Assembly: GCA_964016885.1 (NCBI GenBank)
Contig: OZ024740.1
Coordinates: forward strand, 108,934,001-108,998,000
DNA from: Eledone cirrhosa
Lineage: Eukaryota
Length of the DNA stretch: 64,000 nt
Direction: 5' to 3'
The notes beneath the pieces were generated by a model, which was not told where the DNA came from, made no database searches, and worked only from the letters and a program-made list of their open reading frames with translations. Below are positions 1 through 64,000 of this stretch, piece by piece (position 1 is the stretch's first letter; the number at the start of each line of letters is the position of its first letter). Both the position numbers and the translations under genes were made by a program.

Positions 1-100
1 TTCCCTTTTCTATCAACCAATGACCTACACCCATCCCACTCCCCACCCCCTCCTACCACTTGTAGAGACCTATAAATACCATGTTTATTTTTTGATACCC

Positions 101-151
101 AGATTCATGATGATTTCTAAAGAATGAAACAGTTCTAGTCCTGTAGAATCT
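101..151 (+). ncRNA. Type I hammerhead ribozyme motif, core C3 mutated (probably inactive); Penelope/retrozyme-like
   Basis: AGATTC-aTGATGA-T TTC TAAA GAA T-GAAA-CAG TTCTAGTC CTG-TA-GAATCT. Stem I AGATTC/GAATCT. TATAAATA upstream at 71-78. Paralog at 22039-22089. Confidence 0.7.
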
Positions 152-235
152 CATCTATATTAAAACTATATATATATATATATAAAATATTAAACAAATA
201 ATGAATAAACAATTCCTTATATTAAACAAAAAAAG

Positions 236-389
236 TTCATTATTTAACGATCGTTTCTAGGATATATATGTGTTAGAATTGGCATGCATATTCAACAGAT
301 CTATGTACAAAATTATACAAAATTATACAAACTATCAAGATTAAATATACATACCAACACATATATACGCCGTCTTCAGAAATAATGAA
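236..389 (-). ncRNA. Type I hammerhead ribozyme motif with very long stem II
   Basis: Minus strand: TTCATTATTT-CTGAAGA-[115-nt hairpin]-GAAA-CGATCG-TT-AAATAATGAA. Perfect 10-bp stem I. Stem II has 12-bp and 15-bp helices. Confidence 0.65.
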
Positions 390-848
390 GTATATTTATT
401 GATAATAACAACAATTCAAAATTTCAGGTCCGTTTGGGAACAAAAATTGACCAATGAAAACACAAAGGGTTAAATGCAGTTCGGTGTGTGTATATACATG
501 TAAAACCCTTACACATATTTTACAAAAATGTATGTATAATTTGTATACGCATACTAAAAGGATGGATGCAAATACAAAATTTCAAGGTTAATGTCTCTGT
601 AAGTTTATAATGCACAGATAAGATGCGTATTGACACAAGTATGAAATTAAGTATATAAATATATTTTTTCATACTCACACATATCCGTACAATCACACAT
701 ACACGCGCGTATATGCATAAATATACACATAACCACGAACATACAAACACACACACACCCCCACTCACATTTATATATGTGGATATAAAATCATAAGCAC
801 ATGGATACTACGGATTGGACACTACCGTAAATTCTTGGTAGATTTATC

Positions 849-852
<4 letters not shown>

Positions 853-939
<87 letters not shown>

Positions 940-945
940 ATTTAT
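853..945. repeat. (TA)n microsatellite
   Basis: Direct reading. Many similar tracts, e.g. 2053-2110, 22148-22232, 44066-44145, 52042-52115, 62253-62532. Confidence 0.95.
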
Positions 946-1160
946 ATTAAAATGCAAGTGTCATGTCACAACCTCTTTGTGCTAGATTTGTTTGGGAAAT
1001 GCTAATATATTTTCCTCCCTATCCCTCTCTTTCTCACACAGTATTAACAAGCAGGTTAGTAGAAAAGCAGCTGCTACCTGTAGGCATCTATCTTCAGATA
1101 ATAAAAACATTTATCTATCTAACTGTCTATCTACCTACCTATCTACACACACACACACAC

Positions 1161-1499
1161 CATCATCATCATCATCATCATCATTTTACATCCGCTTTTC
1201 CTTGCTTGCAAGGGTGGGATGGGAACTGATTCTGGCTTGATTTCTACAGCTGGATGCCCTTCCTAACACCAACCCCATTTACAGTGAGTGCTGGGTGCTT
1301 TTTGCCATGGCACCTCCACGACCACTTTGCAGTGGAATGATAGGGACTGGAGTCCCTATCATCTCATTTCTACAGCTGAGTAAACTGGAGCAATGTGAAA
1401 TAAAGTGTCTTGCTCAAGGAAACAACACATCACCCGGTCTGAGAATTGAACTCACAACCATTCGATTGAAAGCCCAATACCACTAAGCCATGTGCCTCC
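1161..1499 (-). mobile_element. tRNA-headed SINE with RTE-derived 3' tail
   Basis: Reverse complement of 21533-21863. A/B-box-like head (TGGCTTAGTGG...GAGTTCAATTC) and (GAT)n tail. Confidence 0.75.
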
Positions 1500-2050
1500 A
1501 TATATAAAGTTAGTTCCACAACAAATCAACAAACTATCCTGGAGGATGCGTGTTTCCCTCAAAGAGATTTTCAACATTTTCAACTCAAGTGAGGTTGTGC
1601 TGAAAAACTGAACTTGTTCTATGGACTGAGTGCCTACTTACTATGGATATAACTTCCCGGTGTTCTACCACTATATATAAATATATATATACACCACTTT
1701 ATCTATCTTCTACCTACCTATCTGTCTGTTTGCCTGCTGTCAACCCATAGTTATCTCTCTATCTCTATTTACTAATGCATCTAATTTTGGACAACAACAA
1801 CAAAGCACAAATCCCAATAGCAGTCCGAAGATAGATAGATGGATAAAAAGAGAAGTAGAACAATGTCATCATAATTTAGTGCCTTAAAGAGAATATGGAA
1901 GAAAATTAATGTAAATGATATGACTGTATGTAAAATGAAATATGATGATGGCTAGAGTGATAAGAAGAAGAAGGTCTATGTTGAAATCTAAGAATTATTA
2001 AATTAAATATTTGTTATTATAAATGGTCATTTTTTACAAGTACTATGCTA

Positions 2051-2113
<63 letters not shown>

Positions 2114-2539
2114 ATCATCACCACCATCCACATTATTAATATTTTATACCTGCATTTTATGCTAGTAGGCTTGGACCATATTATGTTCATATGTGAACTA
2201 TTTTACCATGGTTTCTATGGCTAAATGCCCTCCCTAATGCCAACCACTTTACAGAGTGGACTGGATGTATTTTACTGTCATACCAGTACTAGGGAGGTTA
2301 TCATGTTTTTGGCAAAACTAAAGAATCCTCTCTACCCCATATTGTCTCCATTTGATCACCAGCCACTTTGCAAAGTGTAATGAGTGCATTTTATCATGGT
2401 TCCACCACTAGAGATGTTGACATTATCTTAATGTCATATATATATATACACACATTTTTAAATACATATTCCTGTTGTATCCGTTTCTATACATATTATA
2501 CAGTTGTTTTGTTTATTACAGGAATGAAAGTTTCTCATT

Positions 2540-2540
<1 letters not shown>

Positions 2541-2620
<80 letters not shown>
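2541..2620. repeat. (GA)n microsatellite
   Basis: Direct reading. Confidence 0.95.
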
Positions 2621-2624
<4 letters not shown>

Positions 2625-4328
2625 AAGTAAGAGATAGAGAGCAGTGGTTAGAACTGGGAGTTGAACTACCAACATGATTTACCAACAAAGAGTAATTACT
2701 TACCACAAACTAGATAATTATAAAATAATTAAACATAATTTAAAAAGAATGAATAATGCTTTCCTTACAATATTCCTAATAAAAAGCACTGCCTATGATT
2801 TTTAATTATTTTGGAAAATAATGAAGAGTTGAGAGATTTAGTAATATAACTAACTTTTTTATTATTAAATTGGTGTTTGGCACAAAACGAAAAGATAAAA
2901 TTTAGAGGGATTTAGTAATATAACTAATGTTTTTCATTTTTAAGCTGGTGTTTGGAACATAACTTAACAAAAATTATTACATAAAATTATGATAGAAGGT
3001 TTGAATTTAAAACAAATGCCTATGTATCATAGAACCAGGAATGGTTTCAGGTCTCAGAAGGGTTAAATAATAGGATTAAAAAGAGCATTTTGAAGAAATG
3101 TGCACAGTGAAATATATATTTAGGAATGGAAGGTGAAAAAGGGTGAAGATTCAAATCCTGCATTTGTCATCCCATGAAGTTGAAGAAGAGATAAGATATT
3201 TGCAATAGTGTACTTGGTGCAATTTTAATTAATGACCAATAATTAGACCAGGATAGAAATAGCATACAAATCTACCTCAAATGAACCCTACCGTCTTATA
3301 AATAGGACTCATTGGATAGTGAAGACAGGGATACACTATAGCTGAAAAATAAACAAAAGATATGATGATCTTGGTTGGAATGTTTTTGGTCTTAGGACTG
3401 ACTTGGGACTAAACCACAACAATGACAACAACAACAATTTAGAGGGTTAAAAAGCAACACACATTGTTTAAATAAAAAAAAACAAAAAAACAAAACAGAC
3501 ACACACTGAAGTAAAACAAAAAAATGAAGAAACATCTTTTACAGTTGTTATAAAATGTCTATTTACATTTAATGGTTGTAGTAATGATAGTGTTGATAAT
3601 AATCATAACAATGAAAATGGTTTCTAATTTAGGCACAAGGCCAGTAATTCTGATGGGAGGCTAAAACTGATTATATCAGCCATAGAAGGATGAAAGGTAA
3701 AGTTGACCTTGGTAAGATTTGAACTTAGTATGTAAAGAGTTGGAACAAAAACAAAGCTAAAGATTTTAAAAAAATAAAATTACCTAAAAGGTCTTGTATT
3801 ATTTAAAATGGCTGTGTGGCATGCATTAACTAACTAAAGTGATGTATTACTTATAATGGTGTGTTATGCATGGACCAAAGTAAAGGTTTGCCTCAGATGG
3901 GCCATTGTGGCATTGTCTGTGGATCTCAGGGCTTTTCAACTTTTTACATGTAACAAAACAAAGTACCATCTGGGTAGGTTTATGAATGAAGACATGTTTG
4001 GGCAAGTGAACCCTCCTGGCCAGGGTTCATTCCCAGGTATAGTCTGGGGTTCAATCCCATCCAGGAACTGGAGTAAAAGCTTTTCATATGCAATGTATGA
4101 TATAAGATACTTGTGGGCCAAACTAGAATCAAAATCAAATATGGTTCATTACAAAAAGAACTTGCTGAACTTCCCATCCCTGAAGTAAAGTGATGTAGGA
4201 TTGTGAAGGACACAAGTGATATATTGCTTACAATGGTATACTGCTTGTGTGACATGCAATAACTACAGTGACATAAGGTTGTGAAGGACTTCAGTAAAGT
4301 GATACAAATATTGCGAAAGACCTTGAAA

Positions 4329-4362
<34 letters not shown>

Positions 4363-4403
4363 ACCAGAGAAAATGTTGAGGTAAAGTTTTAATACTGATT
4401 TAC

Positions 4404-4412
4404 CTTTTCTTT
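4404..4412 (-). CDS. Nrg: Candidate 9-nt cytoplasmic microexon of the neuroglian-like gene (phase 2-2)
   Basis: ttctttcttttttcatttatgcttacag|AAAGAAAAG|gtaaat. Frame-preserving, with UGC just before the 3' splice site. Confidence 0.5.
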
Positions 4413-4599
4413 CTGTAAGCATAAATGAAAAAAGAAAGAATGGAAATGATGACAAAAGAAAATGTTGAAGTTCTGTTTGGGGTGAATTCTTTTACAGTCA
4501 AATAACTTATCAAATATTTTTTAATCATATCATTAACAAGCAATAATTATTTTAATTCAGAGTATCCCTAGTTTTCAGGGCAAAAACAGAAGAAAGCAT

Positions 4600-5012
4600 G
4601 TGAAGTTTATAATAGGCACACAGTAGTTGATTTCATTTCAGTTTTATTATTTAATTAGATCATTAGTCAATTAATTTATCAATTGATTAATTGGTTTGTT
4701 AAAGTTCTTTCATCACATCCTGGGACCTTATCAATGTCTTTCCTCCCCTTGTGAACCTTAGTGTCTAATGATGAAATTTAAATGAATTTCATCATTATGT
4801 TCTGAGAAATAAACAAAAAGCAGGAAATAAGTGCTGATAAGGAGAAAGTGCATAAGGGGCCCAGTCATTCATAAGGTCACAGGCTGTGACAAAAGTACTT
4901 TGATTTTGACAAACCAATTAATTAATTGATTAGCTAATTAATTAATAAAACTGAAGTGAATTACAACTAGTGCATGTGTTTTTATATATTGACAGTATGA
5001 CCCTCCCAAAGT
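4600..5012. mobile_element. Degenerate palindromic MITE-like element
   Basis: Imperfect inverted arms around a central hairpin (atgatgaaatt...aatttcatcat). Related sequence at about 18960-19303 (gaccctcccaaagta end). Confidence 0.4.
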
Positions 5013-6574
5013 ACAATATCTGATTGCACAAAGAATTTTGTGAAACAAATACAATAATGAAATAATTCATGATAATATTTGATTATAGCTGAAATGATTT
5101 ATAATTTGACCAACAAAAATTATAGAGTAATATACAGTCATTTTATAAACACGGGGGGAAAAAAGAACCAAAAATTTGATTTAGCAAAATAACTAACTTT
5201 CTTATTTTTTATCTGGTATGATGAAAAGTTTTAGATAAATAACCCTTTCATGACCATTTTTCTAATGGTATGCACTGTATTTCATTTACCATGTGTGTGT
5301 GTGAATATTTTACTGAAATATTTTACAAAATTCTATGTAAATGAGGTGTTAAAATATTTTCTCTTTGGAGGTGAATATTACACCCGTTTCACTTTCAATG
5401 TGAAATTCATATTTTCTATTGTTTTTTTATATGCTTTAAAGAAATTCGGCCTTCAAAATGGTTGGATATTGGTAAAAAATCATTACATAATGGAGTTATG
5501 AAACAAAAGCTATACTCTAAATGGTACTTAAAACATTTTAAATATCAAAATATTAAAACTTCATAAATATATTCTCCATTCATGAGAATTTCAAAACCGC
5601 ACCATCTAACCATAATGTGTTGATTTACATGCTTCGGCTTATAAATAGGGTTTGGATTTTTGACTATTTTTCAGACACAAAATTGGGGATTGGCATATAT
5701 TTGAGTATATATAGTAATTAATAAAGTATTTGGAGGGATTTACTAAAATTATTAATTATTTCATTATTAAGATGGTATTTGTAACAAATGGTTCTTACAT
5801 AAAATTTTGTTGGAAGATTTTAATTTAAATAGGAACTCTTTAAAATGAGTGGTTTTGTTCCATAGAACCAGAGCTGGTTTTGGCCAGGTTGGTATCAAAA
5901 GACTTAACATAATACAGATGTTATTACATATTGAAAACATTTATAGAAAACATAAAACAAGATAACAATTTGTAAAGAAATAACATTGTATATAGAATCC
6001 TATCCTTGGTTGTCCAGGAGATAAAAATTTCAGTTTAATAATATCAACTTAGGTTGGTAGGAAGTTAAGATGTTTTTCTTTAATCAACTATAAATTATTA
6101 TATAGGCAAAATGTTTCAATTTTTTAGAGAATGGAGGTTGTATGATGTAACGCCCATACCTTTCCTAACAACATCAAAGATAATAGATACCTGTAATTCT
6201 GGCAGTAATATAATAGGTGCATGCAATATTGGGGATTTGGGTAATATAGGTATATGTAATATTGGGGGTAAATTTAACAATTATACCTCAGGAGTGGGCA
6301 GTGCATTGAGTCCTTGAGCAAGACCCTTTATTTCATGTAGATCCAGTTCTCTCAGTTGTGATGTCACTGGTGCCAAGCTGTATCGGCCTTATGTGCAAAT
6401 CCCATAGTCATTCGTGACTGAAGGGGGTCTTAACACACACACACATATATATATATATGTATTTGTGGATTCAAGACATTAATAAGGTGGCACTTGAAAT
6501 ATGGCCCTGGTAAGAGACAGTGGAGAAGGATATGTAGTATATATATATATATATATATAAAGTTTATGACTTAC

Positions 6575-6644
6575 TTTTTATTGTCATTGCCATGGTCATC
6601 AGTACTATATGGTTCATGTCCACGTAATCGTTCTTCTTCTTGTA
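6575..6644 (-). CDS. Nrg: Neuroglian/L1-family exon, proximal cytoplasmic tail (VQEEERLRGHEPYSTDDHGNDNK)
   Basis: tcttcag acceptor, gtaagt donor. Phase 1 continues KYD-V from the TM exon and ends in phase 2. Confidence 0.8.
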
Positions 6645-7644
6645 CTGAAGAGAAACATATAGTTTTAAATACAATACATAGATAGATAGACAGACAAACA
6701 AATAGACAGATATTGGATAAACATATGTTTCGGATAGTTCAAGCTTGTATTTTGTTGTTGGGTGCATTGTGCAAAGAAAAAAAAAATGAATATATATATA
6801 TAAAAAACATGAGAAGAATATGCATTTGAAAAACTGTCATAAAAGGCAGTATGTTTACATCTTCGTTATAAAGGTTAGAAAATATAGAACACTTCATGAA
6901 TTTGCACTAATTTAATTAGGATGAGTAGACATTGCCTATAAGCCAGCTGTGTGAAAACAGGTATTTTGATTTTATTAGATTATCTTAGCAAAGAATATTG
7001 GTTAGATAAAAAAAAGGGATGTACCCACCTGAAGAAAACCAGAGGTTACAATGAGCAAAAATTGTTATTATAATAACCAAGATGAGGACACTAGACTGAT
7101 TAAATTTTCAATTGTCTCAAATATTTCTCTCAAAATAAATGAATTTATTTTAAAATAACTCTGAAATAGATAAAATATTTTGTCCCCAATAACCTCTCTA
7201 GTGCTGTTATCTTGATAAAATGTACTCAATTCACTCTTTAAAGGAAGTAGTGTTGGAACCATGATAAAAAGAACCCAGTACACTGTTAAATGTTAGAGCT
7301 GATGCCATGATAAAAAGCATTCAGTACACTCAGTAAAGTGGTAGAGTAGATGCCACAATAAAATGCACCCAATACACTCTGTAAAATGGTAGTGTTGGTG
7401 CCATGATAAAATACACCCAGTATACACTGTAAAGTTGTTAGTATTAGGAAGGGCATTCAGCTCTAGAAACCAAGCCAAATATGCAAGAATTGGTTTTCCA
7501 GCCAGTCTAGCCCAAACCGTAATGACCCAAGCAACTAATGTCAACATGGAAGCAGAAGTAACATGATGATGTTGATGAAATGCTTACTTTTTTTTTTTTT
7601 AAATGTTCAAATAGTGGACTGCAAATCAATAAACTATGACTTAC

Positions 7645-7770
7645 CATCATATTTAGCTTCACGGTTTCTTTTGGCAATACACACAATGATCAGAATGAGG
7701 ATGAGAAGAGCAATTGCCACCATCATAGCAATAAACCAGGTAGCAGAAGTTAGATCTTGAGTAGCTGTGC
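7645..7770 (-). CDS. Nrg: Neuroglian/L1-family transmembrane exon (TATQDLTSATWFIAMMVAIALLILILIIVCIAKRNREAKYD)
   Basis: Matches the L1-family WFIxxMxAIALLILILxIVC.KRNRxxKY motif. AG/GT boundaries. Confidence 0.93.
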
Positions 7771-9600
7771 CTTAAAATATATACAAATAGAAAATTAATA
7801 TTAGACTTAGAAATTTTTCAAAATGTTTGATTTTGGTAATATATAACACAATCATGGCTGTATGGTTAAAGAGTTCACTTCATAACCATGTGGTTTTGGG
7901 TCTAATCCCACAGCACGGCACCTTGGGCAAGTGTCTTCTACTATAGCCTTGGGTTAATCAATGCCTTGTGGGTGAAATTTGGTAGATAGAAAATGTGTGA
8001 GTCCGTGCCTGTGTTTATATCCTGTAACTTATCCGATTGATAGATAAAAACCAATAAAATATGTATCAGACTTTTAAAAACAGGTACTAAGGTTGATAAG
8101 ATTGACTAAATTTGTTGAAAGTCTTGCTCAAGCACGACTACAGTCTAATGACTGAAACCAGAAAAAATACAGAACTGGATAGTCTGATAGAAGATAAATT
8201 CTATTATTGTATGTAAGTAATGCCATATTCAGTGATGTATATAGAATTTGTGCTGCCTGGGCTGGTCCTTCTGCTTTCCAGTCACCCTCAATACACATCA
8301 AACATATTTTGTATGACTCCACCCTCCCTACTCATTGCTGCCATCTAGTTGCACTCTTGACACCGCAATACACATCAGACTTGAACAAAAAAAGTTTCAC
8401 TCTGAGTGTATTATCCCACCATTGCTGTCTTCTAGTTATGTTACTGACACCATCTTGTAAATGTCTGTTATTACTTCTCATTACTGCAATATATAAATGT
8501 ACTGATTCATAGCCTCTCACAACTAAAATAAAACAACAAACTGAATACAGAAAGTGACTATAGTAAATAGTTGTTGCCTCTTTGATTCCTGTTCAATGCA
8601 ATGTTTTTTGTATGACTTGTTGGTACCTATAAACAACTTTGAGGATGAAGAACATCTCTTCCCCAGGGATCTGTCATACATACACAGTAGGCCTGCAAGC
8701 ATTATTAAACATTAGTATACAGAATATATGTTTGATAAATAACATGAACATAGGTATACGATTTATAAAACATGCTAATAATTGTTTCTACTTTCGGCAC
8801 AAGGCCAGCAATTACCCAGTACATTACTGGTACTTTATTTTATCGACCCTGTAAGGATAAAAGGCAAAGTTAACTTCGGCAGGATTTGAGCTCAGACCGT
8901 AAAGAGTCGTAACTATGCTGCAAAGCATGGCGTCTGACTCTCTACCGATACTGCCAATTCACCGCCCCAATAAAACATGCTAATAATGGAGGTGATAGAG
9001 CAAGAAATGCAATAGATATATAGTCAAGCATAAAGAGAGATCTGATATTTTGATATAATACTAATTTGTAAGTAGCCATAGCTTTCCTAAGACACACCAT
9101 TTGATTATAGCTAGGTATTACCATGCTTAGATGGATAGAATGATTGTCTTAACCTTAACTAATCTCTAAGTATCAGTATGACAAATAAAGAATAGATAAA
9201 GACAAAAGATGTATTGAGATGATGCAGAGGTGAAAATATTGATCTGAACATGTTTCAACATGATCAAATATGATGCTGGAATAATATAGATATTTGTTTT
9301 AAACCATGGAATCCAGAAAGAATGGAAAATGGGATGAAATATGACAAAATTATATATCAATATATACAATGGGTAAGATAGAACCACAGATTATAAACAA
9401 TAGCAAAAATAGAAAAGTGGGGATTAGTTCATATTTATGCGTATGGAGTGAAAGTAAAAAAATAAAATAAAAAAAGGATGAGTGAAGATAGCGAAGTTCA
9501 TTGATTAGAAGTATTAAATTGTACTGAAGTAGATATAGATAGATTATTGTGAATATCTAGGATATAATGGTAGAACTATAAAATATTAATGAACCTTTAA

Positions 9601-9811
9601 TCCTTTAGCATTTATATTACTCTATATATACTATTGTATTTTTATTATTGCATTTTTATTATCTCACATAATATCAAATCTATGAGATTTTAATATTATT
9701 TATTTTGAGAACAATACTTTAACATCAGTATGAGTGGCCAGTTATGGCTAGTTTGAACAGAAAGAGGTGAAAGAATTCTGGCTGGATATGGCTGGTTTAA
9801 ATGCTAAAGGG
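9601..9811. mobile_element. piggyBac-type MITE (TIR CCTTTAGCATTT, TTAA flanks)
   Basis: ttaa-tcctttagcattt ... aaatgctaaaggg-ttaa. Close paralog at 51317-51520. Confidence 0.75.
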
Positions 9812-12800
9812 TTAAATAAGAACAAATAGGTTCATTGAAAGTTGTCTCAAAATTCTTTAAAATGGTAAGTCAATTGCCAGAGCTAATTATCTGTCTAGGA
9901 GACAAATAATTCATTATGAAAGTTGCAATGGGTGGAGGAGGATTATGGTTGAAAGATACAACCAAACAAAGATAATTATGATCAATCCTAAATTTACAAG
10001 TAGGTATCTAACATAATGAAAGTAGTTTCAAAGCTAGGAAGAAGACAAAAACAAAAAAGAATATACTTAAGTCACATATTAAAAACAGTATCACACCCTC
10101 AAAATATATAATAAATTTACATTTCTAGTGACAGACACTGCCTAAAACTTTCAAATAATTTTGAAAATAATCAAGAATTTCAAAAGATTTAGTAATATAA
10201 CTAACTTTCTCATTACTAATCCAGTGTTTAGAACATAACTTAAAGTTTCTTATATAAAATAATCATAGAAGATTTTTTAGATAAATATAAACACTAAAAA
10301 ACAAAACAAAACACTTTTGTATTGTAGAACCAAGGGTAGTTTCAAGTGGTTTGGTGTCCAACAAGTTAAGATAATCCAATAACAAAATATTAAATAGCTT
10401 TTTCATACAGCACTGGCATGGCTGTGGAGTTGAGGTGTTTGCTTCAGAACCATATTGTTTTTGGTTTAGTCTCATTGTGCAGCACCTTACACAAGTGTCT
10501 TCTTTAACCTCAGGTTGATCAATACCTTGTGAATGAAATTTGATAGATGGAAACTGCAGAAAACCATTTTGCGTGTGCGAGTGTTTATACCCCATAACGT
10601 AGTGGTTCAACAAAATATATATCAGACTATAAATCCCTTCAAGGCCCCACCATACCCCAGTCTAATGACTGAAACCGGAAAAAAAATATATATATCCATA
10701 AATTGTAGAAGTTATAAATAATTCTTGGAACAAAGGATTAACCAATAAAAACATATTATAATAATTGCTAGTTTCAAAAGTTTCATGCTTCTATAGAAGT
10801 TATGAAAGCTATACTGTATGTTAGGTTATCACTATAAGAACCCTTTCATTACCATATTTATGCTGAGATATATTTCTTTTCTATTATTCTTTTAGTGGTT
10901 TCAGTCATTAAACAGTGACTATATTGAGACAGCCTTATATCAAACCCAGGACTTATTTTTTCAAGCCTGGTACCTATTTTATCAATCTCTTTTTGTTGAA
11001 TCACTAAGTTTCTGGGTATAAACACAGTCATCCACATATATATATAGATGGGCTTCTTCAGTTTCCATCTACCATATTTTGTTTTCGAGATATTAGTCAA
11101 GCTAAGGTTATAGTAGAAAACACTTGCCCTGGCTGTGAAGCGAACTCCTTAACGCTATGGCCATTCCTGTGCCTAAATTAATTTTGAAAATTATAAAAAA
11201 AATTCAGAGGCATTTAATAAAATAACTGAACTTGTTAGTAAGCTGGTGTTTAGAACATAAAATATTCTGAGATAAAATTATAATGAATAGTTTTAATATA
11301 AATAAGAGCATTTCAAAAGGAGTGGTTTGATATAATAGCTTTGGGCTGGTTTGTATAAAAGAAGAATGGGAGTGGGTGGGTTATATAATAGAAATAAAGG
11401 CAGTCTTGGGGTTGTTTATATCAGAAGGAATGGTTTTCATATTATAGAAATAGTGGTAGCTTTGGGGTGGTTTGTATCAAAGAGAGGAGGGGTTATATCT
11501 TAGAAACAGAGGCAGTCTTGAGGTGGTTTATATCAAGGATGAGGGGGGTGGGGTATATTATGGAAATAGAGGTAGTCTTGGATGGTTTATATAATAGAAA
11601 TAGAGGTAAAGGGCAGATATATATCAAAGGGGATGGTGGTGGGGGGCAGGGTTATATCAAAAGAGTTAATGAAGTACGTGGTTGTTTTATTTTTGTTTTT
11701 GTTAAAGTTTGTTTAGAGTATGCAAGGTGATGGAAAGAATTGTTAGATGCAAACAAAGTACATAAATATGATGAGAGGAATTCTGGAATGAAATCGAAGT
11801 AAAGAAGGAGGATGAAATAATGTATTTAATGACAACAGGGTACTGAAGGATGAAGAAAGGATTTATTGATTAAAATAGAAGTACTAAAAGAGGATGGATT
11901 TATTTGATTAAAATAGAAGTACCAAAAGAGGATGAAAGGAACTATTTGATGAAAAGAAACACATTTTTTTAACCCTTTTGTTACTGTATGTCTAATGAAA
12001 TACTTTGTATTTTGATTAATTAATGAAGAATTTAGGAAGGATTTATTAAAATTATAATTTCATTAAGATGTTATTTGCAACATGACAAAATATTCTTGCA
12101 TAAAATTATGTTGGAAGGTTTCAATTAAAGTAGGAATCCTTTAAAATTGGTGGATTAGTTTCATAGAACCAGAACCAGTTAAGGGTGGGTTGGTAAAAAA
12201 AGTTTTAGAGATATAGAGATGTGTAAGATGATGTATAAGAACCAAAGATACGGCACCTAGCAAAAATGGCCTCCAGTCTATGAGCATTGTTATACAGTAT
12301 CTATATTAGTATTGGATATAAGCAGGCAAAAATGTTTAGGGTGTTTGCTTTGTAGTTGTGAGATCCTAGGTTCTATCTCACTGCATGACATTTTGGGCAA
12401 ATGTCATTTACCATAGCATTGAGTTGACTTAAGATTTTTTAGTGAAATTGAGAGAACAGAAACAGTTTAGAAGCCTGACAAATGGATTGTAACAGTAATT
12501 CAATGGTGTGGTCTTGTGTCACACTGATTCCACTTGAGAATTACATGTATCTGTGGAATACTCAGCCACTTCACACACAAATTCTTTGAGTTGATCATTC
12601 AATTGATTGAACAACTGGAAGCTCACACTTTGTTGTTGGTGGAAGAGTCCATCCTTCATGTAACTACTGTCTCTTCTATAATACTTATCAATGGGATATT
12701 AACACTTATCAATGAGATTTGAAATCAGAATGTACAGAGCTGGATAAGAAACTGCAAAGCATCCCATTTGACTTTTTAACAATTTGGCCAATCTTCCATT

Positions 12801-13965
12801 CTTGGGCTAGTACTTCATCAACCTTGAAAGAATGAAAGGTAAAATTGATTTGGGCAGGATTTGAACTCAAAGCATAGACAGCCAGAACAAATATCAAGGT
12901 ATTTAATATGATGTTCTAACAATTTTGTCAACTTGCATACTATAATTGAACAAATTATCATTTATGATAGAGTTTTCAATCAATTAAAAAAATTCCATAC
13001 CTCATAGAATGTTATTTTGAAATGAATTATTTAAGTTATACATTAAAAACCTGTTCCTTTTCTTTTGAAAATTAAATGTTGCTATTGTATAAGTGAGCAA
13101 AATTTTACTGTCATATTCGATATATATATATATATGGGCTAAGTGGGTTGCAACCCAGGGCCCCATAATCCAAAAGGAAGGTGGTGGGGAGAGACAGAGA
13201 CACTGGTTTAAATATACATTGGTGCTTTTATTAGCACATGGCTAGTGGTACCAGGTTTAGTTTGTCTTGATAAAGCGAGTATGGGCTACAACATTATTTT
13301 GTTGGGTTACTAAACTATTTTTCCTTACGATTTGTAAAGCCAGACTGTGGAACTACTTACTCTGTATTATATATACTTTCTCTTACACAACTAAATTTTC
13401 TCTAGTCCAGGGCCCCTAATTGCTTTAATCCAACTCTGTTGTATCAAAGAATATTTTGTTTCTTTTTTTAAACACAGGTGTTATTTTTTTTTATTTTGAA
13501 AAATTAATTTAAGTAACTAAATACAAAATAAATAAATAAATAAGACAGAAAATATGTGGCACATTTTATAGATAATTCAGTAATATGTACTGTTTAATTT
13601 AATTTAATTTAAATTAATTGAAATAATTTTTAAGAACATAATCTCCTGTCTTTATTTTCTCCTAGTTTCATATCACAAAATCAAGGACAGTTTCAGGCAG
13701 TTTGGTAGCAATAGGGTTAATATAGATATAACATAAAAACTCTAAATTCAGTCATATAAAGCCTGTTGTTGTACCACATATTTTTGATGGGAAAAGAATT
13801 AGAAAATGAGTTAAGATGAGCAAACACTATGATGATGTTAGTAGTAAAAATCCCAAGTACCATTTTAGTTAGTGTTCACAATAGAATATTTTAGAAAGGA
13901 GGAAGAGGAATTGAATAAATGTCAGAGTACCTATATATTTCACAGGCATTTATATATATATTTAC

Positions 13966-13989
13966 CTGAAATCACTATAGAAGTTGGAG
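13966..13989 (-). CDS. Nrg: Candidate 24-nt juxtamembrane microexon (APTSIVIS), phase 1-1
   Basis: aaatgcttatttcag|CTCCAACTTCTATAGTGATTTCAG|gtaaat. Open and in phase between the FnIII-5 and TM exons. Confidence 0.55.
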
Positions 13990-14287
13990 CTGAAATAAGC
14001 ATTTGTATAGAGGTTTTGCATGAAAACAATGACAAAAAGCAAAATAGCAAATAATGGAAAACATTCAGACATTCAAATAAAAATGTACACAATCTAAGGG
14101 TGGTGCCCCAGCATGGCCTCAGTTGGATGGTTAGAACAGGTAAAAGAGTAAAAGAGTAATACAAGAATAATAGAAGCAAGAAGACAAGGAAAATATTTGA
14201 AAGATTCATTGTTAAATAGTGTAATAAAGTGCTAAATAGATAGATAATGGACTACGGTAATGATGATGGTGGTAATAATAGTAATAC

Positions 14288-14317
<30 letters not shown>

Positions 14318-14319
<2 letters not shown>

Positions 14320-15165
14320 GTTTCTGATTTAGGCACAAGACATGCAATTTTGGAAAGAGGAATGTTGACTGGTACCTTATGTTATCAACCCCAAAAGGAT
14401 GAAAGGCACCTTATTTTATCAAGCCTGAGAGAATGAAAGGTAAAGTCGACTTTAGCAGGATTTGAAGTCACAATGTAGAAAGTTGTAACTAAATACAGCA
14501 AAGCATTTTGTCTGAAGCTCTACTGATACTGCCAATTCACTGCCCTTTTTAAATTTAACAGGGGAACAGCAAGTCTGGTACAAAAATAATAATGGCTTCT
14601 AATTTTGGCACAAGGCCAACAATTTAAGAGGGGTCTTAGTCAAATACACCAATCCAGGCATTTGGTGCTTTATTTTATTGAACCCAAAAAGATGAAAGGC
14701 AAGTTTGACCGTGGCAGAATTTGAACTCAGAACTACTGATTTCTTTATTGGTCACTCTTATATATCTATATGGTGAAAAATTGCATGTCTAGCTAAATAC
14801 TAATTGTTTCTACTTTTGGCACAAGGCCAGCAATTACCCCAGTACATTACTGGTGCTTTATTTTATCGATCCTGTAAGGATGAAAGGCAAAGTTAACCCC
14901 ACTGGGATTTGAACTCAAAGCATAAAGGGCCATAACTCTATGCAGCAAAGCATGGTGTCTGACACTTCACTGATACTGCCAATCCACCATCTGGCTAAAT
15001 AATAATTGTTTCTACTTTTAGCACAAGGCCAGCAATTACTCAGTGCATTACCGGTACTTTATTTTATCGACCCCGTAAGGATGAAAGGCAAAGTTAACCT
15101 CGGCGGAATTTGAACTCAGAATGGAAAGGGTCGTAACTCTACCGATACTGCCAATCTATCGCCCC
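14318..15165 (-). mobile_element. Cluster of about 4 tandem tRNA-derived SINEs (MetaSINE-like core)
   Basis: Repeated ggcacaaggccagcaatt...tttatcgaccccgtaaggatgaaaggcaaagtt...ggatttgaactc. Minus strand carries the B-box GAGTTCAAATCC and GCCTTTCATCCTT.CGGGGTCGATAAAAT. Other copies near 8780, 18661, 27610(+), 35445(+), 38434 and 56845. Confidence 0.7.
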
Positions 15166-15828
15166 TAAATAATAATGTGATGTGGCTAGAGTATTTTCAA
15201 GCCATTCTTACTGAGAATGCAATGCAAATATAGCAAAGCTTCTATCTCTAATAAACTCATTCAGGTACATATGGCTATCTCATTGCTGAATAGATTCAAT
15301 TTCAATTTGACTCATCAAGCAAAGTGCTAATTAATTAGGAATTGATAAAAGAAGGGGAGGAGGAAGGAAGGAAAAATAATAACGATGAGAAGAAGGGAGA
15401 GGAAGAGAAGGAGAATAATAATAATAAGAAGAGGAGGAAATGTTTTAAAACGTAGAGAGGCAGGGTAGCATCTAAAGCATCATTTTGTTCATCATCATCA
15501 TCATTAGCAGGCCTTCTAAAAGAAAGCCTGCTAATGGTAATGATGATAATGATGAATGATAATAATAATAATAATAATAATAATGATGATAATAATAATA
15601 ATGATGATGACGATGACGATGATGATGATGACGATGATGATGATGATAGCTAGCTAGCTAGAATCTTGGCAGTAGCCATTCATAAGCTATAATATAGACT
15701 GGAAAAAGGTTTCTGTTATAAAATAAAATAGAAACAACAAACAAAACAAAACATAATAAAAATATCACACTCACACATGGAACTGAAGGATATTTATAAC
15801 AAGACATTGGTGTAAAATAGATGTTTAA

Positions 15829-16261
15829 CCCTTTTGTTACCATATTTCTAATGAAAAACAATGCCTATAATATTCAAACAATTTTGAAAATAATCTAGAA
15901 TTTTAAAGGTTTTAGTAATATAAGCTGGTGTTTTGGAGCATAATTCAAGGGTTTTAAGATGAATTTATAATGGAAGGTTTTTAATCAGCTTTGTATAGTA
16001 GAACCAAGGGTTGTTTCAGGCAGTTGGTATCAAAAGGGTTAATTCTTTTGTTACCATATTTTTAAGGAAATATATTGCCTATAATTTTCAAATAATTTTG
16101 AAAATAATCTAAGGATTTAGTAATATTACTAACATGGTGCATGGAACATAATTTAACAAAGGTTCTTGCGAGGTGAGGTTTTTAGATGATAAATACTTTG
16201 AATTAAAATGTTTTGTATCATAAAACCAAGAGAGGTTTCAGGCAGTCTGATACCAAAAGGG
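15829..16261. mobile_element. Two tandem piggyBac-type MITEs sharing a TTAA (TIR CCCTTTTG.TACCA)
   Basis: ttaa-cccttttgttacc...ggtatcaaaaggg-ttaa-ttcttttgttacc...taccaaaaggg. Reverse copy at 38099-38338 and many degenerate copies elsewhere. Confidence 0.7.
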
Positions 16262-16479
16262 TTAGTCACCAAAAAATAAAGGTGATACAAAGAGATTCAA
16301 TATAAGATATAAAAACCACACTCACAACAACAAAAGCAACAAAAACAACAACAAATATTTTAAGGCCATTATCCTTGTTAGGGTTAGCCTTGTGGTACCT
16401 ATGACAAGCTTCAATATCCCCCCCCCCCCTCCAGCTTTCATTTCCTCCACCAACATCTTTAGCCATGTCTTGATCTTCC

Positions 16480-17040
16480 ACAATCATTTTCATTATCCCC
16501 CTCACCCAGTTACTTTCATCCTTCCTCAATACATGACTTAACTATCTAATTCCATTTCTATTCACAACATCCATCACTAGTTCTATTTTCATCACTCCTC
16601 TCACCTAGTCATTTTCATGTTTCTTTAGTATATGACTCAAGCATCCCTTTCTATTTCTCTTTACAACATTCATCACTAATTCTATCCCCATTATGCTTCT
16701 CACCTAGATACTTTCATATTTCCTCAACACATGACCCAGCCATCTCATTCTATTTCTCTTTATATCACAGTCTCTATCCCCATCACTCCTCTCACCCAAT
16801 TACATTCTTCCTCACCACATAACCCAGCCATGTCATTCCATTTCTCTTCACATCACTGGCTCTCTTCCTATCACTCCTCACAGTTACATCCTTCCTCAAC
16901 TCATGAATCTAACCATCTCATTCCATTTCTCTTCACATCACTGGCTATATCCCTATCATTTCTCACACCCAGTTACATCCTTCCTCAATACATGACCCAG
17001 CCATCTCATTCCATTTCTCTTCACATCATTGGCTTTCTTC
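16480..17040. repeat. Degenerate minisatellite (about 65-75 bp units)
   Basis: Recurrent catcact..ctcacccagttac.tccttcctcaa..catgacccagccatctcattc. Confidence 0.65.
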
Positions 17041-17186
17041 CCAATATCAAAATACAACAACAATAATATAACAACCCAACCAGTTGCTCTACCGAAATCC
17101 AAATACAACAACAATAACAAAACAACTCAACTAGTTGTTCTACCATTTATAATAATCAGTTTTAATAATATTAAAGTAATAATCAC

Positions 17187-17345
17187 CTGGATTAGGCAGG
17201 GTAATTTTTTTCCAGCTACTTGCTGCTTGGTATTCACCACTTTTAGCAACAACTCTGAATTCATACCATATTCCAGCAGACAAATTAGATACATTCTGCC
17301 AGCGATTCAACATCTGACCAGGGGTGCGTTTCATATTGCTTTCAC
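17187..17345 (-). CDS. Nrg: Neuroglian exon, FnIII-5 C-half
   Basis: GESNMKRTPGQMLNRWQNVSNLSAGIWYEFRVVAKSGEYQAASSWKKITLPNP. aag acceptor, gtgatt donor, phase 1-1. Confidence 0.8.
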
Positions 17346-17880
17346 CTTTCATAAACAATAAATAAATAAAATAATATAAAATTAAGTAAAAGAGATTTGA
17401 AAGTTATTAAAATTAGAATTTGACATCTTTTATTATTTTATTTTTGGAAAGTAAAATTCAATGAGCATGCACGTGTGTGCATGTGTGTGTTTATGTCTAT
17501 GCAAGTGGCTGAGCATTCCACAGCCACATATACCTTTAACATTGTTCTGAGTGTGACACAATGTGTAACAAAGTTGGCAACATATGGTTTTTATATGTTG
17601 GACGATTTTTTAATTTACATAGGAACCCCTTAAAATAGATGGCTATGTTCTATAAGACCAAAGGCAGTTTGGTTGTGAAAGGGTTAAATTATAGCTATAA
17701 TTCATTTTTTCTAGCTGAGTGGATTGGAGCAATGAAAATAAAGTGTCTTGCTCAAGGACACAACACACCACCAGAAATTGAATTCATGATCTTACGATAA
17801 AAAAAAAATAACTCAAAATAGGTAACAGAATCCATTTTAAACAAATTAATTAAGTGGTATAACAAAATATGAAAACTTAC

Positions 17881-18009
17881 CAAATTTTCTATATTCTACA
17901 ACATGCACCAAACCTACATGTTGGTTAGTCTTGTTGTAATCAATTTCCCAAGATACATTTAATGAATTATTTCCCATTGGTGTCATGTTCCAGTCAGGGA
18001 CAATTGGCA
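17881..18009 (-). CDS. Nrg: Neuroglian exon, FnIII-5 N-half
   Basis: PIVPDWNMTPMGNNSLNVSWEIDYNKTNQHVGLVHVVEYRKF. tag/gtaagt boundaries. Confidence 0.85.
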
Positions 18010-19303
18010 CTAGAAAACAAATAATAATAATGATAATGATTTCATTTATTAGCCACAAGGGCCGACATGTAGGGGACAATACAAAGACAGGGTAGCTGAC
18101 AGTTAACTTTGTAACAACCACTAAGTATTCAAGATCAATATTATATTTATAAGTTTAATATATATGTATACATACATATACACACACACACACATATATA
18201 TCATCAACATCATCATCGTTTAACGTCCATATTCCACGCTTGCATGGGTTTGTATATATATATAAATTGACAAATGTCTGAAACTCCCAAAATGGAATGT
18301 TCTAAGCATTTATAATTTGACAATAAACAATATTTTTCGTACAGCATAGGGTTAAAAAAGAAAATTTCAACACCCCCACCTCTACTGCCACTGATTTCTT
18401 TCTCTCTTACACACAGTCTTGCCATCACTCTTTCATAGTGTAACTGAAATTTTAAAAAGTAATTCGTTTTTTAATTCTCTCTCTCTCCTACATACATATC
18501 TGCTTCCATAATAACATGAGATTAAGTATTTCACCATTTGCTGCCGCCATCACTACCCCCATTTTCATGCTCTCACATACACACTATTATCATTCCCTTT
18601 CCATGATGTGACCAATTTTTTACACCATACATAACCTATTATTAGTACTTTAATATAATATAATGGTTTCAAATTTATGCACAAAGCCAGCAATTTGGGG
18701 GAGGAGTAAGTGAATTAAATTGACTTTAGTACTTGACTGGTACTTTATTTTATCGATCCTGGAAGAAAGAAAGGCAAAGTTGACCTTGGCAGGATTTTAA
18801 TTCAGAACATAAAGAGCCAGAACAAATGCAGCAAAGCATTTGTCTGATGCTCCAATGATTCTACCAATCCAGAAAACCAATAATAAAAATAAAGACAGAA
18901 AAAACTAATGAAACTGACATAATGCATTTTCATTGATTTTGATTCATAAACATATGAACTTTACTGCCTTGGAGGACACATAGACTTAATGTTATAGTCT
19001 TCACCACCATTTGTCTTTCTCTGTAATATATTAGCATTTGATTTCTAACCTTGTTTTCTTTAAGAACCCCCCTGACCTCTCTGTGTTGACAACACACAAA
19101 AACAAGATGGTGTAGGACAGAACAAAGGAGAGACACAAAATAAAAACCTAGTCACTGAGGAGGTCACAGAATGTGTGACAAAAGAGCTTTGACAATATAT
19201 AAACAACTATCTGGTTATCGAACCAACCAGCCAACCGGAAATTGAAATGAAAACCAACAGGTGCATGTGTTTTTATTGGCAGTGCATGACCCTCCCAAAG
19301 TAT

Positions 19304-19350
<47 letters not shown>

Positions 19351-19531
19351 AACATCCATTTAGTATTGAAGAATATGAGAATGGGTACTCAATACTATAG
19401 GAGAGATTAATAATTTATAAAGATTGATTGCGCTGGAGTTTACTCCCAGCATGCCACCGGTTTCTCAGGAAGTTCAAGGATTAAATCTGTGGAACTGCTA
19501 ACATGATTATGATAACTATATATATATATAT

Positions 19532-19590
<59 letters not shown>

Positions 19591-20073
19591 TATATATATA
19601 TATATACATATACAGTCAGCTTCAGGATGGTGCATGTAATGCATGTAGACAATGGTAAAATACACCAGGCACACTTTGTAAACTGGCTGATGATTGAATG
19701 GACATAGAGTGGTTGGCATTAGGAATAGCATCCAGCCATAGAAACCATGCCAAAACTGTGGAAGAAATGAGTGCAATGTAGTCCTCCAACATGTCTATGA
19801 GTTCTGAAACTTTGAAAAGAATTGACCAGGACCATAACAATATCCCCAAACCATGCCAGCATGGAATGTGGATATAAAATTGTATTGATGATGGTGGTAG
19901 TGATGATGATGATGATGATGATGATAGTGATGATGATGATGATAGTGATAACGATGAGGATAATGAATGTAGAGGAAAGATACTAAATACTGTTCAATAT
20001 TTACTCTTGCACTCCACTATATTTTGGCCATCCCATTGTTAATTATGTAACTCTGTAGCCAGTCTAAACTTAC

Positions 20074-20256
20074 TTCCAGCATCAGTAGTAAACACATCAA
20101 TAGAATATGGTTCTCCTTCTCCAGCATTGGTTATTGCTTTTATATATATTCTGTAGTCTGTGCTGGGTTCCAAACCTCGTAGTAAGTATTCTGTCATTGT
20201 AGGGTCTGTGGTTGGTTCATCTTCATATGTTATTGGTGACAATTTGAAACCATTAA
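20074..20256 (-). CDS. Nrg: Neuroglian exon, FnIII-4 C-half
   Basis: ...EYLLRGLEPSTDYRIYIKAITNAGEGEPYSIDVFT. cag/gtaagt boundaries. Confidence 0.9.
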
Positions 20257-20644
20257 CTGTAGAAAAAAAAAATCCAAAAAAAAAAAAAAAACCAATAGAT
20301 TTCTTACCCAGCTTGTCCAACTTCATTAAATATTATATTGAAAAAATTTGGTTAGAGCTGTAAATTTCATTTGTTTGGATTTTACTATATTTCCAATGAA
20401 ATACACTGCCTATAATGTTAAAATCATTTTGAAAATAATCATGGATTTGGAAAGATTTTAATATAACTAACTTTTTCATTATTTATTTAGCATTTGAAAC
20501 ATTACTTAGCAAAAGTTTTTATCTAAAATTGTGATAGATGGCTTTTAGATTAATATAAACAATTTTATATTATAAAGACAGGAGTAATTTCAGGCAGTTT
20601 GATATAAAAGGCTTAAAAGAAATTCTACATATCAGAAAACTTAC

Positions 20645-20767
20645 TCTTTTGGAATCCAATATTATAGCCTGTTAACACACCATTCCTTTCTTCTGGAGGT
20701 TCCCATTTTAAATGGAAGTGTCCAGATCCTCGAACTAAAGCCATAAAAGAACGGACTTTGCCTGGTA
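20645..20767 (-). CDS. Nrg: Neuroglian exon, FnIII-4 N-half
   Basis: VPGKVRSFMALVRGSGHFHLKWEPPEERNGVLTGYNIGFQK. cag/gtaagt boundaries. Confidence 0.9.
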
Positions 20768-21146
20768 CTGTATAAAAAATAGAGAAAAAGAAACATAACT
20801 GTAATTGTTGCCTCATATATCATCAGTGACAGATTAAGGCAGGACTGATTGGACAATGGTCAGGAACCTCACAATTTTTGAAAGTCATTATAATAATCAT
20901 CATCATTTTTATGTCCATTTTTCCACATTTGCATGGAAAATCTAATTATTAATGTAAAATAAAATTATGATTCTCCAGCTGCTGTATAAATCACTTAAAA
21001 TAAAATTTTGCCAGAGATAGATTAACAAAATTTAATAAGGGTGGTGGTGGCAAAGTAAAAGTGGAAGACGTGGGATTGAGTTGGAAAAAATTTGAAAAAT
21101 TAATTAACAGGGATAGTGGGATTATTCAGGACCTGAGAGTATATTT

Positions 21147-21233
<87 letters not shown>

Positions 21234-21235
<2 letters not shown>

Positions 21236-21419
21236 CATCATCATCATCATCATCATCATTTTACGTCCGCTTTTCCCTGCTTGCAAGGGTGGGACGGGTC
21301 TTATTCAGCACACCATCTCTCCACTCGTCACGGTCCCTCGTCATCTCCACCGTGAGCTTCAATGATCTGAGGTCTGTTCTCACCACCTCCGCCCATGTTT
21401 TTCGTGGTCTACCTCTACC

Positions 21420-21420
<1 letters not shown>
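21234..21420 (-). mobile_element. Short 3' fragment of an RTE LINE
   Basis: Encodes GRGRPRKTWAEVVRTDL...RDRDEWR, followed by a (GAT)n tail. Inverted partner at 21877-22016. Confidence 0.75.
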
Positions 21421-21470
<50 letters not shown>

Positions 21471-21532
21471 TGTATGTATGTATGTGTATATATATATATA
21501 TATATATGATATGCATATATATATATATACAT

Positions 21533-21863
21533 GGAGGCACATGGCTTAGTGGGTAGAGCATTGGCCTTGCAATCGAAAGATTGTGAGTTCAATTCTCAGA
21601 CTGGGTGATGTGTTGTTTCCTTGAGCAAGACACTTTATTTCATATTGCTCCAGTTTACTCAGCTGTAGAAATGATAGGGACTGCGGTCCCTATCATTCCA
21701 CTGCAAAGTGGTCGTGGAGGTGTCACGGCAAAAAAGCACCCAGCACTCACTGTAAATGAGGTTGGTGTTAGGAAGGGCATCCAGCTGTAGAAATCAAGCC
21801 AGAATCAGTTCCCGTCCCACCCTTGCAAGCAGGGAAAAGTGGACGTAAAATGATGATGATGAT
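21533..21863 (+). mobile_element. tRNA-headed SINE with RTE-derived 3' tail
   Basis: Head TGGCTTAGTGGGTAGAGC...GAGTTCAATTC. Body ccttgagcaagacactttatttc. 3' part matches the RTE 3'UTR at about 61990-62135. Confidence 0.75.
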
Positions 21864-22038
21864 ATATATATATATATGGGCGGAGGTGGTGAGAGCAGTG
21901 AAACTCACCAAGGAGATGACGAAGGACCGTGACAAGTGGAGAGATGCTGTGCTGAATAGGACACGTCCAACCCTTGCAAGCAGGGAAAAGCGGACGGAAA
22001 ATCATGATGATGATGATATATAATGTTTAATATAGAAA

Positions 22039-22089
22039 AGCTTCTACAGGACTAGAACTGTTTCATTCATGAGAAATCATCAGGAAGCT
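22039..22089 (-). ncRNA. Type I hammerhead ribozyme with intact catalytic core, intronic and sense to neuroglian
   Basis: AGCTTC-CTGATGA-T TTC TCAT GAA T-GAAA-CAG TTCTAGTC CTG-TA-GAAGCT. GUA cleavage triplet. Stem I covaries with the copy at 101-151. Confidence 0.75.
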
Positions 22090-22144
22090 GCCTTGTATTG
22101 AGTACCTTACTTACTGTGGTTACCTCCGATTGAACCGGGGATAA

Positions 22145-22230
<86 letters not shown>

Positions 22231-22232
22231 TG

Positions 22233-25070
22233 TCATCATCATCATCATCATCATCATCATCGTTTAACGTCCGTGTTCCACGCTTGCATGGGTTTGGACG
22301 GGGGTAGTCCCACTTGAGGCAAGAGTGATTGTCTTGCTCGCATAGGACTGTCTGGCAGGTTTTCTACAGCTGGATGCCCTTCCTAACACCAACCACATTT
22401 ACAGTGTGGGGCTGGGAGGTTTTTACTGTGTTGCCTACATGGCCACATTACAGCGTGGACTGTGTGTTTTTTTGTCGTGACACCTACACGATCTCATTTG
22501 TTTCGGCCTGGATGTTGTGGGACCAACATAACTTTACATTGAAGGGGGCGGTGTGGATGGGGTGGGCGTGGTGGGACGGGGGTGTATTTTGTTAGAGATG
22601 CCTACTGACTGTAGTAGGTTTTACTTTGTATTTAGGTAAGGCGGGTCTTCTCTATTACTGAGTAACGCCAAAGGTCTCGGTCCAGTGACATTGTCTTGGT
22701 GAGGTGTAAGTGTGTGAGGTCGGAGTTTATCAGCTCGTCCCAGGTTTTTCTGGGTCTGCCTATTCCGTGGCTACCGTCTATCTTTATTGCCCTGCACTTT
22801 GTTATACAGCTATCGTCCTTCATGCGCATCACGTGACCATACCAACGTAGCCTTCTCTCTAGTAAACAACATCTGATCCCTCTTATTTCTAATTTTTTCC
22901 TTAGTTCGTTTATGCTTTGTCGTTCACGTATATTACTATTACACATCCAGCGGAGCATGCAAGCTTCGTTTCTCTCCAGTCTGCATATATCCTCTGCACA
23001 CAATGCCCAGGTCTCACTGCCATGCAACATTGCTGTTCGTATGCAGGCATCGTACAACCTGCCTATCATTTTTAGGGAGAACCCTTTAGCGGCTAATAGT
23101 GGTATAAGCTCTCTGAACTTTTTCCACCCAGTTCTGACTCTAGCTACTGTACTTTCAGAGCACCCTCCCCCACTGCTGATTTTGTCACCCAGGTAACGGA
23201 AGCTGTCCACTATTTCTATAGAACCCTCTGCGCAGTTGAAAGAGCTAGTATTTTGTGGGCACTTGCTGCTACTTATTGCCCCAGAACACCGGCCACATGT
23301 AAAATCTATGTTCTTAGTTAGCTTACCTGTGATCCCACTACATCTTTTATGAACCCAAACTTTGCATTTGGGACACAAAATGGAATTTCTACCTACGCCT
23401 TTCCTACACTCTGCGCATGGCCACTTCCCGGAGGGGACCGCCGCCTTATTTTCTTTCTTACAAACTAGAACTTTAGTCTTAGCCAGGTTAATTTTAAGGC
23501 CTTTTGATTCTAGCCTGTGCTTCCATGTTTGGAATTTCTTCTCTAGCTCGGCCATTGATTCAGCTATGAGCGTTAGATCATCTGCGTATAGGAGTTCCCA
23601 TGGGCAGCCGGTCTTGAACTCCACTGTTATAGCCTGGAGGGCAATAATAAATAGTAGGGGGCTAAGAACAGAGCCCTGATGAACACCAACTTTTACACTA
23701 AACTCTTCACTATATTCGTTGTTAATTCTAACCTTGCTGACTGTTTCTTTATACATGGCTTGTATAGCTCTCACAAGCCATTCATCGACACCTAGTTTTC
23801 TAAGAGCCCACCAGATAATGGAACGGGGGACTCTGTCGAAGGCTTTCTCCAAGTCGACGAAAGCTAAGTATAGGGGTTTACTTTTAGCTAGGTACTTCTC
23901 CTGTAGTTGTCGTACAATGAAAAGAGCGTCTGTGGTACTTTTTCCTGACACAAACCCGAACTGCATTTCATCTAGATCAATTCGCTCTCTGATTAGTTGC
24001 GCTATTACTTTTTCCGTGACCTTCATGACCTGGTCGATTAATTTAATGCCTCTATAGTTACTCCTATCTAGGGCATCTCCTTTACCCTTATAACAGTTAA
24101 CGATAATGCTGCTACGCCAGTCCTTCGGAACAACCCCATTCTGTATGACTTGGTTGACTATCCGGGTGACCATGGTGTGTCCCACCGTACCAGATGCCTT
24201 CAGCATCTCGGCAACTATTTCCGAAGGCCCAGCCGCCTTGCCTGTCTTCATATCTTTGATTGCCTTACTTATTTTACTACCCTCGACTAACACTGCTGGT
24301 CCCTCTATTGGGTCGATGTGGGGGAGACTGTCTTTCTCCCATTTATTCTCCTCATTGAGTAGCCTTTCATAGTGACACTTCCAAGCTACCTTCTTATCGG
24401 CGTCGGTGATGGCAAGTATGCCGTCATCGTTAAGTACACACTTCTCCCCGACAATATCACTGTTTTCCTTGACACATTGCCTAGCAATCCTGAACACCTC
24501 ACGTTTTTGGTCCTCACGTTGTAGAACATGCTTGAACTTTCTTTCCTCTGCTTCCCTTCTTGCGAAGTACACTTGTCTCCTAGCTTCCCTCCTGGCCACT
24601 TGATAGTCTTCTCTGCTTCCCCCATCCCGCCATACTTTCCAAGCCTGCTTTTTGGCCTTAATTGACCCCTCCACCTTACTGTTCCACCACCATGTTACTC
24701 TCCTCCTGCCTACAGGCCTGCTCCAGCCACAGACTTCGTCTGTCGCCGTCAGCAGGTTTGCTTTCAGGAATTCCCACTGTTCCTCTACCTTGTACGACTC
24801 TATTTGCTCTTCCTTACTGTCGAAAGCATCAAGTAATATGCTTTGGAATTTATTTTTGGCTGTGGGGTCCTTTAGCTTCCATATTTTTCTCCTGAGGGTA
24901 GTCCTCTTCTGTTGCCTAGTACGTCTCGTCCTGACTATTAGGTCGCTAATTATCAGTCTATGTTGGGAGGTGCATTCTTCATGGGGGAGGGATTTAGTGT
25001 TTACAACAGTCACTTTGTCACGTCTTCTGGTAAGGATATAATCTACCTGGCTGGTATGTTCCCCTGATGT
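22233..25070 (-). mobile_element. Young 5'-truncated RTE-clade LINE
   Basis: Uninterrupted ORF of about 810 codons: endonuclease C-end (SQVDYIL, SQHRL), RT (FVDLEKAFD, GVHQGSVLSP, YADD), Cys-rich finger, GRPRKTW. 3'UTR ends in (GAT)n. Flanked by (TA)n. Confidence 0.95.
22632..25067 (-). CDS. RTE LINE ORF (partial APE endonuclease, reverse transcriptase, PHD-like finger); 5' end missing
   Basis: From ORF track 22632..25253. The first about 62 aa derive from flanking microsatellite and palindrome, not from the element. Confidence 0.9.
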   Translation of the reverse strand, partial: SGEHTSQVDYILTRRRDKVTVVNTKSLPHEECTSQHRLIISDLIVRTRRTRQQKRTTLRRKIWKLKDPTAKNKFQSILLDAFDSKEEQIESYKVEEQWEFLKANLLTATDEVCGWSRPVGRRRVTWWWNSKVEGSIKAKKQAWKVWRDGGSREDYQVARREARRQVYFARREAEERKFKHVLQREDQKREVFRIARQCVKENSDIVGEKCVLNDDGILAITDADKKVAWKCHYERLLNEENKWEKDSLPHIDPIEGPAVLVEGSKISKAIKDMKTGKAAGPSEIVAEMLKASGTVGHTMVTRIVNQVIQNGVVPKDWRSSIIVNCYKGKGDALDRSNYRGIKLIDQVMKVTEKVIAQLIRERIDLDEMQFGFVSGKSTTDALFIVRQLQEKYLAKSKPLYLAFVDLEKAFDRVPRSIIWWALRKLGVDEWLVRAIQAMYKETVSKVRINNEYSEEFSVKVGVHQGSVLSPLLFIIALQAITVEFKTGCPWELLYADDLTLIAESMAELEKKFQTWKHRLESKGLKINLAKTKVLVCKKENKAAVPSGKWPCAECRKGVGRNSILCPKCKVWVHKRCSGITGKLTKNIDFTCGRCSGAISSSKCPQNTSSFNCAEGSIEIVDSFRYLGDKISSGGGCSESTVARVRTGWKKFRELIPLLAAKGFSLKMIGRLYDACIRTAMLHGSETWALCAEDICRLERNEACMLRWMCNSNIRERQSINELRKKLEIRGIRCCLLERRLRWYGHVMRMKDDSCITKCRAIKIDGSHGIGRPRKTWDELINSDLTHLHLTKTMSLDRDLWRYSVIEKTRLT

Positions 25071-25219
25071 ATATATATATATACATATGTATGTGTGTAT
25101 ATATATACATATATATAAATAAATATATATATATGTATATAACGAAGGAAATGTGGTAAGGAACCAGGTGGACCATAACGCACCAAAGTACTCAATACTT
25201 AGCGTAGTAGAGTGGGTAA

Positions 25220-25328
25220 TAGGAACAAGTAAGACCCCGACGGCTGAGCTCAAGCCTTTTCGACGGCTAATTCAGAATTAGCCGTCGAAACGGCTTGAGC
25301 TCAGCCGTCGGGGTCTTACTTGTTCCTA
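25220..25328. repeat. 109-bp near-perfect palindrome (54-bp arms, 1 mismatch)
   Basis: taggaacaag...ggctaattc a gaattagcc...cttgttccta. Confidence 0.95.
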
Positions 25329-25348
25329 TATATGTATATATATATATG

Positions 25349-25379
<31 letters not shown>

Positions 25380-25560
25380 ATACATATATATATATTTATA
25401 TATATATATATGTATATATATACATATATATATATTTATTTATATATATGTATATATATATATATAATACATATCTATAAATGAATTAATTTGGATATAT
25501 TTTTAATGCTTGAATAAGTAGCGTTTCAGTATTTTTTAAAAGAAACATTATTAAACTGAC

Positions 25561-25795
25561 CTCCCTCTGGTGTTTGGACATCGATGACATTGCTCTCTGG
25601 GCCTTCATAATAAGTGTTACGTGCTACCACTGATAAACTAAAATTGGAGTAAGCAGGCAGCATTACATTAGTTTTTACTTTCGATGATGTTCGACGGTGT
25701 CGACTTCTTCTGAGTGACCGGCGACTATGAGGATTTTCAGAAACATCAATCTTCTTTAAAGTGGTTTCCCTTTCTCCAGGTTTCCAGAAAAGAAT
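25561..25795 (-). CDS. Nrg: Neuroglian exon, FnIII-3 C-half with polybasic loop
   Basis: ILFWKPGERETTLKKIDVSENPHSRRSLRRSRHRRTSSKVKTNVMLPAYSNFSLSVVARNTYYEGPESNVIDVQTPEG. tag/gtcagt boundaries. Confidence 0.9.
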
Positions 25796-26125
25796 CTATA
25801 AACAAAGCCAAAAACAAAACTCAATAAATCTATATTATAACGATTGTACTGCATTGTTTATCCATCTGTTACTTATGAAATCATTCTAACATTTTCATTT
25901 AGAATTCATGGAACAAAATTAAAAATAAGACATGCCCAAATCAATGTTCCCTGCCACCAGTACTATCTGTATATCTGCCCTCTCTCACTTTTTTTTATCT
26001 ATCTAATAGTATTATCTGTATGTCTGTCTCTCTCTATCTCATTCTATCTATCTTTGTGTGTATATATATATATATATATTAGTATTGCCAAATATACTAT
26101 ACATACATTCATATATATATATATA

Positions 26126-28345
26126 TCATCATCATCATCATCATCTTTTTTTACATCCGTTTTTCCATGCTTGTATGGGTTGGACGGTTTCTTCTCAGCA
26201 CGGCACTTGTCTCTCTCCACTTGTCGTATTCCTCTGCCACTCTTAGCAATTTGAGGTCAGTTCTCACAACCTCTACCCAGGTCTTTCTTGGTCTACCTCT
26301 ATTGTGGCTTCTTTCCACTCGGATTTCCTGGCATTTCTTCACCCATTGGTCATTGTCCATACCAATGCAGGCTTCTCTCCTGTACACCATCTCAGATTCC
26401 TCTTAAACCCAGCTTCTCCAAGCTCTGCCTTTCACACTTATATTGCACATCCAACGAAGCATGGTTGCTTCAGTCTATGCATGTCCTCTGCAGCCACAAC
26501 CCACGTTTCACTACCATGCAGTATTGCACACTGCATGCAAGCATCATACAGCCTTCCTTTTGTATGTAAGAAGAAACTTTTTGTTATCAACAGTGGGAAT
26601 AATTTTCAAGACTTCTTCCATCCTATCTTTATTCTAGCTATTATATTCACAGTGCACCCTCCTCTGCTGCTAATTAGGTCACCTAGATAGTAGAAGCTAT
26701 CAACTATATCTATGGATCCTTCCTGTGACTGGAAAAGGTTTATATCATTAGCACTCTTCTTCTCGATTACTCCTGTGCATCTTTTACATGCAAAGTTCTT
26801 CCTTCCTGTTAGTCTACTCGTTATCCCACTCCATCTTTTGTATACCCCAAATTTACATTGTGTATATTGTATGGAGTTAATGCCTACTTCTTTTCCCTGA
26901 GGGAATCTGGGTCCTATCTTCTCTCCTATTGACTAACACTTTAGTTTTGGCTAAGTATACTCTCAGACGTTTTGATTCCAAATTCAGTTTCTATAATTGG
27001 AATTTATTTTCTAGTTCTTTTTTGGTTTCAGCTATAAGGACCAAATCATCTGCATAGAGAAGTTCCCATGGACAGCCTGTTTTAAACTCTACTGTTATGG
27101 CCTGAAGACCTATAATGAACAGCAGTGGGCTAAGAACTGAACCTTGAATTCCCCACTAAACTCATTTTCTACTCTCACTTTACTAACAGCTTCTCTGTAC
27201 ATAGCTTGTACTGCTCTCACATGTCATTCTTCTATACCACCAGATAATAGATTGAGGTACTCTGTCAATAGCCTTCTCTAGATCAACAAAAGCTAAATAT
27301 AGTGGTTTATTTTGGGCTAGGAACTTCTCTTGTAGTTACCTCACTAAAAAGAGGGCATCTGTAGTACTTTTCCCAGGCATGAAACGATACTGCATCTCAT
27401 CTAATTTGACTCTTTCCCCAATTAGTTGCACTATAACTCTTTCTGTTACTTTCATAACTTGGTACATTATTTTTATTCATCTATTTTATTCATCTATTTA
27501 TTCATCTAGAGCATCACCTTTGCCCTTGTAGCAATTTATGATTGTACTGTTGTGCCTGTCATTAGGTATGACTGTCATGTATTATTTGATTTACAGCCCT
27601 TTACAATCTGATATTCAAATCCCACCAAGGTTAACTTTGCCTTTCATCCTTACGAGGTCAATAAAATAAAGTACCAGTAATGCACTAGGGGCAATTGCTG
27701 GCCTTATGCCAAAAGTAGAAACAATTATTTGATTTTCTATATGGATTACTAGTTTGACTCCTACTTCCCCGATGCTTTCAGCATCTCAGCAACTATTTCT
27801 GATGGTCCTGCAGTTTTACCGTTCTTCATCTCCTTGATTGCGTCTTTGGCCCTAAAACTGTCAACTTTAATAGCTGGTCCTTTCTTTAGGTAGGTTGGGG
27901 GAAGTTTCTTTTCCTCCCATTCATACTCTATATTCATCAATCTCTCATAGTAACATTTCCAGGCCTTTTTCTTTTGGTTATCAGTGGTGTTAAGTGCACT
28001 AATGTCATTTCTAACTCACTTCCCCAACAACACCTCAATTTTCTCTCACACATTGTCTTGCAATATGGAACACTTCATGTATCTGATCCCCAAATCTCAA
28101 GACATTGGCACATTTATTTTTTTCAGCCTCTCTCCAGGCTGTGTATATCTGTCGCTTAGTTTCTTTCTTAGCTACCTGGTATCGGTCACTACTACCCCCA
28201 TTTTCCAGTCTTTTCATGCCTGTCTCTTAGCTTTAATGGCTCTATCTACTGTACTGTTCCACTACTAGGTCACCCTCTGTCTGGCTGGCGCTTTACTCCA
28301 GCCACAAGTCTCGTCAGTACTTCACAAAAGGTTGTCGCATAAAAA
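26126..28345 (-). mobile_element. Older degenerate RTE LINE with a SINE inserted at about 27600-27730
   Basis: Fragmentary homology to the 22632-25067 ORF (GCPWELLYADD, GRPRKTW), with frameshifts. Confidence 0.85.
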
Positions 28346-28575
28346 TTGAAGTCACCTGCTAAGATAATGAGGTCCCTTTCCTAACCCTAACCCAATGATA
28401 GACTGGCGTCCTATCCAGGGGAAGTCTTGTACTCTCAGTCGCTTCATGCTACAGAAACTAGGATAAGTACTGGCCTAATGAGCCTCCAAGCTTGAGACAG
28501 ACTTTAACTTATATATTTGTGTGTCCATTTCAACGGCTGATGAGCACAGAATTATTTTATGTGTTGCTAATTTTG

Positions 28576-28802
28576 AAATAAAAGTGGAGACTCATTGCAG
28601 AAAAGCAGCTTTTAGTAAGACTTCTGAAAAAGTCAAAGCTTCACCGTTCTAAGGAAGGATGAAACACTGAAGGTGATAAATACATATATATCACCTTCAG
28701 TGTTTCATCCTTCCTTGGAAAGGTGAAGCCATGATGAAGCTTTGACTTTTTCAGAAGTCTTACTAAAATCTGCTTTTCTGCAATGAGTCTCCACTTTTAT
28801 TT
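28576..28802. repeat. Long inverted repeat (about 100-bp arms, 10-nt loop)
   Basis: aaataaaagtggagactcattgcag...aggtgata / tatcacct...ctgcaatgagtctccacttttattt. Confidence 0.9.
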
Positions 28803-29055
28803 GCAAGCTGATACAATCTGCCAATCACAATCCTTGACAGTAGAAGGTGAGATATGAGCTCAGAACTGACAGAGCAAGATCAGATACTGTAAAGAATCCC
28901 ATTCAACTCTTTAACAATCCACTGAACCCTTAAACTCTTACTTTATTTATTAACCCCAAAAGGATGAAAAGCAAAGCTGACCTCAGTATGATTTGTACTA
29001 GAGCACAGTGTGCCAGAACAACTATCATAACCTTTAATCCAACACATACACACAT

Positions 29056-29560
29056 ATCGTCGTCATCATTTTTATGTCAGCTTTTCCATGCTTGCATGGG
29101 TTGGATGGGTCCTTCTTAGCATGGCATTATTTCCACATGTCACAATCATTTGCCATTGCCTGTGTGAGTTTCAAGGATTTGAGGTCAGCTCTCATAACAT
29201 CTACCCTGGTCTTTCTTGGTCTACCTCTACCACGACTTCCTTCCACTAGCATTTCTTCACCCAACAATTATTGTCCATGCTCCTCACATGTCTAAACCAA
29301 TGCAGTCTTCTCTCCTGCACACTACCTCAAATTTGTCTTAAACCCAGCTTCTTCTTCAACTTGTCCAAGCTCTGCCTTTCTCTCACACTTACATTGCACA
29401 TCCAATGGAGCATGTTTGCTTCATTTCTCTCCAGTTTATGCACACCCTCTGCAGTCACAGCCCATGTTTCACTACCATGCAGCATCAGATTACTCTTAAA
29501 CCCAGCTCCCTGAACTTTTTGCATCCTATCCTTATTCTAGCTATTATGTTCTCAGAGCAT
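29056..29560 (-). mobile_element. RTE 3' fragment
   Basis: MLHGSETWAV...LERNEANMLHWMCNV homology. Confidence 0.75.
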
Positions 29561-29859
29561 AATAGGTATATATGTGTGTGTGTGTGTGTGAGTTTGTTTA
29601 TCTCCTGTATCTTAGTGGTTTGACAAAAAGAGATCAATAAAATTTGTACTAGATTTTAATAAAAGAGCAGCAATATTTTGATGTGAGTGACAATATTTGA
29701 CATGCAGAGGAATATTTCCAAGCTATTGATCAGCAACATTTGATGGGTATAACATTAACATAATTGAAGAAATCTGATAACAACTCATCTGGCATCTTTT
29801 GTACAAATTTTTGCCTGCTTCTTAGGACTGACCTATGCTTGACCACTGTTGGCCCAGAA

Positions 29860-30110
29860 CCCTACTCCATTTTGGTCTTTGGAGGTTTTATAGATTTTAC
29901 AGGCAAATGCAACCAGTAGGAGACCTAGAGGTAGACCACGAGCAAGATGGTTTGATAACATTGGTGATCTTGGCTGGTCCCATTTGGGCATCCAGTTAGA
30001 TCAATTGGAGATGGTTGCTTTTGACAGGACCCGCTGGAAGGTGTGCTTGAAAACTCTATCCCCACGACTCACCCAGGAATAAGTAGGCAAAGAAGAAGAA
30101 AAAGAAGAAG
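29860..30110 (+). mobile_element. LINE 3' end (RTE/Expander-like) with (GAA)n tail
   Basis: RRPRGRPRARWFDNI-like coding remnant, then cccaggaataagt..gaagaagaa. Same family on the minus strand at about 56078-56255. Confidence 0.6.
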
Positions 30111-30214
30111 TATTAATAAAATGACTGCAGAGCTTAGAGAGAGAGCATTGTATTTATAAGTAAAATTATTAATTTATAATCAGTACGGAAATTACTGTAT
30201 AGATGTTTACTTAC

Positions 30215-30345
30215 TCTATAACCTTTGAAAACACCACGTATTTGATCTACATCAGTGTTGACTCGGTCCCAACGAAATCTTGCAGATGTAGCTGTCATTT
30301 TATGGTCAGGATCTAATTCAAAGTTTTCAGGTACAGCCAGGGGAG
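30215..30345 (-). CDS. Nrg: Neuroglian exon, FnIII-3 N-half
   Basis: PLAVPENFELDPDHKMTATSARFRWDRVNTDVDQIRGVFKGYR. tag/gtaagt boundaries. Confidence 0.9.
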
Positions 30346-31045
30346 CTATACAAATAATAAAAATAACAAGTTATAAAATAGGTCTATTTCCATTAATTAG
30401 TGTAATAATTAGGATCCATCCTGTTAGTTATTATAACTTGGACCTAATATTAAGTAATTAATGTAAATAAGAAAAAAAAAAGTACCATATTTTTCAGAAT
30501 ATAACGCACATTATTTTAGATAATAAAGTTTAAAAAAAAGGTAATATTCAGCTCTATATGGCTTGTTTCATATATATTATTGGTGTATAGAGTACAGGCA
30601 GATTTTGACATTATTTTGGAGTAAATTAATAAATGGATATTGAGAATATATATATATAAACATATAACTTCCCTAGAGCTGGTGATCTACATGATAAGTG
30701 CACCCAGTACACTCTGTAAAGTGGTTGGTGTTACAAAGGGCATCCATCCATAGAAAACCTGCCAAACAAAAGGTAGGGAGGACTCTTCAGCTGTGTCAAA
30801 GACAAGATAGCTGCACTAGTACTGTTGCCACAATTAAATGCACTGAGTAGAGTTTACAAACAGTTTGTAAGTGAGATGCGGGCCCCCCAGCCCACCTGAG
30901 CACCTGCTCGGGTGCTGGAACATAAGTAAGCAAGATGTAGGCACCCTGCTCATCTAAGAGGTCAGCAACTCCGCTAGAGCATGGACTCTGTGGTGACCTG
31001 TCCAACCCTTGCTAGCAGGGAATATGGATATTAAATGATAATGAA

Positions 31046-31335
31046 ACATTTTTTCACGCTTAGAGTTGCTGAAGCATGGAACAAAATACCTGCATCAGTT
31101 AGCTGCCGGAACACTGCATCCTCCAAAACTTCCATGCTTCCCAAAATTCGCTAACACTACACCCGATATTCCCCTTCTATACACATGCGCACACCTGTGT
31201 GTGTATATCATGACTCATACACTGTTCACTTTCCTGATATTTGTACATTATTCTATGTTCAATACATGCACCTTTGATGAGTTGTAGTGCACCTGAGCAC
31301 TGTACACAAATAATTTTCATTATTATTATTATTAT
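31046..31335 (+). mobile_element. CR1-like LINE 3' end
   Basis: FFTLRVAEAWNK remnant, 3'UTR and (ATT)n tail. Confidence 0.65.
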
Positions 31336-31365
31336 TTATATATATATGTGTAATTTATTACTTAC

Positions 31366-31591
31366 AGTCTTCCCCAGAATATCCTGTGATTTCGTTAAGA
31401 TTGACTTTTGCATAACCTTTATCATTCTTGGCAGCCACGGTAATCGTGTATGGTTCATAAGTAGTGTTAGTTCTGATTTCTTTCCTAGCTTCTTCATTGC
31501 CATCAACAGTATAGGTTTCAACCTTACCATCTTTTTCAATTTTTACCTCATAATAAAATCCAGGCCCATTAAAATCAAGTGGTGACATAGC
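31366..31591 (-). CDS. Nrg: Neuroglian exon, FnIII-2
   Basis: AMSPLDFNGPGFYYEV...TYEPYTITVAAKNDKG...ITGYSGED, with the L1-family GYSGED signature. Confidence 0.93.
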
Positions 31592-31624
31592 CTTGATGAA
31601 AAAAAAAGAAAAAATTACTTTAAC

Positions 31625-32110
31625 TTGTGCTGGTACCGTAATAAAATATACTCAGTACAGTCTGTAAAGTGGTTGGTGTTAGAAAGTGCATCCAACTGTT
31701 GAAACCATGTCAAAAGGGTACAAAGGACTCTACAATTGTGTCAAGGATAAGACAACTTTAGTGCTAGTACCAAAAATATATCCTGTACACTCTGTAAAGT
31801 GGTTGGTGTTAGGATGGGCATGCAGCTGTAGAAACCATGCCAAAAGAGTAGAGGAAACTCTTCAGTTGTGTCAAGGATAATATAACTTCTCTAGTGCTGG
31901 TGCCACAACAAAATATACCCAGTACACTTGTAAAGTAGTTGGTGTTAGGAAAGACACCCAGCTGTAAAAAAAAACACATCAAAAAAGGACAGAGAGGATT
32001 CTTCAGTCATGTCAAGGGCAAAACAACCTTTTTTATTGTTGGTTCCACAATGAAATATGCTATATAAAGAGGATTGCGCTAGGAAAGGCATCCAGCTGTA
32101 GAAACCATAC
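31625..32110 (+). repeat. About 4 tandem copies (about 130 bp) of RTE-tail-derived sequence
   Basis: Repeated cagtacactctgtaaagtggttggtgttagga.gggcatccagctgtagaaacc. Confidence 0.65.
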
Positions 32111-32302
32111 AAATAATGATGATGATGACGATGACAACAATGATAATGAATATGTGAATGATGATGATAGTGAAGATGAGAGAATGATAATGTTAGTTCA
32201 TGGTGTGATTAAACTGTCAGTATTGGTTTCATTGGAATGTAACATGCAATACAAAGTGTATTTAATAAAAGAAAAAGAAAATAATTTTCAAACGTTACTT
32301 AC

Positions 32303-32667
32303 ATCCCAGATCACAACAAGGTAGTCCTTCTTGTTGATTAAGGTTCTCACATTTTTAGGATGGAATGCTGGGAAATCAGCAGCAGTAGTACAGACATTAG
32401 CTGCAGGTTCACTAGGAGCTCCAGTTCCTAATTCATTTACCCCTCTCACACGGAACGTGAAGTTTGACCACGATGTAAGCTCTGTTTCCCATTTTTCAAC
32501 TTTGCCCTCTGTCTGACCTTTCTCATACCAAGTCTCATCAAAGGATGTCTTAAACTCAATCACATAATGAGTAATAGGGGAGTAGTTATCTTTTCCTTCT
32601 TTCCAGGCAATGTTAGCACTTTCTGGCTGACAATCAACCATGACTTCTGTAGGAGGATCTGGAGGAC
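32303..32667 (-). CDS. Nrg: Neuroglian exon, FnIII-1 and start of FnIII-2
   Basis: GPPDPPTEV...WKEGKDNYSPITHYVIEFKTSF...SNFTFRVRGVNELGTGAPSEP...HPKNV...VIWD. Confidence 0.95.
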
Positions 32668-32944
32668 CTGAAATATAATGAAGTTTATCATAGATACTAT
32701 TAGGGAAAAAATAGAATATATATATATACACACATATATACATACACAGATATGTACATTATTATATACAATTCAGCTTATTTCTCTTTCTGGTATATAT
32801 TAAAACATGAAAGGTAAATTATTTGTATTTAATTGACTTTGATGAGCTATCCTTACTGTAATGAACCTTTCATTCCTGTTAGCCCAGTAATTCAATGTAT
32901 ATTCAATGTTTTGATTAAAATCCTTTTCTAAACTTTTGTTTTAT

Positions 32945-32983
<39 letters not shown>

Positions 32984-33035
32984 CATTTAGATATATACAT
33001 TATATACATACACACACATATACATTATACATGAA

Positions 33036-34182
33036 CTGCAAAGCATAAATGAACTGAGAGAGAAACTGGGAACAAGAGGGGTTTGTTGTGGTGTACAGGA
33101 GAGGAGTTTGCATCGGTATGGACATGTGATGCATGTGAAGGTTGACAGCTGTATAAAAAGGTGCAGGGTGCTAAAAGTTGATGGAAGCTATGGAAGAAAA
33201 AGGCCTAGAAAAGCTTGGGATGAGGTGATAAAAACTGACCTCACACAATTGCACCTCTCACAGGTGATGACAGAATTGTAATCTCTGGCGCTATGCTGTA
33301 CTGCAGAAGACCCATCTTCCCATGTACACAGGATGAAGCAACATCTAGTGGTCTCTAGTATGCACCACCTCTCCCCCTCCTATACCACCTCACCAGCTAT
33401 GTACCCCACCCTACATATACCCCTACCCCCACTTTCCACATCAGATGCACTCTCTTGACCAACCCATGTATACATGTATGGAAAACTGAAACTCTCCCAC
33501 AAACCTGCTGGGGTGGCTGAAAGCTCTCAGTCCACCCTGTAAGGTGGTCATGCTTGTGACACAACAAAAGTCCTTAGTCCACCATGTAAGCTGCTCATGT
33601 TGGTGTCATGACAAAAGAGCACCTAACCCTCCCTGCAGGGTGGTTGTGCTGGTGACATGACAGGTGGGCACCTAGTCCTTCATTGTGAAGTGATCATGTT
33701 GACAGGAGGCATCCAGCCCACCCTGTAAGGTGGTTGTGTTGGAGGTATAACAGAAAGTGCCCAGTCCACCCTGTGGAGTGGTCAGGTTGGTAGTATGACA
33801 TGACAATAATTGACTAGCCTACACTATAAAGTGGGCATGTTGGCGATGCAACAAAAATGCCCAGCCCAACCAGTAAAGTGGTTGTTTTGGTGACGTGGCT
33901 AAAGTGCCCAGTCCACTCTGTAAAATGGTCATTTTAGTATCATGACAAAAGGTGCCTAGCCCACACTGTAAAGTGGTCATTTAGTGCCATGACAAAAAGT
34001 ACCCAGTCCACACTGTAAATGTGGTTGGTTTTCGGAAGGGCATCAAACTGTAGAAACCAAGTCAGAAATGGTTCTGTTTCAGCAAGACAGTCATTTGATT
34101 TGACTTGTCTCACAAGACAACTCACCTAACCCATGCTAGCATGGAAAATGGATGTTAATAGTGATGATGATGATGATGATGA
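33036..34182 (+). mobile_element. Old RTE 3' fragment with internal minisatellite (about 42 bp, 33525-34020)
   Basis: ERSLHRYGHVMHVKVDSCIK...RPRKAWDE remnant, repeated cagtccaccctgtaaggtggtc units, (GAT)n tail. Confidence 0.7.
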
Positions 34183-35109
34183 TATCATTACTATTTAATA
34201 TATATTTCCCATGGTTGCTACGATTAAGCAGGTTAGGCAGGTCAGGTGACCACTTTTCTGCTCATATGTTCCATCTATTTTTTTGCTTGGTTTCTATGGC
34301 TTGGTTGCCTTTAATGCCAACCACTTTAAGCATGGACTGGAAGCATTTTTCGAGGACCCAGCACTAACACCTTATAGAGTGAGCTGGACGATTTTTGTAT
34401 ATGTAAGCATGAACAAAAACAGCCATAAAATGATGTTGATGAGTAAATATAGTGATTGCATTGGTCAGGAACTGACCCCAGGTCATCTATTCTTCCACTG
34501 AACCATATAAGCATATATGTATATGGATGTTTGTGTATGCGCCTGTCCCTGCGTGTTTTCATAGCAACATTGTCTAAAGAAAATGGTGATGTTTGTTTAT
34601 GTCTTGCATAAACAATGTGTCCCACAGTAAACTGGTTCAACATAGGTGAGTGGCATAAACCATACTTATGAATAAAGAATGGGTTGACATCAGGAAGGGC
34701 ATATCTGTCCCTAGAAAAACAGCCTCCAAAACGTTTTGTTTACTTTCCTATGCTAGCAGTCCCTCTGCATTGCACCTTAGGCAAGTATCTTCTATTATAG
34801 CCTCAAGTTGACCAATGCCCTGTGATTGAGATTTGATAGATGGAAACCCAGTGGACATTTATGTATGTATATGTGTGTGTGTTTATCCCTGTCTGTTTAT
34901 GTCCCATAAAAAAAAGGAGATGGATAAAATAACTTTTAAAAAATAAGTATTGGGGTTCAATAATTGATTAAAATCCCTTTAAGGTGGTGCCCTAGTATGG
35001 TCACAGTTTAATGACTGGAACCAATAAAAGAATTTAAAAAAACCCAAAACAATGATAATGAAATGATGTTGATTTCCAATAGCTGAAAAATTATTTGAAA
35101 CTCACATAC

Positions 35110-35394
35110 CTTTAACTTTTAACTCTGCTCCTTTTGTGGCATTATCTAATCCATTGGTAGCAACACAAGTATAATTGCCTGAGTCTTTGTTGGACAGATT
35201 TAAAATAATCAGGTTGTTGCTTTCTTCATGTTTAATATTTGGATCATTCACATCAACAGGCACACCATCTTTGTACCAGTGGATCTTCAGATTGTCAATC
35301 TCAAAAGAGTCTGTAGTTGCATAGCATGTAAACAAAGCTGTTTTTCCAGCCATGACCACCATGTCATCAGGTCCCACAACAATTCTGGTTCGTG
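35110..35394 (-). CDS. Nrg: Neuroglian exon, Ig6
   Basis: RTRIVVGPDDMVVMAGKTALFTCYATTD...WYKDG...DSGNYTCVATNGLDNATKGAELKVK. Confidence 0.95.
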
Positions 35395-36627
35395 CTGAAA
35401 AAGAAATAGGAATATGATAAACATTATTTCATTTATGTGGATTTAAGGCGGTGGATTGGCAGTATCAGTAGAGCATCAGACACTATGTTCTGAGTTCAAA
35501 TCCTGCCGAGGTTAACTTTGCCTTTCATCCTTATGGGGTCGATAAAATAAAGCACCAGTAAAGCACTGGAGTAATTGCTGACCATGTGCCAAAAGTAGAA
35601 ACAATTATTTCATTTTTGTAATATATAGTTATGATAGCAATGTGCCAGCTTATAAAGCAATAAACCCTCTTAAAAATTGCTGTACAACCCTGTGATTAAC
35701 AAGTGGTTGTGGGTTCAAGCCTTGGACAAGTGTCCTTTAGTTAGCTACAATAGAAATCGCTAAAACACATGAAATGCATGAAAAACCTGTTGGGAAACTA
35801 TATTGGCTTGTTTAGAGGTCGCTAGCTTATCAAGAAGAGGGTTACATTTTTAGACCAATACATCAACTGTATAGTGTTTTGGTTATGATATTGAGACTGA
35901 TATACCATATAGTGTTTTAACTACCTTATCAAGGCCAATATCTGTATAGTATTTTGGCTACCTATCAAGGTCGATATCTGAATCGTGTTTTAGCTACATT
36001 ATCATGGCCAATATATTGGCTGTGGCTTTGTAGTGGTTGTGGCTACATTATTGCAGCTGATATCTCAGCTTCACAGCATTCTAAGAGTTAATCAATAGTC
36101 TAGTTAACAATACAGACACCTGTAACTCTCCATTGTAATGTTTCTGATAAATTAACCTGCAAAGTACCATTTATATTTTACATTTTAATCAAGAAGATTA
36201 TTATTAGTAATGTAAAAGCTTTCATAAAAAAGGAAAATAACTGATCACCAGATTTAACCAGGGAAACTATTTAGTTACTGCTTTTATCCATTATTGATAT
36301 TATCTGCTGGTTGCAACTCTTGCAGAAAGAGGTGAGATTTCAACTCAGAATGCACAGAACCAGGTTAAATACCACAAGATTTCCCATCCAACTCTTTAAT
36401 AATTCCACCAATCCACCATCCTGGACTGGTAATTTATATATTAACACTCAAAGGATGAAAGACAAAGTTGACTGCAGTGGGATTTGAACCTAGATAGCAG
36501 AAAAGTGGAGCCAATACCAAGGCATTTAATCCAATGCTCTAATGACTTATAGAATACTGAAAAACCAAAAAAGAGACTTGAAAATAAGAGAAAACGCTCA
36601 TCAGGATAACAACACTAATATACTTAC

Positions 36628-36718
36628 TTCGAACAGCTAGTTGGCCGGTTGAAGTAGTTTCACCAAATTTATTTTTAGCACGACAAGTATATTTTCCAGT
36701 ATCTTTAGCTTGTACTTC
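36628..36718 (-). CDS. Nrg: Neuroglian exon, Ig5 C-half
   Basis: EVQAKDTGKYTCRAKNKFGETTSTGQLAVR. aag/gtaagt boundaries. Confidence 0.92.
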
Positions 36719-37866
36719 CTTAAGAAAAAAAAAAAATACATATTAACAATTTTGTTACCATGTTTAAAGAATACACTGCTTATGATTTTCAAATAATTAA
36801 AAAAATAATCAAGTATTTAGTAATATCACTAACCTTTTCATTATCTGTGGTATTCTTAAATAGTAAACTTAATCTGTCCCCCTGGGTGCCTGTGGCAAAC
36901 ATCTAAACCAGGTCTCCAGTTTGAGGATACCTTCCTCCCTGGAACAGGTCAAGGGCATTCCTTGGACTATCATCATCATCTTCATTTTTACATTTGCTTT
37001 TTCATGCTTGCATGGGTTGGATGACTCTTCTCCAGCATAGCTTCCCCACACTCGTCACATTCCTTCATTTTTTTCCTCCATGATGCATTCAGATCACCTC
37101 TCATCACTTCTGCCCAGCCTTTCCTTGCTCTTTCTCTTCTGTTTCCACTTGAAAATACTGGCACTTCTTCATCCAATGATCATCATACATATATGGATCA
37201 CATCCATACCAGTGCAACCTTCTATTTTGTACACTAAATCTGATTTCCCTTAGGCTAAGATTTTTTTCTTCAACTATTCTGTGCTCAAATCTGCCATAGC
37301 TTATCCTAAGCCAGGTTGAGAAAGGAGGAAGGCTGAGTGTAGGGTTGGTACCTCTACCCCGTAAAAAGACTCATTCACCACAGAAACCACTATGAATTTT
37401 CTAAATCTTGAAGAAAACTGGCATGGGATCAAGGGACCAATTCAACATGGATTGAATATGACAGGTCTAGATCAAAACTGAAAGGACATCCGGATCTTGA
37501 CTACCCAAGTTTTCCATGCCAAACAAACCATAAACATCACTACTTTGAATGTCCAAACATTATATCAAAGCAGAAAGCTGATCCAAGTTGTTAAATGACC
37601 AGATACAATCTCGGCACATTAAGGTAGGCCGAAATGAGATGGGTAGGGAGTGGCAAGCAAAAAAAAAAAAAAAAAGTGTCCCATTGCTAAGAGGCTGGAG
37701 AAAGCAGATGACCAGATTCTGTGCTTCATTATTCATGCGCATTAACATTACATAACCAGCAGCTTCATTTCTTTCTAACCTCCACACATCCTCTGCATAT
37801 CTCTCTCCCATGTAATATCACACTTCATAAACAGGCATCATAGTATTAAAAAAAAAGAATACTTAC

Positions 37867-38048
37867 AGATATTTTTAACCCTCCATCAGGCAAAATTTTA
37901 TGTCTATCGCTCATAATCAGCTGATCACCTCTAAACCAAGCAATAGATGGTGTTGGTTTGCCATCTGCAACACACGGTAATACTACTACCGATTCTGCTG
38001 CAACTTTGGTCAAGTTGGGAACTTCTTTTGTAAATGATGGTGGGATTG
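37867..38048 (-). CDS. Nrg: Neuroglian exon, Ig5 N-half
   Basis: AIPPSFTKEVPNLTKVAAESVVVLPCVADGKPTPSIAWFRGDQ...LPDGGLKIS. Confidence 0.93.
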
Positions 38049-38702
38049 CTGAAATATATATATATAAAGACATTTGAAAATTGATTTAATATATTCAACC
38101 CTTTTGATACCAAATACCCTGAAACCTACTTCTGGTTCTATGATACAAAGCTGTATATTTTAAAGTGTTTATATTTATTTATAAATCTTCCATTGTAATA
38201 TTATGTAAGAATCTTTGTTAAAATTATGCTCCAAACATCTTAATAACGAGAGTTACTAAATTCTTCAAATATTTTGATTTTCAAAATTAATTGTAAATCA
38301 GGTAGTGTATTTTATTAGAAATGTTGGTAACCAAAGGGTTAACCTTCAAATTGTTAAAATACTACTACTACAAAAACAACAACAAAAAAAAACAATAACA
38401 ATTGATTTTCACTTTATGAAAACTATCTTTAATTAATTGTTTCTTATATAGGCACAAGGCCAGCAATTTTGGCGGAGGGGAAAGTCGATTAAATCGACTC
38501 CAGTGCGTGACTGGTACTTTATTTTATTGACCCCGTAAGGATGAAAGTCAAAGTTAACCTCGGCGGGATTTGAACTCAGATCATAAAGGACCGTAACTCT
38601 ATTCTGCAAAACATGGCGTCCGGCCCGCTACTGACACTGCCAATCCACCACCCTACTATCTTTAATTAATAACATCTGATCTAACTTTCTTTATCTTCCT
38701 CG

Positions 38703-38733
<31 letters not shown>

Positions 38734-39482
38734 TATATGTATATAAATGATGGCTGCAACTCAATTTGAGTAATGCCATCACTTGATACTTAAGCATGAG
38801 TATCATGGTTGTGGCTTTTTTAGTCCAGCTAGGGACTTGCCTATGACCAGCAATACCATGCATCGCAAAAAATGTCACATATCAAGCGATGCCTGTGCTT
38901 GAATCTTTTTTAAGTGAGGAAAGGCTTTGCACGGAGCCAATCCCACTCTCTGAACATCAAATGCATTTATCCCAAAAGAAGAACATACACACACACACAT
39001 GTAAATGTTGGCATTAGGAAGGGCATCCAGCTGTAGAAACTGAGCCAAAAGCAGTTCTATATGAACAAGGCATGGTCACCTTACCTGGCATTTCTCACAA
39101 CAGGACAACTTGTCTAACCCATGCTAGAGTGAAAAAATGGACGTTAAACGGTGATGATGATGATATATATATATCATCACCACCATCATCATCATTGTTT
39201 TTACGACTGCTTTGCCATACTACATATATATATATAAATTCATACATATATATATATATACACACATATTAGATTCTTAGTAGTACACAAGTAGTACACA
39301 AGAGGGAGAACATACTTATAGCTATATGGAAAGTGCTTTCTAATGAGATAGACAAGTTTATATCTTGAAACCATTGGCAATACAGCTATGCCTGCACCTG
39401 TTTGCAAAATGTCCATATCAGGTGACTGCCCCATGACCCGCCAGGAATAAGTGGGAGGAGAAGAAGATTACATGATATTTAC

Positions 39483-39626
39483 CTAAAACATTTAGATAGA
39501 AATCTGCCCATAAGTAACCATTTTCATTCGTAGCATTGCATTGGATAACTTTAGAATCATTCCTTGTCAATATATAATATTTCAAAGTATCGTCATGGAA
39601 TTGTTGGTTAACTCTAGAAGGAACAG
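39483..39626 (-). CDS. Nrg: Neuroglian exon, Ig4 C-half
   Basis: VPSRVNQQFHDDTLKYYILTRNDSKVIQCNATNENGYLWADFYLNVL, matching the L1-family Ig4 QCNAxNxxGY motif. Confidence 0.92.
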
Positions 39627-40518
39627 CTGAAAAGTAAATATTAAAATCAAATCAAATCAATAAATAAAATGATAATTAGATGGTGTAAATAATTGCAACA
39701 CAATTTAAAATTAAAAAAAATTAATTTACTGTTTTCAGACATTAAACTGTGGTCATGCTACAGGATTTATAACGTTTTAGAACTTGATGCAGTGGTGATA
39801 TGAATATCCCATCAAAGCAAAGTGAAATCTGTTTTTTGTGGAAAGATAAGATCCCTGTTTAGTTGATCATATCAACCCTAGTTATAATGGAGTTATAATG
39901 GCACCATCATAAAGCTTGTCTTTGTCATTTTAAACCTAGTGGCACCCATTCCTCTCCAGGTTTGACCACAACCGATTTCTTCCAAAGTGTTTGCGGGTAG
40001 AGGTTGGGGAAGAAAGTAATATAGAAGAATTGACACCAAAACTAAATTGTTACTTTATCAAACCTGAAAGAATGAAAGAGAAAGTTAGCCTTGGTGAAAT
40101 TTGAAATTAGAGCACAGAGAGCTGGAAGGAATACTACAAAGCATTCTATCTGATACCCTAAGGATTCTGTCAACTTACCACCACATATTTAAAAGAAGCT
40201 GATTGTAAGATCATAGCCCTTCTTTTGCTGTATTATTTGGCAATTGCAACTCTTGTATTCCAGTAACAGGAGTTGGGATTTGAACTCAGAATGTATAGAC
40301 TGAAAAGCAGTCTATCAGACTCTTTAACAATTCTGATAATCCACCACACCTGGACTGATATTTTATTTATTGACTAAAGCTAAGTTGGCTTTGGTACAAT
40401 TTGAACTCAGAATACAGAGACCCAGAATTTCAATCCAATGCTCTCACAACTTAGCCAATTCACTTCCATATGTCCACAATATAAAGTGGGTAAAAGTAGA
40501 AACATCAAAAGAACTTAC

Positions 40519-40650
40519 ATTCTATGGGTTCACCATTGATGTACCATTTTACGGAAGGTTTTGGTCTACCAAGTGCTTTGCAGGAAATTGTCACATTCTC
40601 TTCGACACCTTTGGTTAGATCCTTAGGGGTTTTCACCCAGTATGGTCGAG
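40519..40650 (-). CDS. Nrg: Neuroglian exon, Ig4 N-half
   Basis: RPYWVKTPKDLTKGVEENVTISCKALGRPKPSVKWYINGEPIE. Confidence 0.93.
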
Positions 40651-40929
40651 CTGAATATAAAAGAATAGAAAAATTTAGAAATAAAAAAAATATTTTAAGG
40701 TTTTTAAAAATATATTTTTACAGGACTTTTGTTTTTGAAGATTTAGAATGAAAGAAAAAGAGCTGATCATCAGAGAAGCAGACTAAGGTCTGATATGCTT
40801 CAATTGTTTATTTGTTTTTTTAAATTTCATTGCTGATATTATCTGCAGGTCACAACTCCTGATAGAAACAGGTGTGATTTGATTTCAGAACAGAAACAGA
40901 CTTTACAATGCAGAGCATCCCATTTGGTT

Positions 40930-41129
40930 NNNNNNNNNNNNNNNNNNNNNNNNNNNNNNNNNNNNNNNNNNNNNNNNNNNNNNNNNNNNNNNNNNNNNNN
41001 NNNNNNNNNNNNNNNNNNNNNNNNNNNNNNNNNNNNNNNNNNNNNNNNNNNNNNNNNNNNNNNNNNNNNNNNNNNNNNNNNNNNNNNNNNNNNNNNNNNN
41101 NNNNNNNNNNNNNNNNNNNNNNNNNNNNN
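40930..41129. other. Assembly gap (200 N)
   Basis: Run of N. Confidence 1.
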
Positions 41130-41859
41130 ATTTCTACATTTTTATATGAGCTAGAAATATTGAGCTAGTGATAGTAGAGGGGTAGGACCAATACTAGATT
41201 TACACATAAGCCACACCGTTTAAATATTTAATAAAATATAGTGATAACATTTTTGTCAAAATTTAGAATATTATAATCGTTATCAAATACATTTCTTTTT
41301 CTTTGGGTGTCACGTCAGTTTTAGAGGTCGGCATAGATTGATGCAGGAATATCAACATCATTTTATGTGTATATCAGAGGAAGGATCAATTCTAGTACTG
41401 GACTGGTACTATATTTATCAATCACAAATGGATGAAAACTAAAGCTGACCTCAACAGGAATTGAACTCAAAATAGAGAGCTGGAATGAATCCTGCAAAGC
41501 ATTCTATCCAATGTTCTAATTTGTGGCTTAACTTTAGAATATACCTCACAAAAATTACTATGTAATATATTATTATAATGACAACACCATTCTACTCTCT
41601 ATATACAGAATAAAGAAAATGTGAAGTTCAGTGTAATGTTAAAAAGTCTTTTAATAAAGCTGTGATGATGATGATGATCATTATTTAATGTCCAATGGCG
41701 ATCGTGGCTATGTGATTGTTTAATCATATGACCAGTCATGCAATATCATCAGACAGCATCTTATGTAACAAGGTTACGTTTCCAAGGCAATCTAATATAA
41801 AGATAAGGGAATGGACAGAAATGATGTTTTCATAGCTGAAGTGTGTATATATATCACCA

Positions 41860-44170
<2,311 letters not shown>

Positions 44171-44191
44171 TAATAGAATTGAGAATTTAAA

Positions 44192-44236
<45 letters not shown>

Positions 44237-44330
44237 GAATAATGGAATTTATAGTATCATGATCATCTGTTTTCCCTGCTGGTATAAATGACAATAAATA
44301 TAATGTAATTGATGGTATGTATTATATATT

Positions 44331-45628
44331 ATCATCATCATCATCAACGTTTAACGTCCGTGTTCCACGCTTGCATGGGTTTGGACGGGGGTTTTCCCAC
44401 TTGAAGCAAGAGTGATTATCTTGCTCGCATAGGACTGTCTGGCGGGTTTTCTACAGTTGGATGCCCTTCCTAACACCAACCACATTTACAGTGTGGGGCT
44501 GGGAGGTTTTTACCGTGTTGCCTACACGGCCACATTAGAGCGTGGACTGCGTGTTTTTTTGTCGTGACACCTACACGATCTCATTTGTTTCGGCCTGGAT
44601 GTTGTGGCATCAACATAACTTTACATTGAAAGGGGCGGTGTGGATGGGGTGGGACAGGGGTGTATTTTGTTAGAGATGCCTACTGACTGTAGTAGGTTTT
44701 ACTTTGTATTTAGGTAAGGCGGGTCTTCTCTGTTACTGAGTACCGCCAAAGGTCTCGGTCCAGTGACATTGTCTTGGAGAGGTGTAAGTGTGTGAGCTCG
44801 GAATTTATCAGCTCGTCCCAGGTTTTTCTGGGTCTGCCTATTCCGTGGCTACCGTCTATCTTTATTGCCCTGCACTTTGTTATACAGCTATCGTCTTTCA
44901 TGCGCATCACGTAACCATACCAACGTAGCCTTCTCTCGAGTAAACAACATCTGATCCCTCTTATTTCTAATTTTTTCCTTAGTTCGTTTATGCTTTGCCG
45001 TTCACGTATATTACTGTTACACATCCAGCGGAGCATGTAAGCTTCGTTCCTCTCCAGTCTGCGTATATCCTCTGCACACAATGCCCAGGTCTCACTGCCA
45101 TGCAACATTGCTGTTCGTATGCAGGCATCATACAACCTGCCTTTCATTTTTAGGGAGAACCCTCTAGCGGCTAATAGTGGTATAAGCTCTCTGAACTTTT
45201 TCCATCCAGTTCTGACTCTAGCTACTGTACTTTCAGAGCACCCTCCCCCACTGCTGATTTTGTCTCCCAGGTAACGGAAGCTGTCCACTATTTCTATAGA
45301 ACCCTCTGCGCAGTTGAAAGAGCTAGTATTTTGTGGGCACTTGCTGCTACTTATTGCACCAGAGCACCGGCCACATGTAAAATCTATGTTCTTAGTTAGC
45401 TTACCTGTGATCCCACTACATCTTTTATGCACCCATACTTTGCATTTGGGACACAAAATGGAGTTTCTACCTACGCCCTTCCTACACACTGAGCATGGCC
45501 ACTTCCCGGAAGGGACCGCCGCCTTATTTTCTTTCTTACAAACTAGAACTTTAGTCTTAGCCAGGTTAATTTTAAGGCCTTTTGATTCTAGGTAATTTTA
45601 AGGTAATTTTAAGGCCTTTTGATTCTAG
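44331..45628 (-). mobile_element. 5'-truncated young RTE copy, same family as 22233-25070
   Basis: 259-aa ORF nearly identical to the C-terminus of the large RTE ORF, with the same 3'UTR. Confidence 0.93.
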
Positions 45629-45676
45629 ATAAAATTAGTGGCATGTATAATATATATGATAAATATGTCAACTTAC

Positions 45677-45811
45677 GTGTTACTTCCTCTGGTTCAATCA
45701 CATGATCAAATCCTTGGCTAAAAATCCTCAAGAAATAAATGTTTGCTGAACACATATAGTTATTGCCATCTTGATAATCATGTGGCTTAACATTGGCAAA
45801 ATATAAATTAC
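45677..45811 (-). CDS. Nrg: Neuroglian exon, Ig2 C-half
   Basis: GNLYFANVKPHDYQDGNNYMCSANIYFLRIFSQGFDHVIEPEEVT, with the L1-family GNLYFANV motif. Confidence 0.93.
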
Positions 45812-46301
45812 CTAAAGAATAGAAGTTTAATTGCTTAATTATAGAGGAATACACACAATTCACAAAGAACATATGTACACAAAGATATGGTGCATTAAAA
45901 AACAGAATATTCTGTGTATGACAATAAACACAGTGAACCAATACACAAACAAAAATAGCAGCCACATACACACATATGTACACACACATATACACACATA
46001 AATAAATACATACATACATACATATGAACATTTGGATTTACAAACACATGGAAAAAGTGCTTAATACTGAAATATATTATATCACTGAGTTTTGCAGTCG
46101 CAGTAGAACTGGTGTTAAGCGACCAGGTGGCAAATAGTGCAATGAAAATCTTGATTCCAAGAAATAAATGATAAATGTAAAGTGAATTTAAGAGTTTTTG
46201 AATGGCTAAATTCACTTTCACAATGTAATTGCTAAAAATGAGATATTGTTTAAAAAAAAGAAAATTATGAAAGAAGAGGTCATAAATTTGCCAGAACTTA
46301 C

Positions 46302-46681
46302 CATCATAATCCATAGAAATCCTATTATTAAGTTTAATTTGCTTCATGGCACCAGTTTCTGTTTCTAAAATGCTCCAACTTACTGCAGGTTCTGGTGTAC
46401 CTTTTGGTGGTTTACATACTAATTTTACACTCTCTCCCATAAGGGGCTTCAAATGTTTTGTTTCTGATTTCAGAAATGGTGTTAGTTCAGCCATATATAA
46501 TCTGATAACTCTAGATAATGACTTTCCTAATTTAGAAGCAGCCACACATTGGTAACCACCAATATCTTCGTGATTAGGACTGAGAAAAGTTAGAGTTCCA
46601 ACTCCAACTTGTTGAGTTAGTCGGCCTTTGTATTCTGTGCTATTGAGATCAATTTTTTTACCATCTTTATACCATGTGTAC
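46302..46681 (-). CDS. Nrg: Neuroglian exon, Ig1 C-part and Ig2 N-part
   Basis: YTWYKDGKK...GTLTF..P..EDIGGYQCVAASKLGKSLS...GESVKLVCKPPKGTPEPAVSW...RISMDYD. Confidence 0.95.
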
Positions 46682-47909
46682 CTGGAACAAACAAAAAAGC
46701 AGATGAAAATATTTCAATATTGTACTAATGTTTTTTATGACAAATATGCTTTATAGGAAATCACAGCACATCATGTTGTAGTGCACCTGTACACAATAAA
46801 TTTCCTTATTATTATATATCATAAAAATTATTCAAATCCCTGTGAACAAAATGAATGTGTTACTCCTTAGAATGTGAGAGAGATTTATTGAAATAGCCAG
46901 TCTACCCCTCAAGGAACTTGCTCTTGCAGATGACCATTTCCATACCAATTGAATTAAATAAGAAGATAGTTCAGGGGCAATGGTTGTAAGATGTTTCCAC
47001 TGCTATGGGTTTGACAAGAAACTTATCAGAGAGAAGCTAATATTTTGTCAGCTTGTAATCCTCAGCCTGTTGGGCAAAGAAACCTGAGTGTGATGCTGAT
47101 TTCACCAAGATGCCACTGAAGAAAATATTACTGCAAGTCACATCCAAGATTATGAAACTATTCTACTTAAATGGCCTTATGTCAACAGAAATCAATATTA
47201 TACAAGGATATTTTTCTTTCTTTTGGTTCTACAAACTATAATTATCATGTTGATATAAAAAGTAATTATAATCTGAGTTATTAAAACTAGAGTCCTAATC
47301 TTGGTTGTTACAGTCCCCGCATTTCAGCTGATGTAGCCTTATTCAGATGTCATATTCAGTACTGAAAAATAGGTAGCTAGAAATGAAAATAGCTAACAAA
47401 AAAGGCAATATATTTTGAAGTACAAAATGTTGATTTTCACAAGCTACCAAGTGACCTTAGCTATGGATTCTGTAGCTTTAAGAAGATGCAAGATAAATTT
47501 CTTCTCAAGAGGATGCCAGTCTATAGCAGGTAATATTCACAGAAAGATCTGCTAGACTATTTCAAACAACTGAGATATATAAAAGAAATATCATATATAG
47601 TAGATATGAACTAATATATGGTTTAATAAATATTTTAAGTATTCAGCTTTCTTAACACATACACATATGTACTACAGGTTTGTAAGCACACACACACATG
47701 CAAACATATATAAAACTGATGGTGTATGATATTGTTTTTCAGATTTGATGAAAACTCAGAATAATTGTACCAGTTATACAGATATTAAGATACTAATATA
47801 TTAGTTATGCAGATATTGAGTTTATTAGTTAGAGTGAGTATAACAATTTTGTGATATTCTGTTAGCATACAATCTAATGTAAAGGTCAGTGTTGAACACT
47901 GAAAACAAC

Positions 47910-48310
47910 ATATATGATAGAGCTCAGTGATAAAGGATTGGTGTAGATAGAGCCCCATATAAATAGAGCTTAATGTAGAGTGCACTTAAGCTTTTTATTG
48001 CAATATTTTTTAATGAAAGACACTGCATGGGATTTTCAAATAATTTAAACAAAGCTCAGTGTTGATAGAGCTCAATGTAGATATGACTCAACAATAAAGA
48101 TCAATGTGGGTAGATCTCAATGATAAGGCTTAATGATAGAACTCAATGTAGATAGTCTTCCATTTAAATAGAGTTCAATGATAGAACTCAATGTAGATAG
48201 AGATCAATGATAGTCAAATTTCAATAGAGCTCAACTATAAGACCTGTGTGGGTAGAGCTCAATGATAAATTGTGCTGAATGTAGATAGAATTCAATGTAA
48301 TAGATAGAGT
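47910..48310. repeat. Degenerate short tandem repeat (tagatagagctcaatg)n
   Basis: More than 10 diverged copies next to the Ig1 exon donor. Confidence 0.6.
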
Positions 48311-48332
48311 TAAATATAGTAGTTATACTTAC

Positions 48333-48438
48333 TCAGGCGTTGGATTACCAATAGCCATACATGGAAGCTCTAGTGATTGTTTTGTATGGATGAATCCAAT
48401 TTTTTTAGGCTGCTTGATGATCGAAGGTGGTAGGTTGG
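48333..48438 (-). CDS. Nrg: Neuroglian exon, Ig1 N-part
   Basis: NLPPSIIKQPKKIGFIHTKQSLELPCMAIGNPTP. cag/gtaagt boundaries, phase 1-2. Confidence 0.9.
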
Positions 48439-49398
48439 CTGAAAACAGAAATTAAATATATTTTTAAATAATTGAAATATTGTTTTCTTACATTTGCACC
48501 ACAAAGAAACAACAGTTAATACACAATAATAATGGTTTCTAATTTAAACACAAGACCAGAAATTTTGGAGAAGGAAATGTTGATTATATTGAACTCAGTA
48601 TTGGACAGGTACTTTATTTTATCGATCACGGAACATGAAAGGCAAAGTTGATCATGAAGGAAATTTAAACTTAGAAAGTAAAAAGCCAAAGCAACCCATT
48701 TTACTCAATGCTCTAATGCTTCTGTTAATCCAGTTAGTAAGCAGCAATAATACTAATAATAGTAATAACAACAACAATAATAACTATACTGAAAATCTTA
48801 TAGCTTCATGTCATTTCTTTTTATAGACTTAATGCATGAAAGGTTTATAGAAGAAAAAAAGCGTTTTTTTTTTTAAATATTGGAAGTTAGGAAATTTCAA
48901 AATTCACACTGAATGAATTTATAAAAAGAAAAAACAAATACTTATTTTAAAAAATGTTACAGTAAAAATCTAATTTAAAAAGTCTTAAATCAGATAGGTT
49001 TTCTGAATCAGTGACACTTAGGGTTAAAAGTGGTATGCTGTGTCCTTGAGCAAGACACTTTATTTCCCATTGTTCCAGTTCAATCACCTAGAAAAATTTA
49101 GTTGCACCTGTAAATCGAAGAGCCGACTTTGTCATACACTGTGTCACATTGAATCTTCTTGAGAATAATGTTATGGGTACATATGTCCATAGAATGCTCA
49201 GCTACTTGTACATTAATTTCATGAGTGGGCTGTCCCACTGATCAAGTCAATGGAACACTTGTCATTGGAATCAATGAAAGTTCAACTTTTAGATAAAACA
49301 TAGACATAATTAATCAATCCCTTCCTAATACACACTAGCTTTGAAGTTTTACAATTATTATATAATCACTACTATTGTACATAAATTTAAGGATATAA

Positions 49399-50010
49399 AT
49401 GGTTGCAGCGGTCACGCTCGCCTCGCCTTCTGTCATCTACGCACTCGGCTGTGGAGCAGACATGAAATTAAACTGACCACCAAAATTCGGATCTACCAAG
49501 CCCTTGTCTAAACAATCCTGCTATATGGCTGCGAAACCTGGCTACTGAGAGCAGAGGACATACGCAAACTTGAAGGGTTCGACCATCATTGTTTACGCCT
49601 CATCCTTCATGTTTGCTGGCAACAATTCATCTCAAATTCTGCAATCCGTGCATGCTGCAAAATCTCCTCCTTCCAGCAAGCTCTTCTCACAAGGCATCTT
49701 CGCTGGCTTGGTCATGCTCTCCGTTGACAACTGGGCGACTTAATCCGCGAAGCCATTGATCCATCTCCTCCGTTGGGATGGTGGAAACGTTGTGGCGGCC
49801 AACTGAAAACGTGGCTTAGGACAGTGAGGCAAGAAGCTGAGCTGCTGATCTTAGGCCCACGGCTGTGTGGGGTTCGGCGATGGAACCGCGAATGGTTGAC
49901 ACTCATATCTTTGATAGCGTCGGACCGTCATTCTTGGTCGGCTTTCATTCGGGATACAGTAAATTTGTTGGACGGAGCCGACTCAACTGACCCAGGGTGA
50001 ATGCCGCCAC
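49399..50010 (+). mobile_element. RTE LINE 3' fragment of a distinct, GC-richer family
   Basis: ARLAFCHL..RLWSRHEIKLTTKIRIY...LLYGCETW...LRWLGH...GGQLKTWLRTVRQE...RRWNREW...DRHSW. Two in-frame stops. Confidence 0.85.
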
Positions 50011-51316
50011 ACACACACTATTGTACACATTATTTCTATGTTTTTTTTTTTTATGCTTTATTTCTATTAAATTATATAGATTTACAAAAGAAACAAAAAA
50101 AAAAAAATCAGAAAAAAAAAAGAAAGAAAGAAAAAATGCAGGAGACATGCATAGACTTGAAGGCTGCTATAATTAAGTTGTAGCGATCAATTTCATTATA
50201 GAGACAATATTATCTGAGGCGTTCTCCAAACAGTCGTCATCAAGGTGTCAGGCATTCAAATCTAGATTGGATCCCATCCTAGCAGTGTCATGGATATCAA
50301 GTGCTAAAAGGGTAAACTCAAAAAAGTCCCCTTGAACTTCTTATATGAAAAGGATGTATTGGACAACAAAGAAGAGATGGGAGTACTTTCGATAAGTCTA
50401 CCAAGCAAAGTGGCAGAGCTCTGGAACCCTAGCCTTCACTGAGCTGACGATGACTACATCTGATAACATTGAATGAGTTCTTGAGATTGAGTATGAGACA
50501 ACCTTGGGAACCTCAGAAGGCATGTTTGTAAATGTCTTTGTGACATGGGTATTATTTATTCCTTTTGTAAATCATAAGCATCATATAATTTAATTGTACA
50601 CATTAGTTAACAGTTGTCTAACAAACAGTAAATTACTTAATTATATTTTTCTTGTAAACATTTCATTCTATTAATTTTATTATTTATAAATTAATTTTGT
50701 TTGACTTAAATATATAATTATTGTTAAAAAAAATTCTTTAATTTTTGTTTTTATAACTGTAAAAAGAAACATTTTTATAGACTTTTTTTCTGACACACAA
50801 TATGTATTAGTACATGCAGAGAGAGAGAGAGAGTTTTTAACTCAAAGAATTAAAGCAATGCAATAAATAGAAATAAAAAAAATACTGTATTTAATATAAA
50901 GCTACCAGCTGATTGGTACTTGTTCTGAATACTTAAAACATATTTATTCGAAATTAACTTTAAATAAAGGAAATTTAAAAAATACCACTCAGATGTAATT
51001 TCAATAAAACATTTCATAAATTTAATACTTCTAAGTTCTTGTATTTGTTTATACATAAAAAGAAAAGAACAAAATGTTCAAATTATATTTCTTATTGTTT
51101 GTATTTAAAAGAAAGTACAATCCTGAAAATTAATAAATAATACAAAAAATTAATTTAATACAATGAATATTTCAAATTTATTTGTATTTGTATATAAAAT
51201 CCTGGATATTTCTGAATTAACTAAGATCTGTTTTTTTTTTTGTTTCATTAATAGTCTTATACAACAACTTTAACATTGTTTTTTTTTATTTATTCATTAT
51301 ATTAAATAATACTTAA

Positions 51317-51520
51317 CCCTTTAGCATTTACATTATTCTATATATTTACTATTGTATTTTCGTGGTAAAGGCTTTATCTCACATAATATCGAATCTATGA
51401 CATTTTGATATTTTTTATTTTGAGAACAATACCTTAACATCAGTATGATGTTACAGCCAGTTGGGACAAAAAGAGATGAGAGGATTCTGGCCTGATATGG
51501 CCGATTTAAATGCTAAAGGG
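51317..51520. mobile_element. piggyBac-type MITE
   Basis: ttaa-ccctttagcattt ... aaatgctaaaggg-ttaa. TIR matches the element at 42284-43744. Confidence 0.8.
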
Positions 51521-52040
51521 TTAAATGATAAAAGGGAAAACAAATAGTTTTAAAAACAGTTCATGTTTCATGCAAGGGGAAACAATTCGATATTGTGGCA
51601 TTTCCTTTCAAAGCAAAATAACATGTAGAATTTGATAGTAAAATGGAGACAAAATAACAGTAAAATTGGAGGCGAAATAATAATAATAATAAAAGTAGTA
51701 ATAATAACAATAATGATGATAATAATTGTCACATTCCGATTCAGGTTTTCAAAATATAGCACAAAACATATCCAACATCGAATTAGAAAATAATTTATAA
51801 TTGCAGGCAAGGCAAAACAATTGGAACACACATGAAAGTAACATACAAACAACATTGACCACAATAATATTCATTCATTATATATGTGTATGATCAAATA
51901 TATTCATATTTATATATACATTATATATGTGTATGTATATATGTATGTACAAATGTATGTATGTATGTGTGTGTGTGCATATATAAATATATATATATAT
52001 ACGCACACATATACATATACGCATACATATACATATATAC

Positions 52041-52118
<78 letters not shown>

Positions 52119-52253
52119 GTATATATAGGCAAATGTGCAAATAAAAAAGAGAGACTTAGTAGGAAGATAAACAAATGACACTGCATGCCCTGTGTATCAG
52201 GTAAAATGAAAGACTATTGGCTGCTAATCATTGCTTCTATGAAAAATACTTAC

Positions 52254-52340
52254 ATTCCTCAGTTAATGGTACTATTTGAATTTCAGAAAGATCTGATAAA
52301 TTATTTTCATTTTGATATTTTGTTATTTTTGTACTGAGAT
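52254..52340 (-). CDS. Nrg: Candidate N-terminal exon preceding Ig1 (LSTKITKYQNENNLSDLSEIQIVPLTEE), phase 1-1
   Basis: ccctttctttcag acceptor, gtaagt donor. Open 87 nt in phase with the Ig1 exon. Confidence 0.6.
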
Positions 52341-54822
52341 CTGAAAGAAAGGGATGTGTTTGACACAAATGAATTGACAAGATGGCCATGAAAATAGAGA
52401 ATGAAATGAATATAGATTTATTTTATTTTTTTTAAATATTCAAGAAGAAAGATAGAGAGGATAAAATCTTCATTTTGTCTTGATGTTGAGTAATAAATTT
52501 ATTCTTTTTTAAAGGCTATTTTCTCTTCTAGAGCCGGGGTTAGCTATGCAAGCTCTCATGGGGTCCTTTTGAGGAAATATTTTTTATAGTGCTAATCCTT
52601 TAAGTTGCCTCTTACGACATGCTGGCATATAGTGTACTTATTCTAAACAGATACACATAGCTCTGTTATTTTAGTGTTTGAAATAAATTTGACCAGTAAT
52701 CTTTCTCTTTCAGATTAAACATGATAAGTCACCATTACTTTTCACATTCAAAGAACTTGAACTCAGAATGCAAAGAGCTGGAACAGATGTCAATCACAAA
52801 ACAGCTTGTTCGACATTCTAACAATTTCACTATTACACAGCTCCTGAATCTTGTACTTTATCTATCTGCTAAGGATGAAAATCAAAGTTGACATCAGTGG
52901 GATTTGAACTCAGAGCCACACAGAGCAAATACTATAAAATCCGATGATTAATGTCCAGCAGAGACATCCAGAGAATAACAGTGATGGAAGAAATTGTAGA
53001 ATGTAAGTTCTTAAATTAGGATCACGAGAACATTTTTAATAGCAAGAATATTTTAGCAATTACATCAATGAAGAGCAATTTTAGCCATACAAAACCCACC
53101 CCCAAAAAACACATACATTATTTATTTATTGGTGTCAAAATTTTCATTTCCCTGTTTGTCACTTGGTTAGTGGAACTGTGTCAGTGATAAGGTTGAAAGA
53201 GTGTGACAAAAATGTTAACACCAAAAAATATGATAAATGTAAAGTGAATTTAAGAGTTTTCATGTTCTTTCTGAATGGCTAAAATGACTTTTCCACAATG
53301 TTAATTACTTCAGTTGAAACACGTGGTCTCAGATCAAGCCACTTACCAGACAAGTACAACTGTGAAATAACATTTTAAATCGGCAAGATATTTTATTGTT
53401 TAGTATTGTTCAGAAACATGGTATAAATCTTTTTTTCAGATACATCTCCACAGCCTTAGAATTTGGAGATCAACAACATATTTATATACTCAACTGCTTA
53501 CTGCATACTCAGTGCGAACAATAAGTACAAAAAAAGTACTGTATGACCTCTGACATATTGTCAAATAACCAGGACTTTCAGATGCAATATTCAAAACAAA
53601 ATCCTTTTATAGATAATGTGGCTGACTAGATGTGGTTGATTGTTTTGTTATCTAGGTAACAAAATTAGTACTGAGGGAGGGGAGGGGGCTTGGAAGAAGT
53701 TCAGGAGATGGCTACCTCTGTTGGCTACAAAATAGGTTTCTTTCCAATCCAATGCACATTTAGATATTATAGATAGCAATAGCTAAAATAAGAATATCTC
53801 CGATTTCACATAAAGCTAAAAGACATTGTGAGTGTGTGTGGGCACGTGTGTATGTGTGAGTGGTTTTTATATACAATGTACACATATGGGACAAATGGAT
53901 GTGATCTTGGTAATATAGGGAAATTAATCAGGAAGTGCTTATGACAGTGAATTGTTGAGAGAGAAATTATAAGGTAGAGGACAGCTTGGCACAATTTACT
54001 GTATGTTGCATTAAGCAGTCATTAAAACAACTTGTTTGTGGAAGAAGAATATCAAATACACAACTATATATGAATGAAGCTTGAAAGAAGAGAAGGAAAA
54101 GAGAAGCAGCACCTTAAGTATCAAACACTGGCCAAAGAAGCAAAACATCAGGTTTAACCATCAATGTTATAACAACTTCCTGTGGGCACTCCTGTAAAGT
54201 GGTTGTTGTAAGGAAGAGCATTCAACTGTTGAAACCTTTACAAAACTGGAATGTAAGTGAAATGTGGCATTTGGTCCATTTAGGAGAATGGTAGCTCCAA
54301 TTAAGCATTGACTTTGTCTGCAAGGACCCATCCAACCCATGCCAGCATGGAAGAGCAGACATAAAATGATGATAATGATAAAAAGTGACTATTGAACTTC
54401 CTATTATAATTAAAGGTAATTATTTTGTACTGGAATATCCCCTAATCACATCCAGTAGTAGTCCCACACCTGTAGTCCATAGGACACTTGATGCTCCACA
54501 AAGGTACTACAAGGGTTCCATGAGGAAATTCATTAGAATGAAGAGGTCCTTAGTAGTGAAAAGGTTGGGTTACACTGACCCATAGGGCAGACCCATTGTT
54601 AATTAAAACAAAAGTAAATGATAATTCTTAGAAAAGGGGAAATTACAAAGTGTTTTAAGCAAATAGCTATAAAAATGGTAGAAAGTGTTTTCAAGTTGGA
54701 TTGTACAAGATTAATTTCGAAAGTGAGACATTGCCATATAATAAGATAAGATGTAATTTTTATGTGTGACTCATCATAATTATCATTTTCTAATAAAATG
54801 CACTGACAATATATTTCAATTA

Positions 54823-55748
54823 CCGTATATACTGAAATATAAGCTGAGGAATATGTAACCAAAAAAAAAAAATCAATGGTAAGTTGGGGGAGGAGTCAGC
54901 TTATATTTTGGGTCAATATTTTGACAATTTTCACCAACTTCAAATTCTACATAAATAAGGTGCTAAAGTATCTGGAGTGATTATTTTGCAATGAAACACT
55001 GTTTTTCTACATTTACTATATCATTGTGAGTTTTATTTATGCATAGCATTGAGAATATTCCTAATAAATTTTTATTATTTGAACTATTTAATACATAAAT
55101 ATCCTCTACACATATATGCACACACACACACACAGATATATGTGTGTTGACTGTTTTTCTCTGTGATTTAATTACATTTTTTCTTTCAAGCTTGTTTTGT
55201 TTTATTTCGCTCTCTCTCTCTCCCTCTGCCTCTCCTTTCACTCTCTTGCTGTTTCTTCCTGCCGGCTACTCGAATCCTTATAGTGTTCTCTTAGTTGATC
55301 CCTTTCAACTATTTCCTATTCATTCCAATCTCCTCTAGTGTTTTTAATGATTTCCATAACGATTTAAAAAAAATAATAATATCTTAAACTAAAAATATAT
55401 CTCCATTTCTTTTATATTATATTAATTCAGAAATTTCTCAAACGTGTTTATTTTCTAATTATAAAGAAATAATTTTTTTTTTAAAATGAAGGAGGGCTTG
55501 TCTATTTTCACTTGGGGGTAGAGGATTTGTGAAACAAAAACTATACTCTAAACGACACTTAAAACATTTTAAATATCAAAATATTAAAACTTCGTAAATA
55601 TTTTCTCTACTCATGAGATTTTCAAAACCGCGCCACAATCAACTATGTTGATTAGCTGCTTTAGCTTATAAATGAGGTTTGGATCTTTGCCTATTTCTCA
55701 GACATAAAATGCAATGAGGGGAGGTCAGCTTATATTCGAGTATATATG
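54823..55748. mobile_element. Non-autonomous Tc1/mariner (Tc2/pogo-like) element
   Basis: TIRs ta-ccgtatatactgaaatataagc / gcttatattcgagtatatatga-ta. Right part is paralogous to about 5480-5715. Confidence 0.6.
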
Positions 55749-57069
55749 ATAATTTTGAAAATAGTAAAAATATCGGAGGATTTAGTAATATAACTAACTT
55801 GTTCATTACTAATCTGTTGTTTAGAACAACAAAAATGTCTTACATACAACTATGATGGAAAGTTTTAATATAAATATAAGTGCTTTAAAATGGCAAGTTT
55901 GCATGACATGAGGGACAGTTTCAGGTGGGTTGGTATGAAAAGGGTTAAGACTCTACACTCAGCTCTAAATGTTGAAGTTGTGAGAGACTGCAACACGAAA
56001 AGTATGTTAATTCTTTTGTGACCATATTTCTAATGAAAAACTATTTCAATTAATTAATAAACAATTTTGAAGGATTTACTTCTTTTTTGACCACTTATTT
56101 CTGAGAGAGTCGTGGAGGCAGAGTTTATCAAACACTCCTTCCAGCAGGTCCTGTCAGATGCAACCATCTCCAGCTCATCTGGCTGGATCCCCAAGCAAGA
56201 CTAGCCAAGCTCATGGATGTTATCCAACCATCTTGCTCAGGGTCTACACCCATCGTATCGGAGCTGTGATCTTTTAATTCGGAGAAGTAGCAGCTCTACC
56301 TGGAGTGACTCTTTGATCTCCAAGCACATTAGCCAAGTTGGAAGTGGTATCATGACTGGCAGGTGTAAAATCAGTCGGCTGGAATTTGCAGACAACATGG
56401 TGTTGTTTAACTCGACAGAAGGCGATCTCCGACTTGCACTCAATAGGTTTGATACCGAATGCTGCATGGCTGGAATGAAAATCAGTGCTGTGAAAACTGA
56501 GACACTTGTCCTCGCAGTGTACCCTACATGTAAATGGAGTTCCACTGAAGCAAGTAGAGAAGTTCAAGTATCTTGAAATTTAAAATAATTATTAATTATT
56601 TAATTACTAAGATAGTAATTCAATATATGGTACTTGTATAAAATTATGTTGGAAGATTTTAATTTTAATAGTAACTTGTTCAAATGATTGGCTTTGTTTC
56701 AGAAAGCCAGAGTCAGTTTTGGATGGGTCGGCAGTGAAAGAATTAGCTAATTATTTCAAGATTTTATCTTAGCATATAACAATACATTAACTAGAATACT
56801 ATAACACATTTCTACCTGTTAAACACCTGCATATAATCATTCTTTCTTTCTAATATTGGCACAAGACCAACAATTTTGGGAGAGTGGAAATTCAATTAAA
56901 TCGCTCTCAGTGCATTACTGGTACTTTATTTTATTGACGCTGTAAGGATGAAACGCAAAGTGAATCTCGGTGGGATTTGAACCCAGAACGTAAAGAGCTG
57001 TAACTACATGATGCAAAGCATGTTGTCTGATGCTCTACTGATACAGCCAATTCACCGTCCTCAAACCTG

Positions 57070-57110
<41 letters not shown>

Positions 57111-60100
57111 TTCATATGATTTCTAAGTGCATGCAGAAGAACATATTAGTGCAACATTCAAACTTAGCAGTTTAGTAATGCTCTTGTGTATTATAAGTTT
57201 CAATAAACATTTTCATGCTTTACTAATATAAAATATTGATGACTAGGAATAATGGAGTAACTATCTATGCAGTGACCCAAGCAACCAAGTCAGCCTGAAA
57301 CTAACACTGTCATCATAATAAACAATGGAAATATTGAATAATGTAGTCAAAAACAGGATAGTCACAGTTGAAATCCTCTGCTTCGTTGGGACTGATCTGT
57401 GGCTGATCTATAACAACAACTACTATAAAGGTGTTTTGTTGGTGATCTGTTTTAAAGCTATCTACAAGCAACTTTAATAATAATGTGCCATAAACACCAT
57501 GCAATGTTCAGTAGACAAACAACTTGACTATTAGTGTTCTTCTAATGATTAAAATATTGTCTTGATTTTGTTTGTCTATATATATATATATATGAAATTT
57601 AAAATGTGTTCAAATTACCATGATGATAATAATTAAAATAACATCAACAATAATAATAAGTCAATCACTATAAATGATAGTTGAAAAAATTGTGCAACAT
57701 AGCCTTGGTATTGGAAAAAAACTCCAACGGTATATTTTATTAGGAACTGATAGTTCCCAAATCATAATTTGTTGCTAGTCTTCAAGTGATTTTATCCATG
57801 GGCCCTGAACTCCTGATGGAGCTATAGGGTGCTGTTAAAAGCCCATCCCTCTCCATGTCTAAACACAACCGATTTCTTCCAGAGAATAAGAGATAGATAG
57901 ATGGAAAGTGAGAAAGATAGAGAAAGAACCAACTTCAGTACTGGATTAGTACTTTGTTCATCAACCTTGAAAGGATGAAGAGCAAAGTTGACTTCAGCAG
58001 GATTTGAGCTGAAGAGTGCAAAGAGCTGGGATGAATACCACAACACATTCTATCTGATGCCAATTCGCTGCTTACCTTCAAGCAATTATGTAAAGTAGGA
58101 CATGGAATTTGTTATATTATGAGCATACGGTAAAAATGTTCAAATATCTGTAAGGTGGTTGGCATTTGGAAGGACTTCCAACTGTAGAAGCCATGCTAAA
58201 TATGGAACGTAATGAATAAGGTTAGATCATTATGACACATCTAGTCTTAGACCATAACAACCTGTCCAACCCATGCATACCAGCATGGAAAATGGACCTA
58301 AAGTGAAAATGATGATCAACATAGGAATTAGTTGGTTGACATAGAACAAGTATACATACTATATTGAGAATTGTGCTTTTATAAAAAATATTAATTGCAC
58401 AGGAAATAGGTTGTCTCTAATACGTGTCTTTAAAAGTGGGGAGGCAAAAAAGATATTGTACTATTTCAATTCTAGTAGATTTTTGCTTCTTTAATCAGAC
58501 ATTTTGAAGGCTCATAAATTGTGAAATAAAAACTTCGAAGAATGTCTGCAGTAGCCTGGCATTTATGAACACTCATTCAATTCATTGTCATCTTGAAATA
58601 ATATCAATAATTTCTCCCTTAAACAAGTTGATGGAAATTAGGAGCTTTTAATTAAACTTTTATTTTCTCAGTGATCTTAGGTTTAATGTTCTTTCCAAAT
58701 TAAAAGTTTCCATAAGGTGTTCATATCAATAGTAGGCCTACTGAAGAGGTTATCAGAGACAAGTATATAGCTTCATACTTGCAGTTGTTCTTTTATCTTC
58801 CAGTGTCCTTCTATATCTATTATCTTCCCATTGTTACACAAAGGTTGTTGAACCTTCTTTGCCTTCCTCAAATGAGCAGCCATACCTGATTTTTCTGTCC
58901 CCTAAAGAGTAATGATTTATGATGTTCCTCTAGCCTTATCTTATTTATTGGGGAGTGGGGAGATGAGTTTCACCTTTATATTCTCTGTCACAACTGCATA
59001 GTATGGAATACTTAATTTTTTATCATGATCTCTTCTAATGGAGACATTGTTCAGGAGAGATGTCTTCTAAGAGTAAAGCTGCTTTTTAATATTGTCATGA
59101 TGTTGTATAGACCACAGATCTGAATTTTTTCTGACAGGATTCTAATGCATTTTTTTCTAACATTTAAAAAAAAAGTATATTAATTGCTTTTTGAAGCTTG
59201 CAGGGTAGTTGTTACTTTAAAGGCTCTTTCTAACCCTGATCATTTCCTGTTGGTATGTGTTTCAGTCACCACATCACAAGTAACTAATAATTAACATGAG
59301 AATATCTTGAGTATGAGAACAATCTACCTCTCTAGCTTGCATAAAGGGTTTAGATTCTGAGAACAATACCAAATACAACAAGCAACTGAAGAAAACCAGA
59401 AAGTACACTAGCCAAAATATTGGGACTATAACAACTAAGATGAAGACATTAGTCAAAACATTTATATATTATATATATAATATATATTAATGCTAGTTCC
59501 TCATCCCAGAAATTCAAACAAAATTACATAAATACCTCATTTAAACATTTGTATGTTTTATTTATTAGTGGTCTATTCTGTTCTACAAAAATTCATTGAT
59601 TTGTATTTTCTTTTATCTTTGTGCCTCAGTTAATATTCATTTATTATCAAGAAATGGTTAGAACTGGAAACAAACTTTTCAAATGTGAATCAGTTTGTCA
59701 TTAGTTTTGCACAAGATTATCATTCTCTCTCCCTATTATTTTGCTGGTTTAATTGAGAATTTCTCAAATTATTTTAAGCCACTGCTCCCTTTTAAAGACC
59801 ATATCTCCTCAATGCCCTGCTCCACAAACATGATGTAAAGTTGATCACAAATTACACATTGAATATTAAATTTCAATAATTTTAAAAAAGATTATTTATT
59901 GAATAACTTTATCTGTTTACAGATTTACAAGCAATTACTAATTTAAATTCTTTTCTCTTTTCCTCCTTACCTAACCTTGCATTCTAACGATCCCCTACTA
60001 CTCCTGTGCTTTAACCCCCCCCCCCCCCCCTGGGGATGTTATATCATCCATTTTGGGAATCACAGATTGAATTTAACAAATAACAGTAGCAATAATTTAT

Positions 60101-60794
60101 TAAAACAATATTTTCATTAAAACAAATATAGAAAAGTTGGATTAGTTTCTGAAAAAAACATCACATTAGTATGTTATATGGAATTTAAACAAGAAATATT
60201 TTAATTGTTTAAAAAAACAACAAATAAACAAACAATTGTTAACTCTTCTTAAGTTCAGATAAATTTAAATTACTTGTAGATAACAAAATATCCTGAAAAT
60301 AGCTGTTAATATCTAATTTACAGTTTAAGTGTATGTGAATGTATTGTTCATTCATGTAAACTGTTTCAATGGTTAATGGAAATTCAATGACTGAACCATT
60401 GAAACAATTTAAGCTTAACTAACAGGTCTACATGCAATGAATAATATCTACACTGTACTTTCATTAAATATGGAGTACCAAGTTGAATAATGGTCTTACT
60501 AGTCATATAATTAGTAACATCTTTATATAGCTGTATATATATAAGTATTAGTATTAGATGGCGCTATGTCATCAGTTTCCAAAATTCATAGCTGAAGCCT
60601 TTCAAATATTTATTCATAAACATACTGTATATCGCTAGATATACAAAATACTAATACTTATATCTATACAGCTATGTTAGAGCAAACACCTAATTCTATT
60701 TTCTAGCCAAGCCAGCCAACAGCTCTATATGCAAATAAGACTAATCAGCCCATGTACATAGGTGTCAAAACTATATGTTTTCGCCTATATTGAG

Positions 60795-60894
60795 TTCCAG
60801 CAGAGAACAAGGTAAGGGAACACTGACTTGATAACGACCAGAGTCAGAAACGATGATCATCGTCGACAGTTACCCACCCTTGCTTCTGCTGGAA
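60795..60894 (+). ncRNA. Type I hammerhead-like ribozyme with U3-A8 core variant
   Basis: Long bulged stem I (TTCCAGCAGA/TCTGCTGGAA, CAAGG/CCTTG, GGG/CCC, ACTG/CAGT) enclosing TTGATAA-C GAC CAGA GTC A-GAAA-CGATG AT CATCG-TC. Confidence 0.65.
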
Positions 60895-61224
60895 TCTGGT
60901 AGATGATGCTATGACATCAGTTTCCAAAATTCATAGCTGAAGGCTTTTAAATGTTTATTCATAAACTTACCATATATCATTAGATAAACAAAATACTAAT
61001 ATATATATATATATATATAATATATATATATATACACACACACATATACATACACATATATATATATATAATGGTTTAACCATCGTCTCAGTATGTTTGG
61101 CCTTTAAACTTATGTTGTAGCTCAGGTTCACTAGCTTCTATGGAGCGCTTGCCACACATCTCGTAAGTTGTTTTTCGCTAATTTCCAATAGCCGAAATAC
61201 GATTCTCACTAATTTATATTTGTA

Positions 61225-61293
<69 letters not shown>

Positions 61294-61659
61294 TGGATGC
61301 CAACTCGTTTTCGAGTACGGCCATGTAGGAGAACCCCTACCGATGCGCTGAACAAGTGTGACTTTTTAGTCTAGCCAGCGACTTGAAAACTCTGGTACAA
61401 ACACTACACCTGTGACAATTATTGACACATAGTGCTGGGCCCATGGTACCATGTGACGACAAGTGCAGAGAGATATCCAGATATAAAGCAATGCCTGTGC
61501 CGTGAAGCTTTTATAGTGAGCAAAGGCACTGCACAAAGCCATATATATATACATATACATATATATATATATGTATATACATATATATACATATACATAT
61601 ATAAATATATACATATATAAATATATACATATATAAATATATACATAAATAAATATATA

Positions 61660-62252
61660 CATAAATGAATTGAGAGAGAGACTGAGCATAAGAGGAATCA
61701 AATGCTGCGTGCAGGAGAGGCGGTTACGCTGGTATGGACATGTGATGCGTATGAAGGATGACAGCTGCATAAAAAGGTGCAGAGCACTAGAAGTTGATGG
61801 AAACCGCGGAGTGGGGAGACCCAAGATGACTTGGGATGAGGTGATAAAAGCCGACCTTACCCAACTACACCTCTCAAAGTCAATGACACACGACCGTGAC
61901 TTCTGGCGTCACGCAGTAATACAGGGTACCCGACCTCCCATGGGTACATGCTGAAGCATATAAACAATATGCCCCCCCCCCCCCCACCGCAAGGTGGTCG
62001 TGGAGGTGCCACGGCAAAAAAGCACCCAGCCCACACTGTAAAGTGGACGTGTAGGCGCCACGAAAAAGCACCCAGCACTCACTGTAAATGGGGTTGGTGT
62101 TAGGAAGGGCATCCAGCTGTAGAAATCAAGCCAGATCAGTTCCTGTATGAGCAAGGCATGGTCAGCCGACCAGACACTGCCCACAACAGGACAACCCGTC
62201 TAACCCATGCTAGCGTGGAAGAACGGACGTAAAACGGTGATGATGATGATGA
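61660..62252 (+). mobile_element. 5'-truncated RTE copy 1
   Basis: [20 protein letters not shown]...GRPKMTWDE, 3'UTR, (GAT)n. Confidence 0.9.
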
Positions 62253-62256
62253 CATA

Positions 62257-62390
<134 letters not shown>

Positions 62391-62391
62391 C

Positions 62392-62424
<33 letters not shown>

Positions 62425-62425
62425 C

Positions 62426-62532
<107 letters not shown>

Positions 62533-62537
62533 CACAT

Positions 62538-63145
62538 AAAAGCATAAATGAATTGAGAGAGAGACTGAGCATAAGAGGAATCAAATGCTGCGTGCAGGAG
62601 AGGCGGTTACGCTGGTATGGACATGTGATGCGTATGAAGGATGACAGCTGCATAAAAAGGTGCAGAGCACTAGAAGTTGATGGAAACCGCGGAGTGGGGA
62701 GACCCAAGATGACTTGGGATGAGGTGATAAAAGCCGACCTTACCCAACTACACCTCTCAAAGTCAATGACACACGACCGTGACTTCTGGCGTCACGCAGT
62801 AATACAGGGTACCCGACCTCCCATGGGTACATGCTGAAGCATATAAACAATATGCCCCCCCCCCCCCCCCCCACCGCAAGGTGGTCGTGGAGGTGCCACG
62901 GCAAAAAAGCACCCAGCCCACACTGTAAAGTGGACGTGTAGGCGCCACGAAAAAGCACCCAGCACTCACTGTAAATGAGGTTGGTGTTAGGAAGGGCATC
63001 CAGCTGTAGAAATCAAGCCAGATCAGTTCCTGTATGAGCAAGGCATGGTCAGCCGACCAGACACTGCCCACAACAGGACAACCCGTCTAACCCATGCTAG
63101 CGTGGAAGAACGGACGTAAAACGGTGATGATGATGATGATGATGA
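62538..63145 (+). mobile_element. 5'-truncated RTE copy 2, near-identical tandem duplicate
   Basis: Identical 94-aa ORF at an offset of 883 bp. Confidence 0.9.
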
Positions 63146-63285
63146 TATATATATATACATGTAAAAGTTCTATTTAAATTGTTAGGATACAACAAGCAAA
63201 TATTTTTATAACTGATATAAAGCACTCAACAAATAATTGGAGTAAAAATACGATATTAACAAATGGAAACTATATTTATAAAACC

Positions 63286-63354
63286 ATATTTATTTCATTA
63301 TACATATTTCAAGGACACCAAGTTAAATTATGGTGTGCTTTCATCAGAAATAAA
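63286..63354 (-). ncRNA. Minimal type I hammerhead motif (inverted copy)
   Basis: Reverse complement of 63453-63515 with 1 mismatch. Confidence 0.55.
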
Positions 63355-63446
63355 GTTATAACCCCATTATCCGGGAGCTTCCAACAGTGATGGTTGAATT
63401 CTTTAAGGGTATGTCAATATTTATTTATAAAACTGTTCTATATTAT

Positions 63447-63515
63447 ATTTTATCTGATGAAAGCACACCATAATTTCACTTGGTGTCCTTGAAATATGTA
63501 TAATGAAATAAATAT
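63447..63515 (+). ncRNA. Minimal type I hammerhead motif
   Basis: ATTTTAT-CTGATGA-AAG C ACACCA(10-nt loop)TGGTGT C CTT-GAAA-TATGTA-TA-ATGAAAT. Confidence 0.6.
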
Positions 63516-63602
63516 ATACATATATATATATATATATACATACATATACATACATACATACATACATACATACATACATACATACATACATACATACATA
63601 CA

Positions 63603-63693
<91 letters not shown>

Positions 63694-63729
63694 GTATATA
63701 TATATACATATATATATATATATACATAT

Positions 63730-63928
63730 ATCATCATCATCATCATCGTTTAACGTCCATATTCCAGGCTTGCATGGGTTTGGACAGGAGTTTTCCCACT
63801 TGAGGCAAGGACTGTCTGGCGGGTTTTCTACGACTGGATGCCTTTCCTAACACTAACCACATTTACAGTGTGGAACTGGGAGGTTTTTACCGTGTTACCT
63901 ACACGGCCACATTACAGCGTGAACTGTG
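63730..63928 (-). mobile_element. 3'-terminal tip of the young RTE family
   Basis: Matches 22233-22465 with a short internal deletion. Flanked by (TA)n. Confidence 0.8.
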
Positions 63929-63937
63929 TATATATAC

Positions 63938-63994
<57 letters not shown>

Positions 63995-64000
63995 AATATG

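Follow-up and report, generated by a model that had tools for sequence, protein, structure and literature searches.

The L1CAM/neuroglian gene of the octopod Eledone cirrhosa holds, in the intron that corresponds to the one harbouring the vertebrate, neuron-specific RSLE microexon of L1, a nine-base sequence that is best explained as an optional, frame-preserving exon, probably included mainly in neurons under the control of the eMIC domain of Srrm234 and probably retuning the partners of the cytoplasmic tail by a basic patch and a serine. We assign to this reading as a whole a probability of about 0.62. According to the mechanism that we propose, the eMIC would recognise a UGC located between the pyrimidine tract and the AG, and this recognition would drive neural inclusion of the exon. 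Inclusion would then give the tail four consecutive lysines plus a serine, some 35 residues away from the membrane; the added charge would favour acidic lipids or FERM/ERM linkers, and the serine would be a possible phosphorylation site. No AP-2 signal of the YxxL type would be created and the ankyrin motif would stay unchanged. Finally, the exon would have originated independently of RSLE, at an intron where short optional inserts have been gained repeatedly.

Host gene and reading frame of the nine-base exon

All positions refer to the window, i.e. the whole stretch of 64,000 nt that was analysed, unless a contig is named (Table 1). Its exons match the Pfam profiles I-set and fn3 (in a profile scan of ten stretches, two matches exceed the curated cut-offs and one further fn3 match reaches 29.5 bits) and tile P0034, a neuroglian of O. 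sinensis, with identities of roughly 70-93%. The last tail exon was sought in the window, found not to be there, and located in the neighbouring stretch: the next constitutive exon starts at L001:7466, 2535 nt to the left of window base 1, and carries the FIGQY tail. This exon passes the cut-off of PF13882 with 45.2 bits, and its best matches are neuroglian- or NRCAM-named proteins of Octopus, Argonauta and cuttlefish (28 hits, 95 candidates). Ig domains, FN3 domains, a single transmembrane segment and a FIGQY (Bravo_FIGEY) tail, as found in the L1CAM/neuroglian family, are thus present, and from these matches the host gene is of the octopod L1CAM/neuroglian type. Exons for O. sinensis residues about 262-357 (Ig3) were not found in the window, where a gap of 200 N at 40930-41129 may hold them.

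On the minus strand, positions 4412-4404 read AAAGAAAAG, with tatgcttacag before and gtaaat after, so that letters, acceptor and donor are exactly those proposed in the initial annotation of this DNA. The upstream donor is 2162 nt away and the downstream acceptor 6937 nt. The same annotation had described the exon as symmetric, in phase 2 and placed after the proximal cytoplasmic exon, and as extending the tail by a lysine run closed by either serine or arginine. Both joins are indeed in frame (phase 2-2): skipping yields K-N-D at the junction and inclusion K-K-K-K-S-D, a net gain of three residues that leaves the frame open to the natural stop in either case (134 codons with skipping versus 137 with inclusion, counted from the transmembrane exon onward). 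There are four lysines, and the ambiguous residue is a serine. What had been overlooked is that inclusion also replaces the asparagine of the junction by this serine, since a phase-2 exon ending in AG must yield serine in the split codon. The exon is not an assembly error, because the region 4370-5356 shows 0 differences from contigs of three DNA runs, which stem from one sample and from which the assembly may have been built. The runs listed for the species are DNA-like contigs, and exon use is deduced from the isoforms of its relatives.

Table 1. Positions of the nine-base exon, its splice signals, its host gene and the Srrm234 locus
Feature	Position	Strand	Remarks
L1CAM/neuroglian gene (Ig, FN3, TM and tail exons)	1..52340	minus	profile matches, proteins of relatives
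87-nt exon before Ig1, after the signal peptide	52254..52340	minus	29 residues, present or absent in Octopus isoforms
Further probable alternative microexon (24 nt, phase 1), next to the membrane on its outer side	13966..13989	minus	
Transmembrane exon, 126 nt	7645..7770	minus	45 residues aligned with O. sinensis P0034, 93% identical
Proximal cytoplasmic exon, 70 nt, phase 1 to 2	6575..6644	minus	counterpart of human L1CAM exon 26
3' splice region of the 9-nt exon	4413..4472	minus	AG; TGC at -9 (4421-4419); 58-nt AG-free zone
Symmetric phase-2 microexon, 9 nt	4404..4412	minus	sequence; isoform pairs in relatives
5' splice site of the 9-nt exon, AG/gtaaat	4398..4403	minus	score 9.5; 17 donors of the gene 4.6-11.9
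Last exon with FIGQY motif	G000:C1:108931259-108931466		outside the window, ~2.5 kb left
Srrm234 locus, eMIC domain over two collinear exons	G000:C22:28146426-28167880	minus	L014, L015

Inclusion and skipping in coleoid relatives

Isoform pairs in relatives are, at the level of predicted proteins and contigs, the decisive support for the exon. Among 29 coleoid tails that were fetched, nine include it, 17 skip it, two stop at the donor of the upstream exon and one is frameshifted. Inclusion tails read ND(S/T)KKKKSDENG and skipping tails ND(S/T)KNDENG; the inserted peptide is identical in 9/9 inclusion tails while neighbouring residues vary. The inclusion form is represented by three models each of O. 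sinensis and O. bimaculoides, two contigs of a cuttlefish-NRCAM cluster and one member of a further cuttlefish-like cluster, and each of these four groups contains skipping forms as well. It is absent from five models of O. vulgaris, one of Argonauta and three of named cuttlefish (for the O. sinensis/O. vulgaris cluster, 15 of 16 members were listed). RefSeq itself holds pairs with and without the three residues, XP_029636040.1 (X1) and XP_029636041.1 (X2) in O. sinensis, and XP_014787108.1 and XP_052824013.1 in O. bimaculoides. Since the Logan contigs measure 4.4-5.7 kb and contain the whole frame of 1250-1290 residues, they are most simply taken as spliced transcripts. The conservation in other coleoids that had been put forward as a check is thereby borne out for O. 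sinensis, O. bimaculoides and the two cuttlefish-like clusters, and an alternative microexon conserved among coleoids is confirmed, as far as isoform sequences can tell.

Splice signals and probable neural regulation

The targets of the eMIC are marked by a UGC near the 3' splice site and by long pyrimidine tracts with UCUC, and further by long AG-free zones, weak 3' sites and CUAAY branch points; in non-vertebrate bilaterians, the eMIC is confined to neurons (PMC8797185, available parts). With these eMIC-dependent microexons, the coleoid exon shares a frame-preserving length (9 nt, within the range of 3-27 nt), alternative inclusion in the tails of relatives, a UGC, an apparently weak 3' site, a long pyrimidine tract and an eMIC-coding Srrm234 locus in the genome. 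Unlike typical targets, it has neither CUAAY nor UCUC, both of which are population enrichments that are not needed in every target. The locus was recognised by SRRM_C (PF15230) with 29.3 bits versus a cut-off of 27, and the match continues in the next exon, 21 kb further on the same strand. A cwf21 exon is found 1.2 Mb upstream (C22:29384840-29384914, L018); if it is part of Srrm234, the gene would exceed 1.2 Mb.

From these features, we consider neural inclusion of the exon to be likely. The main competitor is a genuine alternative microexon that is not neuron-specific or not driven by the eMIC (for instance biased to muscle, tied to development or under another RNA-binding protein), which we hold to be unlikely. 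The long polypyrimidine tract reported in the initial annotation speaks against it, being the longest of the gene, with 35/40 pyrimidines (0.875) at -50..-11 versus 19-28/40 (0.475-0.70) for constitutive acceptors. The UGC reported just upstream of the AG does so as well: TGC at -15..-3 occurs in both short alternative exons of the gene and in 0/15 constitutive acceptors. UGC by itself is nevertheless weak evidence for the eMIC, and the competitor draws on its frequency in the background, where 13.7% of the gene's 1514 YAG sites have a TGC at -15..-3. The acceptor also appears weak, scoring below 14/15 constitutive acceptors, although these were scored in-sample. Its AG-free zone of 58 nt is unremarkable beside a constitutive median of 44 (5/15 constitutive zones are longer). 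On the side of the competitor, neither a CTAAY branch point nor TCTC/CTCT was found in the 100 nt upstream of the exon, and a run of 29 U, 43 nt downstream, could bind other regulators. As for the 87-nt exon of the same gene, its 100 nt upstream contain no TGC.

The mouse counterparts point in both directions. The 12-nt exon of L1cam is eMIC-dependent, in line with an eMIC-driven exon in a genome that has an eMIC locus, whereas the 12-nt exon of Nrcam is classed as 'Neural' and not as eMIC-dependent (PMC8797185 table S2, as available), so that another regulator is possible. The overall interpretation that had been given to this sequence therefore stands in part: the exon is real, conserved in coleoids, located in the RSLE intron and adds lysines, while its neural, SRRM3/4 (eMIC)-driven use is likely and two other cis-features of eMIC targets are absent.

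Relation to the vertebrate RSLE exon

Human L1CAM exon 26 starts at c.3458 (PMC3972136), and a variant designated c.3531-12G>A (PMC11382719), taken with a G>A change 12 bp before exon 27 (PMC10913327), sets the start of exon 27 at c.3531; exon 26 is therefore 73 nt long. With the first four tail residues ending at Lys1147 and RSLE following directly after Tyr1176 (PMC2173551, available parts), exon 26 begins within tail residue 10 (phase 1) and ends within residue 34 (phase 2). In Eledone, the proximal exon (70 nt) likewise starts in phase 1 at tail residue 10, and its phase-2 end falls in residue 33. Newt L1 contains RSLE in 3/7 tails and lamprey RTLE in 3/15, in both cases at the aligned junction, with one lamprey form reading through into the intron; these vertebrate tails came from a representative search (best 150 of 360), and a homologue search aimed at vertebrates gave none among the best 120 of 272. 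The phase-2 intron was also seen in DNA, both in a paralogue of the genome and in 27 of 80 metagenome loci (kept from 142 confirmed), namely those holding both flanking exons. The RSLE-equivalent position claimed at the outset thus corresponds to the same intron, preceded by an exon running from phase 1 to 2 (70 versus 73 nt). Judged by position and phase, the intron is homologous with the vertebrate RSLE intron and the exon peptide is not.

The coleoid exon accordingly shares family, intron and phase with the 12-nt exons of L1CAM (exon 27), NRCAM and neurofascin (PMC2173551, PMC2173555, PMC7821500, PMC8797185, available parts), which are likewise symmetric and alternative and lie ahead of FIGQY, where the last tail exon begins. 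It differs from them by its length of 9 nt and by a basic peptide unrelated to RSLE, and neither the 12 nt nor the RSLE-like, YxxL-completing peptide of an RSLE orthologue was found in it. Vertebrate RSLE completes a YxxL motif for AP-2 and ezrin, whereas the coleoid tail has no preceding tyrosine and no YxxL. The junction serine is likewise treated differently, as it appears only upon inclusion in coleoids and is kept in both forms in vertebrates.

Optional inserts at the same intron in other animals

In annelid-like loci, whose last exon is 64-73% identical to that of Capitella, the RSLE-equivalent intron contains a cassette of 21 or 24 nt bounded by AG and GT (23 of 80 loci, 15 distinct flanks; for instance at L027:5038-5058, L031:~644-727 and L044:1291-1314). 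Among the 27 loci in which both flanking exons were present, the cassette occurs in all 12 of orthologue type, and the remaining 15 gave no match to the annelid-like cassette peptide. The corresponding protein cluster comprises both forms, four members with eight residues and one without. With PYMELK encoded by the 21-nt exon and PYMPL in P0024, the tyrosine-x-x-leucine lies inside the exon. In the spliced contig L031, a further 62 nt precede the cassette and end the frame early. A TGC at -20..-6 was considered as support for eMIC control of these exons, but it is found in 8/15 last-exon acceptors as well as in 14/15 distinct flanks; as last-exon acceptors share it and the 14 are close relatives, we give it little weight.

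Elsewhere in molluscs, the gastropods Haliotis (5/15 short) and Gigantopelta display a difference of four residues (12 nt) at the junction, for which back-translation suggests an alternative donor and not a cassette. In Tegillarca, one gene model, a single prediction, is 16 residues longer at this point, and the added stretch opens with four lysines. No insert was seen in 14/14 amphioxus, 8/8 spider and 13/13 crab tails, counts from which one tail-less crab model and four members of the spider cluster were left out; gene annotation often misses microexons. Crab neuroglians (P0169, P0229-P0241) have a separate switch, a choice between two tail ends whose sequences part immediately ahead of the FIGQY region.

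The RSLE intron appears from these data as a recurrent splicing site, probably through convergence, and an independent origin of the coleoid exon is most likely, ahead of descent from a common exon. The alternative of deep homology supposes a single bilaterian microexon whose sequence and length turned over and which was lost in several lineages. Its appeal comes from the shared phase-2 intron, occupied by 12 nt in vertebrates, 9 nt in coleoids and 21-36 nt in annelids, from the regular presence of the cassette in annelid-like orthologue-type loci, from the tyrosine-x-x-leucine common to vertebrate and some annelid-like inclusion forms, and from the Tegillarca insert that opens with the same lysine run. 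We nevertheless consider it quite improbable. The peptides have no likeness, and a DNA alignment of five microexon regions disclosed none beyond composition and splice/donor consensus. The amphioxus, spider and crab tails counted above are free of inserts, and the 353-nt phase-2 intron of the paralogue at C1:246.37 Mb contains no YAG-3n-GT candidate. A recent preprint traces just two neural exons (APBB, MADD) back to the bilaterian ancestor and infers much convergence within the same region (bioRxiv 10.64898/2026.09.05.749416, available parts).

A broader view, which we put forward tentatively and at less than even odds, is that this intron site is a pan-bilaterian neural switch, either gained repeatedly or descended from one ancestral neural microexon with turned-over sequence. 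Its outputs may then be YRSL in vertebrates, YMEL or YMPL in annelid-like animals, a polybasic patch with serine in coleoids and a 12-nt alternative donor in gastropods, the polybasic patch being perhaps common to coleoids and the ark clam. In the ancestral variant, the exon may represent a third bilaterian-ancestral neural microexon, missed by exon-orthology pipelines because of its turnover.

Tail chemistry and possible function

The RSLE form of L1 binds AP-2 and ezrin, the short form binds neither, and ankyrin binds both (PMC2173555, available parts); the site is therefore a known partner switch. Ser1181, just past the RSLE exon, is a CK2 site (PMC2173551, available parts). By analogy, the optional neural exon that we favour would switch partners in the same stretch of the tail. 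Coleoid tails lack the tyrosine found in the FxEY motif of the family, a point previously overlooked, and because of this loss neither coleoid isoform has a YxxL signal. The proposal that lysines are added instead of an endocytosis signal is consistent with this, the inclusion form having neither tyrosine nor YxxL, and the ankyrin motif FIGQY is identical in both forms. Runs of at least three basic residues in this stretch are found in 8 of 272 tails scanned, six of which are coleoid inclusion forms, and K-S-D occurs at this junction in long forms of other molluscs. ERM proteins are known partners of basic clusters, and basophilic kinases favour serines preceded by lysines. With no tyrosine in place, the likeliest outputs would be electrostatic: acidic lipids or a FERM domain could bind the four lysines, and the serine would be offered only upon inclusion. 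Of the 60 PDB matches listed among 290, all are to the ectodomain and none to the tail.

Conversely, the encoded lysines could be functionless and the microexon tolerated and nearly neutral, its sequence being fixed by splicing through a purine-rich enhancer and an AG donor. All nine bases are purines and the last two are donor consensus, and the lysines could simply follow from the purine-rich composition of the exon; the insert also falls in a variable linker, probably disordered, with many lineage-specific indels. This reading is very unlikely in our view, as the same peptide and the same alternative status are found in octopods and in cuttlefish-like lineages, whose split is roughly 270 million years old, and repeated gains at one site argue for selection.

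Chance expectation for microexon candidates

Splice matrices were derived from 15 acceptors and 17 donors of the gene itself, constitutive sites being scored in-sample, and all YAG-(3n, 3-27 nt)-GT candidates across the gene were evaluated with thresholds set after the candidate had been seen. On the sense strand, 3/760 candidates score as high as the nine-base exon (0/669 antisense): the exon itself, the 24-nt exon (13989-13966) and a site of 6 nt (2709-2704). When a donor score at least equal and at least 75% pyrimidines are combined, 1/760 remains on the sense strand versus 0/669 on the antisense strand. The 6-nt AG..GT candidate, on the minus strand of the same intron, was rejected: its donor is strong, but it has no UGC nearby and no isoform support. 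That a site of this kind scores as well lends something to the idea of a chance intronic AG..GT motif unused as an exon in Eledone, which is extremely improbable given that the exact three residues, together with the change from asparagine to serine, recur in nine proteins of relatives.

Novelty and significance

The orthologous exon is already contained in automatic RefSeq isoform models. In the available parts of the literature searched, we found no description of the coleoid nine-base exon or of its relation to RSLE and no paper on the eMIC programme in molluscs, and the available text of PMC8797185 does not mention octopus or molluscs. The situation resembles type I convergent neural exons, i.e. 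different exons in the same coding region of orthologues, and such same-region convergence is described as common in a study that has O. bimaculoides among its species (bioRxiv 10.64898/2026.09.05.749416, available parts). L1CAM or Nrg is not named in the main text of that study as available, and its supplementary datasets may list the exon. Surprise is therefore limited, since the exon is annotated automatically and same-site convergence of neural exons has been described. New here are, on sequence comparison, the other optional inserts at the RSLE intron, in annelid-like genes (21/24 nt) and gastropods (12 nt).

If the exon is neural, cephalopods, whose brain enlarged independently of the vertebrate brain, would regulate the tail of an L1 adhesion molecule at the vertebrates' own site with a different chemistry. 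Besides, the nine-base exon offers a small marker for a molluscan eMIC programme that can be checked by RT-PCR, and the set of vertebrate, coleoid, annelid and gastropod inserts provides a natural comparison to ask whether selection keeps the position or the peptide.

Further observations on the gene and its relatives

The probable 24-nt exon agrees in place and length with eight optional residues of Octopus isoforms, its peptide having diverged. It has a TGC at -12 and the same donor, gtaaat, as the nine-base exon. Its counterpart in cuttlefish-like isoforms measures 27 nt, and the peptide diverges fast. In a small sample of six cuttlefish-like transcript tails and one partial tail, the 24-nt and 9-nt exons never occur together. 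The region of the 87-nt exon is optional in cuttlefish isoforms too (24 residues), and its place presumably resembles that of the 15-nt N-terminal microexon of L1CAM.

Read-through of the donor of the proximal tail exon (6574 onward, minus strand) meets a stop at once, and tails that end at this intron and lack FIGQY are seen in O. sinensis X6, one O. vulgaris model, Saccostrea X2 and Gigantopelta X3. The frameshifted end of O. sinensis X5 implies an insert of 8 nt and is perhaps an annotation artefact. The genome also holds two more L1-type tails: that of a paralogue at G000:C1:246369756-246369917 (L012, L020), which reads FIGAY and shares the phase-2 intron, and a more divergent one at G000:C2:86398375-86398461 (L013) that lacks FIGQY. 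Finally, the introns contain LINE-type reverse-transcriptase frames at 22635-25271 and 44713-45597, both on the minus strand, with fragments at 26000-29500; one of these frames extends over 879 codons from stop to stop.
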